In this document: one piece after another, positions 1 to 64,000 of the stretch
How the letters are laid out: each line of letters starts with the position of its first letter
Position numbering within the stretch: position 1 is the first letter of the stretch
Origin: a phage
Reading direction: 5' to 3' (one strand)
Length of the DNA stretch: 64,000 bases
Sequence record: PZ386969.1
Position numbers and translations under genes: made by a program
The notes under the pieces: model-generated
Databases searched by the model: none
What the model saw: only the letters and a program-made list of their open reading frames with translations
Told to the model about the DNA's origin: nothing

Positions 1-459
1 AGTAATGTTATCGAAAGCAAATGGCAGGGTCTCAGCAACCAGTAAGATTTCGTTAGTACGCCAGCAGTTGTCATACCCGTCAGTCATGAACGCCAGGTTG
101 TTGACGTAGCCGGGTTTCTTCAGGCCGCGCGCAGTATCCATCGCCAGTTTCAATGGCTCAACAAAACCAGTACAGCCGGATGGTTGCAGGAAACGGTCGA
201 TCAGTTTGTTCATCTCGCTCAGGTCAGATGCTGCACTAACCTGACGGCCAGCGAACACAGTACCAAAGTCGCCTTTGGAGGAGAAATACAGAACGCTCAC
301 AGTGTCTTCCGGCTTCACCAGGGATGGCAGGTTCTCCTTCAGGTGCTTGCGGACTTCAGGGAGCGCGCGGTACATAGAGCCGGAAATGTCTACAACGATT
401 ACATGGTTGGACGGAGCAGCAGTCGCAACCGCATTCTTAAATTCTAATGATTCAATCAT
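1..459 (-). CDS. von Willebrand factor A (vWA) domain protein; 3' end lies beyond the left window edge
   Basis: Minus-strand ORF from ATG at 457-459 running off the edge; N-terminus MIESLEFKNAVATAAPSNHVIVVDISGSMY carries the MIDAS DxSxS motif; ATGA overlap with upstream 71-aa ORF. Confidence 0.6.
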   Translation of the reverse strand, partial: MIESLEFKNAVATAAPSNHVIVVDISGSMYRALPEVRKHLKENLPSLVKPEDTVSVLYFSSKGDFGTVFAGRQVSAASDLSEMNKLIDRFLQPSGCTGFVEPLKLAMDTARGLKKPGYVNNLAFMTDGYDNCWRTNEILLVAETLPFAFDNIT

Positions 460-667
460 TGTTCTCTTCGCCTTGTGCGTAAGGGTTAAGTTCAGACTCA
501 TCAGCGGCTTCGATGCGCGTCTTTACAGAGTCCAGCATATTGTTGATAAACTCACGAGACTGCTCCAGCTGAGCCAAGAGCACATCCTTTGGAGCATAGT
601 TCTGAATGCAAGCCGGAATACTTTCAGACGTCGCCTTCAGGTCGGTAAAACATTCTTTCAGTATCAT
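452..667 (-). CDS. hypothetical protein (71 aa)
   Basis: ORF in track; stop overlaps vWA start (translational coupling); no recognisable motif. Confidence 0.4.
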   Translation of the reverse strand: MILKECFTDLKATSESIPACIQNYAPKDVLLAQLEQSREFINNMLDSVKTRIEAADESELNPYAQGEENND

Positions 668-735
668 TAGATCTCACTTAACAGAGACGACGCCCTGTTG
701 GGATTTAATAGCGGTCTTCACAGACATCAGGTTTC

Positions 736-762
736 CCTCAAAACAGGGGAGTCTCCTCCCCT
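736..762 (-). terminator. rho-independent terminator after the Nampt-like gene
   Basis: Stem AGGGGAG/CTCCCCT, loop TCTC, followed by TTTTG on the minus strand. Confidence 0.55.
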
Positions 763-769
763 TCGGTTA

Positions 770-2434
770 TCAGATTTGTGATGCCAGTTCTGCTACCAGA
801 GGAGCGGCGCGGACACGCGCATCTTCCAGTGTTTGAGTATTGAAGAACTCGCCATCACGATACACCAGCTGGTGCTGGTTGTCGGCGTCTTGCACCTGAT
901 CAAAGGTGATACCGTCAACCAACACTAGTTTACCCTGAGAGTCTTTAATGACTTTAAGGAAACCACGCGCAGACTTTTTAGTCCCGCCTTTATCGGTCTT
1001 CGGCTCTTTGAAGATCTCACGGAATTCACCGTTCACCTTACCAGCCGTGGCTTTCACTGCCGTGCCAGTACTGTCGCGGGTGTTCATCTGGTAGGTGTAG
1101 GAACCGATACCGAACACCACGTTGATGGAAGCGAAGTTCCGGCCAGCCAGACGGCTAAAGATCTGGTCTTCACGTGCCAGAGTGATGGAGTCACCGTAGA
1201 TCAGACCGATGTGTTCGTCCAACAGGAAGTGGCCAGTTTCAGTCTGGGTTCCACCAAAGATCTCCCACAGGCGCTGGATAGAGCCGACTGCTTCAGAACG
1301 GCTGATGATATTACGGTCATCTGCCATCAGAGAGTTGATCGTGCCTTCGCCTGTGATCAGGTGATAGGTGTTCGTCTCTTCGATGTGAATAACTTCGGTA
1401 CTGCTAGACACGCCGCTGATGTTCAGCGTGGCACGGTCTTTGAACCCCTCGATGCGGTAGCCGCCGACGATGTGCACAGGGTCGCCCGAGTCGGGGCGAA
1501 TCACGACTTTACCATTGCGCGCCATGATAATGTCTTTCAGGCGAGGTAGATAGTCGTCGATGACCTGCCAGTAATCCCACGCATCAGACACGATACTGAC
1601 GATGCCATCAGGATACACGTCCTGCACTAGGCGGCGGAAGGTTTCGAATTCACCATCCTTCGTGCCCATACACATCACCGCATGTTCCGTTGCGGCAACC
1701 GACCCAGCAACGACATAGTCTTCGTCGATGTCTGCGCCATAATACTCTTCTACGAAGTCCAGGGCAGGGTTGGTGTCGGTGCCTTTGAAGAACACCAGAT
1801 GACCGGAACCGGAAGACGCCGCGTCATGCCATCCGCTCATACCACGGAAGGAGAAGTCGTGGCCTTGGTAGTCGATGAACCAATGGTCTGGTGATACTCC
1901 CGTAGCGAGGGCAGCTTTCACCATCAGTGCCTTGTAATGCAGAGCTATGGTGGCGTTCGTCATCGGCTTCCAGATCTCAGAGCTGAACACAGTCTCCAGA
2001 TAGTTGGTCAGCCAGTAGAACTCCGGCAGGGTATTGAACATCACATACACCGGAACACCATACGGGCACATGGTGCCTTCAGGCAGCGCACGGACTTCGA
2101 TAGGCAGGTAGCCGAGGTCATGCAGGGCTTCAATATGCTCTGTGCCGACGCGGCCTGGACCCAGGACTTTGTTCATGCGACGGGCATACTTCTTCAGCAC
2201 CTTGGCCTTCGGGCACTGGAAGAATGCTTCGTCAAACAGTTCGTGGAACCAGGTCATGAAGCCCTGGATGCCCCAGACCACCACGCCGTTCTTCGGCAGG
2301 TGAGAGTTGAACAGTTTGTTAGAGCGCGGAGTTCCGTTGGAGAACACCAGCTCACTGCCTTCAGGGAACTGATAGATGTGCCCCGATTTGTAGAAGTCGA
2401 TTGCATGGATTGGGTCTAAGTGGCGCATGCTCAT
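770..2434 (-). CDS. nadV: nicotinamide phosphoribosyltransferase family protein (NadV/Nampt-like; candidate Namat)
   Basis: 554-aa ORF with ATG start and AGGA RBS; Nampt-like sequence recognised from memory; ATGA overlap with upstream Prs-like gene. Confidence 0.75.
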   Translation of the reverse strand: MSMRHLDPIHAIDFYKSGHIYQFPEGSELVFSNGTPRSNKLFNSHLPKNGVVVWGIQGFMTWFHELFDEAFFQCPKAKVLKKYARRMNKVLGPGRVGTEHIEALHDLGYLPIEVRALPEGTMCPYGVPVYVMFNTLPEFYWLTNYLETVFSSEIWKPMTNATIALHYKALMVKAALATGVSPDHWFIDYQGHDFSFRGMSGWHDAASSGSGHLVFFKGTDTNPALDFVEEYYGADIDEDYVVAGSVAATEHAVMCMGTKDGEFETFRRLVQDVYPDGIVSIVSDAWDYWQVIDDYLPRLKDIIMARNGKVVIRPDSGDPVHIVGGYRIEGFKDRATLNISGVSSSTEVIHIEETNTYHLITGEGTINSLMADDRNIISRSEAVGSIQRLWEIFGGTQTETGHFLLDEHIGLIYGDSITLAREDQIFSRLAGRNFASINVVFGIGSYTYQMNTRDSTGTAVKATAGKVNGEFREIFKEPKTDKGGTKKSARGFLKVIKDSQGKLVLVDGITFDQVQDADNQHQLVYRDGEFFNTQTLEDARVRAAPLVAELASQI

Positions 2435-3285
2435 TTTACACGTCCTGTATTTTCAGTTTTGAAAGGAAGCCCGTCGGCGGTGATGTTCTCCCACCAGACA
2501 GTGTCGGCATACACAGCATCATAGATCCCGTCGAAAACAGAGAGACCTTTGCTGAAGATGCCATGGGTAACGAAGAGCGTCATGTGCTTAGGCTTGTGCT
2601 TCTGAAGCTCTTTGCCTAACTCAACGAAAGTGCGCCCGCCGTCGCAGATATCATCAACCACAACCAGATAGCGGTCTTTGATCAGTTCAGGGTTCGTAAT
2701 ACTCACCCCAATGATCTCACCAGTCTTGGTGTCACGGTTCTTGTGACCGTAGACAACAGGAACACCGTCCAACGACAGGCTGAGGGCTTCGGTCTTCTTA
2801 GCCGCGCCGCCGTCAGGGGCTACCAACACAGCGTTGTTCCCACGGATGAACCAGCCCAGATACTGACGCACGATGTAATCTTGCGGGACAACATGGACGT
2901 TGTTGATCAGAGAAGACACAACATGGCTGTGAGGATCTTTGATCGCCACGCGGTCAAAGTTCATGCTATTGATGAACTCAGCCGCCCACTTCACAGACAG
3001 AGGCTCACCGAAGTCACAATGGCGGTCCTGGCGAGCATACGGGAAGTAAGGGATATACGCATGGAATGTCGTCAGACGGTCCACGTTACCCAGACCACGA
3101 ACGGCATTAACCAGAAGCGCCAGCTCAATGAAGTCGGCTGATGATTTGATGTGAGCATCAATCACCACGTTCTGAACGTGGCCGATAGGGATACCAGACT
3201 TTTGAATCTTGATATGTTCCTCACCACCTGGGAAGGTGAAGTGTTTGTAGAACACATCTTGGTCGTTCAATTTCAAACGAAACAT
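2431..3285 (-). CDS. ribose-phosphate pyrophosphokinase family protein (Prs-like; candidate ADP-ribose pyrophosphokinase Adps)
   Basis: 284 aa; FPYARQDR signature and VVVDDICDGG phosphoribosyl-binding loop; GAGG RBS. Confidence 0.7.
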   Translation of the reverse strand: MFRLKLNDQDVFYKHFTFPGGEEHIKIQKSGIPIGHVQNVVIDAHIKSSADFIELALLVNAVRGLGNVDRLTTFHAYIPYFPYARQDRHCDFGEPLSVKWAAEFINSMNFDRVAIKDPHSHVVSSLINNVHVVPQDYIVRQYLGWFIRGNNAVLVAPDGGAAKKTEALSLSLDGVPVVYGHKNRDTKTGEIIGVSITNPELIKDRYLVVVDDICDGGRTFVELGKELQKHKPKHMTLFVTHGIFSKGLSVFDGIYDAVYADTVWWENITADGLPFKTENTGRVK

Positions 3286-3393
3286 AATGCAGCCTCATGG
3301 TGTATTGTACAACCGTATTATACTGTGATGCACAAATTGAAACGTCCAGCATTTACGCTGGACGTTATTGATATTGAAAAGGTTTTGACAAAC

Positions 3394-3627
3394 TCAGGAT
3401 TTGGAGGAAGCGCCCTTCCATGTCTGACGTTTGTAGTGGGAAGCCATGGCCATCGACCCGGCGTATTGCGTTTCACCCCTGACTACCACAGCCACAACCA
3501 GCTTATGTCGCAACAGGAAGTCTAGACCTGACTTAGACGGGATATCGCCAATGCTCAGTGGACCACGATTGTACAGGGCATACATGGTGTCAAGCGCCGC
3601 CCCGGTAAAGATAATCTCTTTAGACAT
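3394..3627 (-). CDS. hypothetical protein
   Basis: ORF 3394..3732 in track; start moved to internal ATG (MSKEIIF) to remove a 98-nt overlap with the upstream gene. Confidence 0.3.
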   Translation of the reverse strand: MSKEIIFTGAALDTMYALYNRGPLSIGDIPSKSGLDFLLRHKLVVAVVVRGETQYAGSMAMASHYKRQTWKGASSKS

Positions 3628-3634
3628 GGCGGTC

Positions 3635-3940
3635 TCACTTAAACGAGTCAACGATGGATGTAAGAATTTCGGGGGTGGGTTTGGCGTCTTGTGGTTCACG
3701 GAAACCCACCTTTGCGATGCGGCCCAAGACATTGTACACTTCGCGCGGAAGGGTGTCTACGACCGTGTCCGACATGAACGCCACGTCTTCTTGGATGGCG
3801 TTGTATTCGGCCAGTTTAGCCAGTTCTGATTCTACCAGGGACTTCAGCTTTTGCAATGGGTCGTTGCAATAGTTGAGACGGTTGCAGTTGGTGAGCGCCT
3901 GAGTTAAATTCTCAAACGCTTCTTGTATTTCCTTTGACAT
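3635..3940 (-). CDS. hypothetical protein
   Basis: ORF in track; start taken at ATG MSKEIQEAF. Confidence 0.35.
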   Translation of the reverse strand: MSKEIQEAFENLTQALTNCNRLNYCNDPLQKLKSLVESELAKLAEYNAIQEDVAFMSDTVVDTLPREVYNVLGRIAKVGFREPQDAKPTPEILTSIVDSFK

Positions 3941-4322
3941 TGATATGTGCCTCGTATTGTTGACAGACAACAACTACTTTACGGCACATGTCGATATCGA
4001 ACAAGCCAATATGACACTCACGCTTCTTTATCCCCAGCTTATGCGCCAGCCAACTGTAAGCGTCGCTCCTGCTCCTCTCTCCGCTTTTCCACAATGGGTC
4101 AAACGATCTATGGGCTTCCTGCTTAGCAGCACGGAGAGCGGCATTCGCCATCCTTCCCAAAGGTTGTCTGCCGTCGCCATGGGCATGGCAACCGACACGG
4201 GCATCACATGGAGTGCATACCCAGAACTTCAGATTGCGGAGGTCAGGGCGATGAGGGTAGAGAACATCACCACCGACGAATTCGGCTGGGAGGCCACAGT
4301 AATCACATATAACAGGTTTCAT
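3912..4322 (-). CDS. zinc-ribbon protein (four-Cys CxxC...CxxC motif)
   Basis: MKPVICDYCG...CTPCDARVGCHAHGD; start at internal ATG 4322; follows a terminator hairpin at 4341-4360. Confidence 0.45.
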   Translation of the reverse strand: MKPVICDYCGLPAEFVGGDVLYPHRPDLRNLKFWVCTPCDARVGCHAHGDGRQPLGRMANAALRAAKQEAHRSFDPLWKSGERSRSDAYSWLAHKLGIKKRECHIGLFDIDMCRKVVVVCQQYEAHINVKGNTRSV

Positions 4323-4340
4323 ATTCTTTGTCCAAAAGAA

Positions 4341-4360
4341 ACCCCGCACATGGCGGGGTT
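4341..4360 (-). terminator. rho-independent terminator
   Basis: Stem CCCCGC/GCGGGG followed by TTTCTTTT on the minus strand. Confidence 0.55.
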
Positions 4361-4382
4361 GCTCAGGCCGAGGCCAACAGGG

Positions 4383-4754
4383 TTATTTCAGGAGTGCTTC
4401 CAGTTCTTCAACAGATTTGCTTTCCAGCTCTTGCTGTTTCTTACGCTGGATCAGCTCCAGGATAACCTGGTTGTTCGCCTTACGCTCTGCCGCTTCTCTG
4501 CTGTCGTCACGTTCTTTCAGCTTAACGCCGATGATGTGCTTGACAACGTCGAAGCGCAGCTGCAGTTCGGAGTCAACGTTGCTTTTGGTACCAATGAAAT
4601 CTTCTTCATCGGTTTCTGCTGCTTTCACCTGACGGCTCAGACCTTTCGCCATTTCGTTCAGGGCAGTCAGGCTCAGGTCCCAGACCTGCTCAACAGACAG
4701 CAGACCTTTGTTAGACTCGAAGCGCAGTTTCATACGGGTTGCTTTATCAAACAT
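4383..4754 (-). CDS. hypothetical protein (charged, predicted helical)
   Basis: ORF in track; followed by terminator hairpin 4341-4360. Confidence 0.45.
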   Translation of the reverse strand: MFDKATRMKLRFESNKGLLSVEQVWDLSLTALNEMAKGLSRQVKAAETDEEDFIGTKSNVDSELQLRFDVVKHIIGVKLKERDDSREAAERKANNQVILELIQRKKQQELESKSVEELEALLK

Positions 4755-4798
4755 TTTACTATCCTCAATGATGAATGGGTTACAATTTCAAATCAGGT

Positions 4799-6817
4799 TT
4801 AGAACACAACTTTCACAGTGCGGTTGAAAGAACCGCTCACCTTCACGAACACGTGGTTGCGTTGGGTGGTAGAGAAGCCCAGACCGGACAGCTGCTCAGT
4901 GCTTGGCTGTACTTTAATCTTACCACCTAACATTTCAAAAACCTTGCGGTGTTTATCAAGTTCCGGCTTCAGATATTCGTTATAGAAACCACGGGTGCCG
5001 ACAGGGTTAGCACAACCTTCCAGGATGAAGAACACGTGCTTGTTGCCAGTCTGCTCGCCGTCCCAATGGTTTGGTGAGTTCAGAACCAGCTGTACCTTCT
5101 GGAAGACGGAGGTCTTGATGCCCCAGATTTCCTGAGAGCGAGCGTCGTCTTTCAGGGTAGAACGGATGTCTACCACTTGTCCAGCGCGGACATCAATCAC
5201 AACAGCCAGAGTGCGATCTTTGTGCTTCAGGCCAGGATGCGAAAAACGCTTGGTCTGGCCTTTGTATTCAACTTCGATTTCGAAGCCCATATCACAGGTT
5301 TCACGCTGGCTGAAGTTAGTGACATAGAACTCGTACAGACCATCACGCAGCTTGCGTTCATCGCTGAAGAAGATGTTCTCCACCGGACGGCGGTTTGGAT
5401 CAATGCCGTCCATACCGTTCATGTCGATGTCTAGAGTTGCGCCAGTTGTCGAACGACGGTTGTGATAATACACGTGGTTGTGAAGAGGATCGTTCAGGCT
5501 CAGATCCAGGTCGTCGTTGTTATGCCAAGCCAGTGACACACGGAGGAAGCTGTCGACATTGCCGCCTGCGGTCTTCACGCGCTCTTTGATGGAGTCGGCC
5601 ACTTCGCCATTGTACGACCAGCTGAAGCCGTTGTTCCACTTGAACAGGTTAGGAGCGCCTGCGGTGGCCGGAGCGATCAGGGACATCAGGTTGCCAATGT
5701 GAGAGTTTTCGACCAGCACTTCCAGGGAATGCGCCTTTGGCAACAAGTTGGTCAGGAAGTCGTCGATCGTGATCTCTTCAACCTTGTCCAGGGACTTGGT
5801 CGGAGTCTTCACTTCAGACGCCAGCTGAGCAAACGGGTCCATCTTCTTCTGAGCTGCCAGATCGGCGAACAGAACGTTGTTGATGGTCAGATCGTCATAC
5901 ACGGCATAACGGCGACCCAGTGAATCAGTCAGACCCAGCGCTTCGACTTCTTTCTGCGCGTTTTCAATCATCGACTTCGTGACCAGCGCGGTTGGGCGCT
6001 TGTAGTTCGTCGGAGCGACTTTGGCTTCAAAGGACTTCACGGCGGTTTCCAGATCCCGGCCTTCATTGAGGTCTACCAGCAGAGAGCCAATCACGGTATT
6101 ACGAATGCCGTGAGGGGTATGACCGTTTGCACGGTAGCCAGTGCGCCAAGCCCACAGAGCGCGTTTCTCTTCTGCAGTTTGTTCGTACAGGGTCTTGTTC
6201 ACCACGAACGCCTGCACTGCCGCTTTGTGCTCTTCACCGCGATACAGAGAATTCTGGTCAATCAATTCCAGAACGATTTCAGCCGATTCCAGAGACAGTT
6301 CACGCAGGCCGCGCTCAAACACTTCAATCGCCTGGCGGATTTCACCCTTCTTAGAAGCGATGGTATCTGCCCGCAGAACATAGCTGCCCAGCAGGTCGGT
6401 GTGGAAGTGGTTGTAGGTGCGGACAATACCATCTTTCATTTCGTGATTCGACTCAACACCAACTTTCTTGGTGTCGTTGAAGTACACGTCGACGATTGCG
6501 TGCTGCTTAACGTATGCTGACAGCGCCGCAGCGACAACGTCGTATTCGTTACCCAACTGAATGTTATCCCAGATAGAGATCACGTTCAGGTCGGAGTCGA
6601 TGGTGACCACACCGCCGATGTTACGGATGAATTGTTTACAGCAGGTGCAGTCGTGCTCGGTACGCTCACGATAAAGCGGGTTAGTGCCAGCAGGGAAAGA
6701 AGACAGATACAGATCCCACAGAGCATCTTTATCGATGTTGGTCATGAACAGACCAGTTGCTGACATGGCCAGCACGTTATTGTTGACAGCTACTGCGAAG
6801 GGCTTAAAATCTGACAT
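4799..6817 (-). CDS. large hypothetical protein (672 aa) with N-terminal Cys cluster
   Basis: ATG start with AGGAAG RBS; HDCTCCKQF motif; no P-loop or other catalytic motif recognised. Confidence 0.6.
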   Translation of the reverse strand: MSDFKPFAVAVNNNVLAMSATGLFMTNIDKDALWDLYLSSFPAGTNPLYRERTEHDCTCCKQFIRNIGGVVTIDSDLNVISIWDNIQLGNEYDVVAAALSAYVKQHAIVDVYFNDTKKVGVESNHEMKDGIVRTYNHFHTDLLGSYVLRADTIASKKGEIRQAIEVFERGLRELSLESAEIVLELIDQNSLYRGEEHKAAVQAFVVNKTLYEQTAEEKRALWAWRTGYRANGHTPHGIRNTVIGSLLVDLNEGRDLETAVKSFEAKVAPTNYKRPTALVTKSMIENAQKEVEALGLTDSLGRRYAVYDDLTINNVLFADLAAQKKMDPFAQLASEVKTPTKSLDKVEEITIDDFLTNLLPKAHSLEVLVENSHIGNLMSLIAPATAGAPNLFKWNNGFSWSYNGEVADSIKERVKTAGGNVDSFLRVSLAWHNNDDLDLSLNDPLHNHVYYHNRRSTTGATLDIDMNGMDGIDPNRRPVENIFFSDERKLRDGLYEFYVTNFSQRETCDMGFEIEVEYKGQTKRFSHPGLKHKDRTLAVVIDVRAGQVVDIRSTLKDDARSQEIWGIKTSVFQKVQLVLNSPNHWDGEQTGNKHVFFILEGCANPVGTRGFYNEYLKPELDKHRKVFEMLGGKIKVQPSTEQLSGLGFSTTQRNHVFVKVSGSFNRTVKVVF

Positions 6818-6847
6818 GATGTAATCTTCCTGTTTCAGTTCAAATGT

Positions 6848-6868
6848 GCGCCCCGTTTGCCAGGGCGC
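6848..6868 (-). terminator. terminator-like hairpin
   Basis: Stem GCGCCC/GGGCGC; weak U-tract. Confidence 0.35.
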
Positions 6869-6931
6869 TTCGTTTAAGTGAGGTTAATATACGCTGGATT
6901 GAGTTATTGAAGAACGAAGTAAAGGGAATCT

Positions 6932-8155
6932 TTATTCAGGTTTCTTCAAACGGTCCAGCAAATTGACGGAACCACGTTTGAGCACGACTTCATCACAACG
7001 TTGCTTATACGCACTACCATTCCCGTCATACCCCACCTTTCCTCGAGGTTTCTCCCCGCGCATCACTGCCTCAACACAGCGGGTATATTTCTGAAGTTCA
7101 CAGAACATGTTCTCCAGCTGCATAACATTCATGCAACGATCTTCCGGTTCTTCTGCCGACCAAAATTCATTACGTTTATACCCATACTGAGCGAACAATT
7201 GATCTTGATGATCACGAACCCAGAATATGCATTCTTCATGCGTCATGCCGTCCTTGTCCAAAAATAACAGATCGATACCAGCACGGCAACCTGGACCAGC
7301 GATAGTGAAGTGGTTTTCACTGAATGGATATTCATCGATGTATGTAAAATCAACCCAAATCTGGTATGCCAAGAATGGTCCAAGCCCCTCAATGTCGTCA
7401 TACATCGCCTGGTAAACAGAGTCGGGACGGCTAAATTCCCTGAGGCGATCAAAGTAATGAGGGTGTTTGTTGACGAATGCCTTCAGGGAGCGGATGACAC
7501 GCATTGGCATGTACGGTTCCCAACCTTCGATGGTGTAGAAGTCCGGCTCTGCTTCAGCGATGGCCTTGGCTTCCTTGTAATCCATGTTCTGGGTTGAACC
7601 GTCTTTACAGATCAGATTCACCATCATCCCACCGAAGCGCTGCTCCTTGTGGTTGACAACTAGTTCGGGGAAAGCCAGGCATTGTTTCAGACCGCCTGTA
7701 TTAAACGCATTGGTGAAAACTTTGCCACCTTTAGATTCGAATTCCTGAAGAACACTTCGACACCATTCAAGATTTATGTTTCCGAATTCTTCGATCGTCC
7801 ATGGACCACCCAAAGCCTGTATAGGTTCCCACATGTTGTACATGCGGAACAATACACAGTTGAACATTTTGTCAGATAGCGTGAGATCCTGATTGAGGAT
7901 GATATTATTGATCAAATTTCGAGACTGTCTATCGTGCTCTCTCCGCACGTTACAAAACTTGACTTGGCGTAATACCGGATTATCCGTCCATGGCGCTGGA
8001 AGGCATTGCACGTCCTTCTTGACATGTATCGCATAACGATCCCTCATCCATTCATATGCCAGCTGACGGTGGAATGAACTTAACATAGGATGGGCTGATT
8101 TGATTTTGGTTTCACGGACACCGCAATATGGGATGTCATATGGTTTATCTTTCAT
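6932..8155 (-). CDS. hypothetical protein (407 aa)
   Basis: ATG start with AGAGGA RBS; flanked by terminator hairpins 6848-6868 and 8179-8199; function not recognised. Confidence 0.6.
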   Translation of the reverse strand: MKDKPYDIPYCGVRETKIKSAHPMLSSFHRQLAYEWMRDRYAIHVKKDVQCLPAPWTDNPVLRQVKFCNVRREHDRQSRNLINNIILNQDLTLSDKMFNCVLFRMYNMWEPIQALGGPWTIEEFGNINLEWCRSVLQEFESKGGKVFTNAFNTGGLKQCLAFPELVVNHKEQRFGGMMVNLICKDGSTQNMDYKEAKAIAEAEPDFYTIEGWEPYMPMRVIRSLKAFVNKHPHYFDRLREFSRPDSVYQAMYDDIEGLGPFLAYQIWVDFTYIDEYPFSENHFTIAGPGCRAGIDLLFLDKDGMTHEECIFWVRDHQDQLFAQYGYKRNEFWSAEEPEDRCMNVMQLENMFCELQKYTRCVEAVMRGEKPRGKVGYDGNGSAYKQRCDEVVLKRGSVNLLDRLKKPE

Positions 8156-8178
8156 GGTATCCTCTTAGAATACGAAAA

Positions 8179-8199
8179 CAGAGGCCATTATAGCCTCTG
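8179..8199 (-). terminator. rho-independent terminator
   Basis: Stem CAGAGGC/GCCTCTG followed by TTTTCG on the minus strand. Confidence 0.5.
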
Positions 8200-8223
8200 T
8201 TGTTTAGTGAATAACCGTATATC

Positions 8224-9096
8224 TTAATCGATACGGGTCAGTTGGGTGATAGATGATTGCACTGGGCTGGCCACATAGATACGGACGTTGGCTTTCCATT
8301 CACCCCAGATCAACGGTAGAGTTGGGAAGTTGTCTTCATTGAAAACAAACACGGGAATGTAGCTCTCGACTGTTTCGCCAGAGAACGCCTGGAAGCCCAT
8401 CTTGGTGTATCCCATGATCTCGTCAATAAAATCGAACGGAGCGAAGGCAACACCAGCGTGTTCGTTAGAGCCGAGCTGGCCTGGAATGGCCGTACCCGTC
8501 AGAATGATTTCAGTGATCTGGCGCTTAGGCTCGGCAGTCAGCATATCAGAGAAGTCAGGCTCTTTGAAGGTTGCCATGTTCTTCAGGAACTTGCCAGCCG
8601 GGTATTCTTTGCCGTCGACGGTGATGGTGTCTACCACTTTGATGCACGCCTGAGGGAATTCCCCTTCGATGCGCAGACTTTCGCGTGGGAAGCCTTTGTT
8701 GTAGTAGTAATCCAGTGCAGGCACAACTTCACCTTCATTGCGAATGAACTTGCTCATGTTAGACGCATACACGCGCTGTAGGCATTCGTCGCCGTCGAAA
8801 CCAGCAATATGAGCCAAACCGTCGTTGACTGTTGTGATGTCGCCCTGGGCATCCATGATCTGGCGCATGATGCCTTTGATGTCCACAACGGCAGGTTCTT
8901 TCAGGACTCGTGGAGTTGCAGTGAATTCCACCTTCACATCATGGTCAAAGAACACCGCTTCCAGCAGTTCGCGGGTCTCTTCCAGCACCAGTTTCGCCTG
9001 ATTGCGGATCTTACCAAAGTCAGGCGATGTGACGTCGCCCTTTGCATTACCGAAAGCCAGATTCAGATTCACGTTCTTAGAAAATGTAGTTGTCAT
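8224..9096 (-). CDS. hypothetical protein; N-terminal segment weakly resembles MazG/HisE-type pyrophosphohydrolase helices
   Basis: 290 aa; LVLEETRELLEAV segment; GGAG RBS; weak call. Confidence 0.45.
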   Translation of the reverse strand: MTTTFSKNVNLNLAFGNAKGDVTSPDFGKIRNQAKLVLEETRELLEAVFFDHDVKVEFTATPRVLKEPAVVDIKGIMRQIMDAQGDITTVNDGLAHIAGFDGDECLQRVYASNMSKFIRNEGEVVPALDYYYNKGFPRESLRIEGEFPQACIKVVDTITVDGKEYPAGKFLKNMATFKEPDFSDMLTAEPKRQITEIILTGTAIPGQLGSNEHAGVAFAPFDFIDEIMGYTKMGFQAFSGETVESYIPVFVFNEDNFPTLPLIWGEWKANVRIYVASPVQSSITQLTRID

Positions 9097-9112
9097 GATT
9101 TAGCGACTCCAG

Positions 9113-9577
9113 TTATTCGCTCTTGGCCTTCGTAGGCCGGATAATGTATTTTGGGACCAGCTTCCATTCAGGAACCTGATCGTGTTTAACCACTTTAATG
9201 CGTGACATATCGGCGGCTTCGGTGACCTGCTCGGGATGAATGACCTTCACCATGTTCCACTGCTCCAGCAGCTTGATGATGCGGTTCATCCTCAGGACAT
9301 CTTCGCGGTTAAATCCGTTGTAATGCCCGTCCAGCATGAATAGATGCTTAAAGTGGACGATATAATACTTACCACACTTATGAAGAATATGGCAAGTCTG
9401 ATACAGAGTATTCGGCTCTTGGCGCGTGTTTACCCCAATCCGGCTCAGTGTTTCCTTGATCCCCAGGAATATTCCTGGCCGATCTTGGTTCAATTGAACT
9501 TCAACCATACAATCAACGATGCTGGCCTCATCGTTGACGGCTGAAATGTTCAATATGTCTAGCGTATTGCGCGCCAT
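9113..9577 (-). CDS. regA: translational repressor RegA
   Basis: LYQTCHILHKCGKYYIVHFKHL and EWKLVPKY match T4 RegA (LYQSCHILQKKGLYYIVHFKEM, EWKLVPKY); AAGGAG RBS; about 25-aa N-terminal extension relative to T4. Confidence 0.8.
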   Translation of the reverse strand: MARNTLDILNISAVNDEASIVDCMVEVQLNQDRPGIFLGIKETLSRIGVNTRQEPNTLYQTCHILHKCGKYYIVHFKHLFMLDGHYNGFNREDVLRMNRIIKLLEQWNMVKVIHPEQVTEAADMSRIKVVKHDQVPEWKLVPKYIIRPTKAKSE

Positions 9578-9606
9578 GACTCATTCTCCTTTCACAATAG
9601 TTTGAA

Positions 9607-10029
9607 CTACTTAGCCTTGCGCGGTTTCGCTTTGGCGTTCAGCTCAGTGCGTCTCATCTTCTCGCGTATTTCGGCCAGGACTTCCTTCGGCAAGAAACGG
9701 ACGTACTCGGATGCCTTCTCCATGCTGATGTAGAAGTACTCGGAGAGTAACTTCACGTCAGGATCAATCGGACCTTTCTTAGACCATTTGTCGTAGCGTT
9801 TCCGCGCCGGAATGGTGTGAAAGGCATATGACCATTGCATCCATGGAGTAACAGCATGCAGTTTGTTCATCTGCTGAGCGGTCACTAGAGTGTCTTTGCT
9901 CTGAGCTAAACCACGCCGCGTCATAAACGGGTCGAATCCTTTCAACACTTCTGGGTCATCAGTCCGCAGAAGGTTTTCTTTGCTGCTGTTCAGAGCAGAC
10001 AGGTAATCGAACAATCCAAGGGCGGCCAT
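9607..10029 (-). CDS. gp62: clamp loader small subunit (gp62-like)
   Basis: TIPARKRYDKWSKK resembles T4 gp62 AVPRGKRYGKWAKL; position between gp44 and regA as in T4. Confidence 0.7.
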   Translation of the reverse strand: MAALGLFDYLSALNSSKENLLRTDDPEVLKGFDPFMTRRGLAQSKDTLVTAQQMNKLHAVTPWMQWSYAFHTIPARKRYDKWSKKGPIDPDVKLLSEYFYISMEKASEYVRFLPKEVLAEIREKMRRTELNAKAKPRKAK

Positions 10030-10033
10030 AGTA

Positions 10034-11023
10034 TCACTTCCACTTGATGTTGAGCATGACGTTGGTCAGGAAATACACAGCATGCAGCCAGACATCGCCG
10101 ACCTGACGGTGTTCAATCTGAGACTGACCACACACGCATACCAGATCAGGGATAGACTCATTCTGAACCAACATTTGCTTCTCTTTATCCTGTGGTACAC
10201 AGAACTGGAAGAAGCGGGAATAGAAGTCTTCAGTGATATAGTTCTGGTTGTCGGTCACCCACTGCTTCATCCCAGCCCAGTCATTATCCTTCAACATATT
10301 CACCAACATGCCCATATCGGCCGATTTTAACACAGCCAGTGCACGTTCGTCGATCTTGCCGTAAGTGGTGACGTTATCCTGTAGAACACCCATGATGCGG
10401 CGGTTATCAGGGAAATGGCGCTTGACAATAGCAGCCAACACAGGAGGGTCATACTCAACACCTTCGCAGCGAAGGATTTCAGCACAGCGGCGCATGAACT
10501 GAAGTTTTACCTCATCAGCCTCAGCCTCATTCCAGATAAAGTCGATTTCACGGCAACGAGAGCGCAGAGGTTCGTTCACACGTTGCTTGGCGTTGGTGGT
10601 CAGGATGAATGAACAGTTCTTGGAGACCTTCTCCACAATACCCTTCAGCGACTCCTGTGCCGCCATAGACAGACGCTCTACTTCGTCGAGGATAACGACT
10701 TTGCGACCACCGAATACGCTCACACCAGTAGAGTACTGAATCACGCGGTCACGGATAACGTCGATGCTGTTGTCCAGGGATGCGTTGATCATCAGTGGTT
10801 GCTTACAACCGATTTCATTACACACGGCCAGGGCGGAGGTAGTCTTGCCAGTACCAGGCTGAGGGGAGTAGAACAGCATAGACGGGATGTTGCCGTTGCC
10901 GCTGGTGATGTAGCCATGGATTTTAGCGCGGACGTCTTGAGGGATGATAATCTCGTCCAGGTTGTCAGGGCGGTACTTGTTTTCCCATGCGTACTGGTCG
11001 GAAACGATAGTGATATTAGACAT
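10034..11023 (-). CDS. gp44: clamp loader large subunit (gp44-like AAA+ ATPase)
   Basis: ENKYRP and SPQPGTGKTT Walker A match T4 gp44; start moved from track alternative start (11080) to ATG MSNITIV with GAGG RBS. Confidence 0.85.
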   Translation of the reverse strand: MSNITIVSDQYAWENKYRPDNLDEIIIPQDVRAKIHGYITSGNGNIPSMLFYSPQPGTGKTTSALAVCNEIGCKQPLMINASLDNSIDVIRDRVIQYSTGVSVFGGRKVVILDEVERLSMAAQESLKGIVEKVSKNCSFILTTNAKQRVNEPLRSRCREIDFIWNEAEADEVKLQFMRRCAEILRCEGVEYDPPVLAAIVKRHFPDNRRIMGVLQDNVTTYGKIDERALAVLKSADMGMLVNMLKDNDWAGMKQWVTDNQNYITEDFYSRFFQFCVPQDKEKQMLVQNESIPDLVCVCGQSQIEHRQVGDVWLHAVYFLTNVMLNIKWK

Positions 11024-11103
11024 TTCAGCCTCGTGTAGAAGAATCATTTCAAATAGGCGGGGAACGCCCCGCCCACACATTATAGCATCAGGCTGGAGAT
11101 TGA

Positions 11104-11772
11104 TTACTCAATCTGTGCGCCGACGAAGTAATTGATCGTCGCGTCGGATGATTGGAAGTTCACCATCTGTAGATCAGCACAGGCACGCAGAGTGTAGTTG
11201 CCTTCGATCATTTTCAGGTTGGCAACATCCAGCGGCATTACGAAGTCCGGCAGCGCGGTTTCGCCCAGCTCAACAGTGTAGTTGTTGGAGTTGTCCAGGG
11301 TAGTGGTGGTTGCAACCAGGCGAGTTTTGCCACCCTGAGCAACCAGGCGCACAGTCTTGTGTCCGAGGGTAGAACAGGCGCGGGTCAGTTCTTTCATCTT
11401 CTCTGGAGTGATGATCGCTTCAAAGTCGACAGACGGCAGTTCAATGGTGTCAGCCGGAACAACAGTGAGTTCTTTAGCAGAACGCCAGAATTGCAGCTGA
11501 GAGTTTTCGCCTTTCAACAGGATGTAGTCCTGATGGAATTCGGCTTTACCACCTTTGAAGGAAGGCAGGCGCTGGATGGCCAGAAGTTTGGTCAGGTCCA
11601 GGATAGGGAACTCAAACGGGAAGTCTTCTTCGATCTGTGCCACGGCGATAACAGTAGACGAATCGTTAATGCTGCGCAGCATCTTACCCGGTGTCAGGAC
11701 GATAGATGGGTTGATGGTCTCAAAGTTGGCCAGCAACTGAAGTGTACGTTCGGAGAGAGTGATCTCTTGCAT
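11104..11772 (-). CDS. gp45: sliding clamp (gp45-like)
   Basis: N-terminus LQLLANFETINPS resembles T4 gp45 ALLKNFATINSG; 222 aa; GAGGATA RBS. Confidence 0.8.
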   Translation of the reverse strand: MQEITLSERTLQLLANFETINPSIVLTPGKMLRSINDSSTVIAVAQIEEDFPFEFPILDLTKLLAIQRLPSFKGGKAEFHQDYILLKGENSQLQFWRSAKELTVVPADTIELPSVDFEAIITPEKMKELTRACSTLGHKTVRLVAQGGKTRLVATTTTLDNSNNYTVELGETALPDFVMPLDVANLKMIEGNYTLRACADLQMVNFQSSDATINYFVGAQIE

Positions 11773-11904
11773 TTGTATGTATCCTCAAAATATAGTGGGG
11801 GTTCAAGTCATGTTTGACGCAATCTAGTATCGCTGTGTTTTGTTTATAGAACAAGTGGCAAATTGCGCTACGCGTTATTAATAAATGCCTTCGGCATTTA
11901 TGGA

Positions 11905-11951
11905 CTTTATTAAAGATAATAACCTTTATTAAAGATAATAATCTTTATTAA
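11905..11951. repeat. AT-rich tandem direct repeat (19-nt unit CTTTATTAAAGATAATAAY, about 2.5 copies)
   Basis: Direct reading in the gp45 / plus-gene divergent region; hairpin AAATGCC-TTCG-GGCATTT just upstream at 11883-11900. Confidence 0.6.
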
Positions 11952-11980
11952 TCCTATTCGCTTCGCTCATAAAACAAATA

Positions 11981-12008
11981 CTCGTTGTTCGTTAACACTC
12001 ACAACTCG
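11981..12008. repeat. 28-nt motif CTCGTTGTTCGTTAACACTCACAACTCG, second copy at 52651-52678
   Basis: 27 of 28 identical between the two copies. Confidence 0.6.
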
Positions 12009-12014
12009 TATAAT
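11985..12014 (+). promoter_or_regulatory. sigma70-like promoter TTGTTC-N18-TATAAT
   Basis: -35 at 11985-11990, -10 at 12009-12014; about 120 nt upstream of plus gene 12136. Confidence 0.4.
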
Positions 12015-12135
12015 ACCACGCCATTGTTCAACAGGAAAGCAATTTTTTATTCAACAGCAAAATTAATTTAATTTGGTCTAAACATGCATGCGAAATAATA
12101 TGTATGTCAGGTTAACCAACACACGAGAGTAATAT

Positions 12136-12507
12136 ATGAAACAGTTCGTAGGATTATATGCGGTCGGATGCAGTAAGCCAGACGCCATCCTCACCGCAGG
12201 GCAATTTGTCACAGGCACCCCAGTTTATCTGGCACAGCTGGCGTCAGACAAGAACTTACCATCGGAGCCGCGATTTGTCCCTCTTGGCTTGATGACAGGC
12301 CTGAAAGTTGGTCTGTATGTCGGTGTTGTGACGTTTGAAAACGGCATCGAAGCGAAGGTTCTACCATTCAAAATGGGCAGCGAACAAATGCTGAAGGATA
12401 CGATCAGTGAACACCTGAACTCACAATGTCTGGCTTCTCTGGACAAATTGTTCGGCGTAGTATCTGATGAAGGCGAGGCCACCCCCGCCTATGTGAATCA
12501 AGATTAA
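12136..12507 (+). CDS. hypothetical protein (123 aa), plus strand, divergent from gp45
   Basis: ORF in track with ATG; 4-nt convergent overlap with UvsW 3' end; sigma70-like promoter about 125 nt upstream. Confidence 0.5.
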   Translation: MKQFVGLYAVGCSKPDAILTAGQFVTGTPVYLAQLASDKNLPSEPRFVPLGLMTGLKVGLYVGVVTFENGIEAKVLPFKMGSEQMLKDTISEHLNSQCLASLDKLFGVVSDEGEATPAYVNQD

Positions 12508-14012
12508 TCGTGATTACCCAGCGCCACCTTCATGAATTCCACAGGGTGGCGCTCTGCCAGGTAAAACTTGTAACGCTCGTGAGAGTGCCTAAGAGCGTGG
12601 TTCGTGCTGGCGTTGTACGATGCATCATCCACTAAGTCCCATATCCACGCGACGTCCTTAGAGGAGTGCTGACGCATCAGACGACCCAATGTCTGTATGA
12701 CGCGGATATATGACTTGCTCGGGTGTGCCAGTACAAGGTGGTGTAGCTTCTTGATCGACACTCCCTGCTGCATTGTCCCGTATGATGCCAACAGGGTGAT
12801 GTCCTCTCCATCCTCCATCGCTTTCTGTATGCGGCGGCGGTCTTCGATCTTCACTTCCCCGTTGATGACAAACACGTTGGGCTTGACTGCGCTCAGCATA
12901 TCATACACGACCATCATGTGACCATCAATACGTTCGAACATGATGGCCACGTTTCCTTTCAGATTCAGTGCCATCTTGGCGATCAGTTCGTTGCGGGACT
13001 GGTGTGTGATAAGGTATTCTATTTCCTTGGAATAATCCCCGTCTAGACCAACAGCATCCGCCGGAGTGTGCTTCAGCTGAATCATCTTCACTTTGATGTC
13101 AGTGGCGTACCCGAGATTGATAAGATCGCGAGCCGTGATGATCTTATGGTACGCCCCGAAGTGAGCCACCACCTGAAGCCCGGCAACTTTGGTATTCGCC
13201 AGCGTACCTGTAACCCCCAGGCGCTGGTCGGCATAGATGCAGTTGTTTAGGATGTAAGACAGTTTCTCAGACTTGGAGGTGTGCACTTCATCCACCACGA
13301 TATCACCGAACTGGTGGAACCATTCCTTCGGCTGGTCTTGAATACCCTGCCATGTACTGATGACGATTGGTTTGCTGATTTCCTTTGTCGCGCCCTCAAA
13401 GATCAATTGAGTGTTGACAACGGGCTTCCAATCACTGCCGTGTGCGTACTCTTCAAAGTTGTCGTACAGCTGAGTGACCAGGTGAATTGACGGAACCACG
13501 ATAAGCGTCTTCAGAGGACTTTCGAGAGCTTCTCTGCGCTGCCTGTAGTACCGCGCCATGACATACAGAATAAAGGACTTACCGGCACTCGTAGCCAGTT
13601 CACAGACGCATCTGGTTTGACGCATAGCCTTGGCGATGGTGTCGTACTGGTAGTCACGAGTCTCGGCATCGATATATTCGTGATTTTCGGTGCGGATCTT
13701 TGGATGCAGACTGTTGATGAAGTCATGGATTTCTTGGTCTGGGATGTCCTGAATGTACTTCAGAGCCGGATCCAGTTCAATGGTGTAGTTGTTGTTCTTG
13801 CAGAACTTGAACACCTCAAACAGTAGGCCGATATCAATCAGGCCGGATGACTTGGTGAACAAGCGAACAACCCCGTCCCATTTAGAGAAGGGGTTGGGAA
13901 CGAAGTTCGGGTCTTCGAATTTGAAGTAGTCATTCAGTTCTTCCCTGATAGAAAGATCTGCGATGCAACGCATGCGGACTTCGTTAACCTTAACAATCTG
14001 GATGTCTGCCAT
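12504..14012 (-). CDS. uvsW: UvsW-like SF2 DNA helicase
   Basis: ATSAGKS Walker A, DIVVDEVH box, and extended similarity to T4 UvsW (WQGIQDQPKEWFHQFG vs WQTVVKQPKEWFSQFG; KKLHHLVLAHPSKS vs KNLHHVVLAHGVKS); start at ATG MADIQIVKV with GGGAGA RBS. Confidence 0.85.
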   Translation of the reverse strand: MADIQIVKVNEVRMRCIADLSIREELNDYFKFEDPNFVPNPFSKWDGVVRLFTKSSGLIDIGLLFEVFKFCKNNNYTIELDPALKYIQDIPDQEIHDFINSLHPKIRTENHEYIDAETRDYQYDTIAKAMRQTRCVCELATSAGKSFILYVMARYYRQRREALESPLKTLIVVPSIHLVTQLYDNFEEYAHGSDWKPVVNTQLIFEGATKEISKPIVISTWQGIQDQPKEWFHQFGDIVVDEVHTSKSEKLSYILNNCIYADQRLGVTGTLANTKVAGLQVVAHFGAYHKIITARDLINLGYATDIKVKMIQLKHTPADAVGLDGDYSKEIEYLITHQSRNELIAKMALNLKGNVAIMFERIDGHMMVVYDMLSAVKPNVFVINGEVKIEDRRRIQKAMEDGEDITLLASYGTMQQGVSIKKLHHLVLAHPSKSYIRVIQTLGRLMRQHSSKDVAWIWDLVDDASYNASTNHALRHSHERYKFYLAERHPVEFMKVALGNHD

Positions 14013-14015
14013 ACA

Positions 14016-14044
14016 AAATCTCCCAAGAATTATGGGGTATTTAG
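14016..14044 (-). promoter_or_regulatory. late promoter motif CTAAATACCCCAT with imperfect inverted partner TGGGAGATTT upstream of uvsW
   Basis: Minus strand reads CTAAATACCCCATAATTCTTGGGAGATTTTGT then ATG. Confidence 0.5.
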
Positions 14045-14787
14045 TGATCTGGCCAGACTCCGTTCTGTTCTTTATCCATGCGATGGTACAGACGAACACG
14101 CTCAAACATCTTTGTCAGGATGTCATCACGGTTGAACTCAATGACGGTTGGTAGAGGGGAAGACTCGTTGGCGATCACATTGATGAGGCGGGTGATCTTG
14201 ACACCGAACATCTGCTGGAACATGACCGAATATAAGCACAGCTGGATACTGTAGTCCTCGATCATTCCCCGCGTCTTCATGATGTTCGATGTCTTGAAGT
14301 CGATGATAGCAGGTTTACCCTCATAAATCCCAATAAGGTCCACTCGACCTGCAAGACCAAGCACCTCGCTGTATAATGGGATCTCCTGAGCATAGATCTT
14401 TGTCATCTTGTTCAGATAGGGGAACAGCTGCTTGAACATGAACATGTATTCGCCAGCCGCTTCCAACACTTCTTTCATTGGGCGGTTCTTCAAATACAGT
14501 TCGCATGCAAGGTGCAGCTTCTCCCCTCGGTCAGCGCAACGCATGGTCTCAAGGTCGGCGGCCTCTGCACCTAGCTTCTTCCTCCAAGCCTCAAGCCATT
14601 CATGATCACCAGTACGCCCCAGCATAGTCGTGACGGATGTCAGCTTGACGCCAGTCGGCGATACATAATGACGACCGTTTTCCGTCGTCACACACTCCAG
14701 TTCCTTGTAAGGAAGTTCGTACTGCTGGAATGTGTAATGGCGGTTTTCGAAGTCATTCAGCTTGCGTAGATCCTGGAGAGATGCCAT
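14041..14787 (-). CDS. PD-(D/E)xK nuclease-like protein (Cas4/RecB-type motifs)
   Basis: GRVDLIG, IIDFKTS and QLCLY motifs in canonical order. Confidence 0.5.
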   Translation of the reverse strand: MASLQDLRKLNDFENRHYTFQQYELPYKELECVTTENGRHYVSPTGVKLTSVTTMLGRTGDHEWLEAWRKKLGAEAADLETMRCADRGEKLHLACELYLKNRPMKEVLEAAGEYMFMFKQLFPYLNKMTKIYAQEIPLYSEVLGLAGRVDLIGIYEGKPAIIDFKTSNIMKTRGMIEDYSIQLCLYSVMFQQMFGVKITRLINVIANESSPLPTVIEFNRDDILTKMFERVRLYHRMDKEQNGVWPDH

Positions 14788-14802
14788 TATGTGTGATCCT
14801 TG

Positions 14803-15255
14803 TTATACACCATCGAGATACTTTCTCCATTCAATAGCATTTTTCACTTCGTATCCCAGTTTGTTCAGGCGATCCAAACAAGTCTCTATGAACTTGACTT
14901 TTGCTTTTTGTTCTTGTAACAGAACAGACAACTCCACATAGTCATCGTCTGCTTTGACCCATGTATCCAGGTCAGACTTCAGGGGGCGAACCTTCAGGGG
15001 GCGCTCTGCGTAGATGTTCGGGGGTAACTCCCCTGCATAGTAGCGGCGCAAATAGAGATCTATCTGACGGAAGCGCCCATTGAGGAATTCAAGATAACGC
15101 CCCTCGCGCAGATAATGCCGCTGTACAGCCATCCAAGAGTGCCCGATTTTCAGCGAGATCTGGTCAAGGTTCATGTCTTCTGGGTCCACTGTGATCAGTG
15201 GCTCCAGTTCGTTCATGATGTCCTCGGTAGCCATTGTCTGTAGTTGTTCTTTCAT
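14803..15255 (-). CDS. hypothetical protein
   Basis: ORF in track; start moved from GTG (15303) to ATG MKEQLQT. Confidence 0.45.
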   Translation of the reverse strand: MKEQLQTMATEDIMNELEPLITVDPEDMNLDQISLKIGHSWMAVQRHYLREGRYLEFLNGRFRQIDLYLRRYYAGELPPNIYAERPLKVRPLKSDLDTWVKADDDYVELSVLLQEQKAKVKFIETCLDRLNKLGYEVKNAIEWRKYLDGV

Positions 15256-15299
15256 AAAATATCCCAGCTTGTCAATGTCATAGAGAATTATACCGCATT

Positions 15300-16103
15300 T
15301 CACTGATTAGAATCAATCGCCTTCCCACCAGATAGTGGAACCAGCTGTTGGAACTTGAAGGTCACTGTCGTCACCAGCTGAGGTACAGCCGCGTCTACGT
15401 CCACCAGTACGTTGTCCAAAGCAGTCGGGCGGGCTTCCTCCAGCACTAGAGTGAGGCCAATCGGTCGGTTGAGGTTATCCAGCAATTCAATGGTAATGTC
15501 CTTGCTGACAGGCAAATCCTTGCCGACGTTGCTGGTAATCCATTGGTGGATCTGTAACCATGATTTCCAGTCCTCGTCTATAACGAAAGTAAATACGACG
15601 GGATCATAGGTTAAACGTTCTGAAGGAATAGAAACCAGTACGTCTCCTGGCGACGGACCATCGATGCCTTCGGAGTACACCCCTGGTATACTGAAGTCGT
15701 GGATGTTACGGGTTAGGAGTACAAGGTCTCCGATAGTCAGACGCCACTTATCGGACGCCGCGAAATTAGGGTTTTCGTTCTTGAATTGTACGTTGGACAT
15801 AATAGCACCTTTGCTGTGGAGATATTTTGTGACCCTGATGCGCGGGATCAGTAGATTGTTGTTGGCATGCTCGATGCTCTTGTTTACGAGCTGTCGTATC
15901 TTTGTCACGCCAATAATTTCTGTTTCCGAACTCTGGACCCCGGAAGTGCGCACCGTACCTGTGATGTTGTCGGCCAGCGTTCCCACTTGTAACAAGGGTA
16001 TGCTGGACATCATCGTGCAAGAGTTCCAGCCCTTCCAGAAGCTCGTACCTTTAGGTTGCTTTGATGAGAACATGAGCACCCTCAAGCCATACTGGAAGAC
16101 CAC
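15300..16103 (-). CDS. hypothetical protein (start uncertain; internal ATG at 15800 also possible)
   Basis: GTG start with GGAGAGG RBS; C-terminal two thirds look protein-like; N-terminal 100 codons ambiguous against an opposite-strand ORF. Confidence 0.45.
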   Translation of the reverse strand: MVFQYGLRVLMFSSKQPKGTSFWKGWNSCTMMSSIPLLQVGTLADNITGTVRTSGVQSSETEIIGVTKIRQLVNKSIEHANNNLLIPRIRVTKYLHSKGAIMSNVQFKNENPNFAASDKWRLTIGDLVLLTRNIHDFSIPGVYSEGIDGPSPGDVLVSIPSERLTYDPVVFTFVIDEDWKSWLQIHQWITSNVGKDLPVSKDITIELLDNLNRPIGLTLVLEEARPTALDNVLVDVDAAVPQLVTTVTFKFQQLVPLSGGKAIDSNQ

Positions 16104-16479
16104 AATTCCTCTCCTGCGGCGTGGCGATGAAGGGAAGATTCCATACCTTTCAGCCAGTATTTATTACTCTCAGAACAACAGCATCATTATCACTTTTAAT
16201 CCATCATTCTATGCCAAGCTGAAGCAACGCATGGTTGGACGACTGGGTACAACATCGGATATAATCGTGACGTTCAAGATCATGAATGACTCAGATAAAC
16301 CAGTACGAATCGCAACTCAGGGTGTGTTCGTTAACAACGACGCGGTTGGAAATGGGATGAGTATCTTTGAAGTTAACCCAGGGGGAACGATCTTGATCAG
16401 ACTGAGTAATGTGGGTGTGAACTCCCTGCTGTTGGATGGCATCGAACCAGTGGGAGTTCTTCCGGCGCGGGAGCACTGA
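16072..16479 (+). CDS. hypothetical protein (135 aa), plus strand, embedded in minus-strand block
   Basis: 3' part of plus ORF 15664..16479 fills a 376-nt gap with no minus ORF; protein-like composition; weak RBS. Confidence 0.3.
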   Translation: MSTLKPYWKTTIPLLRRGDEGKIPYLSASIYYSQNNSIIITFNPSFYAKLKQRMVGRLGTTSDIIVTFKIMNDSDKPVRIATQGVFVNNDAVGNGMSIFEVNPGGTILIRLSNVGVNSLLLDGIEPVGVLPAREH

Positions 16480-17250
16480 TTACTTCAGTGCGTTCTTCAG
16501 ATTATCGGAACCAATGCTGTTGATGACACCTCCGGCGCAGATATCTTTCGCCCACTCTGAGATCACGTTGGCAAAAGAGAAGTTAAGACACTTACCAACC
16601 ATGTCTTGGATATGGGCTAACTCTGCTGCAATACCGTTCGTGATGTCCTGAGCAATAGAGGCTACTGATGCGACAGCAGTGTCGATGGCCTGAGTAACTT
16701 CAGCAGCCAGTGCCCGAATAGCATCAAGACCAGCACTGACACCCTGAGCTACCAATTCAGCCAACTCATTCATCTTGTTTGTGATAGTTGTGAGAACACT
16801 TTGCATGGTATTGATCCACTGTTTGCCGAGGTTCTGAATAACCCCAAATGCATTATTGATCAGGTCACAGTTGTTCGGTTCTCGACCTATAGACTTCAGA
16901 GCGGACTTATAAGACACAGATGTACCGATGCGGGAATATGCCTCGTTCACTGACTGGTCGCCATAGTTGATCAGCGTGGTGATGCTGGTGTTTGCTGAGT
17001 CGAACATCGCCGTAGATTCGTTGAGTTTGGCTACAGTCAACCCACCTGCCGTCAGCGCTTCCTGAATCTGCGTATTTCCGGTGTTAGCCAGTGACGCTGT
17101 AGTCGCCTTACCACTGGTGATTAACCCCTGTGAGGCGCTGCTGAGGGACGGGAGAGGATTGGTAAAGGCGTTGCCCTGCGATAGGGCGTCATAGATCTGT
17201 GCGTTCATAAGAAAATACCCCCATGGATGATGGGGGTATTTAGGGATCAT
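16480..17250 (-). CDS. hypothetical late protein (Ala-rich, helical); alternative start at 17208
   Basis: ATG at 17250 overlaps the stop of an upstream small ORF (ATGA); second ATG at 17208 lies just after a late-promoter hairpin. Confidence 0.5.
   Translation of the reverse strand: MIPKYPHHPWGYFLMNAQIYDALSQGNAFTNPLPSLSSASQGLITSGKATTASLANTGNTQIQEALTAGGLTVAKLNESTAMFDSANTSITTLINYGDQSVNEAYSRIGTSVSYKSALKSIGREPNNCDLINNAFGVIQNLGKQWINTMQSVLTTITNKMNELAELVAQGVSAGLDAIRALAAEVTQAIDTAVASVASIAQDITNGIAAELAHIQDMVGKCLNFSFANVISEWAKDICAGGVINSIGSDNLKNALK
17213..17243 (-). promoter_or_regulatory. late promoter CTAAATACCCCC as 5' arm of a 10-bp hairpin; 3' arm GGGGGTATTT 9 nt before ATG 17208
   Basis: Perfect inverted repeat AAATACCCCC / GGGGGTATTT with 9-nt loop. 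Confidence 0.55.
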
Positions 17251-17417
17251 GGTAGTTTGTAAACGAAGTTGGACCAGAACTTACGAACAAACTTCTTGAC
17301 ATAAACCATTCGGTTGGCGTATTCCCCATCCTTCAGGTCATTGTAGGTCTCGATCCATACCGCGCCCAAGAAGTACGCCGTGAAGATATAGCAGAACAGA
17401 TTGATGACGACAAACAT
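17247..17417 (-). CDS. small membrane protein (56 aa), absent from ORF track
   Basis: ATG with GGAG RBS; MFVVINLFCYIFTAYFLGAVWI hydrophobic helix; stop overlaps next start. Confidence 0.35.
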   Translation of the reverse strand: MFVVINLFCYIFTAYFLGAVWIETYNDLKDGEYANRMVYVKKFVRKFWSNFVYKLP

Positions 17418-17458
17418 GATGTATCTCCGCTGTGTGTACTCAAATTATTTATGATATG

Positions 17459-17881
17459 TTACAAAAGGCGCTTGGTCTTCGGCTTACCCATTAGAGTGAT
17501 ATCCACAGGGAGGCCAGCTTTCTTGCAACGGTTGATCATGTCCAGGGTGCCAGTGGACGAACCATCCCACATCGCAATCGGATACACTTCCAGCTTGGTC
17601 TGCCTGACGAGATCCAATGCCTTGTCTAACATGTCCTGATTGCGTTTGTTGCCCATCCCGTTCCCATACTTTTCATAATAGCTCGGAGGGATCGGCATGG
17701 GGGTGATATGAACATAATTGATTTCAGCCCAATCACGGCAAATCGTGTCGACACCCGTGGCCTCACCCTCGATCAACGTATAGACTTCATGAGGATCGAG
17801 GAGTTCGTCCAGCTTGGCGAATACCTTATCCCGCTCGGTGATTGAGCGGGAACCCGTAATGAGAACGATATACTTCTTCAT
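17459..17881 (-). CDS. hypothetical protein
   Basis: ORF in track; start moved to ATG MKKYIVLITGSR. Confidence 0.45.
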   Translation of the reverse strand: MKKYIVLITGSRSITERDKVFAKLDELLDPHEVYTLIEGEATGVDTICRDWAEINYVHITPMPIPPSYYEKYGNGMGNKRNQDMLDKALDLVRQTKLEVYPIAMWDGSSTGTLDMINRCKKAGLPVDITLMGKPKTKRLL

Positions 17882-17886
17882 AGAAC

Positions 17887-18231
17887 TCACAGCGCCCCAA
17901 GATTGCCGATTACGTACAGGGAGCACAGAGGAGTGCCTGACGAACGAGGTTCGATCGTCATCCCGCTCAGGCGGATCAGTTCCAGTAAGCCGTCAGTGGT
18001 CTGATACGCGCGTGTCGAACCGTTCGGTCGATATAGTTCCAGCTCAGTTCGCCCTTCCTTTAATGCATTTCGAATGCGCGTGAACACGCTGTGGTCGCCG
18101 AACTTCTGTTTCAGAATATCCAGTTTGGTGACCAGGCGACGCGATTTGCGTGGCTTACGCTCGCTCGGCTTTTCGAATTTGACGATGTGGGGGATCTCCA
18201 CGGATTTGTTCAGTTTGGTGTCTGCTGCCAT
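17887..18231 (-). CDS. hypothetical protein (basic)
   Basis: ORF in track with ATG. Confidence 0.45.
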   Translation of the reverse strand: MAADTKLNKSVEIPHIVKFEKPSERKPRKSRRLVTKLDILKQKFGDHSVFTRIRNALKEGRTELELYRPNGSTRAYQTTDGLLELIRLSGMTIEPRSSGTPLCSLYVIGNLGAL

Positions 18232-18300
18232 GGTAAAGTCCTCTATTTGTAGGGGATAGGGTATGCGGTTAACATACCCTGTTCAAAGGTTTAGAACAAA

Positions 18301-18630
18301 TCACAGATCCTGACACTGATCGCAGTATTCATCGTATGTGAAGGACTCATCACACAGGCCGTCCACGATCATAGCCGCTTTTGCTTCAGAGAAGATCGCG
18401 AGAGTGATATCATTGTCATCCAAGTCTTGACGGATGAACGGTTCATCTTCAGGGCGATTGAAGAAGACTTCAGCAGGTTCGATATAGAACTCCGCTTCAA
18501 GATCCTTTCGGGTTTGATGGCCAGTGATCCCCATCACCCACTGGCGCATTTCAGAGATGGTTTCCAGCTGCGGGTTGCTCAGCACGTTGGTTTTGGTTGC
18601 GTCGAATGCTACAAAGCCTTTAAAAGTCAT
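18301..18630 (-). CDS. hypothetical protein (acidic)
   Basis: ORF in track with ATG; early-type promoter upstream. Confidence 0.45.
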   Translation of the reverse strand: MTFKGFVAFDATKTNVLSNPQLETISEMRQWVMGITGHQTRKDLEAEFYIEPAEVFFNRPEDEPFIRQDLDDNDITLAIFSEAKAAMIVDGLCDESFTYDEYCDQCQDL

Positions 18631-18679
18631 GATATATTTCCTTCATTTCAGAGTCAATGTTGTGCTGCTTATGGAATGA

Positions 18680-18708
18680 AGTATACGGGGTTTATTGAAG
18701 AATTAAAC
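18680..18708 (-). promoter_or_regulatory. early-type promoter GTTTAA-N17-TATACT (minus strand) with AT-rich upstream region
   Basis: T4 early -35 consensus is GTTTAC; element shares about 75 percent identity with 60352-60414. Confidence 0.4.
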
Positions 18709-18714
18709 CCCGTA
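18683..18714. terminator. terminator hairpin overlapping the early-type promoter
   Basis: Stem TACGGGG/CCCCGTA with long loop. Confidence 0.35.
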
Positions 18715-18733
18715 TATTGAATAAATTTAAAAT

Positions 18734-18970
18734 TTATTTGAAGCGGTCGGGAAGGGTGTCGTGAACCTCGGCGCTCAGCACCAGAAACTTACCATCCGTC
18801 GTTGGGAAGCAATAGTCTTTCTTGATGTGTCGCAAGTGTTCAGCTACAGCTGTCACGCAGTCATCTGTCACGTCGGTCTTCTCACCAACCCACATGCTGG
18901 TTTTGGTGTTCAACCTGCCCTGGAATATAGTACCAGTGAGAGGACTTGCGCCGATCTTTTTGATAATCAT
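18734..18970 (-). CDS. hypothetical protein
   Basis: ORF in track with ATG; terminator hairpin downstream. Confidence 0.4.
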   Translation of the reverse strand: MIIKKIGASPLTGTIFQGRLNTKTSMWVGEKTDVTDDCVTAVAEHLRHIKKDYCFPTTDGKFLVLSAEVHDTLPDRFK

Positions 18971-18978
18971 GTTTGACC

Positions 18979-19422
18979 TCAGTTGTTAATGCGGAACAGT
19001 TGTGGATAACCACCTGGATGCCCTTCTCCGGTCACGAAGACCTCGTACCGGGCACCTTTAACCAAACCGGGCAAATTGCCTGAGTCGAGAAGATAGCGGA
19101 TTTTATCCATAGTGTCCATCCAGGACTTAGCAGGTTCAGCTTCAGCCTCTCCACGATTGAGGACGAGTTCACCTTCAGAATAATACTTCCCGCTGTCCTT
19201 CATGTAGTACAGCTTGATATGGATATACTGAGGGGATGGGACCAAACGCCAGCCGTCATCAATCAGATCCTGGCGATCATTATCCAGGGACTGGTAATCG
19301 ATCTCACCAGACGCCAGACCATAGCTGCGCATGTAGCGGAACTTCTCAACACGGTCTTTCACGTCAGAGATGAAGAACTCCTTCGTGGCTGGACTGATAA
19401 AAATGTATTTCTCTTTTGACAT
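18979..19422 (-). CDS. hypothetical protein
   Basis: ORF in track; start moved to ATG MSKEKYIF. Confidence 0.45.
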   Translation of the reverse strand: MSKEKYIFISPATKEFFISDVKDRVEKFRYMRSYGLASGEIDYQSLDNDRQDLIDDGWRLVPSPQYIHIKLYYMKDSGKYYSEGELVLNRGEAEAEPAKSWMDTMDKIRYLLDSGNLPGLVKGARYEVFVTGEGHPGGYPQLFRINN

Positions 19423-19439
19423 GATATAGTTCCTTCCTT

Positions 19440-19664
19440 TCAAAGAATGATGTGTTTGTCGATATCGGACTGCGTTGCAATCTCCCAGCGGACGATGTTC
19501 TCGGTTGTGATGAAATCACGGTTCAGGTGAGAGGCTGGCACATACACCAATGTGTTGACCATGAAGTAGCGCTGCTCATTGTTCCAGGAGTCAACATAAG
19601 CCTCAATAAGGCACACTTCGATCACTTCGCCTTTCGGCTTCTTCACAGTCTTTTTCAGGTACAT
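19440..19664 (-). CDS. hypothetical protein
   Basis: ORF in track; start moved to ATG MYLKKTVKK. Confidence 0.4.
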   Translation of the reverse strand: MYLKKTVKKPKGEVIEVCLIEAYVDSWNNEQRYFMVNTLVYVPASHLNRDFITTENIVRWEIATQSDIDKHIIL

Positions 19665-19724
19665 GGCACAACCCTCGGATAGTAGACGGGGCAATAATAC
19701 CTCTCGCCCCGTTATTGAAAACTG

Positions 19725-19925
19725 TTATCCTTCTTGTTCTTCCCAACCCCATTCATCTTCCCAAGACTGGCGAGGGGTCTTGCCTGCTTCGTAATCATCA
19801 CGCCAGGCGTCGGCGTCGGCGGCTGAACCGCCCTGGCTTTTCGCGACTTTGCACAATACGTCGTGCCACTCACGGAAAGTGGAGTTGGCGACTGTGGTGT
19901 TTACAGAATCTTCTTTCAGGCTCAT
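19725..19925 (-). CDS. hypothetical protein (66 aa, acidic, Trp-rich)
   Basis: ORF in track with ATG. Confidence 0.35.
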   Translation of the reverse strand: MSLKEDSVNTTVANSTFREWHDVLCKVAKSQGGSAADADAWRDDYEAGKTPRQSWEDEWGWEEQEG

Positions 19926-19977
19926 ACACGTTATCTCCGGTTAAGTTTGGCACATCATATAACGAATCCCCAAAATG

Positions 19978-20003
19978 AAAAACCCCGCCGAAGCGGGGTT
20001 TGT
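19978..20003 (-). terminator. strong terminator after the major capsid gene
   Basis: AACCCCGCCGAAGCGGGGTT flanked by A/T runs. Confidence 0.65.
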
Positions 20004-20026
20004 CAGGGTTAAGGACAACTATTCGA

Positions 20027-21361
20027 TTAGAAAAGTCCCTTAATTAACCCTTTGCGGAAATACACGTTGGTGTCCTTGGCGATACCATCCGCAGTCACAT
20101 AGACCTGTGGATCCTGGTTCGCTGGGATCTGAACGAACGGGTTGGCACAAATCCCGTAGCGGGTCTTGAACGCCATGCGTGGAGCGAAGGTGGTTTCACC
20201 CTGGGTGCGGTACATCTCCAGCGGAACGTATGGGGCGAAGAAGATACCAGCATCCAGCGCGGTTGCGCCTTTGTATGCCAGGGTGATGTACTCTGCTACT
20301 GCATACGGGTCGATGTAGACACGCATACCATTAGACAGCACACCAGCGAAGGTCTGGCCAGTCGGATCAATCGCCAGCTTGGTGTTTTCCTGCAGCGCCG
20401 GAGCATAATCCAGCATGCCGGACATCGCCAGAGCGGATGCTACGTTCGGGGAGCACAGAACACGGTTGCCTTTACCACGACGGGTGTCAACACCGATGCC
20501 GTTCGCTTCGACTTCCAGCATGAAAGTCATGTACTTCCATTTTTCCAGCGCCCAACGACCGGAGATGTCAGTGGAGATATCTACGATACCGTTGGTGCCG
20601 AATTTTTTGAAGCGTACTGCGCTGAAGTTCATGGTGCGGATAAACTCACGGTTCATCTCTGCCTGAATTTCAGTTACCATCACGTCGGACAGGATGCTGT
20701 CAACGTCTTCGCCGTGGATCGCCATCATGTCCTGGCGCAGTTCATGGCTGTAGTCAGCGTACAGGCCGCGAGACTTCGCAGTCACGGTTGCTTTCTGAAC
20801 GGTGATACCAACACGTGCCCATGGGTTAGTGGTGGTGCCCAGCAGTTCAGCGTCGGAAGTTGACATGCCTTTACCGATGGTGGTGGTGGCAGCGCCGGAA
20901 CCTTCGATCTCAGTCTGGGTAAAGCCAGATGGGTCGCCAGCCTGAGCAGTGTCGTCACCAGAGTAGCCAGAATCAGCTTCCTGCATGAACAGTTCTTTAC
21001 GGGAATGTTGGGTGTTGGATCCGCCGTCTGAAATGCCCTGGCGAGCACGCAGAGCAAAGATCTGACCGTCAGGACCAGACAGCGGCTGAACGCCGAAGAA
21101 GTCCATCGCGATGTTGACCGGAGCCAGACGTTTGGCCATGTCGATCAGGACTGGCTGCCATTTGCCCACAGAGGCGTTCACGGAGCCAGGAGCGTCGGAT
21201 TCGCCCAGGTTTTTGGCGTTCCACTCAGCCTGGTTTTGCAGCAGACGGACGGCAACGTTTTCGGCAGAAAGCGGCTGGATGCTTTCAGATTCTTTCTGAA
21301 GAACTGGCAGCCACTGCTCGCGCATTTGTTCGGTAACAAGTTTCTTAGCCATGATGGTCAT
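20027..21361 (-). CDS. gp23: major capsid protein (gp23-like)
   Basis: FGVQPLSGPDGQIFALRA, FAGVLSNGMRVYIDPYA and C-terminal FRKGLIKGLF match T4 gp23; strong terminator hairpin immediately downstream. Confidence 0.9.
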   Translation of the reverse strand: MTIMAKKLVTEQMREQWLPVLQKESESIQPLSAENVAVRLLQNQAEWNAKNLGESDAPGSVNASVGKWQPVLIDMAKRLAPVNIAMDFFGVQPLSGPDGQIFALRARQGISDGGSNTQHSRKELFMQEADSGYSGDDTAQAGDPSGFTQTEIEGSGAATTTIGKGMSTSDAELLGTTTNPWARVGITVQKATVTAKSRGLYADYSHELRQDMMAIHGEDVDSILSDVMVTEIQAEMNREFIRTMNFSAVRFKKFGTNGIVDISTDISGRWALEKWKYMTFMLEVEANGIGVDTRRGKGNRVLCSPNVASALAMSGMLDYAPALQENTKLAIDPTGQTFAGVLSNGMRVYIDPYAVAEYITLAYKGATALDAGIFFAPYVPLEMYRTQGETTFAPRMAFKTRYGICANPFVQIPANQDPQVYVTADGIAKDTNVYFRKGLIKGLF

Positions 21362-21412
21362 TCCTTACATTGATATTCAGTTAAGTTGAAATTACTTAGT
21401 AGTTCAAAATCA

Positions 21413-21430
21413 AGCCCCCTTTCGAGGGCT
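21413..21430 (-). terminator. terminator-like hairpin between scaffold C-part and MCP
   Basis: Stem AGCCC/GGGCT followed by TGATTTTG on the minus strand. Confidence 0.4.
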
Positions 21431-21443
21431 GTGGCTGCTAAAA

Positions 21444-21776
21444 TTAGCCGTTGATGCCGAAGCGACGATTATAGTCGGCCAACTGACGCTTGATAGATTC
21501 TTTCAGCTCTTTGTCTGTTTCATCTTCATCGTCATCTTCATCGCCTTCTTTCTTAGGCTTTTTGCCTTCGGCTTTAACATCTTTGTTGTCGTCATCGCCG
21601 TCTTTTCCGCCGACTTTGTCTTGGAAGTCATCGTCATCGTCATCGCCTTCTTTCTTCACGGACTTACCTTCTACCAGGTTGCGGAAGGTGTGTACGCGGG
21701 AAGCGAATTCGCTTTCGGTGGTGAACTGCACAGCTTCCAGCAGATTGACAACCGTTGCTTTCTTGGTGTCGACCAT
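21444..21776 (-). CDS. acidic protein; probable C-terminal part of the scaffold (gp22-like) gene in a shifted frame
   Basis: VVNLLEAVQFTTESEFASRV resembles T4 gp22 VSALVEGMDYSDAFSSKLSAIV; poly-Asp/Glu tail; overlaps the 3' end of the upstream ORF by 106 nt. Confidence 0.5.
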   Translation of the reverse strand: MVDTKKATVVNLLEAVQFTTESEFASRVHTFRNLVEGKSVKKEGDDDDDDFQDKVGGKDGDDDNKDVKAEGKKPKKEGDEDDDEDETDKELKESIKRQLADYNRRFGING

Positions 21777-22294
21777 ACCTCACAGATACGGGCGATCACA
21801 GAGTCACGCAGAGTCGCATTCGCGGCTTCTTTGATTTGACGGTTTTCGCTTTCGGCAATCGCAGCACGTCGTTCTGCTTCGGTCAGGCGGGCAGTCAGCG
21901 CAGCGATCTGGCCGTTTTCGTCGGTGGCAAAGTTGATACCAGCTTCTTTCAGAACACCAGTCAGGCCAGCCAGCAGATTTTCAGCCGCTTCACGTTTGAT
22001 CTGAGCGTCGATGGCAGGAGCGTTCTTGTTAGCCCACTCTTCTACAACCGCGTTCAGGAAGCCATCGACTTTGGTCGCAATTTCCATCAAGTGAGACTCT
22101 TTCAGCTGAGCAATCTCAGCCTGATGAGCTTCAACCAGACGCAGGCGCTCAATATTGGCAGCGTTTTCGGTTTCTTGAATAGCGGTCAGGCGAGCGGCTT
22201 CTACTTTAGATTCCAGCAGACCAGACACTTTATCCAGGAAGTCGGTGCTGAGGCCGTTAACGCCCTCAAACAGTTTTTGCAATTCAGGTTTCAT
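21671..22294 (-). CDS. gp22: prohead scaffold protein (gp22-like), N-terminal part; 3' tail probably out of frame
   Basis: Helical Ala/Glu-rich sequence similar to T4 gp22; last 35 codons Cys/Trp-rich and atypical; late motif ACTAAATA 27 nt upstream; AGGAAA RBS. Confidence 0.65.
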   Translation of the reverse strand: MKPELQKLFEGVNGLSTDFLDKVSGLLESKVEAARLTAIQETENAANIERLRLVEAHQAEIAQLKESHLMEIATKVDGFLNAVVEEWANKNAPAIDAQIKREAAENLLAGLTGVLKEAGINFATDENGQIAALTARLTEAERRAAIAESENRQIKEAANATLRDSVIARICEVWSTPRKQRLSICWKLCSSPPKANSLPAYTPSATW

Positions 22295-22319
22295 GATTGT
22301 TTCCTTCTGAACGATTTTC

Positions 22320-22330
22320 AGTATTTAGTG
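22320..22330 (-). promoter_or_regulatory. late promoter motif ACTAAATACTG upstream of scaffold gene
   Basis: T4 late consensus is TATAAATA; motif 27 nt before ATG. Confidence 0.45.
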
Positions 22331-22339
22331 AGGCTGAAT

Positions 22340-23008
22340 TCAGCCCAGATGTTTCAATGCGATATCGAGGCGGCGCAGGAAGTCGTCTTCTAACTGAATA
22401 TTGGTTTTCACCAATGAATCGACCACATGCCCCTTAATGTCCTTAGGAACCCAGATTCCTGAAGATTCATCAAGCTGCCATTCCACAGATTCGCTCACAG
22501 CCTTTACATAACAAACTTGTCCAGAAGGACGGTCGACTGCATCAACAGCAGTGAGCATAAAGCCGGGTTGAACGTCATCATAGCCGTTCACTGACTTGGT
22601 CTCACCAAGGCCACGTGTAGACACGGCCAGGTTGAAGTCTGCTTCAGCCAGAGCACGAATGATCTGACCTTTCGGTGTATTCAGGATCCGCGCTCGACCG
22701 ATAGCGTTGGTGCCTTCCCAGCGCAAAGATTCGGTTTTGAGTGCAGCGTGTTCGATATCGGGGAAAGGATAATCCGGATGCTTGAGTTCACCGATTGCAC
22801 GACGATCCTGGATATACTCTTTGTCGTATGCTTCGACAGCAGGGATACCCACCTTTTGGAGATCGTAGTTGCGACCATTACGGTTCACCTGGTTACACAT
22901 CACGAATGGACCTTCGATGTACATGGCTTTGCCGCCAGTAGCCGTGGCCGCTTCACCAATCTGAAGGTCTTTCCCTATCGCAGTGATCTCACGCAACAGT
23001 TTCATCAT
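22340..23008 (-). CDS. gp21: prohead core protease (gp21-like)
   Basis: YIEGPF..NRNGRNY, GELKHP and STRGLG resemble T4 gp21. Confidence 0.8.
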   Translation of the reverse strand: MMKLLREITAIGKDLQIGEAATATGGKAMYIEGPFVMCNQVNRNGRNYDLQKVGIPAVEAYDKEYIQDRRAIGELKHPDYPFPDIEHAALKTESLRWEGTNAIGRARILNTPKGQIIRALAEADFNLAVSTRGLGETKSVNGYDDVQPGFMLTAVDAVDRPSGQVCYVKAVSESVEWQLDESSGIWVPKDIKGHVVDSLVKTNIQLEDDFLRRLDIALKHLG

Positions 23009-23015
23009 TCGCTCC

Positions 23016-23321
23016 TTAACTCAGCCCCATCATACGACGGAACTTCATTGCTTTTTTCTTACGACGCTCGATTTTGCGTTGGTATCCCATACCCATGCGT
23101 TTCTTGGCTCGGATCGCCTTGCGGTTGCCCAGCTTGCGGGTACGGCGCTCACTGGCGACCATCACCTCACAACGGGAACCATCCGCAGACAGTTTGAAAC
23201 CAGGAGCACACTGCAGACGGCGACGGCGTTTGCCTTTTGCGTTCACCTTGTCAATGACTTTCTGCTCATCCATGCGGGAAGCCAGGAAATCAGCGAACGT
23301 TGCAACTTCTTCGATTTCCAT
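23016..23321 (-). CDS. basic prohead core / internal protein (gp68 position)
   Basis: 101 aa, Lys/Arg-rich; synteny between portal and protease. Confidence 0.45.
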   Translation of the reverse strand: MEIEEVATFADFLASRMDEQKVIDKVNAKGKRRRRLQCAPGFKLSADGSRCEVMVASERRTRKLGNRKAIRAKKRMGMGYQRKIERRKKKAMKFRRMMGLS

Positions 23322-23333
23322 GATACATTCCTC

Positions 23334-23504
23334 TTACTGGTCGTCGCCGAAAGGACCCATGTCTTGGCTCAGGGAGTTCAAGACATATTCAGTACCCTGC
23401 TGGACCAGTTCTTGGGCGCGAGCGGACAGCTCCATTTCGCATTCAGCAGCAGCGGCATCAGTATCACCAGCGATGATTGCTTTTACCAGATCGATAGCAG
23501 CCAT
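23334..23504 (-). CDS. small prohead core protein (gp67 position)
   Basis: Track ORF starts at GTG 23555; moved to ATG MAAIDLV with AGAGGA RBS; variant motif CTAAGTA upstream. Confidence 0.35.
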   Translation of the reverse strand: MAAIDLVKAIIAGDTDAAAAECEMELSARAQELVQQGTEYVLNSLSQDMGPFGDDQ

Positions 23505-23541
23505 GTTCATATCCTCTAAATGTTTTCTATACTTAGTCGAA

Positions 23542-25236
23542 TTATTCTTCACCACCAGGAGGGTTAGTCGCTGGGATGACGTTAGGTCTGAATTTCAGTG
23601 GACTGACTTCCCCGCTGCCGAAGCCGCCGGACTCATCTGCCTGCACTTCAGGGTATTTGCCTTCTTTCTTCTCTTTCGCGATCTTCTCTTGCTGGTCTTT
23701 GATGTCTTCATCGGACATACGCAGCAAATTGCGTTGAGCAAAATCGATAGAGAAGAGAGTGCCGATATATGGTTCGATCTGACCGAGAGCCGCCATACGC
23801 TGTGACAAGATTTCGTTCTCTTGTTGTTCACGGATGAAGCTGTCAGAAGTGAATTCGAACTTGACGAACGGCTTGATCTTCTCATTCCAGTCAGCCTGAT
23901 CTGTAATGCCTTTCAATATCAGTTGACGGCGCAGAAGTTCCAGGAAGATACCAGAAGAATAACGACGGCGCAGGCTCGCACAGAACTTGTTGAAGCGCAG
24001 TTCTTCCTGGGTGATTTCAGCAAGATTGGAACCACCAATGTTGATGGAACCTTCCTCTTGTAGACGGCTCTTAGGGATCATCAGAGCCTCGTAGAGCTTC
24101 TCGCGGAAGTATACCACATGATCCATTTGACCCAGTTGATCGCCACCGCCTACGTTGGAGATCTCGGTTGCGTTCTGCCCTTCGCGACGTGGTAGCCAGT
24201 AGTCCTCAGCGATACCCATCAAATGAGTGTTGCCAGCCACCTTACCAGTGGTGCGATCATACGCCAGACGGTTCTTGAATTTACCCATCATGGCTTGCAT
24301 GTATTCTTCGGCCGACTTCTTACCCAGCGTACCCACGTCGAGATAGAACGCTCGCTTCTCAGGAGCACGTGTGATCGCATAGATCACAGTTGCATCTTCA
24401 GTTGTAACAAGGTTGTTCAGGGGACGGATAGCTGGGTTCAGCAGGCTTGGTACAACCCCATTCGCCAGAGGCTCTTCACCACTGTCCAGATACACGATGC
24501 TCTCATCGTCGAACACCAGCTCTTGCTGTGACGGTTGGAAGTTCTGAGACGTACCGGACTGGCCAGTGAATTGGTTGCGGTTGTAGTTCGGGTTGTAGTA
24601 GTATTGAAGTTTTACGTCATTGATGACTTCGATACCGTCGCGCATCGCCTTTTGAACGATGTACACTGGGCGGATACAGCGTGAGTCCATCATGATGAGT
24701 TTGGCGATACCCGCTTTCTTGTTCTTCGGGTCCACTACAACGTGGAATGCCTGACGGCCTTCAATATACCATTTGCGGATCTTCTGATACGCCGTGTTGT
24801 CAAAGTCAAGGAGATGCATGATCTCTTTGAATGCTTCAGTGATCTTCTCTTTGACTTCGTTTGTGATGCCATCTACCTTTTCCAGGTTGATGGTTACAGG
24901 AGTCTCGTCCTCTTCACAGGTGACGATGTCGTTGACAATGATATCCACAGCCTTACGAATCTCAGGCTGCTGAGCCATAGACTGGTACTCTTCGACCAGC
25001 TGTTTGACGTTGAGCAACTCATTCTCAACACCAACGAAATTGAATGTGTTCGCGCCGCCCTGGAGGATGATCGAACCATCCTGAGAATCGTCCAGCGCAA
25101 CAACAGTCGCTTTTGAAAGCAACTTCTCTTCTTGGTTCGTGACCATCTTGTCGGTATCAATCGGCGCTTCTACTTTGCCGCCTCTGCCGAACAAGCCGAA
25201 GAACCCATTTCCGAATGCACCATTACCGAATGCCAT
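23542..25236 (-). CDS. gp20: portal protein (gp20-like)
   Basis: ITRAPEKRAFYLDVGTLGKKSAEEYMQ and EDYWLPRREGQ match T4 gp20 RITRAPDRRVWYVDTGNM and EDYWLQRRDGK. Confidence 0.85.
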   Translation of the reverse strand: MAFGNGAFGNGFFGLFGRGGKVEAPIDTDKMVTNQEEKLLSKATVVALDDSQDGSIILQGGANTFNFVGVENELLNVKQLVEEYQSMAQQPEIRKAVDIIVNDIVTCEEDETPVTINLEKVDGITNEVKEKITEAFKEIMHLLDFDNTAYQKIRKWYIEGRQAFHVVVDPKNKKAGIAKLIMMDSRCIRPVYIVQKAMRDGIEVINDVKLQYYYNPNYNRNQFTGQSGTSQNFQPSQQELVFDDESIVYLDSGEEPLANGVVPSLLNPAIRPLNNLVTTEDATVIYAITRAPEKRAFYLDVGTLGKKSAEEYMQAMMGKFKNRLAYDRTTGKVAGNTHLMGIAEDYWLPRREGQNATEISNVGGGDQLGQMDHVVYFREKLYEALMIPKSRLQEEGSINIGGSNLAEITQEELRFNKFCASLRRRYSSGIFLELLRRQLILKGITDQADWNEKIKPFVKFEFTSDSFIREQQENEILSQRMAALGQIEPYIGTLFSIDFAQRNLLRMSDEDIKDQQEKIAKEKKEGKYPEVQADESGGFGSGEVSPLKFRPNVIPATNPPGGEE

Positions 25237-25302
25237 GATTAAGTCCTCAACATTTTCTTGTAATTAGTGAGGGGGAATATAGATCCCCCAGCACTGAGGA
25301 CA

Positions 25303-25836
25303 TTAGAGAGACTTGTCTGAAATGGCCTGGAAGTAACGCAGGTCAACAGTGAACTGAGTATAAGAGTCCATTGCAGACATGTCCAGTTCCAGCTGACCGA
25401 GGTTCTGAGGCCAGGCGCCCTGAAGGGTCCAGGTCTTGGTGACATTGTCATTCGCATCCAGCAGTTCCATGATTACATCACGGAAATAATCATCTGGGTT
25501 AGCAGACGCACGGTTGTTGTTGCTGCCGTTGATGTACTGCTGCCAGACTTCGAATGCGTTGTACGGGGCGTTGTCCACAACGTTGATAAACGTTACAGGC
25601 AGAGCCTCAAAACGACGGTCACCTGGGAATGGAAGTTCACGACCACCCCATGGGACGAGTATCTCCCCGAGCTGGCCTGTTGGGGTATTTGTGGTCACCG
25701 CCAACAGCGAAACATCACGGATGGTATCGCTTCCAGCCACGAAGGAAGGGAAGTTAACAGTCACACGCCAACGGTGTTGGCGCTGAACGCCACCCCCGCG
25801 TGACATAGCTGCTCTGAATTCATTAACTGTAGCCAT
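25303..25836 (-). CDS. gp19: tail tube protein (gp19-like)
   Basis: 177 aa; position and C-terminal similarity to T4 gp19; late motif ACTAAATATTT and GAGGAGAA RBS. Confidence 0.75.
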   Translation of the reverse strand: MATVNEFRAAMSRGGGVQRQHRWRVTVNFPSFVAGSDTIRDVSLLAVTTNTPTGQLGEILVPWGGRELPFPGDRRFEALPVTFINVVDNAPYNAFEVWQQYINGSNNNRASANPDDYFRDVIMELLDANDNVTKTWTLQGAWPQNLGQLELDMSAMDSYTQFTVDLRYFQAISDKSL

Positions 25837-25860
25837 GGTCGTTCTCCTCTGAATAGTGTA

Positions 25861-25871
25861 AATATTTAGTT
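25861..25871 (-). promoter_or_regulatory. late promoter motif ACTAAATATTT upstream of tail tube gene
   Basis: Motif about 25 nt before ATG. Confidence 0.45.
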
Positions 25872-25917
25872 TTGAAATAAATGGGGGTTAAAATACTCCA
25901 AAGTGAGGATATTTATT

Positions 25918-27702
25918 ATGCCATTCCCCGATAAAAATTGTTTATGCTGCCACAAACCGTTCACCCCAACCAGGAAGGCTGCGTTGTATTGTAGTGACGA
26001 ATGTAAATCATTCATGCTGGGAACGATGAAACGTAATCCGGGTTTGTTGGATGACATCCCGACGACCGAAACCGAATGCCGCTCTTGGGTTGATAGTAAA
26101 CTCAGGAAGAAAGATGGTTCGTTGAACTACAAACTTATCTCTCATCCCCTACTCACGGCCCATACTGGGGTTGATGTTGTTGGATACGTGGTGTCACACA
26201 ACGACCTATTAGAAGAACCACAAGCGATAACTGCTTGGCTGTACGATATTCCGAAGTCGCAGTGTGCCACTTGCGGTGCTGACGTCGGCTTAGAAATGGA
26301 AGTCCAACCACCTAGATACAAAAAGTTTTGTTCCGAAGAATGCCAACGAGAATCAATGAAGGTGGGAGGCTCAGAACGGGCCAACCTAGAAAACGCCATA
26401 ACAGAGAAATATGGCGTAGCCAACATATTCCAACTGGAAGAAGTAAAACAAAAGTCACGGGAAACTGCCCTTAAGAAATATGGGGTCGACCACCCTATGA
26501 AGTCTGATGTTATAAAGGACAGAGTGGCTGCTTCCGTCATGGAACGCTATGGCGTATCACACGTCATGAAAATGCCAGAAGTGAGGGAAAGGGTGATTGA
26601 GACTTGGAGGAAGATCTATGGTGTGGATCATCCAATGTTCCTCAATTCCATTATAGAAAAGAGAAAGAAAACATGCGTCTTAAAATATGGGGTTGATTAT
26701 CCGTTGAAGGTAAAGGCTATATGGGATAGAAGCCAGGCCAATATCAGGATCATTTCAAAAGAAAAATACGGCGTACCTCACTATTTCTCTTCTGAAGAAT
26801 ATAGGAACTCTTTCACATACCCCAGCAGTCAAAGCCAAACACAGCCAGAAATAGAAATATGTTCATACCTGGATTCATTGGGCGTCGTTTATGAATCTGG
26901 TAATTTCTCCGTCCTCAGAGGTAAAATGTTCGACGGGAGGGCGACCACACGCCAGATAGACATATACTGCCCAGAACATAAGTTGGCAATAGAATTTAAT
27001 GGGTTGTATTGGCATTCGGAGAAACATCGATACAAAGACTACCATCTTGAAAAGACCATGCACTGTGAATCACAGGGTATTCAATTAATCCATATCTGGG
27101 AAGATGAGTGGCGTGACAAACAGGAAGTGGTTAAATCACTCCTTAAAGCAAAATTGGGGATAGGGAAACCATTGTCATACGCTCGCCAACATACCATTTT
27201 GGAAGGCTCCTATAGGACGTCCAAGGACTTTCTCGACCGATTCCATATACAAGGCGGTGTGGTGGCGACAGATTATATACACCTTGTAGACAAAACTGGG
27301 AATATCCAGGCGGTGATGTTGTTTACCAAACGAGTGCATGGTATTGAATTGGTGAGATTTGCTTCTAACAATTGCCATGGCGCATTCTCACGCTTGCTGA
27401 AATATTATATCGCTCGACATCGGGGTGAGACAGTATATTCTTTTGGTGATCGTTGTGTTGTCAGTCGTCTGAAAAATGTTTACCTGAATAACGGATTTGT
27501 TGAAAAGGAAATCCTTCCCCCTGATTACAAATATGTGACACCAGACTATAGCTTACGTATACACAAATTCAATTTCAGGAAAGAGAAATTCCTTAAACTT
27601 GGATATGATATAGAAGGTAAAACAGAGGATATGCTGTCGGTAGAAGCTGGGTTGGGGCGTATCTGGGGGTGTGGTCTCATCCGGTATGAACTGGAAAACT
27701 AA
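25918..27702 (+). CDS. free-standing nuclease, probable homing endonuclease (zinc ribbon + five KYGV repeats + PD-(D/E)xK Vsr/DUF559-like domain)
   Basis: Plus-strand ORF between minus-strand sheath and tube genes; RQIDIYCPEHKLAIEFNGLYWHSE...IWEDEW nuclease motif; start moved from GTG 25903 to ATG with GTGAGGA RBS. Confidence 0.7.
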   Translation: MPFPDKNCLCCHKPFTPTRKAALYCSDECKSFMLGTMKRNPGLLDDIPTTETECRSWVDSKLRKKDGSLNYKLISHPLLTAHTGVDVVGYVVSHNDLLEEPQAITAWLYDIPKSQCATCGADVGLEMEVQPPRYKKFCSEECQRESMKVGGSERANLENAITEKYGVANIFQLEEVKQKSRETALKKYGVDHPMKSDVIKDRVAASVMERYGVSHVMKMPEVRERVIETWRKIYGVDHPMFLNSIIEKRKKTCVLKYGVDYPLKVKAIWDRSQANIRIISKEKYGVPHYFSSEEYRNSFTYPSSQSQTQPEIEICSYLDSLGVVYESGNFSVLRGKMFDGRATTRQIDIYCPEHKLAIEFNGLYWHSEKHRYKDYHLEKTMHCESQGIQLIHIWEDEWRDKQEVVKSLLKAKLGIGKPLSYARQHTILEGSYRTSKDFLDRFHIQGGVVATDYIHLVDKTGNIQAVMLFTKRVHGIELVRFASNNCHGAFSRLLKYYIARHRGETVYSFGDRCVVSRLKNVYLNNGFVEKEILPPDYKYVTPDYSLRIHKFNFRKEKFLKLGYDIEGKTEDMLSVEAGLGRIWGCGLIRYELEN

Positions 27703-27728
27703 AACCCCGCCGAAGCGGGGTTTGTTTT
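27703..27728. terminator. bidirectional terminator between nuclease gene (+) and sheath gene (-)
   Basis: AACCCCGCCGAAGCGGGGTT with T-runs on both sides. Confidence 0.65.
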
Positions 27729-29622
27729 AAGAGGCTGCAACGATACCACCGCCGGATTCGATCTCACTGAATTCCATGTCTGGTCGAACGGAAGCAAAAT
27801 CCAAAAATATCCAATTTATTGAGTATTCCGGCTTGAGCCAAATGCCCGCGACCATGGTGTTGGCTGCGATAACTTCCGCAGTATTGTTGTCCTCATCACA
27901 CTTCACCATCCCGTCATAGATCGCGCCCATGTTGGCCAACTGGCGGATATATGGGCGGACAGCGTTGCTGAACAACCCACGAGTGAATGCATCGTTGTTC
28001 TCACCAAGGTAGTATTTGGCGATGGCTGCGATGTTTTGCTCTGCCATAATGAACAGACCACGAACGTTGATGCGGTCGAACGCAGATGGGCGGGTCAGGC
28101 CAGTCTTGTCGCCGTACAACACGATGCCTTCGTTGGAGAAGGTGACAATGCTGTTGATCTGGTTGCGATACAGCACAGCACGCTCATCAGAAGACGCAGA
28201 CCACGCCATTCGATTATAGTTGTTGTATTTACCACGGTTGTGGAACGCCGGAGATTTGTAGATACCCGCGATTTCAATGCTTCGCGCCCAAACACCTGCG
28301 GTGCCGCCACAAGCCGGAATCCAACGCATTTTGTCGTTGTACTTGTCGTACACATACGCCCAGTTGTCATCCATGAAGAAGTAGGAGGAGTCGCGAACAA
28401 GGCTTTCACGCCAGGCCACAACATCATCCATCTCACGACCACGGTTCCCGACGACCGCATCGCGAAGAGGAGACACGAAGGACACGGTGTCTTTACGCTC
28501 AGTGGACAGGTCGATCAGCGCCTGCTGCTCAATCAGTTCTTCACAGAAACCGAACACTGGCTTGGCATCATATGCTTCGGCGTTGTTCAGTGCCTGGATA
28601 GCCGCAACACGGTTCCCAGTGTAATCGTCTACACCACCTTCGAGTTCAATGACACCAGCAGCCAGGGTAGTGGCGAAGGTGTACACCCAATTTGAGGTGC
28701 CGTTGATCACGTCTTTGAAGTACGCATTGGATCCATCAGATTTCTTAGAACCCTGAGCGGTCTGCACCAGTTCATACTTCTCGATGATCGTACCGGAAGC
28801 ACCAACAGTGGTGACGGCAGCGGTAGCAGTCAGACCATTCGCGTCTGGAACAATCGCAGTCGCAGCCTGAGGACCGATTGCTTTGTGAGTGACGGTGACG
28901 GTGTTGGACTTCACAACAACAGAAGAATATACTTCAGACAGCTCCGTCAGCGCAGTTCCGATCTTGGTCGCCAGAGTCGCCGGGGTGTCAGCGTCAGTGT
29001 ACGCCACGGCTTTACCAGCAACAGAGATGGAACCAGCAGCGGTGGCAGTACCGGATACAGAGATACGATCAACCTGACTAACAGCGCCAGAAGAGTCGGT
29101 AATGCGCCCTACTTTGTCAACGATGGCGATATGGTACTCGCCATCCTGCGGAGCATATGCGAAGTTGTTACGGAATTCCCAGGTCGGGAACAGCGTAGCA
29201 TCACAGATGTTCACAGCAATGTCGTTACCCAGAGAGCCAGCATAGCGGCCTGTCCAGGTAATAGACGCAGATGGGGACGCGGTTTCGAAGTCTAGTTTGT
29301 TGCGGATAAGGATTGCAGTCTGACCTTTGGTTACAGCGTTGCGTGCCGCCGGACCGACCACACGGGTCACCCATGCAACAGAGCTGTAAGACAGGAAGTC
29401 AGCAATCACTAAGAAGTCGGTGGCAGTTGCATCGTTTGGCTTGAAGAATTTCTTCACCAGACCAGTTTCACCACCAGTGACCAACACAGGGAGTTCTGCC
29501 TCACCCCATTGGAATTTGCCGACAGTCGCACCCTGAACAACAACGGATGGAGACGTCTGAAGCGTGGCATCACGCTCAGTCCACTGTACGGACGGCGCAA
29601 CGCTGAAGCTTTGAGTTGCCAT
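27727..29622 (-). CDS. gp18: tail sheath protein (gp18-like)
   Basis: GKFQWG near N-terminus as in T4 gp18; 631 aa; late motif CTAAATATC about 35 nt upstream; start moved to ATG MATQSF. Confidence 0.9.
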   Translation of the reverse strand: MATQSFSVAPSVQWTERDATLQTSPSVVVQGATVGKFQWGEAELPVLVTGGETGLVKKFFKPNDATATDFLVIADFLSYSSVAWVTRVVGPAARNAVTKGQTAILIRNKLDFETASPSASITWTGRYAGSLGNDIAVNICDATLFPTWEFRNNFAYAPQDGEYHIAIVDKVGRITDSSGAVSQVDRISVSGTATAAGSISVAGKAVAYTDADTPATLATKIGTALTELSEVYSSVVVKSNTVTVTHKAIGPQAATAIVPDANGLTATAAVTTVGASGTIIEKYELVQTAQGSKKSDGSNAYFKDVINGTSNWVYTFATTLAAGVIELEGGVDDYTGNRVAAIQALNNAEAYDAKPVFGFCEELIEQQALIDLSTERKDTVSFVSPLRDAVVGNRGREMDDVVAWRESLVRDSSYFFMDDNWAYVYDKYNDKMRWIPACGGTAGVWARSIEIAGIYKSPAFHNRGKYNNYNRMAWSASSDERAVLYRNQINSIVTFSNEGIVLYGDKTGLTRPSAFDRINVRGLFIMAEQNIAAIAKYYLGENNDAFTRGLFSNAVRPYIRQLANMGAIYDGMVKCDEDNNTAEVIAANTMVAGIWLKPEYSINWIFLDFASVRPDMEFSEIESGGGIVAAS

Positions 29623-29662
29623 AATCTTATTCCTTCTCTGTAGAGTTTCGCTCAATTTGAAA

Positions 29663-29673
29663 GATATTTAGTG
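29663..29673 (-). promoter_or_regulatory. late promoter motif CACTAAATATC upstream of sheath gene
   Basis: Motif about 40 nt before ATG 29622. Confidence 0.45.
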
Positions 29674-29674
29674 A

Positions 29675-31885
29675 TCACCGTCTCAGCCATTCTTCCATAG
29701 ACATACCAGAGCGTTCATCATAAACCTGAATTCCACCGAACCCTGGGATGTTCTCCACAGAGTGAGGATCTGGCGTCGACATCATACCCCCAAATGGTAG
29801 CATCTGAGATTCTTCCATCGCAGACAACCGTCCTCTCATGTCGACTGAGATACTGGAGTTGGTGAGGTCACTAAACCATTCTTGTTTCACCGCCCATGCA
29901 TACAGCACAAGAGGCATTACACAGTCATCATGACAACCATCATCGGCTTCATACCTTGTTCCAGTCCATACGAATGTACTGAGTTCATCTATCGTGTCCT
30001 GGTCATCTATCACCAGCATTTCACGTTCAATCAGGGCTTTCAGGTTGGCACAGCCGTTTGTGCGCACCTTCTTGTTGGTATTGATACCAGGCTCAGGGCG
30101 GCGACCACCGATTCTCTTGCCTGTGCCCTTGGTATCTGTTGTAGTGAAGATGATCTCGGGATATTCAATTTCCTGGTATAGAATTGTGATCACCTGACCA
30201 CCCACGTCGTTGTTAGTCTCGACTAGCATCGGGCACGTTCCATACTTCTCGCCCATATCGGCGATTGTGTACGCGTACATCATTGGAGGTATCGTGTTAT
30301 TTCGATACTTGGCTGCGATCTTGTGAGGATAGTCTGTGATGTCGATAATGGTCAGCACAGAATAATCCCCTTCGACACCCTTGCCTGTATCTGCGATACC
30401 CATATAGATGCGCTTAGGATCGTAGTCGTGATAAATCTTGGTGAACTCGTTCGGCTCCTGATACAGCTTCGAGGTCATCTTGTCCAGACACTTGGCAGGT
30501 ATCAGTGATCCCACAGAACCACGGAACTTAATGCCAAATTCTTGATCGAAACGTGCATCACCCAGCTTCGCCCTTTGTTTGGATTCCCAGTCTGGATCTT
30601 TGGTGTACGTTGGAACACGATACCATGGGACCTCGGTGAGTTTGAAGTCGTTGTATTGTGGGTGTTCTGGGTTCGCCTTGGTGACGATGTCGTAGAACAA
30701 CCCGCGCTGACCTTTCGGCGTACTGGTCAGAATACAACGTGAAGTCTCTGCAGATGCAATCGCCGGGAATGTAGACTCCCAGAATTCAAAGTCGTTTTCA
30801 ATGAACGCCACTTCGTCCACATACAGGAGCGATACGGATCGACCACGGATGGAGTCGGAAGATGTCGCATAGGCGTAGATCTTTGATCCGTTTTCGAACT
30901 CGATCAGCGTGGAACCGAACTTCTCACAACCCTGTTGGAGGAAGAATGGCAAATCTTGATATGCTTTGCGAATACGATCTAGGATTTCAATCGCCTGCTT
31001 CTCTTTGTTCGCCAGTACTGCGATCTCTTTGTCGGAGTGGAACATCGCATACCAGAGCAGGAACGCTGCCACGACTGTCGTGTTGTGGCTGAGGAAGCCG
31101 TTGGTGTAGTAGCGCTGATCACTAGATTTCACCTGTAGGTCATACATGTGATGTGTCTCACCAGTCTGCCAAATCTCACGGATTTCTTCTGGACCTTCTG
31201 ACGTCATGATGTATGACCCAGAATTCAGGTCTTTGGCAAATATCTCCTTCATTTCCGGAGTGAAGAATATATGTTCGTCGGCCACGTTAATTCGCCGCCC
31301 AGTAACAGTCACAATAACGAATTCCGCATATTTCTTCGTCTTATGCGCTGCGATAACCGGAACCCAACCACTATCGGATTGCACAAAGTAACGTTTGCCG
31401 AAGCGGCTGTCCACGAACTTGTCATGGTTGCCAATGGTATTCAGCGGCACAGCGTGGTTGACGTCCTCGAAGCGGCTGTGAAGCTCCCCTATGGTCAGGA
31501 GCAACTGCTCTTGGCTGAGAGTATCGTAAACTGTGACAAGCGTGTCACCTTTTACACATTTCCCAGACTGACGAGCCTGGACGACCGCATTGAATCGATA
31601 GTCCTGGAAGTCATGGAACAACTGCTTCTGGTAATCGTGCATGTCAAAGAGGATGAAGCCTTTATCGATGGTCGTGATCTTGTAGTAGTTGGCGGCGAAG
31701 TAATGGGCGTCCATCGCGCACTCGACGAACTCCGATTCCTGCTCATCTGTTAGCATCAACTCCACACGAGGAGCGCGCACAGACGGCTTGCGCATGAACG
31801 TTTGGTCCATACGCAGTCTGACGTCTTCTGTCTTAAACCCCGTCTTGAGTGGGGCGTATTCTACATCACGCTTCTGATACGCCAT
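29675..31885 (-). CDS. terL: terminase large subunit (gp17-like) containing a mini-intein
   Basis: ARQSGK...TTVVAAFLLWYAMFHSDKEIAVLA matches T4 gp17 [30 protein letters not shown] once the insert is removed; C-terminal HDDCVMPLV; start at ATG with AAGGTG RBS. Confidence 0.9.
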   Translation of the reverse strand: MAYQKRDVEYAPLKTGFKTEDVRLRMDQTFMRKPSVRAPRVELMLTDEQESEFVECAMDAHYFAANYYKITTIDKGFILFDMHDYQKQLFHDFQDYRFNAVVQARQSGKCVKGDTLVTVYDTLSQEQLLLTIGELHSRFEDVNHAVPLNTIGNHDKFVDSRFGKRYFVQSDSGWVPVIAAHKTKKYAEFVIVTVTGRRINVADEHIFFTPEMKEIFAKDLNSGSYIMTSEGPEEIREIWQTGETHHMYDLQVKSSDQRYYTNGFLSHNTTVVAAFLLWYAMFHSDKEIAVLANKEKQAIEILDRIRKAYQDLPFFLQQGCEKFGSTLIEFENGSKIYAYATSSDSIRGRSVSLLYVDEVAFIENDFEFWESTFPAIASAETSRCILTSTPKGQRGLFYDIVTKANPEHPQYNDFKLTEVPWYRVPTYTKDPDWESKQRAKLGDARFDQEFGIKFRGSVGSLIPAKCLDKMTSKLYQEPNEFTKIYHDYDPKRIYMGIADTGKGVEGDYSVLTIIDITDYPHKIAAKYRNNTIPPMMYAYTIADMGEKYGTCPMLVETNNDVGGQVITILYQEIEYPEIIFTTTDTKGTGKRIGGRRPEPGINTNKKVRTNGCANLKALIEREMLVIDDQDTIDELSTFVWTGTRYEADDGCHDDCVMPLVLYAWAVKQEWFSDLTNSSISVDMRGRLSAMEESQMLPFGGMMSTPDPHSVENIPGFGGIQVYDERSGMSMEEWLRR
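31082..31558 (-). mobile_element. mini-intein (159 aa) in the TerL Walker A motif
   Basis: Insert begins CVKGDTLV right after SGK and ends SHN followed by Thr; no endonuclease domain. Confidence 0.8.
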
Positions 31886-32588
31886 TGTCTTCACCTTCTT
31901 CCTTCGGCTGCGGCTCGGCCTGAACGTCGATTACATCTTCTTCGGGATCAGGTCCTTTGGACGCAGCTTTCGCTGCAGCACGTTCTTCAGCACGTTTACG
32001 GGCGTCTTCGATGGTCTTCAGTAGATCACGGGAAGACCTGGCCTGTTTACCGACGTTGACCGTGGTTGTGCCATCAGGGGACGTGGTGACCTCGACGGTT
32101 GTTTCATCTCCAGGAGGTGGCTCTCTGTCGCCCGTGACTGCCTTGATAGTTTTCTGGTTCTCCATCAGGTCTTTGTTCAGACCGCGCATGAGTTCACCCA
32201 ACTCTTTAAAGACTGTGAAGGCACGGGGTGCTTCAGTCGTCGTCGCAAGTTTGGCTGCCTGTCCCATCATGAACATCGTGGCTTCCTGCATGGCATAAGT
32301 CGTGTCACGGATGCGTTTGTAGTCGGTGGTGGCATCAGTGTCTTCGAAGTCTGGAACCTTAGACTCCTTGGGCTTCAGCTCTTCTGGGTCCAATGAAGGA
32401 GGAAACACCACAGGCTCATACCCCGCAGACTCATACCCCGCAGGCTTTTCACCCAACCATTCACCTGTATCCGGATCGTAATCTTTTCCAGCCACAGGCG
32501 AGGTCTTCTCCATGACTTCTTGAGCGACCTCATCTCGCGCTTGGATAGCACTGAGGGTGGATAATAGGCGTTCTGACATAGCACTCAT
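31866..32588 (-). CDS. terS: terminase small subunit (gp16-like)
   Basis: Central region resembles T4 gp16; overlaps terL start by 20 nt; start moved from TTG to ATG with GGAG RBS. Confidence 0.6.
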   Translation of the reverse strand: MSAMSERLLSTLSAIQARDEVAQEVMEKTSPVAGKDYDPDTGEWLGEKPAGYESAGYEPVVFPPSLDPEELKPKESKVPDFEDTDATTDYKRIRDTTYAMQEATMFMMGQAAKLATTTEAPRAFTVFKELGELMRGLNKDLMENQKTIKAVTGDREPPPGDETTVEVTTSPDGTTTVNVGKQARSSRDLLKTIEDARKRAEERAAAKAASKGPDPEEDVIDVQAEPQPKEEGEDNGVSEA

Positions 32589-32590
32589 AA

Positions 32591-33286
32591 TCAATCTCCA
32601 GGATGATGTACACCGTCTTTGTCAACACGGAACCACTCTGGCAGTTCCGTCCACGGTGTTTTCAAATCATTAGACATTTCGATAATTATCTCTTTGATCC
32701 CGTTAGGATCCCCACCTCCACCGTTGTCCACCCAATAGTCATACCCGTAGATGAAGCCACTCAGCTGGAACATGAAGGAGCAGTCGACGTGTGGTGAATC
32801 AGAAGCATCCCCTTCCCAGTTATCGGACATCTGGTGGCTAACCAGTTGGATCTTGATCTTCTGGTCTTGCTGTAGTGTATCGTTGTCCTTGATACCACAG
32901 TCTAGAGAGGGAGTGAATACCGAATAAACCTGCTCTAGCACCTGTAACATCTCAACCAATTTCTTGGTTCGGATATTGTACTCAAAATCGATAATCAGGG
33001 GGATTCGCTGCTTCGCCCCTGCTGTTGGTGTCGATTGTCGATTGTGGTACGTCTTCGTCACCTGTTTGTTGATCTCAAACTGACCAAAAGAGAAAGTCGC
33101 AAATGGAAGCATGTTGGACGGCACGTTCCTGTTGAGGTCATTGCGTCTCCCGATGGCCATGTGTAATGGGACTTCCATAAGTCCACGCTCTGTGTTCACC
33201 TTCAGGTCAGACATAATGGTGGCAAACAGATTGATGTATTTCATCAATGAATCATGGTAGAAGTAATTTTCAAATGGTCTGGCCAT
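32591..33286 (-). CDS. tail sheath stabiliser / tail completion protein (gp15 position)
   Basis: Synteny between gp14 and terS; weak resemblance to T4 gp15. Confidence 0.5.
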   Translation of the reverse strand: MARPFENYFYHDSLMKYINLFATIMSDLKVNTERGLMEVPLHMAIGRRNDLNRNVPSNMLPFATFSFGQFEINKQVTKTYHNRQSTPTAGAKQRIPLIIDFEYNIRTKKLVEMLQVLEQVYSVFTPSLDCGIKDNDTLQQDQKIKIQLVSHQMSDNWEGDASDSPHVDCSFMFQLSGFIYGYDYWVDNGGGGDPNGIKEIIIEMSNDLKTPWTELPEWFRVDKDGVHHPGD

Positions 33287-33288
33287 GA

Positions 33289-33939
33289 TTATTCTCCAAA
33301 GTCGATCTTCATCTTGTCTGTTGCAAGTCCCTTCTCAAGAACATCTGCTAAAGCATTGTCGGTCTGTAGAGAAGAATCCTTGTACACGTCCGGTTCGTTC
33401 TCTTCGTCCAAGATGGACAGACGTTTGTCGATATCGTCGATCTCCGGAACGCCCGTATCGAAGTTTTCGTTGCCGTACTGGAACAACGTGCACGGTAGAG
33501 AGAACGTATACCATTTGCCAAATTGCATGAAGTCTTCATCGTTGTTCGGGTTGTTGACCTTGAAGATCTTGTTCGCCAGTGGTAGATAGATCAGGTCACC
33601 TTCCTGAGGTTGTTGTTCAAACCCAACACCGTTGCCTATCACCTCAGCAAATCGGCGGCGCGAGATAGAGAACGTCACTTCGTCTTGCAATTGGATACCC
33701 CCAAACTTCTCCCACATCTGGGTGTTGAAGCCCTGGTAATCCTGCATGTATGCTTCGATGTCGAACGCCTGGTCGAATCTGTGGTTAGCATCGTTGGTGA
33801 TAGGAAATTTTTCAACGATGGAACGGGGTATATACTTGATGTCTATCCCGCGCAACTCAATCATTTCCTGTACCAAATCTTCAATCAGCTTCTGTGTGCC
33901 TTGGTGATTGGTGGCGTTGAAATATTTAGAAGTGGCCAT
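33289..33939 (-). CDS. neck protein (gp14 position)
   Basis: Synteny; late motif GACTAAATACC about 25 nt upstream. Confidence 0.5.
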   Translation of the reverse strand: MATSKYFNATNHQGTQKLIEDLVQEMIELRGIDIKYIPRSIVEKFPITNDANHRFDQAFDIEAYMQDYQGFNTQMWEKFGGIQLQDEVTFSISRRRFAEVIGNGVGFEQQPQEGDLIYLPLANKIFKVNNPNNDEDFMQFGKWYTFSLPCTLFQYGNENFDTGVPEIDDIDKRLSILDEENEPDVYKDSSLQTDNALADVLEKGLATDKMKIDFGE

Positions 33940-33960
33940 ATCGATACCCTCAATTTTGAA

Positions 33961-33971
33961 GGTATTTAGTC
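33961..33971 (-). promoter_or_regulatory. late promoter motif GACTAAATACC upstream of gp14-position gene
   Basis: Motif about 25 nt before ATG 33939. Confidence 0.45.
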
Positions 33972-33998
33972 GAAGTTTATTCTTTTGAGGAATAGCTC

Positions 33999-34211
33999 AT
34001 GCAAGTGGAAGACATCAAAGAAGTTCGCAGCGGTCGTCGCGTCCGAATCATCTGTGTAGACGCCAAGATTGGAGGTGGTGATTACGACATCGTCGGTCTG
34101 GTGAAAGAAGTAGATGGCACAGACTTCATTGAGTGGTGGAACTCCAAAGACAAGACAGAAGACGGTCTGCTGCGTGGTAGTGGCAACGGAAACCTGGATT
34201 TGAAAATCTAA
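33999..34211 (+). CDS. hypothetical protein (70 aa), plus strand inside the neck module
   Basis: ATG with GAGGAA RBS; bidirectional terminator hairpin downstream. Confidence 0.4.
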   Translation: MQVEDIKEVRSGRRVRIICVDAKIGGGDYDIVGLVKEVDGTDFIEWWNSKDKTEDGLLRGSGNGNLDLKI

Positions 34212-34217
34212 AAGAAG

Positions 34218-34240
34218 GGCGGGTAATCCCGCCTTTCCTT
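34218..34240. terminator. bidirectional terminator
   Basis: Stem GGCGGG/CCCGCC, loop TAAT, T-runs on both strands. Confidence 0.55.
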
Positions 34241-34997
34241 ATCCCATGTAGAAGTCGATAGGGTACTGCTGACCAGTACGCAATTCTTCCTCTAAACGCT
34301 CGATCTCCGCTTCAGCCTCACTGAACATACTATCGCCATCCAGCTCGATACCGCCAGGGAGACGGATGCCTCTTGCCTTCTTGAGCACTTCTGCCCAGCG
34401 GCGCTTGACCAACGCAGTTGCATATGCCTTCAGCCACATATCATTCCATGCTTCTTCATTACCCTCAACCTCTGGGTCGATGTTCTGGAAGCATTTGAAC
34501 GCCAACACCTCGTCCTTTATCAGGGCGAATTGTGGGTAGAGTTTGCGCTGGAATTTCTTGTAAACGAAGGTGCGCTTCACGTTCAGCACACTGGTTATGT
34601 CAGACAAACGCTGTTGCATTGAAACATAGTCGACCAAGCGGATGGAAACGAGGGCGGCCTTTGGTACCAACATGGCTTGGGCCATCTGCCATTGAGGGGT
34701 TGCCCAGTTACCGATCGATTCAATCGGAGGGCCAACGATGACTTCAACCACGTCGTCGATGTCTTTGGGGAATTCGATGTAACCGTTGGTGATAGTTTCT
34801 TCAGTCACCTGGTGAACAAAGAATGCGTCCTGACTGCCATCACGATGATACTCCCAAAACTTCTGTAGAGCATCGTCTACAGCATCCGAAACTTGCGTTG
34901 GGTCAAGGTTGATCTGAATTACAGGTGCCCCCAATTTCTTGAGAATGTAATTCATAAATCCTTTACGATCAACAATAGAATTAACGGCCATTGCCAT
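34239..34997 (-). CDS. gp13: neck protein (gp13-like)
   Basis: KKLGAPVIQINLDPTQVSDAVDDAL matches T4 gp13 [25 protein letters not shown]; C-terminal LPGGIELDG. Confidence 0.8.
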   Translation of the reverse strand: MAMAVNSIVDRKGFMNYILKKLGAPVIQINLDPTQVSDAVDDALQKFWEYHRDGSQDAFFVHQVTEETITNGYIEFPKDIDDVVEVIVGPPIESIGNWATPQWQMAQAMLVPKAALVSIRLVDYVSMQQRLSDITSVLNVKRTFVYKKFQRKLYPQFALIKDEVLAFKCFQNIDPEVEGNEEAWNDMWLKAYATALVKRRWAEVLKKARGIRLPGGIELDGDSMFSEAEAEIERLEEELRTGQQYPIDFYMG

Positions 34998-35343
34998 TCC
35001 CCTTGTTGCTCTGGATATCAGCGACGGTGATACGTAAAGTGCGAACGTCGTCAGATAGACTGTTGCTATTGAGTTTCAACTCAGCAACGTTCTGCTTAAC
35101 GTAGTTGACGTCTGTGTTTAACACAGCAATCTTCTCATTCATATCGTTCACCTTGGTGAGGATTAGGTCGACCTTGTTGGAGTCACGCTCAACCACATCA
35201 AGGCGATTCTCAAATTTACCCATCATCCAAACAACCGAGCCAACAGAGACTATCGTCGCCGTCAGCACCCCGGTGAGGATCGCTTTCACATCGATCACAG
35301 TGTCAGTTTGGGTTGCCATCTTGGCCTCCTGACGGGAGTTCAA
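34981..35343 (-). CDS. membrane-anchored coiled-coil protein
   Basis: Hydrophobic helix ILTGVLTATIVSVGSVVWMMG followed by heptad-like segment. Confidence 0.45.
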   Translation of the reverse strand: MNSRQEAKMATQTDTVIDVKAILTGVLTATIVSVGSVVWMMGKFENRLDVVERDSNKVDLILTKVNDMNEKIAVLNTDVNYVKQNVAELKLNSNSLSDDVRTLRITVADIQSNKGNGNGR

Positions 35344-35551
35344 TCCCGAGGTGTTCTGCCATGAGTTGTACCATCGCTGTCAGTTGATCTATTTGCGCTG
35401 CCTGCGCTGCAATAGTTCTGTCCTTTTCTTCCTGATTTCGACGAGCGTTCAATGCTGCCAAACCGGCAGCATTGTCTGTGCAGATGATAGCCCCAGGGCA
35501 AGAGCTACTTCTCATCATCGATGCATGCCCTTGTACTTTTACACCACGCAT
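35303..35551 (-). CDS. hypothetical protein (82 aa)
   Basis: ORF in track with ATG; overlaps downstream gene by 41 nt. Confidence 0.35.
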   Translation of the reverse strand: MRGVKVQGHASMMRSSSCPGAIICTDNAAGLAALNARRNQEEKDRTIAAQAAQIDQLTAMVQLMAEHLGIELPSGGQDGNPN

Positions 35552-35600
35552 GATAATATCCTCTGTTAATGGCGGGGCAACCCCGCCTTGTTAATACTAC

Positions 35601-38600
35601 TTATGCCAGAGCAATCAAACGGAAATCTTTGAATGACGGCGGTGCTATGCGGTTGCCTCTGACCAGCAGGCGGATCTTCAGGCCAACGAAAGGATTGGTG
35701 CTGTCTACAGTCTTGTCATACTCATATTCGAAGAATGTAGAACCGTCATTGACCAGAGGGGATGTCGGTGCCACAGTTTCCCATGCCACATTATCCATCT
35801 CCTGGCCTGCGCGCAGCAGTTTAACCTGCACAGTCATTGAAGACTGAGAAGGTAGCATCGCGCCGAAGTATTGCTTCAGAGTGGTGCAAGGGTTATCGAA
35901 TCCGATATCCTTGGTCACATAGCTGAACACATCTTCAAACGGATCCACACCGTAGGTGTTGAAGATGATAGTGAAATCATCACCGTCGATCATTGGAGCC
36001 GTGTAGACATTACTCTCGTTGCGAGTCATGGTTGCACGAACCTGGAAGTCGCCCACCTGACGATAGATACCTTCTGTCTCCAGAGACACGTCCGTGTCGG
36101 ATTCGAACTCAACCCAATCAGAGAATGAGTTGGAGGTCGCATCGCGATAGCGGTATTCCAGTTTCAATACAGATCCTTCTAGGGCTGAATTGGTGACGCT
36201 TGCGTAGAACATGTCTACCAAGTAGTTGCCTAGGAAAGAAGCCGCTTCACCACCAATCTGACCGTCGGAGTCGGCGTTGGAACTCAGAACGAATTTGAAC
36301 GTCGTGAACGTCGCATCAGTCACAGTGTGTTGAGCGTTCAGTTGCTCAGGAGTGAAACCGCAACCACCCGTCAACCCAGACAGAGTAACACTTTCACCCG
36401 CAGTCAGGCCATGCCCCGGAGCGTACACAGTAACAGTTGAAGAACCGTTGACACATTTCACGGTGTTCAGACCCAGAGGGCGGATCTTCGGACCGACTTT
36501 AGCATCGAAGGTCACGATGTTTGAACCAGCGGAGAAGTTACAGCGATACACACGGAACTTCATATCGGCAGTCTGGTTTGGAGTCCAGGTCGTACCATTT
36601 GAAGATGTGAAGAACACGCCAGTGTACGGCTGTTTGGCAATGAACTCGTTGGTCAGCAAGTTCTTCTTACCCATCTCTGCGATGTATGCGTTGTAGTCCT
36701 GAGTGTTGGCCAAGAGAACAATCGCGAACTCAGTCTGCGCCTGCAGATACACAGGATAATCAAACTTGAACATCGTCGGCACAGAAGAGTCTGTGGAGAT
36801 GGAAACTTCTGATGGATTCAGAGTCTTACGAGTGACGACAGTCGTCGCTGGCAGACCATTGCTCATCTCACGGATTTCCAGAGTGATCGGGATATCACGG
36901 GACTTGGTAGAGAAGAACACTTCAATACCTTCGATGTATTCGCCGCCGATATTGGTGGCAACCATGAAGGACTGGGCGATAGGATCTTTCCACTTCGCGA
37001 CTTCAACCGTCTCTGTTTTGTTTTCCGTAGACTTGGTCGCAGTGTATCCCAGGACGCGAGTGTTGACATAAGTCTTCTGGATGCCCTGTTTCTTGCCGAA
37101 GGACTTATGAACAGCCTCGGCATTGGTCAGGGTATCATCAGCAGACTTGCTATCCACAGGACTGTCAGTCAGACGGAAGACGTTGTCGCCCGTGTTAAAC
37201 TTGATAGTCTCGTTCTGAGGAACCGCAAACACACCTTTGATGTTGCCGTTGGCATCAGTGTTCAACGCACCACCCAGTACACCACCGTTTGGGGTACAGT
37301 ACGCGCTCACATCACGTCCAGAGAAGAACGGATACACACGAGTGAACGGACGTAGACCTGTGGCTTCGAAGTTGATATTCGTTTTGCGCATGTATGGGAT
37401 TACCTGCGTTTCAACGATCTGCTCGCCAGTCAGGGTAGTGGTCGTCTTGTCGGTGTACGTGTACGTGGTGACGTCACGGGTAGACACAGTCGTGCGGTAG
37501 CGATAGCCCCACCATACACCACCTGCACCATGCGGTTCCCACACACGCTCAGACACAGACACAGTACGCCATGTGCCATACACAGAACCTTCTTTGATCG
37601 CACCACGGGTGTTGATCGTTTCGTTGATCACACGTGGGGTGACATAGTAGTTCTCAAACCAGTAATCAGTAGTCGGGTTCAGCTTCAAGAAGCCTTCCCA
37701 GTTGAACACCGCATACGGGTTCACGTTGATGGTCGTGGTTGCATAGTCCTGGCGGACAGAGATCTCACGGGTGTAGTTGCATACAACCATGCCATCCTGA
37801 ACGTTGTTCCAACCGACTGGCGTCAGGTCAATCGCGTTCTGCTGAACAAACGGGCGTAGGCGACCATTGTCAGTGTCGATTGAACCCACCCAGTCTGCAG
37901 ACAAATCGTCGATCAGACGGAAGTCTTTGAACGGGTCTGCTGCGATACCGTTCTTGAAGCGCGGGTTACCAGTAATTGGATCGAACACCTGTTGTGACAT
38001 CGCCGAGGATTCCAGCTGAGACAGTGAGGTGTAATATTCGACATTGGAGATACGGGTCTCCAGTTTACCGATATCGCGCATCGTGTAGCGGCGGTTGTCG
38101 ATAGTACGAATCTGGATGTCGTCAATGTTGGCCGTGTATGGTGGGATCATCAATTCATACAGGCGCATGCCGTTGTCTGGGATCGCAGGGGAAGCCAGGT
38201 TGTTGGAACTCACACCACGAGCAACGTTGAACACGCCGTTGTCTGCCAGATACACAGCATCAATACGAGGCAGATAGTACTCTGCATCTAGGATGATCGC
38301 GGTGTTCGGACGAACCATGTCCGTGTCAGACGCTCCGCTGGTGATCTTGGGACGGAAATCCAGACTGTCGGCCAATCCATACACAGTACCAGAACTGGAT
38401 GAAACATAGTTCGGGATGTCTGGGTAGTTGATGGACGAATAGGAGTCCGCTGTGAAGAAATCACCAGAGCTGTGAGCGAAATACTGATACACCACCGTGA
38501 ACGTCCCTGAAATGGCTCCTGTGGACGATATGAGGTTAGAAAGGTAGTATGCCGCATCGCGTTGACCACCGTCCAGAGTGAAGTTCGAGGTGACGTCAGC

Positions 38601-40439
38601 GCCATTTGCGTTCTTCACGCTGATCAGCTTGTAACCATCATGGTTCCCAAGTTGTGCGCTGGCCGCCGCAGTAAACGTCACAGTCTCGGTGGCTTCGGTA
38701 ACAGTCTTGGTCTTGATCGTCGCTGTGGTGCGGACCATCAATGCCAACAGGTTGATAGACTGGTTGGCATACCCCGCACCCAGGGAAATCTGCAGTGCTG
38801 AACCAACCGGAGTACCAGCCAGGGACAGTCCCGAAGAGATATCAAACTGAGCTGCAGTGCCATCTGCCTTCGCTGCGGAGTACAGTGAAAACTCAGGGCT
38901 GAAGCTGTAACCCAGAGGAGCAGAGATTGAGCCTGCACCAGCGGCGTTCAACGTGATCTTGTTTGACCGCAGGACGGTGTAGTTGATGTCGATGGTGCCT
39001 GTAGGTGCTAGAGTCTTCACACCAAATACAGGCAGAGGGAAGATCAGGTCAATTGCTGAACTCTGGCTGAACTGATTGGACTCCAGTTCGCAGGAGAACA
39101 TGGTTGTGCCGCTTTCTTCGTATGCAACTTTGGTAACAGTACCCATGTCCCCAGTCACAACCAGGTCGCGCATATACAGACGGAATTCAGTACCGGAGCG
39201 CTCTGCCGAAATCAGCAGGGCGGTGGCCTGCACATCGCTGGATGCGTTCAGGAACTTGTAGCGGATTGTGCGGGAGACAACCGGAACCCCTTTGGAGTTC
39301 TTGGACACCAGATAGTTGCCAGTCGAAACAGCCACAGGGTTGTTGTTCAGGATATCAGTGTCACGGGCTTTGTCAATTATGACCAGCTCTTCGCCGAGGT
39401 TTTCGATACGACGACCACGAACGTAGGAAATGCCTGGCTTCATAACAGCCACGAATTTGCTTTCATCACCACCTTCAGCCGGAGTGTATACGCCACCGTT
39501 GTTGTTCTGTTTCAGATGTTCGCGTAGGTCGATCTGGTGAGTAGAGACGTTGTAGTCACCATTGGTCTCATAGGTACGCTGAGCCATGGCGTCTTCGAGG
39601 ATGTTGTATGTTGACTGGGTGACCATGGACTGAATGCGACCGTCTTTCACCTTCGCCAGTTCGACGAAGTCGGCCACTTCTTCATCATAACCGTAGCGAG
39701 ACAACACGAGGTCGACGCGCAGGCGATGCGCACCAGGGGCTTTAGAGTTCGGAGTACCCTGAGCATTGGAGAACAGACTTTCATCTTCTGCTTCAGTCAC
39801 GATTGTTTCTGTAACTTTGAAGCCAATGCGGTGAGATGTAGAGTTCGATGCGTTGTCTACGATCAAAGTGGTTGGTTCAACATCCAGGAACATACCACGA
39901 ACGAAATAAACACCCTTTGTCATGCGAGCGACAATCGAACCGCCAACAGTATCGGCCACACCATAGCCGACACGGATGAAGTTATCGTTCACGTCATAGG
40001 TGTTGAAGTATAGATTGTCACCAGCTTCGAAACCGTCTGAACTACCACTCTCAGTCATCTCTAAGATGGCATACATTGTATCCGGCTCAGCTGGATAACG
40101 TTCCAAGGACAGGACGCGTGCTTTCGCATTGTTGTCCTTGCCCAGAACATAGAGTTCGGAGATACCTTCCAGATCAGTGAACTCACTACCGCCAGCCAGA
40201 GTGAACTTCATGGACACAGCAGTGTTGGTGATCGTTAGGCCGCCGGGGATAACCATTGAACCGTCTTTGAACAGATGGTTGCCAAGTTTCTCCAGTTGAT
40301 CCTGGAAGATGGTCTGCATCTGGTTCAGTTCACGCGTCTGAACTTTGATAGGTGCCGGACGGAATAGGATGCGCGAAAAACGCTTCTCTGGATTCCAGTC
40401 ATCCCAATATGGGCGGCGGTTGAGGTTCATTTCTTGCAT
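35601..40439 (-). CDS. giant virion structural protein (1612 aa), function unknown
   Basis: Continuous ORF; start moved from TTG 40487 to ATG MQEMNLN with GGAG RBS; late motif ACTAAATATC upstream; Ser/Thr/Asn/Gly-rich. Confidence 0.7.
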   Translation of the reverse strand: MQEMNLNRRPYWDDWNPEKRFSRILFRPAPIKVQTRELNQMQTIFQDQLEKLGNHLFKDGSMVIPGGLTITNTAVSMKFTLAGGSEFTDLEGISELYVLGKDNNAKARVLSLERYPAEPDTMYAILEMTESGSSDGFEAGDNLYFNTYDVNDNFIRVGYGVADTVGGSIVARMTKGVYFVRGMFLDVEPTTLIVDNASNSTSHRIGFKVTETIVTEAEDESLFSNAQGTPNSKAPGAHRLRVDLVLSRYGYDEEVADFVELAKVKDGRIQSMVTQSTYNILEDAMAQRTYETNGDYNVSTHQIDLREHLKQNNNGGVYTPAEGGDESKFVAVMKPGISYVRGRRIENLGEELVIIDKARDTDILNNNPVAVSTGNYLVSKNSKGVPVVSRTIRYKFLNASSDVQATALLISAERSGTEFRLYMRDLVVTGDMGTVTKVAYEESGTTMFSCELESNQFSQSSAIDLIFPLPVFGVKTLAPTGTIDINYTVLRSNKITLNAAGAGSISAPLGYSFSPEFSLYSAAKADGTAAQFDISSGLSLAGTPVGSALQISLGAGYANQSINLLALMVRTTATIKTKTVTEATETVTFTAAASAQLGNHDGYKLISVKNANGADVTSNFTLDGGQRDAAYYLSNLISSTGAISGTFTVVYQYFAHSSGDFFTADSYSSINYPDIPNYVSSSSGTVYGLADSLDFRPKITSGASDTDMVRPNTAIILDAEYYLPRIDAVYLADNGVFNVARGVSSNNLASPAIPDNGMRLYELMIPPYTANIDDIQIRTIDNRRYTMRDIGKLETRISNVEYYTSLSQLESSAMSQQVFDPITGNPRFKNGIAADPFKDFRLIDDLSADWVGSIDTDNGRLRPFVQQNAIDLTPVGWNNVQDGMVVCNYTREISVRQDYATTTINVNPYAVFNWEGFLKLNPTTDYWFENYYVTPRVINETINTRGAIKEGSVYGTWRTVSVSERVWEPHGAGGVWWGYRYRTTVSTRDVTTYTYTDKTTTTLTGEQIVETQVIPYMRKTNINFEATGLRPFTRVYPFFSGRDVSAYCTPNGGVLGGALNTDANGNIKGVFAVPQNETIKFNTGDNVFRLTDSPVDSKSADDTLTNAEAVHKSFGKKQGIQKTYVNTRVLGYTATKSTENKTETVEVAKWKDPIAQSFMVATNIGGEYIEGIEVFFSTKSRDIPITLEIREMSNGLPATTVVTRKTLNPSEVSISTDSSVPTMFKFDYPVYLQAQTEFAIVLLANTQDYNAYIAEMGKKNLLTNEFIAKQPYTGVFFTSSNGTTWTPNQTADMKFRVYRCNFSAGSNIVTFDAKVGPKIRPLGLNTVKCVNGSSTVTVYAPGHGLTAGESVTLSGLTGGCGFTPEQLNAQHTVTDATFTTFKFVLSSNADSDGQIGGEAASFLGNYLVDMFYASVTNSALEGSVLKLEYRYRDATSNSFSDWVEFESDTDVSLETEGIYRQVGDFQVRATMTRNESNVYTAPMIDGDDFTIIFNTYGVDPFEDVFSYVTKDIGFDNPCTTLKQYFGAMLPSQSSMTVQVKLLRAGQEMDNVAWETVAPTSPLVNDGSTFFEYEYDKTVDSTNPFVGLKIRLLVRGNRIAPPSFKDFRLIALA

Positions 40440-40481
40440 TTTGATGCTCCATCGATAGGTGCCATTATAGAGATATTTAGT

Positions 40482-40492
40482 ATACAACCAAC
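40482..40492 (-). promoter_or_regulatory. late promoter motif ACTAAATATCT upstream of giant structural gene
   Basis: Motif about 45 nt before ATG 40439. Confidence 0.45.
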
Positions 40493-40643
40493 CGAGGAAT
40501 AGAAAGAAATAAGCCCGAAGGGGCTTTGATTATCTTTCTGTGGTTATGGTCATGGATTCGAGACCTCTGCCATTCATGGTAGATGGTATTCAATTAGGTA
40601 TGTTTAATATATCAGGTCAGACTATTACCTTAACTGCTGTATC

Positions 40644-40681
40644 GATTAGGGTAATGCAAACAGTAAACTCTATATAAAAAG
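40644..40681. repeat. 3'-flank repeat shared by tailspike cassettes (copy 1)
   Basis: AGGGTAATGCAAACAGTAAACTCTATATAA aligns with 45503-45535. Confidence 0.55.
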
Positions 40682-40696
40682 TATTATTAATAAGTA

Positions 40697-40727
40697 AAAA
40701 CAACCCCATAGAAGTGGGGTTGTTTTT
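40697..40727 (-). terminator. terminator after tailspike 1
   Basis: Stem CAACCCCA/TGGGGTTG followed by T5. Confidence 0.6.
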
Positions 40728-40740
40728 AAGTGATTATTAC

Positions 40741-42657
40741 TTACATAACAACTGCGGCAGATATGTATCCTGAATCTTGATACGATCCAGAAAGGTCAAA
40801 AACTTCTAAGTTAAAAGAGTCAGGGGATGTACTTACGACATTAATTACTAATTTCCCTCCGCTAGTGGTATTGCCAACACTGCATAAAACAGCATAAGCA
40901 GAGGAGGGCATAGTATTAGATAGGTTGACGGTATATTTACCGGTCCCGGTTTTAGTTACAGTTGCTCCATCCGCATACACTGACGACCCCGAAATTCCAT
41001 TAAAATTGATCATTGCCCGTGTACATGCACTCGACCTTTTTGCGACGGTAGACCCAATAAATGCGTATTCTTGGGCCTTGTTAATATAAATCTTATTAAC
41101 AGAAGTGTCAGGTACTTGTAAGACGTTATCTATAACAACATTACAGGCTGTTGCTCCAGATACGGTAGAGCATCTATCTATCTCATAATTGTCGATATTA
41201 ATAGCCCTTACAAAACCTATACCCCCAAATGCTGACCAGTTTTGTTTAACAAGAACACCGGAAATACCGGACAGGAAAATAAGATCGCCTGTCGTATCTT
41301 TGCTAAACGTGTTGTTGGTTATTGAAACAGAAGAAGAACGCGGTGAGTGACTATCATCTGCAACATATACCCTGGCTAAAGAAGAAGCAGTATTCTCTTC
41401 AAAGTAGTTACCATCTACCAGTAACTGCTGTGCACCCCCGGCGACAACACCTACGTCATAGCCCGTGTTTGCTTCAAATAGAGAGTCTCTGACTATGAAA
41501 TTTCGTACACTACTTGCAGTACCTGAGTCTCCGATAAGAACACCGTTAACACCATCAAAGAAAGTACAATTATCAACTTTAACTACGTTGATATCTACTT
41601 TTGACGTTTTTACACCATTTGCACATTTAGCGAAATAGCATGAAGTTAGCTCAGCCACCCCGGAAAAATAGTCTGGGGCGTCGTAATGTAAATAAACACC
41701 GTACCGGGCGTTTCTGACAACGCAATCTTGAAGTTTTAGGTACCAAGCCCCTCCGAAATCAAAACCATCAGACGATGAGTCCTGAATATCCAAGAAAAGT
41801 CCAGAAATCTTAGCTCCTATCGCACCACCTTGAACCCGAATGGCGGGTGACGCTAACCCGGTAAACTTAATTACTGAACCTGTTGTTTGGTCATTAACAT
41901 GTCCAAAACTATTACCAACAATACATAGACTATCAGTGGCAGTTATGATTAAAGTAGAGCTTATAAGATAAATACCATCCGGTATGTATAAACTCTTTTT
42001 CGAATCTATTGCTGCCTGAAACGCGGCGGTATCATCGGTCACACCGTCGCCAACAGCCCCGAAGTCCTTGACTGACACCAGGTCTTTATTTTTATCATGT
42101 AGTGTTCGCTTAATGGAGTTGGCCAGAGGTGACTTAAATCCGACCAGACCAGCGCCATCATCAGATGCAAGATTGATTCTCAAGGCTGCATCACCAACAC
42201 TAACCCACTTGTCTAACCCAGTACCTCCAGCACTTTCAGGAGTTGAGCCAGAAGAAACGGTTTTAGGTAACTCACCATCCCAGCGATACTTACCTGTTGT
42301 ATGGGTAAGCAATTCATTTTTAACATTAAGTGTAGCACCATTGTCAAACGACCCAGACAATGTAACGTATTCTTCACGAGATACGGCTAATTCCCCAAGA
42401 TCTACGGAACCAGCTGAATGTACAAGTACGGCATTAGTACCAAGACTTACAGCAGTCACCCCCGAACCAATGTCAGCAGGCAAGGAATAGGCACGCTGAG
42501 TAGCCTTATCATAAATTACTTTGTAACCACCTAAGTCTACACCTACAGCAAAGTAGACTACCTCATTCTGTTTAACACCAAACTTACGGGCAATGGCTTG
42601 CTTATTGGTAAGAATACCAGTAGAGCCTTTACCACCTTGTGAGAACATTTCGTTCAT
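40741..42657 (-). CDS. tailspike-like protein 1 (638 aa)
   Basis: Gly/Ser/Thr/Asn-rich repetitive body; N-proximal module shared with the other two spikes; own terminator. Confidence 0.7.
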   Translation of the reverse strand: MNEMFSQGGKGSTGILTNKQAIARKFGVKQNEVVYFAVGVDLGGYKVIYDKATQRAYSLPADIGSGVTAVSLGTNAVLVHSAGSVDLGELAVSREEYVTLSGSFDNGATLNVKNELLTHTTGKYRWDGELPKTVSSGSTPESAGGTGLDKWVSVGDAALRINLASDDGAGLVGFKSPLANSIKRTLHDKNKDLVSVKDFGAVGDGVTDDTAAFQAAIDSKKSLYIPDGIYLISSTLIITATDSLCIVGNSFGHVNDQTTGSVIKFTGLASPAIRVQGGAIGAKISGLFLDIQDSSSDGFDFGGAWYLKLQDCVVRNARYGVYLHYDAPDYFSGVAELTSCYFAKCANGVKTSKVDINVVKVDNCTFFDGVNGVLIGDSGTASSVRNFIVRDSLFEANTGYDVGVVAGGAQQLLVDGNYFEENTASSLARVYVADDSHSPRSSSVSITNNTFSKDTTGDLIFLSGISGVLVKQNWSAFGGIGFVRAINIDNYEIDRCSTVSGATACNVVIDNVLQVPDTSVNKIYINKAQEYAFIGSTVAKRSSACTRAMINFNGISGSSVYADGATVTKTGTGKYTVNLSNTMPSSAYAVLCSVGNTTSGGKLVINVVSTSPDSFNLEVFDLSGSYQDSGYISAAVVM

Positions 42658-42681
42658 AACGACCTCTTTGTTTTTCTAAGA

Positions 42682-42705
42682 AACCCCGCCGAAGCGGGGT
42701 TAGTT
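42682..42705 (-). terminator. terminator after tailspike 2
   Basis: AACCCCGCCGAAGCGGGGTT, same sequence as at 19981 and 27703. Confidence 0.6.
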
Positions 42706-45210
42706 TTACGAGTAAGCACTCTCGAACTTACAAAACCAGGTTGCTCCTTCATCAGTTGTTGACAACCTAAAAACTTGTGTTCCAGCTGCTGTCAAAGATG
42801 GGGTATTGCTTGCTAATTTAACATTTGCACCAAATGTTATTGTTTTAGATGTTGTTGAACAGACAGCCAAAAGAACCTCAACATAACCAATTAGTGTATT
42901 TGTTAATACTGCTGGAGTTATTGTTACATCTCCTGTAACTGTAGCTGCGATGTAAGATGCGTCTGAAAAGTCAGGCGCATAACTTGCTGTTGGCGTCTCG
43001 AACTTTGGATTTCTTACCAATACAGGAACTCCAACATTTTTCCTGAAAATTGTACTATTGCAAACCATATCATACTCTATACCAACAAAATTCTTAGCTG
43101 CAAGTATGTTAGTAAATGTCTGGTCCGCAGAGTAAATATGAGTTATCAGCCTTGCCACCCATGCTGGTGAGTTTGAGTTTTCACACTCAATGAATGAACA
43201 GTTGATACTACCAACGGCGAATGGCATTAGTGATGCCGTATATGAAGATAGCCCTGCGTCATTAAACGCATTCATATTCACAAACGTCTGGCATTGAGAG
43301 AACGTATTACCGGTGGCTCCACCATCAATAAAAAAGCCAATCCCGCCGTTAATATAACCATCTACAGGATCTAAATTAGCTTTCGCGTAGTCCCATTTTG
43401 ATGGAGAATCTGCAAAACATTGATTGAAGGAATTGTTTATTGAGTTCTGTACAACAAAGCAGCATTTCATCCTTGAGTTCTGGTCAGTGACTGTATCGTC
43501 ATACATGCCCCAGTTGTGCACCTTACTAATTCTGTTATTGCCACCACCACGAACCCAGGTACCAAATCGGAAATAACGACCTTCACCCATACTAACCTGA
43601 TGATCGCTACCTTCAACAATGTGGGCTGTGCTGAGTGGATTAGTTGGTTTTAATACACCAACAGCATAAAACTTCAATAGGTGCACACCCATACCGCCAG
43701 CAATATGGATGCCATGACCATCAATATTGGCTACGTAAATGCCATCTAACTTGTTGGCATAACCATCAGATATTTTAAATCCATTAACAGTTTTTGCACG
43801 GGCATCAATTAAAAGATTGCTAATGTGCCCAGCGTATTGATTACCTGTACCTTTATCACACTTTACAGCATAACCAGATGAGTCTGCTATGAAGTCATCT
43901 GTCAGGTATACCCCACCGAAACCAGCATCAATGCTAACATCTCCGTGAATGTGTAGTGTCGTACTGATAGGATATTTCTTCCCATTCAGCCTGATAACTT
44001 TGCTTACAGTGTTAGGTTGTAGCCAGTCAGGATGGTTAGCAGCACTACTTGGTGCATGTTCTAAACCTGTTAAAGCTGCCGCAGCATCAATCGCATCCTG
44101 TAATGATGGATACATATCCGGGTTGACATTTATAATTTTCTTAAGCGCATTGCCAACAGTACCAGTTTCGTAATCAATTGACTTATCAAAACCTGAAAAA
44201 CCTGCTCCTGTAGGTTTAGCCAATTCTGACTTCAATGAAGCATCACCAACACTAACCCATGCACCTGTTCCAACACCACCGGTTGATGTAGTGGTTGAGT
44301 CAGCGGGGACAACTTTAGGTAGTGCACCCTCCCACGTATAGCACTGACCACCAGCGATGTGCCAAACAGCATCCGTTTCACTATTAACTGTTGCACCTTC
44401 TTCAAAGCTACCAGCAACGAGAGATAAACCTGCTTCTGCAAGTAAACGTCTCCACAATTCTCTGGTATTCGACTCTTGATGAGTAGGTAACAAAGTAACA
44501 GTAATATTACCTGGATTGTACGTTAACTGCCCATTACTAACGGATGAGATGTATATGTTAGAGGGTAATGAAGGTAACCCATATGACTTCTGCTCACTAA
44601 CAGAGTAGACAATCTTTTTACCATTCAATAATTGCGTAGTGTCAGTGCTAAGAATTACTTCACTGTCCTTAACGTTAGTTGCACGAGCGATTTCTTGAAT
44701 ACTTCGGTCAAACAACGGACTGATATTCGGTTGTTTAACAGACATTTCAGCGACTACCCAAACGCCTGCAGTCAGCGCAGTTTGTAAAGACACTTTCCCT
44801 GTCGTGCTGTCATAGGAATATTCAATTTCGGGTGTTTTGTACTCACCACCGATATAAAGAGATTGGACTCCATAATATGTGTAATCAGGAGTGAACTCGG
44901 TTTCACCTCCTATAGCCTGAAACTTATAGATTCGAACCCCGGTTTTATAATCTTCTGGAGACAGAATCTTATCAAACAGACAGAACACAACGTCACCTTT
45001 GGATAATGCGCGTCCGAGATTCAACGTATTTCCATCGATTTCAAAGTTGTCTAACGGAACTTGCATGCCACCGTTGATTGTGACTATACCAGTGACAGGG
45101 TAGAAAGGGAGGGAGATAAACTTCTCTCCACCCGTTGCTGTGTAAGTGTATGGAATCTGGTGCGGAGCTGTTACGACCGCTCCAAAGATGCTCTCGACGT
45201 TTCTGGTCAT
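42706..45210 (-). CDS. tailspike-like protein 2 (834 aa)
   Basis: Shared NVKD[ST]EV ... GGVGxGAW.SVGDA module; start moved to ATG MTRNVE after a late-promoter hairpin. Confidence 0.7.
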   Translation of the reverse strand: MTRNVESIFGAVVTAPHQIPYTYTATGGEKFISLPFYPVTGIVTINGGMQVPLDNFEIDGNTLNLGRALSKGDVVFCLFDKILSPEDYKTGVRIYKFQAIGGETEFTPDYTYYGVQSLYIGGEYKTPEIEYSYDSTTGKVSLQTALTAGVWVVAEMSVKQPNISPLFDRSIQEIARATNVKDSEVILSTDTTQLLNGKKIVYSVSEQKSYGLPSLPSNIYISSVSNGQLTYNPGNITVTLLPTHQESNTRELWRRLLAEAGLSLVAGSFEEGATVNSETDAVWHIAGGQCYTWEGALPKVVPADSTTTSTGGVGTGAWVSVGDASLKSELAKPTGAGFSGFDKSIDYETGTVGNALKKIINVNPDMYPSLQDAIDAAAALTGLEHAPSSAANHPDWLQPNTVSKVIRLNGKKYPISTTLHIHGDVSIDAGFGGVYLTDDFIADSSGYAVKCDKGTGNQYAGHISNLLIDARAKTVNGFKISDGYANKLDGIYVANIDGHGIHIAGGMGVHLLKFYAVGVLKPTNPLSTAHIVEGSDHQVSMGEGRYFRFGTWVRGGGNNRISKVHNWGMYDDTVTDQNSRMKCCFVVQNSINNSFNQCFADSPSKWDYAKANLDPVDGYINGGIGFFIDGGATGNTFSQCQTFVNMNAFNDAGLSSYTASLMPFAVGSINCSFIECENSNSPAWVARLITHIYSADQTFTNILAAKNFVGIEYDMVCNSTIFRKNVGVPVLVRNPKFETPTASYAPDFSDASYIAATVTGDVTITPAVLTNTLIGYVEVLLAVCSTTSKTITFGANVKLASNTPSLTAAGTQVFRLSTTDEGATWFCKFESAYS

Positions 45211-45216
45211 TTGAAG

Positions 45217-45253
45217 ATACCCCATAGAGGATTTGCCAATATGGGGTATTTAG
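45217..45253 (-). promoter_or_regulatory. late promoter CTAAATACCCCAT as 5' arm of hairpin; 3' arm ATGGGGTAT 6 nt before ATG 45210
   Basis: Inverted repeat ATACCCCAT / ATGGGGTAT with 15-nt loop. Confidence 0.55.
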
Positions 45254-45290
45254 TCTGAACTAATAAATTTATGAACAAAGGTATAACAAG

Positions 45291-45314
45291 AACCCCGCCA
45301 AAGCGGGGTTTGAC
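45291..45314 (-). terminator. terminator
   Basis: AACCCCGCCAAAGCGGGGTT followed by TG-rich tract. Confidence 0.5.
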
Positions 45315-45318
45315 ACTC

Positions 45319-45474
45319 CTATTCCAGACACATTTCAAAATGTATACCAACATCACCCCACCCATCATAAACAGACGACCCCGATATTCTTGATCCATCT
45401 ATGTTGGCGAAATAAAAATACGCTGACCCATCATTGATATCACCTATAAAGTTCTTATACCCGTTTGATGACAA
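45319..45474 (-). pseudogene. possible remnant of a tailspike C-terminus (51 codons, TTG start only)
   Basis: Frame reads ...ANIDGSRISGSSVYDGWGDVGIHFEMCLE stop, resembling the C-terminal end of spike 1; lies between a 3'-flank repeat and a terminator. Confidence 0.3.
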
Positions 45475-45490
45475 CCCGAGAGAGAGCCAA

Positions 45491-45540
45491 CAGCATTATC
45501 AATCAGGGTAATGAAAACAGTAAACTCTATATAATAAAAG
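45491..45540. repeat. 3'-flank repeat shared by tailspike cassettes (copy 2)
   Basis: AGGGTAATGAAAACAGTAAACTCTATATAA. Confidence 0.55.
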
Positions 45541-45562
45541 CCCCCAAAATTGGGGGCTTTTT
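45536..45562 (-). terminator. terminator after tailspike 3
   Basis: Stem AGCCCCC/GGGGGCT flanked by A/T runs. Confidence 0.6.
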
Positions 45563-45568
45563 ATTATA

Positions 45569-48500
45569 CTACCAGTAATACCAATCACCTTTTTTACTTC
45601 TGACTAGAATAGAACAATCGGTAACAGCTACTGTAGACACCCCACCAATCCTTATCTCATACAGTTTACTAGGCAATCTTTTCTTAGTTAGAGAGACTTT
45701 AAAATCTGTACCAGTTACAGTGATATATTCCGTCCCATCCTCACTATCTATCTGTAAATCTAGGCCGCTGGGACTTGCTGGGAGCTTAACATAAAGCTGT
45801 TGTTCTGCTGTACTACCAGCAAAATGACCGATAACTGTAGATGTCCACTCACTTAAAGTCAACCCTGAACGCACAAAGTCTACATTGAGCGGTTCCTTAA
45901 TAAGTGCAGCAGGTGCATTGTAATTATGCCCGTTAAGTACATAGTAGTTGCTGCTACCAACCTCTACTGTGTCTGCTGTGCAGTAAGAGTGGAAGGTTTT
46001 TGCGTTATCAAAGCGATATAGACTTCTGATTAGCACACGCTCTTGATTGCTTCTGGTTAAAATGCCACAACCTGCGGAAAGGTGGAGTGTGGAGATGGTA
46101 AGCGTATGACTTTCACTGTTGGCCTTGGATGACAGCAATGACACCTTGGGTTCACCCTCTTGAGTAAAGTCTTTACTATTACCCTCACAGTACATGACCC
46201 CAATGTCCCACGCAGCAGGGTCCATTGTTACTACCCCAGCACCTGCCGTATTCTCAGAGCAAATCACACCAACACTGGTAGACAAACCACGACCTAAGAT
46301 AATACCAGCACCTATTGTATATTTACTCGCATCATCCGTGATTGGGTCATAACCTAGTCCCGTAGACTTATCAGTACCCCATGCACTAATGTGAGGGAAG
46401 TGTGTAGCATTCACATAGGTATCCCCTTGCTCACCTTCTGTTGAATAACCTAATGCCATACCCCTTGCACAGTTGTTTGCATGGAGAGTGCCCATTTGAA
46501 AATACCAGCAAGCAAACATTACAATGCCATATCTATTAGCATTATATGCATAGATGCTACCCATCTCAGATTCTGCACACAGAAGACGTGCATAAAAACC
46601 ATATGATGCAATATCTGCACAGTCTACGTTTAAGCTACCGATTAAGCGTAATCCTCGCACTTGATTCTCTGTATTAGCCACATCCACTGTTGCTGTACCG
46701 ACAGGAAATTTACTAACGCGTACAACAGCTTTTAACGTAGGCCATACGGAGCCAATTGCTTTAATTGTTGCCCCGTTTAGATTCCCACGTAAGTAAGAAG
46801 GTATAACAACCTCATCCGTTACGTGGTAGGTAGAATTCCCATTCAGATTTAATGTACCTGTGGCTATAGCTAGTTTTATAGCAGGTAAACAGTCAAAACT
46901 AGGGTCATTGGGGATTGCACCAAAATTCTCAGGTGAGTGTTCATTAAACCCTGTTAGCTTACCAACGTTAGTCCAAGAAGAGTCTGGGGCAGCACCATAA
47001 CTAACAGGTAGTGTCCCATTGTACTTGTACCAGAACCCATCTGAATGTAGAACAACCTGATATTTATCGGATACATTCCCACCATCACCGAATACACCGC
47101 TCTTTTTGTAAAGAGACAGACTACCGGAATCAATAAGAGAAGAACCTTTCCAGGAGGCTAAACGTTGCTCTAATCCAACAACACCAACTACAAGCCATGC
47201 CCCTGGACCAACACCTCCTGTACCCAATGGGGTAGATTCTGGAGGGACTACTTTGGGTACAGAACCATCCCAACGATATTTAATATCGTTACTCACAACC
47301 AACTCATTCTTGGTATTAACAGTTACACCTGTATCGAATGAACCAGGTAAGGTCACATACTCCTCACGAGATACGGCTAATGCGCCCAGATCAACACTAC
47401 CAGCAGAATGCACAAGTACAGCCGAAGAACTAAGGCTGACTGCCGTGGTTCCAGTCGGTAGCTCTGGAATAAAATATGATCTCTGTGTTACTTTATCATA
47501 GATAACTTTATACCCGCTTAGCACAGCACCAACACTAAAATAAACGACCTCTGTATCTTTAACATTGGTTACACGAGCCACTTCCCGCAAAGTATGATCA
47601 ATTTGATTATAGATGTTTGGTGTTCCATTGATAATTACAACAACTTCATCTTCTGGTTCCAGTTCTTGCGCCAGAGTGATTTTACTGGTTAATGGATCGA
47701 ATGTGAATCCCAGATTTTTATACTGACGACTTCCGTTTATATCAATGGCCGGAACATCATCAACAACGACGTCCAACGTGATTTCGGTTTCACCGCCAAT
47801 CGCTGAACCCCCATTATAGACCCAAGTAATCGTAGAAGAACTAGAACCACCGCCATTACCCAATTGAATAGGAGTATATTCAATCACCTGAAGTTCTGTG
47901 CTGGCTGGCAAAGAAGGACTGAAAGTGATTACATTCCCATCTAGTGAATATTTGGATTCCGCAAGGCGTTTTCCGTCAGCATACACGTCCACGATTGTTG
48001 GTGGAGTATTGAGAGTGACAGTACTTGTTTCAGACGCCAAAATTTTTGTAAAGATTTCACGACTGTAGACACGGCCTTGGCCAAGACCGACGCCGGATGT
48101 AATAATCCAACCTTGTTCAGGTCCAGACCAAGTGAACGTTGCTGATACGTTATCAGTTGTTATAGCCATGTCTTCAGTGGAGCCATACAAATTATTTCCA
48201 GAAGGAGACACGGTCAATGGGTAAGTGGCAAATTTCCCATAAGCATCACAAATAGTAACGGAATCCCCAATACGCGTAGGGGAAGGGAGAACCACTGTAG
48301 ATGCCCCTGTGGTATTATTAATGAGATAGCCTCGCCCTTCAGTGAGCGTTGCCGTAGAGGCATGCGGAAGGACTTCCCAGCGGATGCCACCGCCACCCAG
48401 CGGCAACCAACCACCATTTTCGTAATAACCTTCGAATTCGTCGGAGTCGGCATTGTAGCGAACGGAAGACGGGAGTCCTGCGCTGGCATTACCCTCGGGT

Positions 48501-48622
48501 AAAGTCAGGACAGCATCTGGTCCATGCTCAATCGTACCCGTGTTGAGGACACCAGCCAAAGTAGACTGCTCTTCAGCCGCCAGACCGAGAGGGAAAACAG
48601 GCTGTGTTGGTTTATTAGCCAT
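45569..48622 (-). CDS. tailspike-like protein 3 (1017 aa) with extended N-terminal region
   Basis: Shared module in mid-protein; start moved to ATG MANKPTQ after a late-promoter hairpin. Confidence 0.7.
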   Translation of the reverse strand: MANKPTQPVFPLGLAAEEQSTLAGVLNTGTIEHGPDAVLTLPEGNASAGLPSSVRYNADSDEFEGYYENGGWLPLGGGGIRWEVLPHASTATLTEGRGYLINNTTGASTVVLPSPTRIGDSVTICDAYGKFATYPLTVSPSGNNLYGSTEDMAITTDNVSATFTWSGPEQGWIITSGVGLGQGRVYSREIFTKILASETSTVTLNTPPTIVDVYADGKRLAESKYSLDGNVITFSPSLPASTELQVIEYTPIQLGNGGGSSSSTITWVYNGGSAIGGETEITLDVVVDDVPAIDINGSRQYKNLGFTFDPLTSKITLAQELEPEDEVVVIINGTPNIYNQIDHTLREVARVTNVKDTEVVYFSVGAVLSGYKVIYDKVTQRSYFIPELPTGTTAVSLSSSAVLVHSAGSVDLGALAVSREEYVTLPGSFDTGVTVNTKNELVVSNDIKYRWDGSVPKVVPPESTPLGTGGVGPGAWLVVGVVGLEQRLASWKGSSLIDSGSLSLYKKSGVFGDGGNVSDKYQVVLHSDGFWYKYNGTLPVSYGAAPDSSWTNVGKLTGFNEHSPENFGAIPNDPSFDCLPAIKLAIATGTLNLNGNSTYHVTDEVVIPSYLRGNLNGATIKAIGSVWPTLKAVVRVSKFPVGTATVDVANTENQVRGLRLIGSLNVDCADIASYGFYARLLCAESEMGSIYAYNANRYGIVMFACWYFQMGTLHANNCARGMALGYSTEGEQGDTYVNATHFPHISAWGTDKSTGLGYDPITDDASKYTIGAGIILGRGLSTSVGVICSENTAGAGVVTMDPAAWDIGVMYCEGNSKDFTQEGEPKVSLLSSKANSESHTLTISTLHLSAGCGILTRSNQERVLIRSLYRFDNAKTFHSYCTADTVEVGSSNYYVLNGHNYNAPAALIKEPLNVDFVRSGLTLSEWTSTVIGHFAGSTAEQQLYVKLPASPSGLDLQIDSEDGTEYITVTGTDFKVSLTKKRLPSKLYEIRIGGVSTVAVTDCSILVRSKKGDWYYW

Positions 48623-48625
48623 TTC

Positions 48626-48666
48626 AAATACCCCTAAATGTGTTCGTTTCATCTAGGGGTATTTAG
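48626..48666 (-). promoter_or_regulatory. late promoter CTAAATACCCCTA as 5' arm of hairpin; 3' arm TAGGGGTATTT 3 nt before ATG 48622
   Basis: Inverted repeat AAATACCCCTA / TAGGGGTATTT with 17-nt loop. Confidence 0.55.
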
Positions 48667-48668
48667 TT

Positions 48669-49859
48669 TTAGAAAGAAGCTACAATAGAATAATCGACCG
48701 AACAAGCAGTTGTTGTATTCGCATTAACAACGGAAACTCTCAATTTACCACCCACCACAGCCCCTGTGAACGTCACTGTACCGCTCGTACTTTTCTGAAC
48801 CAACAACTCCGACTTGATAGTTCCGTCGCGAGTTATGGTTACTCGATATGTATCAACAACGTTACCTGTTCCCCATTGCGCGGTCACCAGTATTTGACAA
48901 AGGTTCACCAAATCAAAATCTGGAAGAGCCGTCGTCCCAGAAGCCGAAACCGTGTAAGAAGACAAATTCGTTTTGGTACGATAAACGGCGTTCCCTAAAC
49001 TATTGTCGACAGAGGTCATCTTGGCATTATACGTTGATACGCTAACTTTATCACTGGAAAGAGAACTGATGCTGTTATCCAGAGATGACATCTTCGTGTT
49101 GTACGTGCTAACCTCGACTTTATTACCCAGAGACGTATTGATATTGGAGATACTCAAATCCAATGACGCCATCTTCGTGTTGTAAGTCGAGGTGTTAACT
49201 TTCCCGTTTAACGATGTGTTGATGTTATTGATTCGGGACTCTAGACTCAGCATATCTGCGTCATACGCTGTCGTTGTCACATATCCATTAAATCGGTTAT
49301 CTGCAAACAACGCATCAAAAAATGCAGTCATTGTCCAATAACGCGCTCCAGAATCTGTTTGTACTGGAATTGAAGTTGGCATCGTTGATCCGGTATACGC
49401 AGACAATCTGGTGAAATCCAAATTGAATTTGTAATATCCGGATGTCAACAACTCCCCAGCCAAACCAGAACCAGGTGGGGTAGTGTCTTCACTGACACCA
49501 TGCTTTCTCAACATGCTCAGGTTAACACCATCTGTCGCTATCGTAGGCTCATCCACGATAGACAGTTTCTTCCCAGCCGGAACAGTCAGGCCGCCGTTGG
49601 CGGTCAACAACGCAACAAAAGTCTTGCTCCCATTGATCGTTTGTTCACCACCGTCGGTGCGGATCACTTTGTTTTTCAGTGTGTCGTAGATATTATCCAC
49701 AGAACGCTTCAGCTCGTATGTCAGATGAGCTGAAGGAGGGAACAACGGATCATCAACAGCGAAATCGTTGACAACATCAGTCTTGCTTATTTTATCGTCA
49801 ACAGAAGAAAGGATTGCATCAATCTGCTGACCTGTGTATCGACTCAGAAAATCGGCCAT
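48669..49859 (-). CDS. tail fibre protein with tandem 20-aa repeats
   Basis: Repeats of the STYNTKM..SISNINTSLGNKVEV type; AAGGAG RBS. Confidence 0.6.
   Translation of the reverse strand: MADFLSRYTGQQIDAILSSVDDKISKTDVVNDFAVDDPLFPPSAHLTYELKRSVDNIYDTLKNKVIRTDGGEQTINGSKTFVALLTANGGLTVPAGKKLSIVDEPTIATDGVNLSMLRKHGVSEDTTPPGSGLAGELLTSGYYKFNLDFTRLSAYTGSTMPTSIPVQTDSGARYWTMTAFFDALFADNRFNGYVTTTAYDADMLSLESRINNINTSLNGKVNTSTYNTKMASLDLSISNINTSLGNKVEVSTYNTKMSSLDNSISSLSSDKVSVSTYNAKMTSVDNSLGNAVYRTKTNLSSYTVSASGTTALPDFDLVNLCQILVTAQWGTGNVVDTYRVTITRDGTIKSELLVQKSTSGTVTFTGAVVGGKLRVSVVNANTTTACSVDYSIVASF
48990..49245 (-). repeat. in-frame tandem repeats (about 60-nt unit, 4 copies) inside the tail fibre gene
   Basis: Protein-level repeats of the STYNTKM..SISNINTSLGNKVEV type. 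Confidence 0.55.
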
Positions 49860-49860
49860 T

Positions 49861-50715
49861 TTAACTCCTTGAACTTTCTAGGAATACAGTAAACCCAGCA
49901 GGATGGAAATGCTGACGGAAGACGCGATCAAACACACCTTCAAAATCAGATACGTTGCCAGGAACTCTTATCACATACGTGAATTCATCATAGTAGTAAT
50001 CGTCACGCATTCCTGTCGCGCCGTCACATTCAAAGTTGTCATCCAGGCCACCAATTTCTTCCTTGGGATAATACACACTCACTGGGCAACCAAAGTAAAT
50101 CCAGAAGAACAATTCAATCGCTTTCTTCGTCCCGCGAATGCGATAAATGTGTTTAAGTAACTTCAACCAGCGTACATGGTCCAGTGTCCGGCGTTCAGTT
50201 CCCTCGACATACACAGAGAGAGTGTCTCCGTCTGAAGTCACCAAACTGTCCGAACCAACTGGCACAAACTTCCCGAACTCCAGGAAGGACTTATCAACCG
50301 TTCTCTGGAATCCAAAATCAGCATACCAATCGTCGATGCGTTCGTTCTTGTCTTCCATTGAGATTAATGGCCGACCGTCCACGTCCAGCAAATCTTCGAA
50401 GTCTAGCGCCATCATGTTCTCAAACGTGCGCGTCAGGAACTTGTCTTCCAAGAAGTCTTTGGCCTCAGTACCTGGCGTCTTGCGCTTCTTGATGTCAATC
50501 AACTGCTCAATAGGAGACTGATCCGTATTTGGGTTCACCCAGCCACCAGTGTCTGCCAGATACGCCAAGATCTCCTCTTCGGTGAATCCCTGCTGGCGGT
50601 ACAACCAGTTGAAGAACGTATCCATAAACTCGATGAATACTGGGAATTCATTCTGGTAAAACAATGGGGTTTCATATTTCACCCCATTGTGTCCGTTATT
50701 AAGATCTTTGGACAT
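49861..50715 (-). CDS. baseplate wedge protein (putative)
   Basis: GGAGG RBS; directly downstream of and overlapping the gp6-like gene; assignment by position only. Confidence 0.45.
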   Translation of the reverse strand: MSKDLNNGHNGVKYETPLFYQNEFPVFIEFMDTFFNWLYRQQGFTEEEILAYLADTGGWVNPNTDQSPIEQLIDIKKRKTPGTEAKDFLEDKFLTRTFENMMALDFEDLLDVDGRPLISMEDKNERIDDWYADFGFQRTVDKSFLEFGKFVPVGSDSLVTSDGDTLSVYVEGTERRTLDHVRWLKLLKHIYRIRGTKKAIELFFWIYFGCPVSVYYPKEEIGGLDDNFECDGATGMRDDYYYDEFTYVIRVPGNVSDFEGVFDRVFRQHFHPAGFTVFLESSRS

Positions 50716-52477
50716 AACGCACCTCCGGCTCCACAGTCACAGCACCGATGCGGAGCACCTGATTCTGTGTGGCCTGAATGTTCTGGTCAAGACCGTCTGG
50801 AGACACAATTATTGTCACACCCTCAGTGTTGTAGTTGGATACTATGATACGCTGGAGTTCAACAACGCCAGTCACATAATCAACCATTCCAACAGCTTGT
50901 ACCAGATATTCCTTGGTCGTGTCTGTTGTACTCACCTTGTACATATTCAGGACACCACTGACGTCGCGTATGTAGTAAGTGAATTCGACCTCGGCCGGAA
51001 GCGGCTTAAACCCACTGATACGCACAGAACCAGACGCAATCGAGCGCCCATAATCGAATGTGAAGCTGTCCAGTACCCCATAGTCTGGCTTGAAATGGCG
51101 CTTATACTTCACAGAAGTGATGTTTGACACTATCGATCTGTCCATGTCGGTGATGGCCGACTGCAACTGCTCTTTATCGAACAGTTCGTCGAATCCTTCT
51201 AGGTTCCCCAAGCCCCAGTTGACAACACCGTTCTTCACGACTGTCTTCAACTGCTCTTCGGTATAGGACGTGGAAGTCGGATCCCAGAACACGCGGGTGG
51301 TGACATCAACATAAGTCAGTTCAGCGTCGACAATCTTGGGTGTGATCGTGCCCACATTGTACTTGTCTAACGTCGCCACGATATCTGCCTTCTCAGCGTC
51401 CGAGAGCGCCTCACCAACAGAAGGTATCACAGCAATGTAAACGTATCCGGAGTCAGGCGGAGAGAGCGTGTCGCCGCCATATGCTTTGGCGCGGGAGACG
51501 TTGGAGAACAGACGCTCGGTCAACACAGCATAATCGACTTCGGCCACTGCCGCACCCTCAGCCTGATAAGCCAGCGGAGCAAGGCGCTTGATGTCCTCAA
51601 TGCTCTCTGGGTCCGCACCGCCGGAAGAACGTTCTGACACCAGCTCAACATCCACAAGGTTGAATCCCCCGATGGAAGACGCGGAGGACAAGGTAGTGAT
51701 GTCATTGCCGTCTGCACCAGCTGTCTCCAGATACTGGAGGTACACGACGTTCCCGTCTTCTACTCGCTTACAGATATACCCATCACCGAATTCGAACGTG
51801 TACATCCCGTCCAACCCCAGCTCAACGAAGTAGAGTTGCGCATACTGGCTCAAATCGAACGGGCTGACATATCGTGAGAAGGTAGACCGCACGTCAGATG
51901 TCTCAGATTCCTGCACCTGCACCACCATATGGTCGATGTCCACGGAAGAAGATGGGATCACATAGGTAGAGATCGCGCTACCTTCCACATCATAGGACTT
52001 GTACAGCCAGTTACCCTGTATGAGTTTGATGTTCTCGAACTTGTAAGAGCCGTCTACAAGAGAGGCGCTCACAGGTTGGTCAACCGTGAAGTTGTAGGAT
52101 TTGCCATCCTTCGCCCCAATGAACATCGCGCGGCGATCCATTATAATCGTGTCCGGAGCCGTGCTGGCGTCATATGGAGTGACTGTGACGTTTGCGTACA
52201 GGTACGCCGCCTGGTAGTTGTGAGGGGTGTACGACAAGAACCCGGCCGCAAGACCGACATTAGAACGCTGTTGAGCAGAGTGAAGATGGCTTTCGCCATT
52301 CAGCATGTTCTGCATGAACCCGATAGAGTTGGCATCCGAGGCCAAGATACGCACGATTGCACTGAGACCAGAACCTTCAAAGTCATAATCCTTGAAAGTT
52401 GGATCAGCTTTCATGCGCTTCTTGATAAGATACTCGAAAGCCCTGACATCGAGTGAAGGGACTGTTTGCGTGGCCAT
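50699..52477 (-). CDS. baseplate wedge protein (gp6 / J-like, putative)
   Basis: 592 aa; start moved from TTG 52528 to ATG MATQTV with GGAGA RBS; late motif GCTAAATATC upstream. Confidence 0.55.
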   Translation of the reverse strand: MATQTVPSLDVRAFEYLIKKRMKADPTFKDYDFEGSGLSAIVRILASDANSIGFMQNMLNGESHLHSAQQRSNVGLAAGFLSYTPHNYQAAYLYANVTVTPYDASTAPDTIIMDRRAMFIGAKDGKSYNFTVDQPVSASLVDGSYKFENIKLIQGNWLYKSYDVEGSAISTYVIPSSSVDIDHMVVQVQESETSDVRSTFSRYVSPFDLSQYAQLYFVELGLDGMYTFEFGDGYICKRVEDGNVVYLQYLETAGADGNDITTLSSASSIGGFNLVDVELVSERSSGGADPESIEDIKRLAPLAYQAEGAAVAEVDYAVLTERLFSNVSRAKAYGGDTLSPPDSGYVYIAVIPSVGEALSDAEKADIVATLDKYNVGTITPKIVDAELTYVDVTTRVFWDPTSTSYTEEQLKTVVKNGVVNWGLGNLEGFDELFDKEQLQSAITDMDRSIVSNITSVKYKRHFKPDYGVLDSFTFDYGRSIASGSVRISGFKPLPAEVEFTYYIRDVSGVLNMYKVSTTDTTKEYLVQAVGMVDYVTGVVELQRIIVSNYNTEGVTIIVSPDGLDQNIQATQNQVLRIGAVTVEPEVRYVQRS

Positions 52478-52515
52478 GATAATCTCCATCACCTGAGTTT
52501 GAATATGGTGTTGAA

Positions 52516-52526
52516 GATATTTAGCC
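52516..52526 (-). promoter_or_regulatory. late promoter motif GCTAAATATCT upstream of gp6-like gene
   Basis: Motif about 40 nt before ATG 52477. Confidence 0.45.
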
Positions 52527-52650
52527 AACGGGAATCAAAACGCTCGCGCGCGTTTAATTTATTCGAATATAACTCGCGAGGGGGCTGACGCCCTCGCTCG
52601 TAACACCGCCCTATGCGGGCAGCACCATTCCACAGCCATGGAGGCTGCTT

Positions 52651-52678
52651 CTCGTTGTTCGTTGACACTCACAACTCG
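52651..52678. repeat. 28-nt motif CTCGTTGTTCGTTGACACTCACAACTCG, copy of 11981-12008
   Basis: Located in the strand-switch region between the baseplate block and the plus-strand block. Confidence 0.6.
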
Positions 52679-52842
52679 AAGGGCACTGCGTTAGGATACA
52701 GTTTCTTGATGTTGTAGAAAAGTAGTTTTTACCTATTAATAATCACTGTCATTATTTTATTGGTCATTCCTGTGTTTATATTCAATAAACATACTCCCAA
52801 TATAATAACGGAGACATTTAATCAATCCAGTGAGGCTCCGGA

Positions 52843-53412
52843 ATGCACATTAACACAGCAATCATGAAACACATTATTCCTTTGTTAGCAAAATACGAAG
52901 GGGAACGCGCCGCGAAAATCCCTTTTGGAACAATTACCGAAGAAGTGAAACGCCTGACAGGTAAAAGTATCAATTTCCGTCGCGTTATTGAATCTGCCTT
53001 AGAGTTGGCTCGTTCTGATTTACGAAATCCAACATTTTCATTTAATATTGACATAACTTCTTCGCTTCGACAAGAAATGGAAGAATCATCACAAGCGCGG
53101 CGCAATCGTTTCCGTCATTTATATGTTCGTAACGAATTCTCTGAAGGTCGTGTTGGTATGAAACTGGAGTCTATTCGTTCTGACATTTGCTTCACTGTCA
53201 ACTATGTTTTAGAGCCAGAAAGCGGGCGCATTTATTTTGGCGCGATTATCGGTTTCTATGGGAACTCCATTAATGGTTGGGCAGAACGCGTTGGATTAAA
53301 AGAAACCCAGAACACTCATTCCACACCTTCTACCCATTATATGACGCATGAAGCTGCTGGCGAATATGTTTACCTTCTGCGTCGTGTTGTGAAGTTAGAA
53401 GTGTTAAAATAA
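52843..53412 (+). CDS. hypothetical protein (189 aa)
   Basis: ATG with GAGG RBS; first gene of the plus-strand block. Confidence 0.5.
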   Translation: MHINTAIMKHIIPLLAKYEGERAAKIPFGTITEEVKRLTGKSINFRRVIESALELARSDLRNPTFSFNIDITSSLRQEMEESSQARRNRFRHLYVRNEFSEGRVGMKLESIRSDICFTVNYVLEPESGRIYFGAIIGFYGNSINGWAERVGLKETQNTHSTPSTHYMTHEAAGEYVYLLRRVVKLEVLK

Positions 53413-53469
53413 CGCTTTATTCAATAAATAATTGCAGTAAAGTTATTTGCATGGAAGGGAGGGAACACT

Positions 53470-53616
53470 ATGTTTTACATGATGTTACTCCTCATCCTTC
53501 TGATCGGGATTACCTTTACTCTCCTGGGTCTACTCGATCAGTCCGGTAAACAGACGCCCACTTCGGCGCATCCGGTTTTGTGTGAAGGTTCGTCCGCACT
53601 GCTGTGGGCAGTGTAG
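53470..53616 (+). CDS. small hydrophobic protein (48 aa), absent from ORF track
   Basis: ATG preceded by AAGGGAGGG RBS; MFYMMLLLILLIGITFTLLGLL transmembrane-like segment. Confidence 0.4.
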   Translation: MFYMMLLLILLIGITFTLLGLLDQSGKQTPTSAHPVLCEGSSALLWAV

Positions 53617-55444
53617 CACAAAGAGGAGAGGACTTTTCAAATTAGCTTGGCTGTAGTAAAGTATTAAACACGAGGCGAATAGCGCGGTGGTAGTAGGGCT
53701 GGAACCCGAAACCAGGAAAGCCCAGTCTCAGGGCACCGTGACGAATAGAGGCGTAATATCAACCTCGCTGGTGTCGGTGGACGCACTGACCGTCGGAGAA
53801 CGAAACTCCCTGTTGTAGCGTGATTAGCTCAGAGAAGAGAGCGCCCCGTTGGCGAGTCGACACCAACACATAGGGGAGGTCGGGTCTGCCAAAATCCATC
53901 ACGCCGACAACATTATGAGTCTTCCATAGAGGGTTCATAATGTTGCGTCAAAGGGCAACACAAAGGTTCCTGTTGGTTGAATTAACTTGATTCATAGTTC
54001 CTACTGATCTTCCCGGATTCGAAGGATCACCAACAGGCGAGGCCGGATGCGTAAGTTCCGGTAAATCGATGGTGACGCCCTCGCAAACAAAAATAAAAGG
54101 TTTTATCAATAACGGGTTACAAAGTATAGTTAACCCACTGAACGGCAAGCTGTTTGAGTCCTGGCCACTCATAGTGTTGTGAGACCAAGACAGGTACGTT
54201 TAGGACTCAAACAGGTTTTCGTTTTCGTTGTGCGTGACTTTGCGGGTTTTTAGAAACTGACCAAGCAAATAACTGCTAATGATTCCGAAGTTCTGATGGC
54301 GGCGTAACAGCCTATAAGTCAGTGAGGTCTTCCGATTCCTCATCACCAAATTCGGCGCACTAAAATAGACGGGAGGGTGTGATTAATAAGCTCCCGTCGA
54401 CAATGCCGTTATATCTGACTGTCCAAAGGGGATAAGCTCCTGAGTAAGCAGAGGTGGGTTGCCTAAGTCAGATGGGATGTAAGGTCAGCGCTGGCCAAGC
54501 ATTTGGGTTCGACTCCTAAAAACGGCTCCACATCTTTGAGGATATTCTCACGAGTATCTTGAAAGATGTGAGCGAAGTCTTGCCATCAGCCCTGATCCCT
54601 GGCAGGTGAAGGGCACACAAATCGAAGTGCCTTGACAATTTATCTTAAACCCAAAGGTTGATCTACAAATTTGGGCGGCCAATCCGGTGGACGATAACAG
54701 CATATTGGGCCATACTGTTGAGTCAGGGCACTTCGATTTGTGAACTTTAGAGAGCATTGGGTGAAATAGACCATGCCTTGCAGATTGCGATGCCTACACA
54801 TTCCGGACACTGGTGGGCACCAAGAAGAACTCAGTAGCAGACGAGCCATCAGGGTTAGCTACCCGGCGCGGCGAGGACTGGGAGGCCGAACTAAGGGGAA
54901 ACCCGAGACAGGCGTAGTATTCTCAAGTTCACAAAATGAAGAGCATTTAAAGAGTTCGATTCTCTTTCAGGCCATTCGTGGTGTGATGTGAGTCATGAAT
55001 GTTCTTCATCTTTGGGTGATTCTATGTTGTCGGGCTATCAACCCATGCTTGCTGGAGCAACCAGCGGCTCTGAATCAACCAGCCAGCCTCGTTTGGTCCG
55101 AGCGTTAGAGGACAAGTTGCTTCTACATGGAAGCTGCGAGTTGCGACATTGGTTGCAACTTTGATGGCTCTGGATTTTATAAACCATGTCTATGGGTGAC
55201 GCGGGATCTTTAGTACCAGAGCTATCAAAGTTGTGTCCAACCCGATCTTACAAGCCCGTATCCCGGTCTGGTTAAGACTTGTAAGTGGAAAGCCCTGGAA
55301 AAATAAACGCCTGTGGCGAGGCTATGGTGCAAGCCAAAGACCCACAGAAGCGCGTTGCCGTGAGGCGCACAAACAGGCATGCATGAACTGATCATGCACA
55401 AACGGGATAAAGGGTTGACAGTCCTTGGTTGGTCACAATAATTT

Positions 55445-55521
55445 GGTCCTGTAGCTCAGTCGGTTAGAGCAGTGAACTCATAATTCATTGGTCATTGGTT
55501 CAAACCCAATCAGGATCACCA
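55445..55521 (+). tRNA. tRNA-Met (CAU)
   Basis: Manual cloverleaf: acceptor GGTCCTG/CAGGATC, D-arm GCTC-AGTCGGTTA-GAGC, anticodon loop CTCATAA, T-arm ATTGG-TTCAAAC-CCAAT, encoded CCA. Confidence 0.8.
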
Positions 55522-55655
55522 TATTGAGGGGCGATAGTTTAATGGATAGCTGTCCGGACAGTGAATCCTCATAGAGAACGGCTGGGCGGCCAAACCCAGC
55601 AGGTGAGGTGAAAAGCCTCAGACCCCGCCAATACAGTTTGTTGTAAAATAAATGT

Positions 55656-55683
55656 TTGTTCAATAAACTTTATATGGTATAGT
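55656..55683 (+). promoter_or_regulatory. sigma70-like promoter TTGTTC-N16-TATAGT upstream of tRNA-Asn
   Basis: -10 ends 9 nt before tRNA 5' end. Confidence 0.4.
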
Positions 55684-55692
55684 GATTTGCAA

Positions 55693-55768
55693 GACGATGT
55701 AGTTCAGTCGGTAGAACGGCGGTCTGTTAAACCGTATGTCGCAGGTTCAAGTCCTGCCATCGTCGCCA
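55693..55768 (+). tRNA. tRNA-Asn (GUU)
   Basis: Acceptor GACGATG/CATCGTC, anticodon loop CTGTTAA, T-arm GCAGG-TTCAAGT-CCTGC, encoded CCA. Confidence 0.8.
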
Positions 55769-56025
55769 GACAATGGGTGTGAACGAAAGTGAATAGGCAT
55801 AAAGTACGCGACCGACAAGCTCCAAGCCTCTGTCCAATAGCCGAACGGAATCCGAAGACGACGATAGTAGCGCCCACCAAATTCAGAGTGTAGAGGCTAC
55901 AGTAGTGCGCACCTCACGGGTTGCTACACCGGACACTCTGATACAAATCTACCGCCGCGTGGATTAGCTGAGGAAGGATGGCCGATGTCCTCGAGCGTGG
56001 CCCAGCACGCAGCGGCAGACCAAAT

Positions 56026-56109
56026 GTGAGTGTGGCAGAGCGGTCGAATGCAGGAGACTGTAAATCTCCCCGTAACAGCGCGGTGGTTCGAATCCATCCA
56101 CTCACACCA
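56026..56109 (+). tRNA. tRNA-Tyr (GUA), long variable arm
   Basis: Acceptor GTGAGTG/CACTCAC, anticodon loop CTGTAAA, T-arm GGTGG-TTCGAAT-CCATC, encoded CCA. Confidence 0.75.
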
Positions 56110-56329
56110 AACACAGTAAGCGTTGCAGCCAGCTGTGTATAAAATGGGGTGACTCCACATCGGAAACGATGCCCCAACTTCCAGAAATGGTCGGGCGCAA
56201 AGTCTGTAAAGTTCCAGGAGATCGAACCAGAAGGCACTGGTCGCCAGTTAACCAATCGGCGCTGAGAAGCGCGGGGAGTTGGGCTACGGCAGATCAAATG
56301 CTCAATCGGGTGTGAAGCCCGTCCAAATT

Positions 56330-56418
56330 GGAAGGTTGCCCGAGAGGTTTAAGGGACTCGACTGCTAATCGAGTGGGGCTTTTAGCCCCCGAAGGTTCGA
56401 ATCCTTCACCTTCCGCCA
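56330..56418 (+). tRNA. tRNA-Ser (GCU), long variable arm
   Basis: Acceptor GGAAGGT/ACCTTCC, anticodon loop CTGCTAA, variable-arm hairpin GGGGC/GCCCC, T-arm GAAGG-TTCGAAT-CCTTC, encoded CCA. Confidence 0.8.
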
Positions 56419-56634
56419 AATTACGGGCGTGACTTCCTGAAGAGTTAGAAGATGTGCATGTCGACTCTCTCGTAATCGGGTGTTTAGGAAGTTAAGAAAA
56501 TCGCGGCGAGGATAGTGAAATGCAAATAGCTTTCTCTACGTCGACGACTTCAGGTTCGACTCCTGACGCGCTCTCCCATAGGGTAGTACCAGTGCAAGCG
56601 TGTAGTCTTTCAACCCATCCCATCGATGTGGTGT

Positions 56635-56665
56635 AGCCGGATATCCTATCCGGCTTTCTTTTTAT
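56635..56665 (+). terminator. rho-independent terminator closing the tRNA cluster
   Basis: Stem AGCCGG/CCGGCT followed by TTCTTTTTAT. Confidence 0.65.
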
Positions 56666-56787
56666 CCCTGTCTTATTATCTTCTTATCGACCCAAGCATG
56701 TCCTCCTTTATCGTAGTTTGTTCAATGATACAAAGGGGGTTTAAAATTTAACCGTTAACCCCCTATCATAGATTTGAGGATACACTA

Positions 56788-57444
56788 ATGCGTAATGTTT
56801 CTATCTGGGAATTGAACGAAGTGATTTCCCGTGACACCCCTCCAATTGTCAGACTCTTCCGATACAAGGGTGTCAAGCGTACTCTGAATGAGTTCCTGTC
56901 GCCTGTTTACGTCTACCGTGATGGCGGGTTCTTCCGCCGCGATAAAAACATCCCGAACCTTGGTATGACGTTTGATTTGAGTATCAAAGGCCAGGTTGTA
57001 TTGATGGGTTATGATAGCCTGGAACAATCTGAGAAAGGCCAGGGCGCTCCACTTATGGTCTTCGGTTCGTTTGAACAAGCCGTGCACTGGCTGATCAGAA
57101 ACGGATATGATTTCTATGGCGAAGAAAGCGCCAATTGGCGTCGTCGCAAGGTCAAGTCTGTTGATCTGGTGGATTTGAATCTGATGTACCAGGCCATGGC
57201 TCGCGAGTACGAAAAGAATCTCGTCAAGCCTGTCGCCCAGGAGAACAATGTTGTTAACGACGCAACTGAGTCTTCTCATCATGACGTGAACATCGTTCCA
57301 GCCTGTGAAACGAAAGCGCCGACACCGCCCACTCCTCCGGCCAGTCGTGTTCTGAATGATCAGGGTGCTCCAGTAAAACAAAAGGTCAAAAAGCCAACTT
57401 TCATGGATAACATGATGAAGTTCCTTCGTCTGTTCAAGAAGTAA
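56788..57444 (+). CDS. hypothetical protein (218 aa)
   Basis: ATG with GAGGA RBS; follows the tRNA-cluster terminator. Confidence 0.5.
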   Translation: MRNVSIWELNEVISRDTPPIVRLFRYKGVKRTLNEFLSPVYVYRDGGFFRRDKNIPNLGMTFDLSIKGQVVLMGYDSLEQSEKGQGAPLMVFGSFEQAVHWLIRNGYDFYGEESANWRRRKVKSVDLVDLNLMYQAMAREYEKNLVKPVAQENNVVNDATESSHHDVNIVPACETKAPTPPTPPASRVLNDQGAPVKQKVKKPTFMDNMMKFLRLFKK

Positions 57445-57513
57445 TCCGAGATTCTCCTTTTCTATATTCCTGTAGATACGCTATGATAAGCCAATGTCTA
57501 CAGGAGAAATAGA

Positions 57514-58707
57514 ATGAACAAGACCATCTTCGATACCCTTTCCCTCGACCGCAACCTGGTCCATTGGGAAGATTATCTCTACAAGCACACCCCGTGCGAA
57601 CTTGTCGTCAACCCCGAAACCAACCAGCAGGTCTGGTTCAAGCGTGAAGATTATTTTGCGCCGCTGTCTAACTATGCCAACGCCAAGCAGGGCATCAATG
57701 GCAGCAAACTCCGCCAGGCCATCTGGTTGATGGTTGAGCACCTCAAGGCCGGAGGCTCCCCTGACATCATCCATGGTACTGTCGTTGGTAGTCCGCAGTC
57801 CCCTATGGCGACAGCAGTCTCTCGGCACTTCGGCGGCAAGACAACCACTGTACTCGGAGCGACCAAACCCACCACCTGTATGAACCACGACATGGTGGCA
57901 ATGTCAGCCTGGTTTGGTAGTGAGTTCAACTTCGTCGGCTCGGGTTACAACAGCACGATCCAGCCGCGCTGTAAGAAGTTGATCGAACAACAGAATCCAA
58001 AGGCGTATTATCTGGAGTATGGTATCACCCTCGACCATACAACCCACTCCCCTGAGCGCATTGCTGGGTTCCATATGCTGGGTGGCGAGCAGGTTGCCAA
58101 CATCCCTGACCATATTACCGATCTGATTATCCCTGCTGGATCCTGCAACTCGTGCACAAGCATCCTGACCGGGCTGGCAATGCATCCGAAGCCTAATCTG
58201 AAGCGTGTGTATCTGATCGGCATCGGTCCGAACCGCCTGGACTTCATTGAGAGCCGTCTGCGCATCATCGGCAAACATGCCAATCTACCGCACATTGTCG
58301 ACTTCACCCGTCGCTATCACGACAACCCAGACTATGTACACGGCAAGAAGGAGCTTCAGCATGCCTCTAAGAGCGTTTCGCTGGCTGGCCTCCTGAGTGG
58401 TATCAGGCAGAAGGAAGAGCCAGAGGTCGTGCTTCCTCGCTTTGAGGTACACCATTGGGATCTTCATACCACTAATTGGGTTCGTTATAATGACCTGATG
58501 GAATATCAGTGGGGTGATATTGAGTTGCATCCTCGCTATGAAGGCAAGGTCATGACCTGGGTTCAGCAACACAAGCCCGAGTTGCTCAATGAGAACACTC
58601 TGTTCTGGATTGTGGGTAGCAAGCCGTACATTGAGCCAATGAAGGCTGCATGCCCTGAACTGGCTATCCCTGAAACAGTTCCTGTAAACGACTTCACCCC
58701 TTCCTGA
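57514..58707 (+). CDS. PLP-dependent enzyme, fold type II (ACC deaminase / D-cysteine desulfhydrase family)
   Basis: TPCELV...FKREDY...NGSKLRQ (PLP-lysine region) and IIPAGSCNSCTSILTGL Gly-rich loop align with E. coli DcyD motifs KRDD, GGNKLRK, VVASGSAGTHAGL. Confidence 0.7.
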   Translation: MNKTIFDTLSLDRNLVHWEDYLYKHTPCELVVNPETNQQVWFKREDYFAPLSNYANAKQGINGSKLRQAIWLMVEHLKAGGSPDIIHGTVVGSPQSPMATAVSRHFGGKTTTVLGATKPTTCMNHDMVAMSAWFGSEFNFVGSGYNSTIQPRCKKLIEQQNPKAYYLEYGITLDHTTHSPERIAGFHMLGGEQVANIPDHITDLIIPAGSCNSCTSILTGLAMHPKPNLKRVYLIGIGPNRLDFIESRLRIIGKHANLPHIVDFTRRYHDNPDYVHGKKELQHASKSVSLAGLLSGIRQKEEPEVVLPRFEVHHWDLHTTNWVRYNDLMEYQWGDIELHPRYEGKVMTWVQQHKPELLNENTLFWIVGSKPYIEPMKAACPELAIPETVPVNDFTPS

Positions 58708-58713
58708 TCCATC

Positions 58714-58747
58714 CTAAATACCCCATACAAACCAGTGTGGGGTATTT
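58714..58747 (+). promoter_or_regulatory. late promoter CTAAATACCCCAT as 5' arm of hairpin; 3' arm TGGGGTATTT abuts ATG 58748
   Basis: Inverted repeat AAATACCCCA / TGGGGTATTT with 11-nt loop. Confidence 0.55.
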
Positions 58748-59212
58748 ATGAAAACCTTTCTTGAATATCTTAAAGAGGCGTCTGAGGCTGAACCCAAGTT
58801 CGATAACATGCGCCTCTTTCACGGCTCCAACGTAGAATTCGATGTCTTCGACTTTGAGCGCTTCGGTCAGACCGACTGTGGTACGATGGGACCTGGGTTC
58901 TATCTGACAGGCAACGAAGAAGAGGCACAGCGCTATGCAGAGAATGCCGTCCGCTACCGCCAGAGTGGTGAACCCCATGTTCTGGTGTTTAACGTCAGTG
59001 TTAAGAAGCCCCTCGAACTTGACTCTAACAATGTCTCGGCCTGGGAAGACGCTATGCGTGAACTTGGTATCGAACCGGGTAAGATCCATGAGAACGCCGC
59101 CGAGCTAATTGCTCAGGGCTATGACTCCACCATCGTGCTGGACCGCTTTGGGTTGCCTATGGTACGTGAGATCGTCCTGTACAAACCAGGCCTGGCAGTG
59201 CGGGAAGCCTAA
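58748..59212 (+). CDS. PARP-like (H-Y-E class) ADP-ribosyltransferase domain protein (154 aa)
   Basis: LFHGSNVEF ... GPGFYLTGNEEEAQRYA ... REIVLY parallels the PARP catalytic signature LWHGS ... GKGIYFADMVSKSANY ... NEYIVY; late-promoter hairpin immediately upstream. Confidence 0.5.
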   Translation: MKTFLEYLKEASEAEPKFDNMRLFHGSNVEFDVFDFERFGQTDCGTMGPGFYLTGNEEEAQRYAENAVRYRQSGEPHVLVFNVSVKKPLELDSNNVSAWEDAMRELGIEPGKIHENAAELIAQGYDSTIVLDRFGLPMVREIVLYKPGLAVREA

Positions 59213-59221
59213 ATACCCCCA
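59209..59221 (+). promoter_or_regulatory. late promoter motif CTAAATACCCCC upstream of acidic protein gene
   Basis: Motif 28 nt before ATG 59249. Confidence 0.45.
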
Positions 59222-59248
59222 TATGGCTAACCCACTGAGGAACCTAAC

Positions 59249-59707
59249 ATGCCAACCTCCAAATTGTTTGAATCAGAATACACCAATGACATCCCTGTAT
59301 GGACTGGTGTTCAAGACGGTATCACGATTGAGCTGTTTAATCGTGAAGAGACAGGCGCGGAAGAGATCTATGCAGGCGTTGAAGGCACTGATGTTGTCCG
59401 CGCCGCCGTAGCACTTGCTACCTTCCTGGAAGATGCACCGATTGATGGTGTGCCGTTCGAGGCGCACGTAGATCCCAAGGATCCGACCTCTATCATCATT
59501 ACAGTGAATGGGGTGCCATACACTTCGTACAGTATCGAGACGGACGAAGAGGGAAGCGGAGCGCTGTATATTGCCACCGACCTGCAGCTGGAAGACGATG
59601 AGATGGATTATCTGATTCAGAACGGGGTGCTGCCACCGTTTACCGATGAAGAACTGGACACGGAACTGGCTGCTGTCGGGGACGACGAAGACTTCTGGGA
59701 AGAATAA
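59249..59707 (+). CDS. acidic hypothetical protein (152 aa)
   Basis: ATG with GAGGAA RBS; CTAAATACCCCC motif upstream; Asp/Glu-rich. Confidence 0.5.
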   Translation: MPTSKLFESEYTNDIPVWTGVQDGITIELFNREETGAEEIYAGVEGTDVVRAAVALATFLEDAPIDGVPFEAHVDPKDPTSIIITVNGVPYTSYSIETDEEGSGALYIATDLQLEDDEMDYLIQNGVLPPFTDEELDTELAAVGDDEDFWEE

Positions 59708-59709
59708 GA

Positions 59710-59740
59710 AAAGGGGCGTTAAGCCCCTTTCTTATTTCTT
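59710..59740. terminator. bidirectional terminator between convergent genes
   Basis: Stem AAGGGGC/GCCCCTT with T-rich flanks on both strands. Confidence 0.6.
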
Positions 59741-59744
59741 CACA

Positions 59745-60302
59745 TTAAAGGCGGGAATCCAGCCAGGCGTTCTTTTCGTTCTGCCACTCCCAAGCGGCCT
59801 GACCGCCTGCCATGATCACTTCCAGGGAAGGAGTATTGTCATCCTCGCCACCGTGAAGGTCAGGGTCGAAGCCGTCATCTTCAGGATCGTCTTCGCATTC
59901 ATTCTGATAAGCGGAATATTCGATGTAATGGGCTTCAGCATCGCAATCCATGTCACCCAGAGCAGCCTCAAGAGTCATTTTACCTTCGGCAATCAGCTCG
60001 GCAGTCGCATCGTCCAGGCCTGCGTCTTTCGCTTCAACGAACAGTTCGTGACGTTTCTGGAAAAGGAAGAAGTTCATGGCTTCAATGCGTGAGTCGAAGT
60101 ACTCTTTGCGGGGAATCATGATTTCACGACCATCGACTTTGCTTACCATCAGCAGGCATGAACCGTATTCAACCAGGTAGCGACCGCCTTTCACTGGGTT
60201 GGAACCGTCAATTGTTCCCAGAGTGGTGATTGCGCGGCCTTCTTCAGTTCCGTACATTACAGTTTTACCAGATTTGGATTGAGTGATAATTTCGATTGCC
60301 AT
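59745..60302 (-). CDS. hypothetical protein
   Basis: Track ORF starts at TTG 60389; moved to ATG MAIEIITQ with AAGGAA RBS; early-type promoter upstream. Confidence 0.45.
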   Translation of the reverse strand: MAIEIITQSKSGKTVMYGTEEGRAITTLGTIDGSNPVKGGRYLVEYGSCLLMVSKVDGREIMIPRKEYFDSRIEAMNFFLFQKRHELFVEAKDAGLDDATAELIAEGKMTLEAALGDMDCDAEAHYIEYSAYQNECEDDPEDDGFDPDLHGGEDDNTPSLEVIMAGGQAAWEWQNEKNAWLDSRL

Positions 60303-60351
60303 GATGTATTTCCTTCTCTTCAGATTGTTGTTTGTTCGTACTACAATTAGA

Positions 60352-60380
60352 AGTATACGCCAGTTATTGAAGAAGTAAAC
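60352..60380 (-). promoter_or_regulatory. early-type promoter GTTTAC-N17-TATACT (minus strand)
   Basis: Exact T4-like -35 GTTTAC; AT-rich upstream block; drives gene 59745..60302. Confidence 0.45.
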
Positions 60381-60397
60381 TTTATTCAATAAATATT

Positions 60398-60610
60398 TTA
60401 ATAAATTTTGAACTCTGCTCCCCTGTACGTCGCCTTCCCTCGTTCTATGAGGCCGTCAGGGACAATTACCTTTGTCGGCCAACCACCATCTGGAGCCTTA
60501 ACAGTCAGGCGCGTCTTGTGATCGCCTAGCTGTGTTTGTTCATAAATCCTTCCGCGCACTATCGTCGCCCCGCCTTGGGTGACAAGCAATCTCTTGTTTA
60601 CCACATTCAT
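60398..60610 (-). CDS. hypothetical protein (70 aa)
   Basis: ORF in track with ATG. Confidence 0.4.
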   Translation of the reverse strand: MNVVNKRLLVTQGGATIVRGRIYEQTQLGDHKTRLTVKAPDGGWPTKVIVPDGLIERGKATYRGAEFKIY

Positions 60611-60652
60611 TCCCTAAACACCAAAAGAAAGGGGAGTTTCCTCCCCTTGAAC

Positions 60653-61225
60653 TTATTTCTTCAGATCAGGCCACGCACCAGAGGTCGCAGTAGACCCAGC
60701 TGGGGGAGCAGACTCAAGATCGGGAGCACCCGACTGAGTAACAACAGTGGGATCTTTCTGTACGACCCGAACCCCAAATTGCTTGAGAGCATCCATAGCT
60801 TGGGCTTTTCGCCTGTTGCTTTTGTAGTGGTTGTAGCCTTTGATACCGAATGATGCACTAATTGCTGTCAATAACGAATAGGTATACCATTCAGGTGCGG
60901 TATCTAGTGCCTGAAGGCCACCGATTACTGCTTTGATGAAATCCCCTTTATGATACTCACCAGGGAACAGAAACAGTTCCACAACCGGAGCAGTCATGAC
61001 GAGGATGGCGGGTATGGCCAACACGATAGTCCAGAATTCGTCTTTCCAAGACCCGCCGACTTCGGTAATCTTAGACAGCTCCCAATCTGAGGAGGACTTG
61101 ATGGCCTCCAGCTTGACGTCGTGTTTGGCCTGTACAACTTCCCGCTTATATTGGATCAAATCAGTCCCGAGGTTCCAGAGTTGCTTGAGCGCCCCTGGGA
61201 TCATACCAACGAGGGGGATTGCCAT
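60653..61225 (-). CDS. membrane protein (two hydrophobic segments)
   Basis: Start moved to ATG MAIPLVGM with AAGGAG RBS; segment FWTIVLAIPAILVMTAPVV. Confidence 0.45.
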   Translation of the reverse strand: MAIPLVGMIPGALKQLWNLGTDLIQYKREVVQAKHDVKLEAIKSSSDWELSKITEVGGSWKDEFWTIVLAIPAILVMTAPVVELFLFPGEYHKGDFIKAVIGGLQALDTAPEWYTYSLLTAISASFGIKGYNHYKSNRRKAQAMDALKQFGVRVVQKDPTVVTQSGAPDLESAPPAGSTATSGAWPDLKK

Positions 61226-61304
61226 AATAAACTCCTTGGTCAATGAATGGCTCTATGGTTAAATATGCCCACGTGCTAACGGCACGGATAACCTGGAGAA
61301 TTAC

Positions 61305-64000
61305 ATGACCGTTTTCTATACGAACGTTGCCCGCAGGGGCAATGACCTGTTGATTCGAATTGCAGATGACATGGGTAATCGCCGTCTGTTGAAAAAGAAA
61401 TTCGAACCCACTCTCTATTTACCCACGGCTGACTATTCAAATGTTGAAAAGGTCGGCCTTCTCAATGAACCCCTGGTAGCCAAGCAGTTCCCTTCCATGC
61501 GTGACGCTGATAACTATCTTGAAGAGTACAAGGAAGTCCAGGGTGCTGCCATTTACGGGCAGACCGATTATGCATACCAGTTCATCGCCCATAGCTTTCC
61601 TGGAAAGATTGAGCCGGATTATTCCAACATCCATATTGCTAACCTCGATATCGAAGTGTTCTCCGCCGGGTGGAAAGATGGAAAGATGACCAAAGGTCCA
61701 TTCCCTCACCCAACCATTGAGCAGCAGACGTTCAAAGGGAATGAGGCGCGCATTCGCCGCTTCCATCAGCAGGTACTGGCCAACCATGACTTCATCCGTG
61801 AGCACTTTCCCAGTTCCTTTATCAGCAACAACGTCACTGATAAGTTCCCTATCATTGACAGCAACGGCAAGATCACCCAAGACATGAATGCGGCGTTCCC
61901 CATTACCCTGATCCAGCTTCAGGACATGGCGACCAATAAGTTCATGGTGTGGGGTATGCCGTGCGCGAAGGATCGTGCGAAGTTCAGATACGATCCAGAA
62001 GACGCGGAGATCGGTGGACTTGAGGTGGAGTACAAGGAGTTTGTCACCGAGCAGGATCTGCTGCGATCTTTCCTTGACTTCTGGTCACAGCGTCAGTTCG
62101 ACGGCTGGACAGGTTGGAACATTGAGACGTTTGATAGTCCTTATCTTGTTGAGCGCATGAATCAGGTTCTGGGTGAGGCTGAAACGTCGCGCCTCAGTCC
62201 TTGGGGCATCATTAAGAAGCGCATCATCCGTGATAAGAAGGGTGACATCACGACGTATCAGTTCGTGGGTTGCCCTATGCTCGATTATATGCAGATCTAC
62301 AAGAAGCACACGTACACCACCCGTGAACGCTACTCTCTTGACTGGATTGCTTACTGTGAGCTGGGTGAGAAGAAGATGGACTACAGTGAGAGCAAGTCGC
62401 TCTTTGATCTGTACTTCAACGACTACTGCAAACACACCCGATATGGTATCAAAGACGTTAAGCTGGTATGGCGACTTGAACAGAAGCTGCGCCTGCTCCA
62501 GCTGATGTTCGTCCTGGCCTACCGCACCAAGTCCAACTATGAAGACGGTCTGGGCACTGTGGCTCCGTGGCTGGCCATGTGCTACTATCGCCTGTACGAG
62601 AAGGGGATAGTGCCTAAGATCCAGCGTGTATACGATGGTCCGACCGAATTTGAGGGTGCATACGTCATGGATGTGACACCAGGAATCTACTTCTGGGTCT
62701 TCTCGGAAGATTTGAACTCCCTGTATCCTCACATCATTCAGCAGTACAACCTCGGTCCTGAGACTATCGTTGGCGACAAACACCAGCGCCGTGAGATCAT
62801 TGAGGCTATGTGTGAAGAGCTTGCTGCTCAGATGAATAACATGGCAACGCCGATGCACAAACGTCGGTTGATGAAAGCCCTTCACGACAAGCTGTTGCGT
62901 GCGGTTGACGAACGCCTGCAGGTTGTTGATGAGTTGGTTGCCCTGGGTGAGTTCCACTTTGAAACCCTGCGCCGCTACAACGTGTCGTTCACGCCGAACG
63001 TTCAATTCTTCAGCAACGAGAAGATGTCGTTCCTGTCTGAAATCATGCGTGGTATCTACAGCGACCGTAAAGTAGAGAAAGCCAAGGGTCTGAAGTATGA
63101 GCAGTGGGCTGGTTGGTGTAAAGAGATGTCGAAGGGCGACTTCCATCTTGAGTCTGCCATGAAGTCTCGCTACTATGACCCAGAGTGGTATGAAGAGCAC
63201 AAGAACATTGATCTTGATGCCCTGACCGAAGTGATGAAGAAGTGGGAAGATCTGGGTGTTGCTCAAGATACCCTTCAGCAAGGTCTGAAGATCTTGATGA
63301 ACGCAGGTTATGGCGCGATCTCAAACGTCTGGTTCAAAGAGTACTTCAACCTCAACATTGCCGAAGCCATCACCACATCCGGTCAGCTGATCAACAAGTG
63401 GAACAAGCGTTACACTGATGACTATCTGAACAAGCTGTGTGGTACAACAGGCCAGGACTTCGTCATCGCAGGGGATACCGACTCCAACTACATCTGTATT
63501 GAGCGTCTTGTCAAGCAGTTGTGGCCTGATGTTACTGACCATCATGCTATGGTTGATAATATCGACCAATGGATCAAAGACAACTACCAGCCGAAGACCA
63601 ATGAGTGGGCACAGCTTCTGTGTAACACCATGAACGGATTTGAACAGCGTATGGTATGGGAGCGTGAGGTCATTGCGTCAGCCGCTGTCTGGCGAGCCAA
63701 GAAGATGTATGCCATGGCCGTGTACGACAGTGAGGGTATCAAGTATGAGAAGCCGAAGATCAAGTTCAAAGGTCTGGAAGCCCGCAAGTCCACCACGCCG
63801 GAATGGTGTCGTGAGCGCCTTGTCAAGTGCTATGAGAAGATCCTACTCGGCACCGAAGAGGAAGTACAGACGCTCATCTCCCAGTACAAAGAGGAGTATA
63901 TGAAACTCTCTGTAGACGATATCGCCAAGGCGTCAGGCGTGTCCGACATAGAGAAGTGTGTGGCTGCTGACGGATCGTTTATATCTGGTGCTCATTTTGC
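61305..64000 (+). CDS. gp43: DNA polymerase, family B (gp43-like); 3' end beyond right window edge
   Basis: Open frame from ATG 61305 with GGAG RBS to the window end; exo I ANLDIEVF, motif A DLNSLYPHII, motif C IAGDTDSNYI; N-terminus resembles T4 gp43. Confidence 0.9.
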   Translation, partial: MTVFYTNVARRGNDLLIRIADDMGNRRLLKKKFEPTLYLPTADYSNVEKVGLLNEPLVAKQFPSMRDADNYLEEYKEVQGAAIYGQTDYAYQFIAHSFPGKIEPDYSNIHIANLDIEVFSAGWKDGKMTKGPFPHPTIEQQTFKGNEARIRRFHQQVLANHDFIREHFPSSFISNNVTDKFPIIDSNGKITQDMNAAFPITLIQLQDMATNKFMVWGMPCAKDRAKFRYDPEDAEIGGLEVEYKEFVTEQDLLRSFLDFWSQRQFDGWTGWNIETFDSPYLVERMNQVLGEAETSRLSPWGIIKKRIIRDKKGDITTYQFVGCPMLDYMQIYKKHTYTTRERYSLDWIAYCELGEKKMDYSESKSLFDLYFNDYCKHTRYGIKDVKLVWRLEQKLRLLQLMFVLAYRTKSNYEDGLGTVAPWLAMCYYRLYEKGIVPKIQRVYDGPTEFEGAYVMDVTPGIYFWVFSEDLNSLYPHIIQQYNLGPETIVGDKHQRREIIEAMCEELAAQMNNMATPMHKRRLMKALHDKLLRAVDERLQVVDELVALGEFHFETLRRYNVSFTPNVQFFSNEKMSFLSEIMRGIYSDRKVEKAKGLKYEQWAGWCKEMSKGDFHLESAMKSRYYDPEWYEEHKNIDLDALTEVMKKWEDLGVAQDTLQQGLKILMNAGYGAISNVWFKEYFNLNIAEAITTSGQLINKWNKRYTDDYLNKLCGTTGQDFVIAGDTDSNYICIERLVKQLWPDVTDHHAMVDNIDQWIKDNYQPKTNEWAQLLCNTMNGFEQRMVWEREVIASAAVWRAKKMYAMAVYDSEGIKYEKPKIKFKGLEARKSTTPEWCRERLVKCYEKILLGTEEEVQTLISQYKEEYMKLSVDDIAKASGVSDIEKCVAADGSFISGAHF

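Follow-up and report, generated by a model that had tools for sequence, protein, structure and literature searches.

A long plus-strand gene lying between two minus-strand tail genes of a phage raises the question of what it encodes and how it came to be there. The window analysed here comprises 64,000 nucleotides of sequence record PZ386969.1, from a ViI-like phage of the Ackermannviridae with about 97% identity to the Escherichia phages PC3 and ZQ1. The gene is most probably a free-standing mobile homing endonuclease gene (HEG) of the phage Hef-like family with a Vsr-fold nuclease of the EDxHD type. In the ORF list the reading frame occupies positions 25918-27702 on the plus strand (594 aa plus stop), between the tail tube gene gp19 (25303-25836, minus strand) and the tail sheath gene gp18 (27727-29622/29655, minus strand). 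The stop codon is TAA at 27700-27702, and the candidate starts are a GTG at 25903 and an ATG at 25918. The ATG, from which the 594 aa are counted, has a putative ribosome binding site (RBS), GAGGA (25905-25909, plus strand), 8 nt upstream. The records of ZQ1, A221, and LIMEstone1 feature a CDS annotated at the same position with a length of 1785–1791 nt, and the annotated CDS in the PC3 record has a later start. An earlier note on this DNA had described a plus-strand 594-aa ORF with its own RBS and a minus-strand late gene on both sides, and the ORF list, the GAGGA upstream of the ATG, and the identification of gp19 and gp18 bear this out. A search for paralogs of the HEG elsewhere in the 64-kb window found none, and the site between the terminase subunits, which is occupied by F-LimIX in LIMEstone1, holds no HEG in the window.

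Homology searches place the protein in a known family. It gives a full-length match to PHROG 3339, "homing endonuclease" (E 2.7e-191, aa 28-593), and its sole match in PADLOC is a "homing endonuclease" model. The copies in the Escherichia phages PC3, PH4, and ZQ1 are 95–96% identical at the amino acid level (95.5% for PC3) and are annotated "homing endonuclease". Sequence comparison identifies the HEG as the ortholog of F-LimVIII (ORF145) of Dickeya phage vB_DsoM_LIMEstone1, with 90% amino acid and 89.5% nucleotide identity; identity to the paralogs F-LimIII, F-LimVII, and F-LimX is 41–47%. Adriaenssens et al. (2012, PMC3296691) described F-LimVIII as a free-standing HEG of the Hef-like type, and this ortholog and its location have therefore been known since 2012. 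Because the ortholog was named and placed at that time and the relatives in GenBank are already annotated as homing endonucleases, the finding of a homing gene adds nothing new in itself. [quoted passage not shown] In LIMEstone1, however, about 210 bp of the older spacer still separate the cassette from the tube gene, whereas the cassette arm in the window abuts the tube start codon. The components of this spacer are the native RBS region of the tube gene, some 107 bp of no detectable similarity, and the native hairpin. The interpretation of the 210 bp as a remnant of a GIY-YIG gene was dropped, since similarity to the RPN242 junction is confined to the two ends and none is detectable in the central 107 bp. 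PC3 and ZQ1 also carry cassettes with 118-aa and 100-aa ORFs beside the HEG, and the window is without both.

Hef of the T-even phage U5 and the Hef-like genes resemble the HEG in being free-standing and located between conserved phage genes. Hef-type enzymes have been placed in the EDxHD (Vsr-fold) homing endonuclease family (Taylor et al. 2011), and according to secondary sources Hef cleaves DNA close to the position of its gene (Edgell et al. 2010, PMC2988022). The Hef-like gene of Acj9, which is located at nrdA-nrdB, the original hef site, matches the HEG protein with an E of 5e-38 and aligns over the repeats, the nuclease, and the Mom-like domain that are described below. The probable relationship to the tested U5 Hef rests on chains of annotation together with this shared nrdA-nrdB locus in Acj9. 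The Hef locus at nrdA-nrdB differs from the sheath-tube locus of the HEG, and the HEG protein is extended at its N-terminus by a zinc ribbon and a helical region, neither of which is found in the homologs from Acj9 and RPN226.

The N-terminal half of the protein features two zinc ribbons with a CxxC...CxxxC pattern and an array of repeats. Zinc ribbon 1 (25933-26010, plus strand; aa 6-31), defined by the positions of C8, C11, C25, and C29, shows weak matches to DUF2256/NinG-type zinc ribbons and is confined to the close F-Lim clade; it is absent from the Acj9 and RPN226 homologs. Zinc ribbon 2 (26257-26364, plus strand; aa 114-149), which is FCS/YacG-like and uses C116, C119, C138, and C142, is the only one conserved across the family. 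The repeats (26365-26808, plus strand; aa 150-297) match Pfam DUF7487 and form a basic array (pI 9.5) of six helix-loop units with a (K/R)YGVxHP core, in which the Tyr of YGV is found at aa 165, 188, 211, 234, 257, and 284. The array is presumed to be a DNA-tracking module; a literature search found no mention of DUF7487. The earlier note had read one N-terminal Cys-rich ribbon, which is present but is followed by a second at C116-C142, and five tandem repeats of about 30 aa, which are in fact six with a period of 23 aa. The HMM search that it had proposed for the repeats and the nuclease returned DUF7487 for the former and a Vsr/DUF559-type domain for the latter.

The nuclease domain (26830-27153, plus strand; aa 305-412) has a Vsr-like catalytic fold homologous to that of I-Bth0305I, the prototype of the EDxHD homing endonucleases, with a putative active site formed by E311, D348, N361, H366, and H376. 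These residues are conserved in 118 homologs and are intact in all orthologs checked. In the alignment to I-Bth0305I, E311, D348, N361, and H366 correspond to E170, D196, N208, and H213, so the catalytic residues expected of such a nuclease are found at four of five positions. The fifth EDxHD position, which is Asp222 in I-Bth0305I and D97 in Vsr, is His376 in the HEG protein and is an invariant His in the 118 homologs. Because His376 aligns with the final Asp of the motif, the nuclease is described as an "EDxHH" subfamily variant. The D-13-N-5-H spacing presumably equals that of Vsr. I-Bth0305I is intron-encoded, has N-terminal NUMOD/HTH motifs, and features nothing after the nuclease (Taylor et al. 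2011; PDB 3R3P), whereas the HEG is free-standing and its product has zinc ribbons and DUF7487 repeats before the nuclease and a Mom-like domain after it. A search for NUMOD motifs in the HEG protein gave no match, and its N-terminal half consists of the zinc ribbons and DUF7487 repeats. The PD-(D/E)xK domain of the Vsr/DUF559 type that the note had placed at the C-terminus is thus present but is not C-terminal, being followed by a domain spanning aa 413-594.

Another reading would make the protein a mismatch repair endonuclease of the Vsr type with a role in the DNA metabolism of the phage. This is extremely unlikely, as the protein scores 17.9 bits against TIGR00632 (NCBIfam), for which the cutoff is 97.85, its distribution is patchy and mobile, and its multi-domain architecture is unlike that of Vsr. 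Additionally, the stretch after the WH in the HEG protein, which we take to correspond to part of the Vsr zinc site, is without Cys.

The domain layout given in the note was correct for the nuclease but incomplete, as it omitted a conserved 180-aa GNAT/Mom-like domain that follows (27154-27699, plus strand; aa 413-594). This domain has the GNAT fold of the Mom family, and R423, H443, Q445, R480, G488, S491, D511, Y522, and an HKFN motif are conserved in it. Mom of phage Mu is a stand-alone protein of 241 aa with an essential HTH-like insertion at about residues 175-209 (PMC13219725; PDB 8BV8; PF25680), and the residues R111, S124, D149, R151, and Y159 are essential (PMC13219725). The family is characterised by N6-adenine modification of DNA that depends on tRNA. 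F438 of the HEG protein corresponds to W48 of Mom, which is a dimer contact. In hhalign alignments R480, S491, D511, and Y522 pair with Mom R111, S124, D149, and Y159, respectively, and a match of R512 to R151 requires a shift of one residue. Conservation among the homologs is 118/118 for R480, 106/118 for S491, 113/118 for D511, and 118/118 for Y522. The isolated C-terminal domain of the window protein is below the threshold of Pfam Mom (PF25680), and its Pfam search gives no match even at E 10. The equivalent domains of the homologs P0113, P0118, P0065, and P0091, however, pass Pfam Mom with 32–41 bits against a threshold of 27.1, and the window domain aligns to that of P0113 with an E of 6e-25. 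The segment from PDY to HKFN is about 10 residues long in the HEG protein and about 35 in Mom, so by sequence alignment only the HTH-like insertion appears to be shortened.

The extra C-terminal domain is an under-explored feature of this family, in which the counterparts of the Mom catalytic residues are nearly invariant. One and the same protein family appears in two literatures, once as a "Hef-like homing endonuclease" and once as a "Mom domain fused to a restriction-fold nuclease". A combined modification and restriction role has been predicted for the Mom-REase fusions of jumbo phages (Iyer et al. 2021), and the window C-terminal domain matches five places in one phage, PA5oct. By this account the protein would be a single-chain weapon, instead of or besides a homing element, in which the Mom-like domain marks the adenines of its own genome and the nuclease cuts unmodified host or superinfecting DNA. 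The conserved counterparts of R111, S124, D149, and Y159 and the homologs that exceed the Pfam Mom threshold are consistent with such a role. The position of the window protein itself below that threshold, the apparent shortening of the essential insertion, and the restriction of the PADLOC match to the "homing endonuclease" model argue against it, and the population data presented below add to this, so that we consider the weapon unlikely. A homing gene remains the preferred reading, although a plain homing model leaves the conserved Mom-like catalytic residues unexplained. A tentative and somewhat more plausible proposal, which is still rather improbable, is that Hef-like homing endonucleases are bifunctional, with a Mom-type domain that acts as a DNA adenine modifier, possibly dependent on aminoacyl-tRNA, and marks the carrier genome or target, and a nuclease that cuts unmarked rivals. 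If true, one polypeptide would be a hybrid of homing element and restriction-modification system, and this would account for the avoidance of self-cutting by a free-standing endonuclease gene whose own target stays uninterrupted. We know of no DNA modification activity for any Hef-like protein. The chemistry of Mom was worked out in 2026, and DNA modification by these homing enzymes is therefore directly testable now.

How the gene came to lie at this junction was addressed by comparison with related phages. The note had proposed a homing endonuclease that invaded an intergenic site and had suggested examining the gp18/gp19 junction for presence or absence of the insert. The comparison revealed such a polymorphism, with the HEG present in 26 of 281 related records (9%) in three separate lineages. 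The junction is empty in Gloob, and its span length indicates the same for Ag3 and EspM4VN; the empty state is a 78-bp spacer. In RPN242, CECAV050, and SFP10 the same junction is occupied by a GIY-YIG endonuclease gene, which in SFP10 is a short gene between tube and sheath and in RPN242 a long one, and in LHE287 it contains an internally deleted remnant of the HEG. The states are therefore of five kinds: empty, GIY-YIG genes of two sizes, two-gene insertions, Hef-like genes with or without the small-ORF cassettes, and a decayed copy. The gene is thus far from universal among the relatives, and the alternative occupants, the degraded copy, and the co-conversion tract described below support the invasion. 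A generally useful defence gene would not be expected to be limited to 9% of the relatives and to occupy a site that elsewhere contains GIY-YIG homing genes, nor to decay by internal deletion as in LHE287. The Seg and Mob genes of T4 resemble the HEG in that they are intergenic, belong to rival endonuclease families found at one site, and show co-conversion of flanking markers (PMC2988022). Their catalytic folds are unrelated, as Seg and Mob are GIY-YIG and HNH enzymes and the HEG encodes a Vsr-like one. The T4 free-standing homing endonuclease genes are typically encoded on the strand of the genes beside them, whereas the HEG runs opposite to the late operon and brings its own promoter and terminator kit.

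The flanks of the insertion are consistent with mobility. About 100–150 bp of the tube gene beside the HEG co-travel with it across genera, and in the 5′ end of the tube gene (25700-25836, minus strand) the haplotype switches with the HEG. In the last 100 nt of this tract the window is 98–100% identical to maane and 96–100% identical to LIMEstone1, whereas in the same 100 nt maane is 84% identical to its genus-mate SFP10 and LIMEstone1 is 78–82% identical to Gloob. Farther from the junction the identity of maane to SFP10 is 94–100%. This pattern identifies the 5′ end as a co-conversion tract that crosses genus and subfamily boundaries, and such a tract across genera would be unexpected for a defence gene. 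The sheath/tube junction is a clean case of naturally occurring endonuclease turnover, and its co-conversion tract is visible. On the other side, the 3′ end of the sheath gene (27727-27900, minus strand) is a hypervariable mosaic tract adjoining the junction, with 77–93% identity among phages that are otherwise mostly 97–99.5% identical in the sheath gene. Within 200 nt, 50 sites vary, the majority of them third codon positions, whereas most of the other bins have about 3–5 variable sites per 100 nt. A comparison of five HEG-bearing and five GIY-YIG-bearing close relatives found no fixed substitutions between the groups in either flank, and consequently no target or immunity site can be named.

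The synonymous divergence of the HEG is lower than that of its flanks and is mosaic. Between the window and maane, dS is 0.21–0.27 at the ends of the HEG and 0.67–1.03 in the flanks, and between the window and LIMEstone1 it is 0.04 in the repeat region against 0.57–0.81. The overall dN/dS of the HEG is 0.13–0.28, and the gene is therefore under purifying selection. This bears on whether the HEG could be a fixed, immobile relic that was formerly invasive and is now inactive and drifting. Its dN/dS does exceed that of the tube gene and, in comparisons of very close relatives, amounts to 0.54–0.79 for the N-terminal part and the repeats. Relatives also show states of decay, of which the LHE287 deletion is one case, and where the family consensus of the GNAT loop is G-G-A the window has G-A-F. 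However, the reading frame of 594 codons is unbroken in the window as in each of the five orthologs checked, the conserved nuclease, zinc, and Mom-like residues are all intact, and dN/dS is as low as 0.10–0.28 in the nuclease and Mom-like domains as well as low overall, which makes a relic very unlikely.

For an active homing gene, we infer a pathway that involves cleavage, a target site, dimerisation, and DNA binding by the repeats. Late transcription of the HEG would start at a promoter of its own and run in the direction opposite to the tail genes, and its protein would bind a long DNA site through the zinc ribbon and the six DUF7487 repeats. The Vsr-like domain would then cut a co-infecting relative that lacks the HEG in or near the sheath/tube junction, probably as a dimer like I-Bth0305I, and recombinational repair off the HEG-carrying genome would copy the whole cassette together with some flanking tube sequence.

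The cassette is self-contained. With a late-promoter motif and the tube RBS in the left arm and a terminator at the right end, the insertion would spare the expression of the tail genes. The terminator-like element found by the terminator scan (27701-27728) is a bidirectional intrinsic-terminator-like hairpin, CCCCGC-CGAA-GCGGGG at 27705-27720, with stem strands at 27705-27710 and 27715-27720, a CGAA loop, and flanking runs of A and T. Its region overlaps the sheath stop codon (27727-27729) and is common to the convergent HEG and sheath transcripts. The hairpin has a folding energy of −17.6 kcal/mol on each strand (z −2.8 and −3.5) and its LIMEstone1 counterpart is annotated as a terminator, both of which agree with the bidirectional terminator that had been noted after the ORF. 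An RBS-sequestering hairpin has been reported for T4 mobE; a similar hairpin in the 5′ UTR of the HEG was rejected because the fold is no better than that of shuffles (z 0.54). The left arm (25837-25917; 81 bp) features a palindrome, a promoter-like motif, and two RBSs, namely that of the HEG and that of the tube gene (GAGGAG, 25844-25849, minus strand). It shares 95% identity with the segment that immediately precedes F-LimVIII in LIMEstone1, whose annotation places divergent late promoters there. The palindrome, TAAATATTTA (25859-25868), carries the late-promoter-like CTAAATAT (25862-25869, minus strand), which faces the tube gene. The window contains 5 copies of CTAAATAT compared to 1.3 expected, all on the late-gene strand, and 4 of the 5 are located 20–45 nt upstream of gene starts.

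The homing endonuclease gene (HEG) lies on the plus strand and runs from a GTG at 25903 or an ATG at 25918 to the TAA at 27700-27702. It encodes 594 aa from the ATG, which has a GAGGA located 8 nt upstream, and coding sequences of equal or near-equal length are annotated at the same place in the records of phages ZQ1, A221, and LIMEstone1. The gene is antisense to the tail tube gene gp19 (25303-25836, minus strand; Pfam Phage_T4_gp19, PHROG 45) and to the tail sheath gene gp18 (27727-29622/29655, minus strand; PHROG 23), and the surrounding order is T4-like, with the portal gene past the tube gene and the terminase large subunit past the sheath gene. The ORF list, the GAGGA, and the Pfam and PHROG assignments bear out the earlier note, which described a plus-strand ORF of this length with its own RBS flanked by minus-strand gp19 and gp18. 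The note also placed a bidirectional terminator after the gene, and the hairpin CCCCGC-CGAA-GCGGGG at 27705-27720 indeed has a folding energy of -17.6 kcal/mol whichever strand is folded, with z-scores of -2.8 and -3.5; it overlaps the stop codon of the sheath gene. The mechanical ORF of the sheath gene starts at TTG 29655 (642 aa) and relatives annotate 1896-nt genes; the sequence MATQSFSV and a good RBS make ATG 29622 (631 aa) the more likely start.

Escherichia phages PC3, PH4, A221, and ZQ1 (Ackermannviridae, Aglimvirinae) match the region at 97% identity. Their copies of the HEG protein, annotated as 'homing endonuclease' in PC3, PH4, and ZQ1, show 95-96% identity to that of the window. 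Identity is 90% for F-LimVIII of Dickeya phage LIMEstone1 and ~80% for the copies of the Salmonella kutterviruses maane, Mutine, and KE31. The window protein also matches PHROG 3339 'homing endonuclease' with an E-value of 2.7e-191. In 2012, Adriaenssens et al. classed F-LimVIII (ORF145), which lies in the structural module on the opposite strand, as a free-standing homing endonuclease of the 'Hef-like' type (PMC3296691). The gene and its reading are therefore already on record, through a published ortholog and annotated close relatives.

Comparison of related genomes at the gp18/gp19 junction, as the earlier note proposed, found HEG in 26 of 281 records (17 Dickeya limestonevirus, 4 Escherichia Aglimvirinae, and 5 Salmonella kuttervirus), so the gene is far from conserved here in all relatives. 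Phage Gloob has a 78-bp spacer without HEG, and in a sampled survey the junction spans of Ag3 and EspM4VN equal Gloob's in length. SFP10 has a 152-aa GIY-YIG gene instead, with a span length shared by many kutterviruses and Klebsiella phages, and a GIY-YIG gene of 232-237 aa occupies the junction in RPN242, CECAV050, AV101, fGh-Ecl02, and YX22. Spans of about 1230-1360 bp suggest two-gene insertions in further relatives. In LHE287 (1338-1753 of sequence L005) an internally deleted remnant, which carries no gene annotation, joins the equivalents of 25918-26128 and 27589-27721; it keeps the first ~210 bp, the last ~110 bp, and the terminator, and about 1.46 kb are missing.

The flanks indicate that the gene moves. 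Over the portal gene and the distal part of the tube gene, maane matches its genus-mate SFP10 at 94-100% identity; in the 100 nt next to the junction this falls to 84%, and identity to the window becomes 98-100%. LIMEstone1 makes the same switch relative to Gloob. These switches mark a tube-side co-conversion tract of roughly 100-150 bp that moves with HEG across genera. On the other side, identity over the final 170-200 nt of the sheath gene is 77-93% among phages that mostly share 97-99.5% in the rest of this gene, and the differences fall mostly at third codon positions. Two more stretches, at about 28927-29126 and 29827-29926, show raised diversity among relatives otherwise mostly 97-99% identical: the first, in the middle of the sheath gene, has 19 and 17 variable sites per 100 nt, and the second, in the terminase gene, has 15.

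Synonymous divergence of HEG is mosaic and below that of its flanks. The dS between the window and maane is 0.21-0.27 at the HEG ends versus 0.67-1.03 in the tube and sheath genes, and for LIMEstone1 it is 0.04 in the repeat region versus 0.57-0.81 in the flanks. The dN/dS of HEG (0.13-0.28 overall; 0.10-0.28 in the nuclease and Mom-like domains; 0.00-0.05 for the tube gene) indicates that it evolves under purifying selection. This ratio, the intact frame, and the intact residues speak against an inactive relic, which is quite improbable. The best-supported reading, and a probable one, is a homing endonuclease that is active or was so until recently; the invasion of an intergenic site envisaged in the earlier note is supported by the patchy distribution, the alternative occupants, the decayed copy, and the co-conversion tract. 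Such an enzyme would be expressed late and would bind a long DNA site via its zinc ribbon and repeats; genomes that lack HEG would be cleaved close to the junction by its Vsr-fold domain, and recombinational repair would copy in the cassette plus flanking sequence.

The insert parts the tube gene from the sheath promoter. Between the tube start codon and the HEG start lies an arm of 81 bp (25837-25917), which shares 95% identity with the segment directly upstream of F-LimVIII and contains the palindrome TAAATATTTA, read as CTAAATAT on the minus strand. There are 5 copies of CTAAATAT in the window versus 1.3 expected, all on the late-gene (minus) strand (25862, 29664, 33922, 40473, and 52517), and 4 of the 5 sit 20-45 nt upstream of gene starts, including that of the sheath gene, which fits a T4-like late promoter consensus of this phage. 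Because the arm carries this motif and the LIMEstone1 record annotates divergent late promoters at the same spot, the insert supplies a predicted promoter and an RBS for the tube gene, plus the bidirectional terminator. LIMEstone1 retains about 210 bp of older spacer left of the arm, including the native hairpin GCCCTCCGAAGAGGGC, whereas the arm of the window directly adjoins the tube ATG. PC3 (L001, 3229-3585), maane (L007, 3210-3572), and ZQ1 (L008, 3229-4020) feature one or two extra minus-strand ORFs of 118-120 aa and 100 aa, without assigned function, between HEG and the sheath gene. Near-identical copies of a CCCCGCC-loop-GCGGGG hairpin flank each of them, and the window lacks both ORFs, as if they had been lost by deletion between hairpin repeats.

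An AlphaFold2 model based on 118 homologs (mean pLDDT 91.9) limits disorder to the linker at aa 298-304. The N-terminal Cys-rich ribbon of the earlier note is present, but there are two CxxC...CxxxC zinc ribbons: aa 6-31, followed by a small helical region, and aa 114-149, which is FCS/YacG-like with four Cys conserved family-wide. Instead of five repeats of about 30 aa there are six YGV repeats, which recur strictly every 23 aa. That ribbon and repeats bind DNA is suggested by their charge, their place in the protein, and analogy to NUMOD regions. In maane the repeat region (L007 about 2000-2330; window 26516-26845) is 49% identical to the window at the nucleotide level (dS 2.1) and still keeps six DUF7487 repeats, while the rest of its HEG is 83-95% identical; the presumed DNA-recognition module seems to have been exchanged. 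The uncharacterised DUF7487 array is part of the residual interest of the gene.

The Vsr-fold nuclease domain spans aa 305-412, so the nuclease type held but its C-terminal placement did not, since 180 conserved residues follow it. E170/D196/N208/H213/D222 of I-Bth0305I, the prototype EDxHD enzyme, align to E311/D348/N361/H366/H376. H366 and H376 never vary among the 118 aligned sequences, conservation of E311, D348, and N361 is 90% or higher, and all five putative active-site residues are intact in PC3, ZQ1, A221, LIMEstone1, and maane. Four of the five positions thus keep the I-Bth0305I residue, and since H376 is invariant where I-Bth0305I has D222, the family is an 'EDxHH' variant. Hef-type phage enzymes were already assigned to the EDxHD family by Taylor et al. 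in 2011 (PMC3239194). A Vsr-type repair role is hardly credible, as the protein falls below the TIGR00632 cutoff. The Hef-like protein of Acj9 matches over the repeats, nuclease, and C-terminal domain (E 5e-38), but its gene lies between nrdA and nrdB rather than between sheath and tube genes; in phage U5, hef replaces mobE between nrdA and nrdB (PMC2988022). In the T4-like phage RPN226 a homolog of 503 aa (L015, 2345-3856), labelled 'hypothetical protein', is encoded between gp24 (capsid vertex) and gp23 (major capsid) on the strand opposite to them, the same antisense-in-late-operon arrangement in an unrelated phage family.

The C-terminal domain (aa 413-594) has a GNAT fold and resembles Mom, the DNA-modifying enzyme of phage Mu. 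A Pfam search with this domain itself gave no match; the equivalent domain of four homologs exceeds the gathering threshold of Pfam Mom, and one of these aligns to the window domain with E 6e-25. The window domain and Mom share an HKFN motif, F438 pairs with W48 (the dimer contact of Mom), and R480/S491/D511/Y522 pair with R111/S124/D149/Y159. The 2026 Mom paper (PMC13219725) classes R111, S124, and R151 of Mom as essential, and D149 and Y159 as important. R480 and Y522 are invariant among the homologs, and S491 and D511 are kept in 106 and 113 of 118. In 2021, Iyer et al. described jumbo-phage proteins in which a Mom domain is joined to a restriction-fold nuclease, five of them in PA5oct (PMC7824862). 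Because the window domain likewise matches five places in PA5oct, the listed match being annotated 'putative homing endonuclease', the 'Hef-like homing endonuclease' and 'Mom-REase fusion' literatures describe one family. The modification-plus-restriction system of Iyer et al. is the main rival and draws on the conserved Mom-like residues; it is unlikely as the whole story, since HEG is patchy, site-specific, co-converting, and decaying, and PADLOC yields no model other than 'homing endonuclease'. Of residual interest is that a family with reported homing keeps its Mom-type residues nearly invariant, a combination that experiments can now test.

The terminase large subunit ORF (29675-31894, minus strand) contains a 159-aa mini-intein-like insert (CVKGDTLV...FLSHN; 31082-31558, minus strand) that interrupts the Walker A motif, with GK on one side and T on the other. 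The insert matches Pfam Intein_splicing with E 7.6e-7 at a score under the Pfam cutoff, and relatives have terminase genes of similar length, some of which annotate a 'pretoxin HINT domain protein'.

Follow-up and report, generated by a model that had tools for sequence, protein, structure and literature searches.

Inteins that interrupt the P-loop of phage terminases are a well-described class, so that a further member has little weight as a discovery. The GK|T position has been termed the 'classic' P-loop intein site (PMC5050341), and the TerL1-a inteins of mycobacteriophages lie there, between the Lys and the Thr of the Walker A motif of a phage large terminase (Kelley et al. 2016, mBio). 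Splicing was concluded in that work to be required for the terminase active site and for pentamer assembly, and was demonstrated to be efficient for inteins at other sites of mycobacteriophage terminases (TerL1-b, -c and -e, TerL6-f and Pham3880-g; PMC5050341). At least TerL1-b and TerL1-c have active homing endonucleases, and the sole TerL6 intein of that study is located in the C-motif, not in the P-loop (PMC5050341). A second group comprises the split inteins AceL-TerL, GOS-TerL and VidaL and the engineered Cat (PDB 6dsl, 6vgv), whose hosts are metagenomic T4-like TerL proteins. Split TerL inteins are encoded by two genes, a short IntN and a long IntC, and splice in trans. A review lists Cys1 and Cys+1 for AceL-TerL and Cat, and Ser1 and Cys+1 for GOS-TerL (PMC11766414). 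Finally, the orthologous TerL intein of sister phages in the Ackermannviridae is already known: it was annotated in Salmonella phages Marshall and Maynard (2013; PMC3853055) and mentioned for Klebsiella phage Magnus (2019; PMC6763660). No report of experimental splicing was found in the searchable literature for any Ackermannviridae TerL intein.

The DNA analysed (the window) is a 64,000-nucleotide stretch of sequence record PZ386969.1, and it comes from an Ackermannviridae phage of Agtrevirus-like type. It contains an intein-bearing terminase gene arranged as follows:

29675..31885, minus strand: gene for the TerL precursor (736 codons and a stop), a large terminase of the T4 gp17 type
31559..31885, minus strand: N-extein, 109 aa, ending in ...ARQSGK (first half of Walker A), aligned with T4 gp17 as far as GK
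31082..31558, minus strand: predicted class 1 mini-intein, 159 aa (477 nt), a HINT domain without endonuclease, based on profiles, an AF2 model and an annotated orthologue
29675..31081, minus strand: C-extein, 468 aa plus stop, comprising what remains of the ATPase domain as well as the RNaseH-like nuclease domain
31866..32594, minus strand: open reading frame for the small terminase TerS, adjoining TerL upstream and overlapping its start

The host protein is of the T4 gp17 type (Terminase_6), with a Walker A ATPase at the N-terminal side and an RNaseH-like nuclease at the C-terminal side. Its start codon, the ATG of MAYQ..., was chosen from annotated orthologues. Pfam detected Terminase_6N (PF03237, 63.5 bits) and Terminase_6C (PF17289, 29 bits), both above their cut-offs, and residues 28-517 could be aligned to the gp17 structures (PDB 3ezk/3cpe) with an E value of 4e-72. 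The hosts of the mycobacteriophage TerL1-a inteins, in contrast, belong to Terminase_1. TerS matched the Pfam DNA_Packaging family (29.2 bits; cut-off 25), and a tail sheath gene lies downstream of TerL. In the window, the interval between TerS and TerL has no homing endonuclease gene; in Limestonevirus, a NUMOD3 gene sits between these two genes.

The translation of 31082-31558 on the minus strand reads CVKGDTLV...YYTNGFLSHN, from Cys1 to His158-Asn159, and is followed by Thr+1. The plus-strand frame over the same positions contains stop codons, and the feature was therefore assigned to the minus strand. The flanks read ...NAVVQARQSGK before the insert and TTVVAAFLLWYAMF... after it, so that the insert interrupts Walker A of TerL (RQSGK|TTV) after its Lys and before its Thr. 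An earlier note on this DNA had described a 159-aa insert at exactly these coordinates, splitting Walker A between Lys and Thr, with Cys first, His-Asn last and Thr next; the translated segment and its flanks agree with it on every point, although it had missed the strand. It had also overlooked the existing intein annotation in sister phages. When the insert is removed, TerL aligns without gaps over the junction with T4 gp17 ('vqarqsgkttvvaafllwy' versus 'nlsrqlgkttvvaiflahf'), a match well beyond what chance would be expected to produce. The predicted restoration of a continuous P-loop is thus borne out by T4 gp17, and also by intein-free relatives with 55-85% identity.

Taken together, the segment at 31082-31558 (minus strand) is very probably a class 1 cis-splicing mini-intein in the TerL P-loop, whose excision would precede packaging ATPase activity. 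The splicing of this particular TerL is inferred from what is established about how inteins work and from the fact that isolated phages with genes 98% identical to it are viable; on these grounds, the dependence of the packaging ATPase on splicing would be a sound inference. The residues predicted to take part are the following:

31556..31558, minus strand: Cys1, block A, predicted to act as the nucleophile in the N-S acyl shift, invariant in 30 homologues
31271..31282, minus strand: block B, A93-D94-E95-H96, with A93, D94 and H96 unchanged across 30 homologues
31139..31141, minus strand: block F Asp140 (in HHMYDLQV), invariant, in a stretch that aligns to block F in three other inteins (CatC, gp41-1 and CDC21)
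31082..31087, minus strand: block G His158-Asn159, the Asn predicted to cyclise and free the intein; L156, S157, H158 and N159 invariant
31079..31081, minus strand: Thr+1, first residue of the C-extein, predicted splice-junction nucleophile and also the Walker A Thr (GK-T), assigned from the T4 gp17 alignment

Translation would yield a 736-aa TerL precursor with its ATP-binding loop split by the 159-aa HINT domain. Cys1 would attack the carbonyl of Lys(-1) in an N-S acyl shift assisted by the block B His96, and the N-extein would then be passed to Thr+1 by trans-esterification. Cyclisation of Asn159, aided by His158 and the block F Asp140, would release the intein, and an O-N shift would leave a mature TerL of 577 aa with an intact RQSGKTT P-loop. 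Only this spliced protein would be expected to bind and hydrolyse ATP and to assemble into the packaging motor.

The intein is widespread among related phages. Matches to it were found by tblastn in 310 phage records, 285 of them at >=80% coverage, which places it in nearly all sequenced Ackermannviridae; an exhaustive HMMER scan identified 699 matching representatives. When only the intein served as query of a word-indexed protein search, 2 matches were returned, a number that reflects a limit of the index and not the rarity of the sequence. In Salmonella phage Mooltan, the orthologous 477-nt segment is labelled 'mat_peptide intein', with the same site and length. The annotated Ackermannviridae inteins share the GK|TT site, the 159-aa length and the junction residues with that of the window, at a protein identity of 76%; the window carries a different, mosaic allele. 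At the DNA level, the gene labelled 'terminase large subunit' in Escherichia phage LHE287 shows 98.5% identity to the TerL gene of the window. In this and the other closest relatives (RPN242, AV101 and others), the gene is labelled only 'terminase large subunit' or 'hypothetical protein'; since the labels of most close relatives omit the intein, the practical use of the present assignment lies in annotation.

Homologues lacking the intein were also found. An uninterrupted RQSGKTTVVAAFLLWY is present in the TerL of Vibrio phage K485 (55% identity), and in five intein-free metagenomic TerL sequences (P0015-P0019) with 73-85% identity to that of the window; the loci of these five are fully syntenic neck-gp15-TerS-TerL-sheath-tube modules. 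At least 2,300 T4-like records (2,300+) matched as one piece. The earlier note had considered that the 159 aa might be a conserved TerL domain kept in intein-free homologues, but the insert is absent from T4 gp17, K485 and P0015-P0019, and these homologues at 55-85% identity led to that candidate being rejected. In a neighbour-joining tree of the exteins, constructed without bootstrap, intein-free alleles were interleaved with intein-bearing ones. A universal and strictly vertical inheritance of the intein in the family was rejected as well, given these interleaved intein-free alleles and the disagreement between intein and extein identities.

The dN/dS of the intein, 0.05-0.20, indicates that the protein is under purifying selection. 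This value, and the presence of an intein that lacks an endonuclease in nearly all sequenced Ackermannviridae, could be taken to mean that a spliced intein has been retained as a post-translational gate, its conditional splicing timing or tuning when the packaging ATPase becomes active, so that it would not be just a neutral selfish remnant; roles of this kind are discussed for P-loop inteins by Kelley et al. (PMC5050341). Purifying selection is, however, expected in any case, because an intein that failed to splice in Walker A would be lethal. Further, the syntenic intein-free relatives interleaved in the extein tree imply that the intein is dispensable, and an intramolecular disulfide switch within it is ruled out because Cys1 is its only Cys. 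A regulatory gate was therefore regarded as unlikely.

Profile searches gave a mixed picture. The intein HMM search suggested by the earlier note was positive for TIGR01445 (intein_Nterm; 25.2 bits, cut-off 24.5), while Pfam Intein_splicing (PF14890; E 9e-9) scored 35.7 bits and so missed its gathering score of 35.8 by 0.1 bit, and TIGR01443 (intein_Cterm) reached 11.9 bits against a cut-off of 15.6. Neither Pfam nor NCBIfam detected an endonuclease domain in the insert, and the AF2 model consists of a single HINT domain, as expected from the earlier claim that no endonuclease was present; 159 aa is a mini-intein size (about 130-200 aa). In block B, which aligned with S-D-N-H of CatC and S-E-E-H of gp41-1, His96 is kept, and Ala93 replaces the usual Thr/Ser of the TxxH motif throughout the lineage (30 homologues). 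The conserved catalytic residue of this block is the His; the Thr is frequently, though not invariably, kept. The lineage-wide invariance of Ala93 suggests that this residue may be tolerated.

The two profile scores at or below their cut-offs, the block B Ala and the lack of an endonuclease are what could be expected of a degenerate, non-splicing HINT-derived domain that is tolerated, or has been co-opted, as a permanent insertion in TerL. Such a domain, however, would place 159 aa between the Walker A Lys and Thr, which clashes with P-loop geometry. In addition, C1, H96, D140, H158 and N159 were unchanged over the 30 homologues, whose identity falls to 27%, and Thr+1 was likewise invariant. 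Natural split versions at the same site also argue against it. Many of the matches obtained in a search of representative proteins were proteins starting at about intein residue 46, and a split TerL in a metagenome contig (L015), as well as another in Agrobacterium phage Atu_ph07, showed the break at about residue 46 and the same GK| site. Such naturally split versions make no sense unless the HINT domain joins the halves. A non-splicing insertion was thus considered very improbable.

The class 1 mini-intein reading is also consistent with the structural comparisons. When the window intein was aligned with full-length proteins as input, AF2 produced a single compact HINT domain with a pLDDT of 95.1 and a pTM of 0.87 (a two-sequence alignment gave an unusable pLDDT of 46.5). 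The best 50 Foldseek matches in the PDB were inteins or BIL domains throughout, with TM values of <=0.79 when normalised to the query and <=0.84 when normalised to the target; the model spans known mini-inteins end to end. The best match was the VidaL split TerL intein (E 1.9e-10; TM 0.76/0.83). By sequence, the insert matched inteins exclusively in the PDB, and the consensus TerL split intein CatC ranked first. The block F/G segment YDL...YYTNG(I/F)(V/L)SHN is common to the window intein and the split TerL inteins. The former, however, is encoded in one uninterrupted frame and is of the cis-splicing type with Cys1 and Thr+1, and it is, by sequence and fold, a contiguous relative of the split TerL group, itself not split. 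As the split TerL inteins are atypical and serve as protein-engineering tools, a contiguous mesophilic relative could interest that field.

Class 3 inteins have no nucleophile at position 1 and use instead an internal Cys in block F. That the insert might be a BIL/Hedgehog-type domain, which cleaves but does not ligate, or an intein of class 2 or 3 with another nucleophile, is scarcely credible: the HINT fold is shared with such domains, BIL2 structures appear at Foldseek ranks 35-42 and one GenBank record names the orthologue 'pretoxin HINT domain protein', but true inteins are the best matches in fold and sequence, rebuilding Walker A in TerL requires ligation, and the junction residues (Cys1, C-terminal His-Asn and Thr+1, a class 1 signature, with no other Cys in the intein) rule out a class 3 intein or a BIL domain.

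The allele present in the window is a mosaic, with the following feature overlapping the start of the intein:

31172..31601, minus strand: recombinant patch of 430 nt, from 43 nt before the end of the N-extein through ~129 codons of the intein

This patch is of the Kuttervirus (SE14) type within a gene that is otherwise of the Agtrevirus (Ag3) type. In sliding windows, its identity was 97-100% to SE14 and 62-80% to Ag3. Informative sites were SE14-like in 107 of 112 cases inside the patch and in 69 of 373 outside it (Fisher p = 7.5e-53). No compositional anomaly was observed, the GC content being 0.488 in the intein, 0.49 in the C-extein and 0.487 over the whole window. Phage phylogenies are widely based on TerL, and a mosaic intein segment that is not removed would distort TerL trees. 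A search of the six-frame translation with an HMM built from seven inteins revealed no second intein in the window.

On the favoured reading, the intein, which lacks an endonuclease, persists by vertical descent together with homologous recombination between co-infecting relatives. Its allele mosaicism and its patchy presence and absence are the observed basis for a broader idea, in which the intein would be kept as a gate of the packaging motor, reshuffled by gene-conversion patches and aided in trans by endonucleases. Short gene-conversion patches across subfamily boundaries (Kuttervirus-type to Agtrevirus-type, as at 31172-31601) would exchange intein alleles differing in splicing kinetics. 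The gating function is speculation, and equally so is the idea that free-standing homing endonucleases, common in Ackermannviridae genomes (such as the NUMOD3 gene of Limestonevirus), might help the intein into empty sites in trans; as a whole, the idea is speculative and improbable. The patchy distribution and the recombination within the intein nevertheless provide a natural data set on how inteins without endonuclease persist and move. The last ~30 intein codons of the window are of the Ag3 type, and the SE14-type first ~129 codons were found in 94 of the 310 phage records with an intein match, those examined being Kuttervirus.

Translation of the minus strand placed a 159-aa insert inside the large terminase (TerL), which reads ...FNAVVQARQSGK / C...HN / TTVVAAFLLWYAMF... 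(slashes mark insert junctions here and below):

29675-31894, minus strand: long open reading frame of TerL (ORF reading)
31082-31558, minus strand: intein, 159 aa, CVKGDTLVTV...YYTNGFLSHN (translation)

Comparison with annotated orthologues indicated the true TerL start to be the ATG at 31885, giving a protein of 736 aa. The earlier note had the coordinates of the insert exactly right; its strand, however, is the minus one, a plus-strand reading of 31082-31558 being ruled out by stops throughout the frame. TerL DNA shared 98.5% identity with the large terminase genes of Escherichia phages LHE287, YX22, RPN242 and AV101, and ∼87% with its counterpart in Shigella phage Ag3 (Ackermannviridae, Aglimvirinae, Agtrevirus). 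The small terminase gene (TerS) lies directly upstream, overlapping the TerL start, and the tail sheath gene comes after TerL, an order common to the window and its relatives. A 599-aa ORF at 25903-27702 (plus strand) runs counter to the tail-tube and tail-sheath genes on either side of it. It contains DUF7487 repeats (90 bits), and a nuclease region resembling DUF559/REase_MTES_1575 scored under both cut-offs. The ORF resembles a free-standing gene of the homing-endonuclease type. In the close relative RPN242, a GIY-YIG endonuclease occupies its slot.

Pfam analysis of TerL detected Terminase_6N (63.5 bits) and Terminase_6C (29 bits) flanking a below-threshold match to Intein_splicing. The model of the intein N-terminal splicing region, TIGR01445, was matched over its whole length (25.2 bits, cut-off 24.5), while PF14890 fell 0.1 bit short of its gathering score (E 9e-9) and TIGR01443 remained under its cut-off. 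All five matches of the insert in a PDB sequence search were inteins, the best being CatC, a consensus of atypical split TerL inteins. An AlphaFold model from two sequences reached a pLDDT of only 46.5; the final model, based on a 30-sequence alignment, showed a pLDDT of 95.1 and a pTM of 0.87. In a Foldseek search of the PDB with this model, the top 50 matches were exclusively HINT domains of inteins or BILs, the first being VidaL, a naturally split TerL intein (E 1.9e-10, TM 0.76/0.83). No endonuclease was detectable in the insert, as the earlier note had claimed, and both its length and the one-domain model fit mini-inteins. Together with the junction residues, the profiles, PDB matches and HINT-fold model support the identification as an intein. 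Its key residues were assigned as follows:

Block A: Cys1, the sole Cys of the intein
Block B: A-D-E-H (93-96), with the His present and the usual Thr/Ser replaced by Ala throughout the lineage
Block F: Asp140
Block G: His158-Asn159
+1 residue: Thr, which doubles as the Walker A Thr

Across 30 homologues, with identities down to 27%, the residues C1, K47, F48, G64, T74, A93, D94, H96, M138, D140, T152, L156, S157, H158 and N159 were invariant. This is the class 1 pattern; the Cys1/Thr+1 pairing occurs in ∼12% of inteins (PMC11766414).

In the precursor, a domain of 159 aa separates Lys from Thr in GKT, so that the P-loop cannot form. RQSGKTT would then be rebuilt by the four canonical steps of class 1 splicing, namely an N-S acyl shift at Cys1, trans-esterification to Thr+1, cyclisation of Asn159 and an O-N shift. 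For P-loop TerL inteins, Kelley et al. came to the same conclusion (PMC5050341). Efficient splicing has been shown for five mycobacteriophage terminase inteins, none of them inserted at GK/T (PMC5050341). Since a literature search found no experiment on an Ackermannviridae TerL intein orthologue, we infer that the intein of the window splices; the presence of 98%-identical genes in propagated phage isolates supports this. Nei-Gojobori dN/dS values were 0.05–0.20 for the intein (comparisons with unsaturated dS) and 0.005–0.03 for the C-extein. The intein evolves faster than TerL, yet under clear purifying selection at the protein level, as expected if failed splicing were lethal.

Removal of the 159 aa left a 577-aa extein whose alignment to the T4 gp17 structures 3ezk/3cpe (E 4e-72) has no gap across the junction, with 'arqsgkttvvaafllwy' over 'srqlgkttvvaiflahf'. 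A junction-spanning query gave one unbroken match in >2,300 T4-like phage records and a two-piece match in Ackermannviridae records. The insert is thus dispensable to TerL. The TerL of Vibrio phage K485 (580 aa, 55% identical to the window's extein) is intein-free, reading CRQSGKTTVVAAFLLWY. Five metagenomic proteins (P0015-P0019; 575–581 aa, 73–85% identical to the extein) have the uninterrupted junction ARQSGKTTVVAAFLLWYA(M/L)F, and the two traced to contigs keep the order neck-gp15-TerS-TerL-sheath-tube-portal. The reading named in the earlier note as one that would overturn its own, namely that the 159 aa are a conserved TerL domain, is rejected on account of the intein-free alleles in near relatives. 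Three Logan contigs (L012, L013 and L014) and K485 combine Ackermannviridae-like structural modules with an empty TerL intein site (ARQSGKTTVV...). In a neighbour-joining tree of exteins (no bootstrap), intein-free P0015, P0016/17 and P0018/19 were interleaved with intein-bearing lineages, and more distant Vibrio-phage-like clades were also mixed. This interleaving implies that the TerL intein was repeatedly gained or lost.

Relative to Ag3, the window's C-extein was 97.7% identical (aa) and the intein just 73.6%; relative to Kuttervirus SE14, the intein was 96.9% identical and the C-extein 86.4%. The mosaic was located to one patch:

31172-31601 (gene nt 285-714), minus strand: SE14-type patch, 430 nt (sliding window and informative sites)

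SE14-like informative sites made up 107 of 112 within the patch and 69 of 373 outside it (Fisher p = 7.5e-53), the rest of TerL being Ag3-type (Agtrevirus). The patch was 95–96% identical to ∼90 Salmonella phage records (Kuttervirus where examined), 95–100% identical to Kuttervirus SE14-type phages, and 98–99% identical inside the window's own clade. It begins 43 nt before the intein and stops 90 nt short of the intein end, and so includes the final stretch of the N-extein together with intein codons 1 to ∼129. A precise homing event is therefore rejected as its origin, its ends not coinciding with those of the intein; the patch is a homologous gene-conversion tract. The intein of Salmonella phage LPST94 (2001-2477 of its locus) is also chimeric, SE14-type over residues 1 to ∼80 and Mooltan-type over the remainder, whereas its exteins and SE14's are identical. 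It represents a second intra-intein recombination, independent of the first.

Orthologues of the element are on record. Salmonella phage Mooltan is annotated with an 'intein-containing terminase large subunit precursor' in which a mat_peptide of 477 nt, labelled 'intein', occupies the homologous position, and the nr entry 'intein [Salmonella phage Maynard/Marshall]' (159 aa) is 76% identical. The Marshall announcement (2013) described a large terminase interrupted by an intein, unlike that of T4 (PMC3853055), the Magnus announcement (2019) the same interruption in a Klebsiella Ackermannviridae phage (PMC6763660), and insertion with the invariant Lys on one side and the nucleophilic Thr on the other has been termed the 'classic' P-loop intein insertion (PMC5050341). 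A tblastn search matched the intein in 310 phage records, with near-full-length matches in 285; nearly all belong to Ackermannviridae. The observation is thus confirmed and its interpretation supported, but the element was already known. What novelty is left concerns the mosaic alleles and the pattern of presence and absence, both typical of phage mobile elements and of modest specialist interest.

Many of the 699 representative proteins matching the intein start at intein residue ∼46. In a T4-like module on a Logan contig (SRR23684539), TerL is divided between genes at 1924-2415 and 2501-4288, with a 42-aa ORF between them; the first ends ...CRQSGK/CVDGETII... (∼53 aa) and the second (P0045) starts at about intein residue 44 and continues ...YYTNGILSHN/TTVVGAF.... 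This TerL is naturally split. Agrobacterium jumbo phage Atu_ph07 has two adjacent CDSs (1983-2354 and 2366-4174), the first ending ...GRQLGK/SVHKSTDITY... (∼45 aa), the second opening with ∼148 intein residues that end ...LFYTNGILSHN/TTVAAAYLLW; the intein here appears to be naturally split (trans-splicing), sits at the same GK/ site and starts with Ser1. Compared with atypical split TerL inteins, which are used in protein engineering (PMC11766414), the window's intein is the contiguous form of their source lineage.

Dickeya phage phiD3 (Limestonevirus) has a homing endonuclease-like gene with a NUMOD3 motif (809-1687) between TerS and its intein-bearing TerL, the latter carrying the annotation 'pretoxin HINT domain protein'; such a gene is absent from this position in the window. 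Campylobacter phage CP21 (1994-4439) carries a related intein (∼34% identity; PRQ/C...SHN/SSKSTT) three residues earlier in the P-loop. Its annotated TerL CDS stops after ...SFRGFS/CLENTRVQV..., where a second intein seems to begin, and the ORF that follows has a GIY-YIG/T5orf172-like segment. Protein P0050 (838 aa) contains two inteins, one at GK/T and one before Walker B (IRGKS/C...SHN/CALLYLDE). Pfam GIY-YIG (PF01541) matches were found in P0052, P0056 and the TerL of Vibrio phage VP-1. The sequences of the first two contain the P-loop intein, and their TerL similarity stops after ...QE(F/Y)(E/A)CLWG, to be followed by the GIY-YIG region, which suggests that the TerL frame reads through into an endonuclease gene or an intron inserted there.

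Follow-up and report, generated by a model that had tools for sequence, protein, structure and literature searches.

An open reading frame (ORF) of 70 codons lies on the plus strand between two minus-strand neck genes, gp14 and gp13, in the 64,000-nucleotide stretch of phage DNA analysed here (PZ386969.1; referred to as the window). The arrangement raises the question of whether this ORF is a genuine gene and, if so, how it came to lie there and what its product does. An earlier note on the same DNA had read it as a moron-type insertion in a conserved late operon, with a GAGGAA ribosome-binding site and a bidirectional terminator behind it.

E. coli phage vB_EcoM-ZQ1 shared 99% DNA identity with the region, and Shigella phage phiSboM-AG3 (Ag3) and other Agtrevirus phages shared ~90%; 271 phage records matched the region's DNA. 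By sequence, the window is from an Agtrevirus-like phage of the Ackermannviridae. Pfam and PDB matches identified both neighbours of the ORF and bore out its opposite-strand placement. The left neighbour (33289-33939, minus strand) matched Pfam PF11649 T4_neck-protein (7e-27) and T4-type gp14 chains in the PDB (5e-19). The right neighbour (34239-34997, minus strand) matched PDB gp13 chains (3e-20), and its orthologue in the divergent metagenomic contig L016 carries PF26809 Phage_T4_gp13. To the left of gp14 lie gp15 (32591-33286; Pfam T4-gp15_tss, 2e-58), gp16 (31866-32594) and the terminase large subunit gene gp17 (29675-31894), and beyond gp13 there are two small ORFs followed by a 1628-aa DUF4815 protein, all on the minus strand. 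A search of positions 33700-34500 against Rfam returned sub-threshold noise only, thus no known RNA was found in the region.

The terminase large subunit drew attention for a separate reason. It is 739 aa long in the window, compared with 581 aa in contigs L016 and L017. The additional ~155 residues start with CVKGDTL directly after QSGK and end at SHN|T, and the Pfam Intein_splicing model scored 29.5 bits, under its cut-off of 35.8. From its sequence, the extra stretch looks like a mini-intein in the ATPase P-loop region.

The small ORF occupies positions 33999-34211 on the plus strand in the ORF list, with an ATG start and 70 codons plus stop (MQVEDIKEVRSGRRVRIICVDAKIGGGDYDIVGLVKEVDGTDFIEWWNSKDKTEDGLLRGSGNGNLDLKI). 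An in-frame TAG at 33993-33995, two codons 5′ of the ATG, leaves no ambiguity about the start. The Shine-Dalgarno sequence GAGGAA, read at 33987-33992, ends six bases before the ATG, and TTGAGGAA is kept across Agtrevirus, Taipeivirus and Limestonevirus. Both the ORF and its ribosome-binding site were therefore present as the earlier note had described them.

The protein matched the profile of PHROG 4466, a family of unknown function, along its full length (5e-35, residues 1-70 of 70). Together with its position, this places it in the orthologue group of Ag3 orf201, to whose product (ACO94404.1) it is 100% identical. The published Ag3 tables list orf201 as a 213-nt plus-strand gene for a conserved hypothetical protein of 7795 Da and pI 4.8, with Vi01 CBW38033 as best hit (PMC3121705), and the Ag3 sequence record describes orf00201 as 'hypothetical phage protein'. 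Ag3 orf201, Vi01 CBW38033 and Sajous1 gp144 agree with the window gene in position, strand and 70-aa length, with no structural difference, and are the same gene. In the literature no published function was found for any of the three, which are annotated as hypothetical or conserved hypothetical. The small gene is thus already known, having been on record without a function since 2011 (Ag3), and is not a new gene.

Conservation was then considered, as lack of it in relatives, together with absent transcription, was named in the earlier note as an outcome that would speak against the ORF. Homologues of the small protein were found by tblastn in 289 phage records, while gp14 was found at >=60% identity in 273. 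Record counts for the small ORF and gp14 were 164/164 for Salmonella, 29/29 for Escherichia, 20/20 for Dickeya and 44/45 for Klebsiella phages. The gp13-gp14 junction holds the small gene in about 270 enterobacterial Ackermannviridae, and the gene was found in every locus inspected (Agtrevirus, Limestonevirus, Kuttervirus, Taipeivirus, L016 and L017). In the two contigs the protein is 80 aa long and 40% identical, at the same junction and in the same orientation. Comparison with Ag3, SKML-39, EspM4VN, RC-2014, Gloob and CAU_YEP3 gave 6-28 synonymous and 0-4 non-synonymous differences (dN/dS 0-0.04), rising to a dN/dS of about 0.1-0.2 between genera (Taipeivirus, Kuttervirus). For the same genome pairs, gp13 and gp14 gave 0.03-0.08, and purifying selection on the small gene is as strong as that on its neighbours. 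Its GC content is 0.505, with neighbours at 0.45-0.53. These comparisons identify the small ORF as a real protein-coding core gene of enterobacterial Ackermannviridae.

The small gene and gp13 converge on a GC-rich hairpin at 34214-34237 (core GGCGGG/CCCGCC, 34218-34233), which lies three bases past the small-ORF stop and two bases past the gp13 stop. Its predicted folding energy was -18.7 kcal/mol on the plus strand (z -4.5) and -16.9 kcal/mol on the minus strand. The stem was intact in all 90 of the cells examined in 10 distinct relatives (100%), compared with 30-74% pairing in slid controls, and a G-C pair had been swapped for C-G in 4/10. The stem is followed by CTTCTTTT on the minus strand and by TTTCCTTAT, a weaker U-tract, on the plus strand. 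A stem-loop with a U-tract on each strand, the stem being kept by compensatory change, has the characteristics of an intrinsic terminator, and the bidirectional terminator proposed earlier is upheld as a prediction, with the terminator scan positive on the minus strand only. The Ag3 record carries two overlapping rho-independent terminators here, one per strand, named Torf201 and Torf202 in the published tables (PMC3121705), and this pair matches that of the window. Contigs L016 and L017 have a hairpin of different sequence at the same place after the small gene.

Two phages without the small gene at this junction, Aeromonas phage phiA8-29 (Tedavirus) and Vibrio phage D524, also have a terminator after gp13. 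It would follow that the terminator predates the gene, and this is the point in favour of a reading in which the ORF is a non-functional chance frame in a spacer that serves to terminate transcription or to insulate gp13 from gp14. The dN/dS of 0.02-0.2 refutes a chance ORF; the comparison with CAU_YEP3 showed 28 synonymous and 4 non-synonymous differences. A confident fold prediction and the large protein family recovered by profile search, both described below, also argue against it, and we give this reading practically no chance of being correct.

How the gene came to the junction could be approached through the same two phages. In phiA8-29 and D524, gp13 and gp14 are adjacent on one strand, separated by a gap of 60-71 nt, which begins with a GC-rich hairpin and T-tract just after gp13. 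In D524 the gap also holds the late-promoter motif CTAAATAT just before gp14. The two genes are directly adjacent in T4 as well. With a terminator in this gap and, in D524 and the window, a late-promoter motif ahead of gp14, gp13 and gp14 were already in different late transcription units when the small gene was inserted. The sequences thus point to an ancient, now fixed insertion of the small gene, in inverted orientation, between the gp13 terminator and the gp14 late promoter. By the same comparison, the older gp13-gp14 order was not an operon that became interrupted; the insertion fell between two late transcription units.

These findings bear directly on the moron proposal. Morons of lambdoid phages are autonomous promoter-gene-terminator units between late genes. 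The small gene resembles them in being a small unit with its own translation signals and a terminator, placed between genes that are adjacent in distant relatives. It differs in being fixed, in having a composition that is not foreign, in lying on the opposite strand between two transcription units, and in the lack of a lysogen. Ackermannviridae are known as virulent phages, so a lysogen-benefit role would not apply. The part of the proposal that stood is that the gene is an autonomous opposite-strand insertion relative to the older order of phiA8-29 and D524. The remainder did not stand: the gene is not sporadic, as its per-host counts equal those of gp14, its GC content is typical of its flanks, and no operon was interrupted. 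Of its own signals, the terminator is real but ancestral and shared, and the promoter is a candidate at 33809-33836.

A recent, dispensable accessory gene that entered a late operon with signals of its own, and that confers an advantage specific to host or niche, would fit the autonomous unit with its own ribosome-binding site and terminator, and the adjacency of gp13 and gp14 in distant family members. Homologues in unrelated phages imply horizontal movement at some time. Presence at the same spot in essentially every enterobacterial Ackermannviridae record, however, goes against this at the very junction where presence or absence had been proposed as the check. The fixed distribution, strong purifying selection matching that on the neck genes, and neighbour-like GC argue against a recent moron, as does insertion between rather than inside transcription units. 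A recent moron is largely refuted by distribution, and we regard this explanation as very improbable.

Other arrangements around the gene were observed. In Vibrio Ackermannviridae, a weak homologue (E about 1e-3) is located elsewhere, in an opposite-strand two-gene island by the baseplate genes. In Vibrio phages K364 (L007 1953-2674) and 1.255.O (L008 1956-2686), an 88-94 aa weak homologue is paired with a 155-158 aa gene; the two make up an island on the opposite strand, flanked by baseplate genes and a RuvC-like gene, a similar architecture at a different junction. In contigs L016 (4974-4991) and L017 (about 4960-4990), a mini-ORF of 5-6 codons with its own Shine-Dalgarno sequence lies directly upstream of the small gene, at the position of the window's small-gene start; the intergenic region there is ~20 nt longer.

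A second, younger insertion marks the same junction in some relatives. LIMEstone1 and PhaxI carry an extra plus-strand gene of 235-236 aa between gp14 and the small gene (L002 3702-4500 and L004 1228-1938, respectively), at a point equivalent to ~33925-33940 of the window, where it is absent. Its product has T5orf172/MUG113 (GIY-YIG superfamily) and CapR domains, and it resembles the free-standing GIY-YIG/T5orf172 homing-endonuclease-like genes of T4-type phages. Congeners of the two carriers, RC-2014 for LIMEstone1 and Sajous1 for PhaxI, also lack the gene, which is held by only about 28 records at >=90% identity. The list of homing endonucleases in the LIMEstone1 paper does not include it. 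Sequence comparison identifies it as a recent mobile, sporadic element. With the insertion came a recoded 5′ end for gp14 and a palindromic TTTAAATATATTTAG region, while the former gp14 start (ATGGCCACTTCAAAA, minus strand) and late promoter persist as a remnant immediately 5′ of the small gene. The insertion also shows that the small gene was at the junction before the T5orf172 gene.

A single mobile cassette of the small gene and the T5orf172 gene was considered and rejected, since the gp14 start and promoter remnant separates them. The idea also fails on identity: the nuclease gene is 94% identical in PhaxI and LIMEstone1, phages of different subfamilies, and the small gene is 56-66% identical across subfamilies. 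The 70-aa gene is thus outside the nuclease cassette.

Expression of the small gene was examined through the promoter motifs of the region. The motif CTAAATAC occurs 8 times in the window against 1.2 expected, and 12 of the 13 sites for CTAAATA[CT] lie roughly 15-50 nt before late-gene starts. From this enrichment and placement, the copy at 33962-33969 on the minus strand is the predicted late promoter of gp14, which would make gp14-gp17 a separate late transcription unit. Copies of CTAAATAC at 14044(-), 17243(-), 45253(-), 48666(-), 58714(+), 59209(+) and 33969(-) are usually followed by CCCC, and a matching GGGGTAT stands just before the start codon at these late genes. Given this match, the 5′ end of late mRNAs could pair with their own Shine-Dalgarno sequence; for gp14 the pairing would be weaker (CCUUCAA/UUGAGGG, -6 kcal/mol).

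No such motif serves the small gene. Scanning and reading of the plus strand in the 59-nt intergenic region gave no convincing late (CTAAATA / TATAAATA) or sigma-70 promoter, and no CTAAATA-type motif was found upstream of the gene on that strand. A promoter scan of 33000-35500 on the plus strand yielded two promoter-like sites, and only one, at 33809-33836, is upstream of the small gene. This candidate sigma-70-type promoter, TTTTCA-N16-TATACT, lies antisense within gp14 codons 35-44, ~165 nt before the small-gene ATG. It resembles the Ag3 early promoter Porf009, TTttCA-N16-TATAAT (PMC3121705). The putative 155-nt 5′ leader would have no significant structure (z = +0.5), and the Shine-Dalgarno sequence would not be hidden.

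Across nine genomes of Aglimvirinae, Cvivirinae and Taipeivirus, the hexamers of the candidate promoter were invariant and the spacer variable. Codons with a conserved degenerate amino acid were taken as informative. Of 149 such positions in gp14, 20 were codon-invariant, and these included all four under the hexamers, K35, Y36, E43 and K44 (P about 2.5e-4). The densest invariant cluster in the nine genomes was at codons 31-49 (33793-33849), with 6 of 10 informative codons invariant compared with 13% gene-wide. The site is not conserved in L016 or L017. The pattern of codon conservation suggests an embedded promoter read by the host polymerase, and hence early expression of the small gene, although it could instead serve gp14 mRNA or translation. 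A literature search, including a term look-up in the PhageExpressionAtlas paper, found no Ackermannviridae transcriptome or family-name matches.

Alternatively, the small gene may be expressed late, together with the neck proteins, by divergent transcription out of the gp14 late-promoter region, an explanation that departs from the one we prefer in timing only. In the LIMEstone1 record the junction is annotated with a putative late -10 on each strand, and the palindromic TTTAAATATATTTAG in the LIMEstone1/PhaxI insert could fire both ways. A palindromic late-promoter pair does occur elsewhere in the window, at 58714/58749. At the gp13-gp14 junction of the window, however, the plus strand reads GTATTTAG / ATCGATAC rather than CTAAATA, and the intergenic plus strand is without a usable -10 ahead of the Shine-Dalgarno sequence. 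Late expression is therefore rather unlikely. The pair at 58714-58749 is itself of note: its two late-promoter motifs form a palindrome (CTAAATACCCC...GGGGTATTTAT) facing in opposite directions, apparently a bidirectional late promoter.

Its position beside gp13 and gp14 would also be explained if the product helped to assemble the neck or complete the head, or were a minor virion protein, and the gene were retained there through the product's action on those proteins. Linkage to gp13/gp14 is strict across Aglimvirinae, Cvivirinae, Taipeivirus and contigs at 40% protein identity, and such stable linkage over deep divergence could hint at a neck-related role. One database entry (P0041) names a homologue 'putative neck protein'. 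The published virion proteomes do not include it. LC-MS/MS of CsCl-purified Sajous1, in which the small gene is gp144, detected gp143 (33 spectra), gp145 (16) and gp146 (16), with gp144 not listed (PMC10892097, Table 6), and even traces of terminase were recorded (4 and 1 spectra; PMC10892097). The LIMEstone1 record flags ORF151, ORF154 and ORF157 as confirmed structural proteins, and ORF153, the small gene, is not flagged. As the Kuttervirus protein is predicted to give three tryptic peptides of 13, 11 and 16 residues, this absence is meaningful, though not conclusive since a 70-aa protein can be missed.

Further observations weigh against a neck role. The gene is on the opposite strand and lacks the late promoter motif, the Vibrio Ackermannviridae homologue is far from the neck genes, and closer homologues (53%) are found in non-structural regions of unrelated phages. 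No related chain was found in any solved neck structure or elsewhere in the PDB. A neck or virion function thus seems unlikely, and a non-virion protein remains the preferred reading.

To examine what such a protein might do, its structure was modelled. The AlphaFold2 model (pLDDT 96.4) was a small beta-barrel of four main strands. Fold matches included PsaE, eL27, the Pif1 SH3 domain, HspQ, DUF1653, CdnL, PipX and the Mfd RID, and the strands and matches together indicate an SH3/Tudor-like barrel. Although the fold class of the model is clear, no homologue of known function emerges. Pfam gave no match to the small protein at E up to 10 and nothing useful for 19 distant relatives. PDB sequence searches returned noise only, whether the query was the single sequence or a broad family profile (fatty-acid-binding protein, E 0.3). 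Foldseek against the PDB gave nothing below E = 1, and a BFVD fold search returned only uncharacterised phage proteins.

Some of the fold matches are domains that interact with RNA polymerase. Sequence identity to the CarD/CdnL N-terminal domain, the Mfd RID, the UvrD C-terminal Tudor domain and the NusG KOW domain was 5-10%. Foldseek probabilities for the RNA-polymerase-interacting Tudor/SH3-like domains were <0.3, and unrelated barrels (PsaE, eL27, PipX, HspQ and DUF1653) scored equally. No Pfam or PDB sequence-profile match placed the protein with the CarD_TRCF RNA-polymerase-interacting domain.

The wider family was recovered by sequence profile. A search of 1.84 billion representatives returned 187 proteins at E <= 1e-3. 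In many of them a unit of roughly 60 aa is repeated 2-3 times in tandem, its motif being K-P-V-Q-T-R-D-G-R-x-V-R-I-x-C-x-D ... V-G-L-V ... E ... W/Y-x-x-D-G ... D-L. Precomputed matches to PF26890 Phage_HP1_YO09, an uncharacterised family named for Haemophilus phage HP1, were present on two distant relatives, P0068 (profile 9e-8) and P0056 (2e-11), and P0068 in turn recovered the Ackermannviridae gene by tblastn (2e-5 to 1e-4). The link of the small protein to PF26890 is indirect, through these two proteins only. It shares the core G-x3-R-I-x-C-x-D-A-K ... L ... F/E-x-W with PF26890 and the 'KPVQTRDGRxxRIxCxD' repeat proteins, but consists of one short domain that ends in a distinctive tail, whereas many relatives have tandem units or extra domains.

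Where context was visible, relatives in other phages were in early or replication regions. A 53% identical relative in Vibrio phage 1.031.O is among small genes, that of Yersinia phage GN1 is between DNA ligase and topoisomerase III, and that of L020 adjoins Rad52, PDDEXK and HTH genes. In Burkholderia phage JC1 the relative follows DnaC, and in the 40-kb Vibrio phage 69E27.1 (locus tag PODOV045v1) it is gene 7, at the left end.

Taken as a whole, the data are best explained by an ancestral gene of enterobacterial Ackermannviridae that forms its own transcription unit, probably driven by sigma-70, and encodes a non-virion SH3/Tudor-like binding protein; we put the probability of this reading at roughly 0.7. 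The gene entered, long ago, a gap that already existed, with the gp13 terminator on one side and the gp14 late promoter on the other, and has stayed fixed there. It would form a one-gene transcription unit that diverges from the gp14 late unit and converges with gp13, reusing the palindromic gp13 terminator in the opposite direction. Host RNA polymerase would probably transcribe it from the sigma-70-like promoter in the 5′ part of gp14, on a schedule different from that of the neck genes and probably earlier. The predicted product, a 7.8 kDa, mildly acidic, single-domain beta-barrel outside the virion, would most likely act as a small binding module in the cytoplasm, with a macromolecule of the host or the phage as its target in the course of infection.

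A bolder version of this reading is conceivable, in which the 70-aa barrel is the most conserved single-domain member of a large PHROG 4466/PF26890-like family of uncharacterised phage proteins. It would act as an early Tudor-like binder of a host machine (e.g. the RNA polymerase beta lobe, as CarD/Mfd/UvrD domains do) or of a defence protein, while the sigma-70 antisense transcript over the gp14 start and late promoter helps to time the neck genes. We consider this extension speculative and distinctly unlikely.

As a finding, this is an ordinary conserved hypothetical gene, with homologues in Vi01 and hundreds of other genomes. It is nevertheless a core gene of phages in therapeutic use (Kuttervirus, Agtrevirus, Limestonevirus and Taipeivirus), with a confidently predicted fold. 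It is a cheap target for pull-down or knockout, and a function found in this way would carry over as annotation to its family, which has at least 187 sequence clusters. The gp13-gp14 junction shows how a gene can settle in the gap between a terminator and a promoter and reuse a palindromic terminator. As the same junction is a landing site for the T5orf172 nuclease gene, it matters for phage engineering and for the reading of synteny breaks in these phages.

Follow-up and report, generated by a model that had tools for sequence, protein, structure and literature searches.

What does the single long reading frame lying between the neck and tailspike genes of this phage encode, and which part of the virion does its product build? 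The window analysed here is a 64,000-nucleotide stretch, part of the genome of an Agtrevirus-like E. coli phage, and the frame, 4.8 kb long, occupies the position where T4 has several baseplate genes. An earlier note, made from the letters of the sequence, had read the product as a late structural protein of unknown role, and had suggested that it may be a fused baseplate, fibre or adhesin scaffold that anchors the three tailspikes. Here we examine the gene and its signals, its relatives, its domains and predicted folds, and the explanations that compete for its function. The gene is vriC (alternative spelling vrlC), which is conserved and already named. We consider it likely that VriC is the Ackermannviridae member of the DUF4815 "tripod" baseplate family, forming a trimeric peripheral complex with carbohydrate-binding-type domains.

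The vriC gene and its genomic setting

The vriC coding sequence lies on the minus strand at 35601-40439, stop codon included, with the ATG at 40439-40437 and the stop codon at 35601-35603. Its 4839 nt encode 1612 aa, with a molecular mass of 177.3 kDa and a pI of 4.9. The length of the frame is far above chance expectation, the probability of 1612 open codons being (61/64)^1612, or about e^-77. The longest mechanically defined frame opens farther upstream, at a TTG at 40487. Since that start would swallow the CTAAATA promoter motif described below, and since the consensus of 39 homologues begins MQxTNxN (in full, MQxTNxNxxPYFDD), we take the ATG at 40439 as the start. A ribosome-binding site, GGAG, can be read on the minus strand at 40447-40450, separated from this ATG by a 7-nt spacer. 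The single 4.8-kb frame with its own ribosome-binding site thus stands as first described, with the addition of its orientation, which had been left unstated.

The motif CTAAATA, known as an Ackermannviridae late-gene motif and given in the literature as CTAAATAcCcc (PMC7283392), is found at 40474-40480 on the minus strand, 35 nt upstream of the vriC ATG. The window holds 13 copies where 4.4 would be expected, and none of 100 shuffles contained as many. All 13 are on the same strand as the next gene, and 12 sit approximately 20-55 nt upstream of gene starts, mostly those of recognisable late (virion) genes; the remaining copy (33923) falls just within the start of the gp14-like gene. The T4 late promoter consensus, TATAAATA, had no match in the whole 64-kb window, and a T4-type late promoter for vriC was dropped in favour of the family motif. 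Of the late promoter reported earlier, the presence of a motif therefore holds, in the form of the family's CTAAATA and not of the T4 consensus. Directly upstream of it, a consensus scan picked out a terminator-like hairpin with a T-rich tail (40511-40526, minus strand; its function is putative), so that vriC probably begins a late transcript of its own. The product had also been called Ser/Thr/Asn/Gly-rich, and these four residues do make up 31.9% of VriC, close to the 33-39% of the tail proteins encoded nearby and above the 20-27% of those for head and packaging.

Nucleotide searches with vriC matched 107 phage records, 99 of them at a coverage of at least 80%. The closest relatives were Escherichia phage vB_EcoM-RPN242 (gp159, 98.7% identity), AV101, A221 and LHE287 (97-98%, with 97.2% for the AV101 gene, annotated as "virulence-associated VriC protein") and Shigella phage Ag3 (about 92%), all of them members of the Ackermannviridae, subfamily Aglimvirinae. 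The labels that the gene carries in these records range from "hypothetical protein" and "tail fiber protein" to "virulence-associated VriC/VrlC protein", of which "virulence-associated" is a misnomer. The tailspike cluster always adjoins vriC, and the gene has served as a conserved landmark for finding that cluster in 99 genomes (PMC8432352).

The gene order of the relatives is that of the window: head genes, portal, tube, sheath and terminase; the gp15-, gp14- and gp13-like neck genes; two small genes; vriC; the tailspikes; two small baseplate genes; and the gp6-like wedge gene. The placement between neck and tailspike genes is thus confirmed. On one side of vriC are the gp14-like (33289-33939) and gp13-like (34239-34997) neck genes. 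On the other, within 40741-48652 on the minus strand, are three tailspike genes of 638, 839 and 1027 aa, all assigned to PHROGs tail spike families, the last being of the TSP4 type with anchor and XD domains. These are followed at 49861-52528, also on the minus strand, by the baseplate wedge genes, whose products, by PHROGs and Pfam, are a 284-aa member of the Baseplate_wedge family and a gp6-like protein of 609 aa. Read from the wedge end, the order is gp6-like, 284-aa wedge, a 396-aa protein, the three tailspikes and vriC, and that of Staphylococcus phage 812 is baseplate J, arm scaffold, arm segment, tripod, RBP1 and RBP2. In its association of wedge genes, receptor-binding genes and tripod gene, the window resembles phage 812, and vriC is placed beside wedge and receptor-binding protein genes as are other members of the family.

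Compared with the VriC/VrlC proteins of other Ackermannviridae (CBA120 orf209, Ag3 orf206, AV101 WJJ54140.1 and RPN242 gp159), this is the same gene, with the same length of 1612 aa and the same position. Nucleotide identity is 90-99% within the Agtrevirus-like phages, and the Kuttervirus proteins share about 85% amino acid identity over aa 712-1307. The sole difference from other Ackermannviridae is in the tailspike cluster, where three genes form a new mosaic; nothing material distinguishes vriC. As a gene it adds nothing new, having been annotated in more than 100 phage genomes and already tied to the baseplate proteins of Listeria phage A511 and of phi812.

Homology to the phage 812 tripod protein and predicted structure

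Pfam assigns VriC to DUF4815 (PF16075) with an E-value of 1.3e-60 and 205.8 bits against a cut-off of 30, the match falling in three stretches; in PHROGs it falls in families of unknown function. When all PDB sequences were searched with phmmer, the sole match (E 3.9e-53) was a 1152-aa "DUF4815 domain-containing protein/ORF65", which is represented by 81 chains in 15 entries of the phage phi812 baseplate. In the 812 genome, the gene for this chain lies after those of the arm scaffold (1019 aa) and arm segment (173 aa) and precedes two receptor-binding protein genes, a position with which the gp117-gp123 order in the phage 812 paper agrees. The chain also occurs in the PDB entries that comprise only core, wedge and inner tripod. 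From this gene order and from the entries that contain it, we identify the 1152-aa chain as the 812 tripod protein. The phmmer alignment is collinear, pairing VriC aa 4-72, 203-379, 712-1307 and 1438-1592 with residues 3-70, 104-280, 393-948 and 991-1130 of the 812 chain; judged by sequence, VriC is an end-to-end homologue of this solved protein.

The two proteins, as well as A511 gp106, have the DUF4815 N-terminal region in common, yet VriC differs from the 812 tripod (gp119 of KJ206563.2; PDB 9EUF and related entries) in several respects. It is 1612 rather than 1152 aa long, and the extra 460 aa come from insertions at approximately aa 72-203, 379-712 and 1307-1438; identity is only about 27% in the best-conserved part; and the hosts of VriC phages, unlike that of 812, are Gram-negative. 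The family itself is broad. With aa 712-1307 as the query, tblastn found it in 1696 phage records, covering Ackermannviridae, T4-like cyanophages, a pelagiphage, Vibrio and Agrobacterium phages, and Herelleviridae of Staphylococcus, Listeria, Bacillus and Enterococcus, and full-length relatives of about 1600 aa, with identities as low as 31%, are numerous in a large protein database. The VrlC "virion structural proteins" of T4-like cyanophages, pelagiphage HTVC008M, rhizobiophages and Vibrio phages, described as abundant virion proteins without an assigned role (PMC4621102), belong to the same family, with 29-46% identity over aa 712-1307; they are more distant, and the cyanophage match comes in two or three pieces.

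Much of this kinship has been noted before. The distribution of VrlC, the baseplate location of A511 gp106 and the link to double-layered baseplates have been described (PMC4621102; PMC11406892), and a review likens VriC to the baseplate proteins of A511 and phi812 (PMC11721090). The description of the gene as one of unknown role, perhaps a fused baseplate protein, is therefore out of date, since both the vriC/vrlC name and the likeness to A511 and phi812 were already published. By contrast, the statement that no T4 protein could be recognised in it was correct. None of the T4 baseplate families, including gp9-gp12, matched VriC in Pfam, PHROGs, or the PDB sequence or fold searches, and Ackermannviridae are reported to lack gp9-gp12 (review, PMC11721090). 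The gene does occupy the equivalent genome position ahead of gp13/gp14, but its relation to T4 gp12 and gp9-gp11 is one of functional analogy only.

Segment-wise structure prediction, which the earlier note had proposed as a check, was done with AF2 on two overlapping segments of VriC as a single chain, using a 40-sequence alignment. The model of aa 1-1200 had a mean pLDDT of 74.6, good at aa 10-790 and 1010-1120 and poor at 800-1010, where the low confidence may reflect dependence on oligomerisation; that of aa 1001-1612 reached 85.5. When these models were compared with the PDB by Foldseek, the only significant matches for either half were phi812 baseplate chains, namely 9eui_Q for the N-terminal segment (E 2.9e-23) and, for the C-terminal one, 9euf_0, a chain in the pre-contraction state (E 1.1e-19, TMq 0.47). 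CBM22 modules came next in the list for the C-terminal segment, at about 1e-3.

The DUF4815 region, defined by Pfam, phmmer and Foldseek, comprises aa 1-932 (37644-40439, minus strand) and is the equivalent of residues 1 to ~610 in the 812 tripod, where the same Pfam model spans aa 8-611, together with the two insertions at approximately aa 72-203 and 379-712. Within it, AF2 secondary structure and conservation delimit a long predicted helix at aa 787-815 (37995-38081, minus strand). The 40-aa blocks in 761-840 have identities of 0.84-0.91 among close homologues and 0.57-0.58 among distant ones, placing them among the most conserved stretches of VriC, and we infer from the model that this helix may be the counterpart of the tripod spine helix.

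The C-terminal half, aa 1001-1612 (35604-37439, minus strand), is all-beta, with CBM- and lectin-type sandwich domains; the CBM-type and Cwp84-lectin-like beta-sandwich domains of the family (base, fin and leg) are found in VriC, and its last 240 residues are predicted by AF2 to be all-beta. Embedded in this half, within the third insertion, is a small domain common to tailspikes, aa 1337-1422 (36174-36431, minus strand; phmmer E ~1e-4 to HK620 tailspike chains). Its 86 aa resemble the C-terminal part of the HK620 tailspike, and VriC is about 90 aa longer than 812 there; Pfam Phage_spike_2 was found in VriC at E 1.3e-3, below the cut-off. The region of aa 1311-1440 was also considered as a gp10-like XD tailspike dock and rejected, being HK620-like and having no similarity to the TSP4 N-terminal region (TSP4-N). 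No right-handed beta-helix or tailspike family was found in VriC by Pfam, PHROGs or the significant Foldseek matches. As for the LysM-like hook, Pfam finds LysM in neither of the two proteins, VriC and the 812 tripod. Taken with the tripod homology, the CBM and lectin-like domains bear out the suggestion of a baseplate or adhesin-like protein.

Virion presence, conservation and competing explanations

Far from being absent from purified virions, orthologues of VriC are detected there by published proteomics of close relatives. In Ag3, orf206 (177.2 kDa) is among the six strongest SDS-PAGE bands of CsCl-purified virions, with 36 peptides that cover 39.6% of its sequence (PMC3121705). The kuttervirus protein Sajous1 gp140, with 311 spectra, is among the top five most represented virion proteins (PMC10892097), and EspM4VN gene 105, another VriC orthologue, was found among the virion bands (PMC7283392). 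The reading as a late structural protein is upheld by these data.

Along its length VriC is evenly conserved, with 40-aa blocks of 0.59-0.95 identity across 24 close homologues and no variable tip, unlike the adjacent tailspike cluster, which is mosaic and lower in GC (42.8% versus 51.4%). This argues that VriC is not a host-range determinant or specificity module, and it follows that any target it bound would be conserved as well. Even conservation is, however, equally expected of a purely structural protein. VriC might serve only to thicken or stabilise the baseplate, as an architectural component of the "double-ring" type linked to vrlC and without cell binding. Large double-layered baseplates and possession of vrlC are correlated (PMC4621102), and both the uniform conservation and the abundance of the orthologues in virions (PMC3121705; PMC10892097) would suit such a part. 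We nevertheless regard a purely architectural role as improbable, given that Gram-positive and Gram-negative lineages alike retain the CBM and lectin-like folds and that the 812 and A511 complexes swing toward the cell wall on attachment.

The claim that the protein is a scaffold anchoring the three tailspikes found no support. In CBA120, it is the N-terminal 335 residues of TSP4 that assemble the other tailspikes (TSP1-3) and attach the resulting complex to the baseplate (PMC8825819), and this region is present in the window, in the 1027-aa tailspike (PDB 7rej, E 5e-198). VriC could still be the scaffold or adaptor on which the TSP4 N-terminal anchor domain docks, thereby carrying the tailspike complex. 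The tailspike cluster is always beside vriC (PMC8432352), VriC has the small tailspike-type domain that is missing in 812, and immunolocalisation in A511, as cited in PMC4621102, was read as showing the receptor-binding protein gp108 attached to the VrlC homologue. On the other hand, CBA120 TSP4-N suffices to assemble TSP1-3, and its XD domains are of the T4 gp10 type, which in T4 is located on the wedge (PMC8825819). In 812, receptor-binding proteins and tripods are both carried by the arm and touch each other only after contraction (812 paper), and the VriC small domain has no detectable similarity to TSP4-N. Since the baseplate protein that binds the TSP4 anchor domain has yet to be named (PMC8825819), we keep this explanation at a low probability, above zero.

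An enzymatic function, whether as a depolymerase or as a true bacterial virulence factor as the label implies, is rejected as very improbable because VriC is without any catalytic family or fold. No catalytic family appeared in Pfam up to an E-value of 0.1, the significant fold matches contain neither a beta-helix nor an enzyme fold, and the endosialidase and HK620 matches are confined to the non-catalytic small domain; moreover, the Ag3 orthologue is a virion component (PMC3121705).

A probable tripod protein in phages of Gram-negative hosts

If VriC is the tripod of these phages, its attachment to the baseplate must differ from that in 812. There, the tripods hang on docking loops of the 1019-aa arm scaffold (812 paper), and the window, which covers part of the phage genome, contains no full counterpart of this long, loop-bearing docking partner among its baseplate genes. 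In pairwise BLASTP, the C-terminus of the 284-aa wedge protein weakly matched the N-terminus of the 812 arm scaffold (E 0.012); the arm scaffold had no match to the 396-aa protein or to TSP4. The arm scaffold has no Pfam family of its own, and neither the 396-aa nor the 284-aa protein had a match among PDB sequences.

By analogy with 812, VriC homotrimers would be located at the baseplate periphery and would probably correspond to the "prongs" seen by electron microscopy, an assignment of VriC beneath the baseplate that has been offered as speculation in a review (PMC11721090). Once the tailspikes have cut the O-antigen or capsule, the beta-sandwich domains of VriC would bind a conserved part of the envelope. 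The tripod-type complexes of 812 and A511 turn toward the cell wall upon attachment (PMC11406892 and the 812 paper), but since the hosts here are Gram-negative, binding of the 812 type to the cell wall is not directly transferable. For the kuttervirus Det7, purified LPS alone is enough for DNA release (review, PMC11721090), so a second receptor, if any, should lie within LPS, and this would be the most plausible target of VriC. The protein would then rearrange like the 812 tripods, which would secure the baseplate on the cell and help to trigger sheath contraction.

A bolder form of this proposal, which we advance tentatively and hold to be possible though doubtful, is that the VriC tripods are the functional equivalent of the T4 short tail fibres, that their CBM and lectin domains would bind the LPS inner core or lipid A, that an 812-like refolding would act as the contraction trigger, and that they would attach without an arm scaffold, in a manner as yet undescribed. 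Among the papers searched, none gave a cryo-EM structure of an Ackermannviridae baseplate.

For annotation, we suggest "baseplate tripod protein (DUF4815/VrlC family)" in place of "virulence-associated" or "hypothetical protein". VriC is a candidate for a second, conserved binding step in these phages, and the 812 structures (2025-2026) make its role in phages of Gram-negative hosts testable. Use of the Ackermannviridae in biocontrol and therapy has been widely proposed, and the target of VriC, together with its mode of attachment, would complete a model of how these phages commit to infection.

The small domain of VriC and the tripod gene of phage 812

Within VriC, the 1612-aa baseplate protein of the DUF4815 "tripod" family, a small domain (aa 1337-1422; window 36174-36431, minus strand) shows sequence similarity to tailspikes. 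The similarity is to the HK620 tailspike, in the C-terminal region of that protein (E value about 1e-4), and the phi92 endosialidase was recovered as a weaker match. The stretch holding this domain is about 90 aa longer in VriC than in the tripod protein of Staphylococcus phage 812. The latter is a single 1152-aa chain in the PDB, whereas in the RefSeq record NC_029080.1 (7822-11279) the gene is presented as two CDS, Gp122 (619 aa) and Gp123 (531 aa). The split seems to reflect either a frameshift or faulty annotation in this older version of the record.

A probable insertion in the tail tube and sheath region

The genes for the tail tube and tail sheath flank a 599-aa ORF (window 25903-27702, plus strand) that lies on the strand opposite to theirs and exhibits a low GC content (0.445) and a reversed AT skew. 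Pfam matches were found to DUF7487 (2e-25) and, weakly, to a Vsr-like endonuclease domain (DUF559/REase_MTES_1575). At the same site the relatives carry, instead of this plus-strand ORF, another gene of ~700 nt on the minus strand, annotated as a GIY-YIG endonuclease in RPN242 and as a hypothetical protein in AV101. The 599-aa ORF is probably a homing-endonuclease-type insertion, different from that of the relatives.

The CTAAATA motif

The late-gene motif CTAAATA occurs at 13 sites on both strands of the window, typically 20-55 nt ahead of late-gene starts (examples at 45247, 48660, 29665, 25863, 58714 and 59209). The extended form CTAAATAcccc is frequent among these copies, and several are followed, directly ahead of the start codon, by a hairpin-forming inverted repeat, 'cccc...ggggta'.

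The 396-aa protein and the tailspike cluster

Between the wedge genes and TSP4, the 1027-aa tailspike, lies the gene for a 396-aa protein (48669-49859, minus strand), assigned to PHROG 3838, a family of unknown function. Serine, threonine, asparagine and glycine make up 38.6% of its residues, and a PDB sequence search found no relative. It is a putative component of the baseplate or of a fibre, and a candidate for the protein on which TSP4 or VriC docks. The tailspike cluster (40741-48652, minus strand) consists of three genes, encoding proteins of 638, 839 and 1027 aa, whereas the closest relatives, AV101 and RPN242, have four; its GC content is 42.8%, against 51.4% for vriC. Because no phage record among those searched covers at least 80% of the cluster, the cluster represents a new mosaic of receptor-binding modules.
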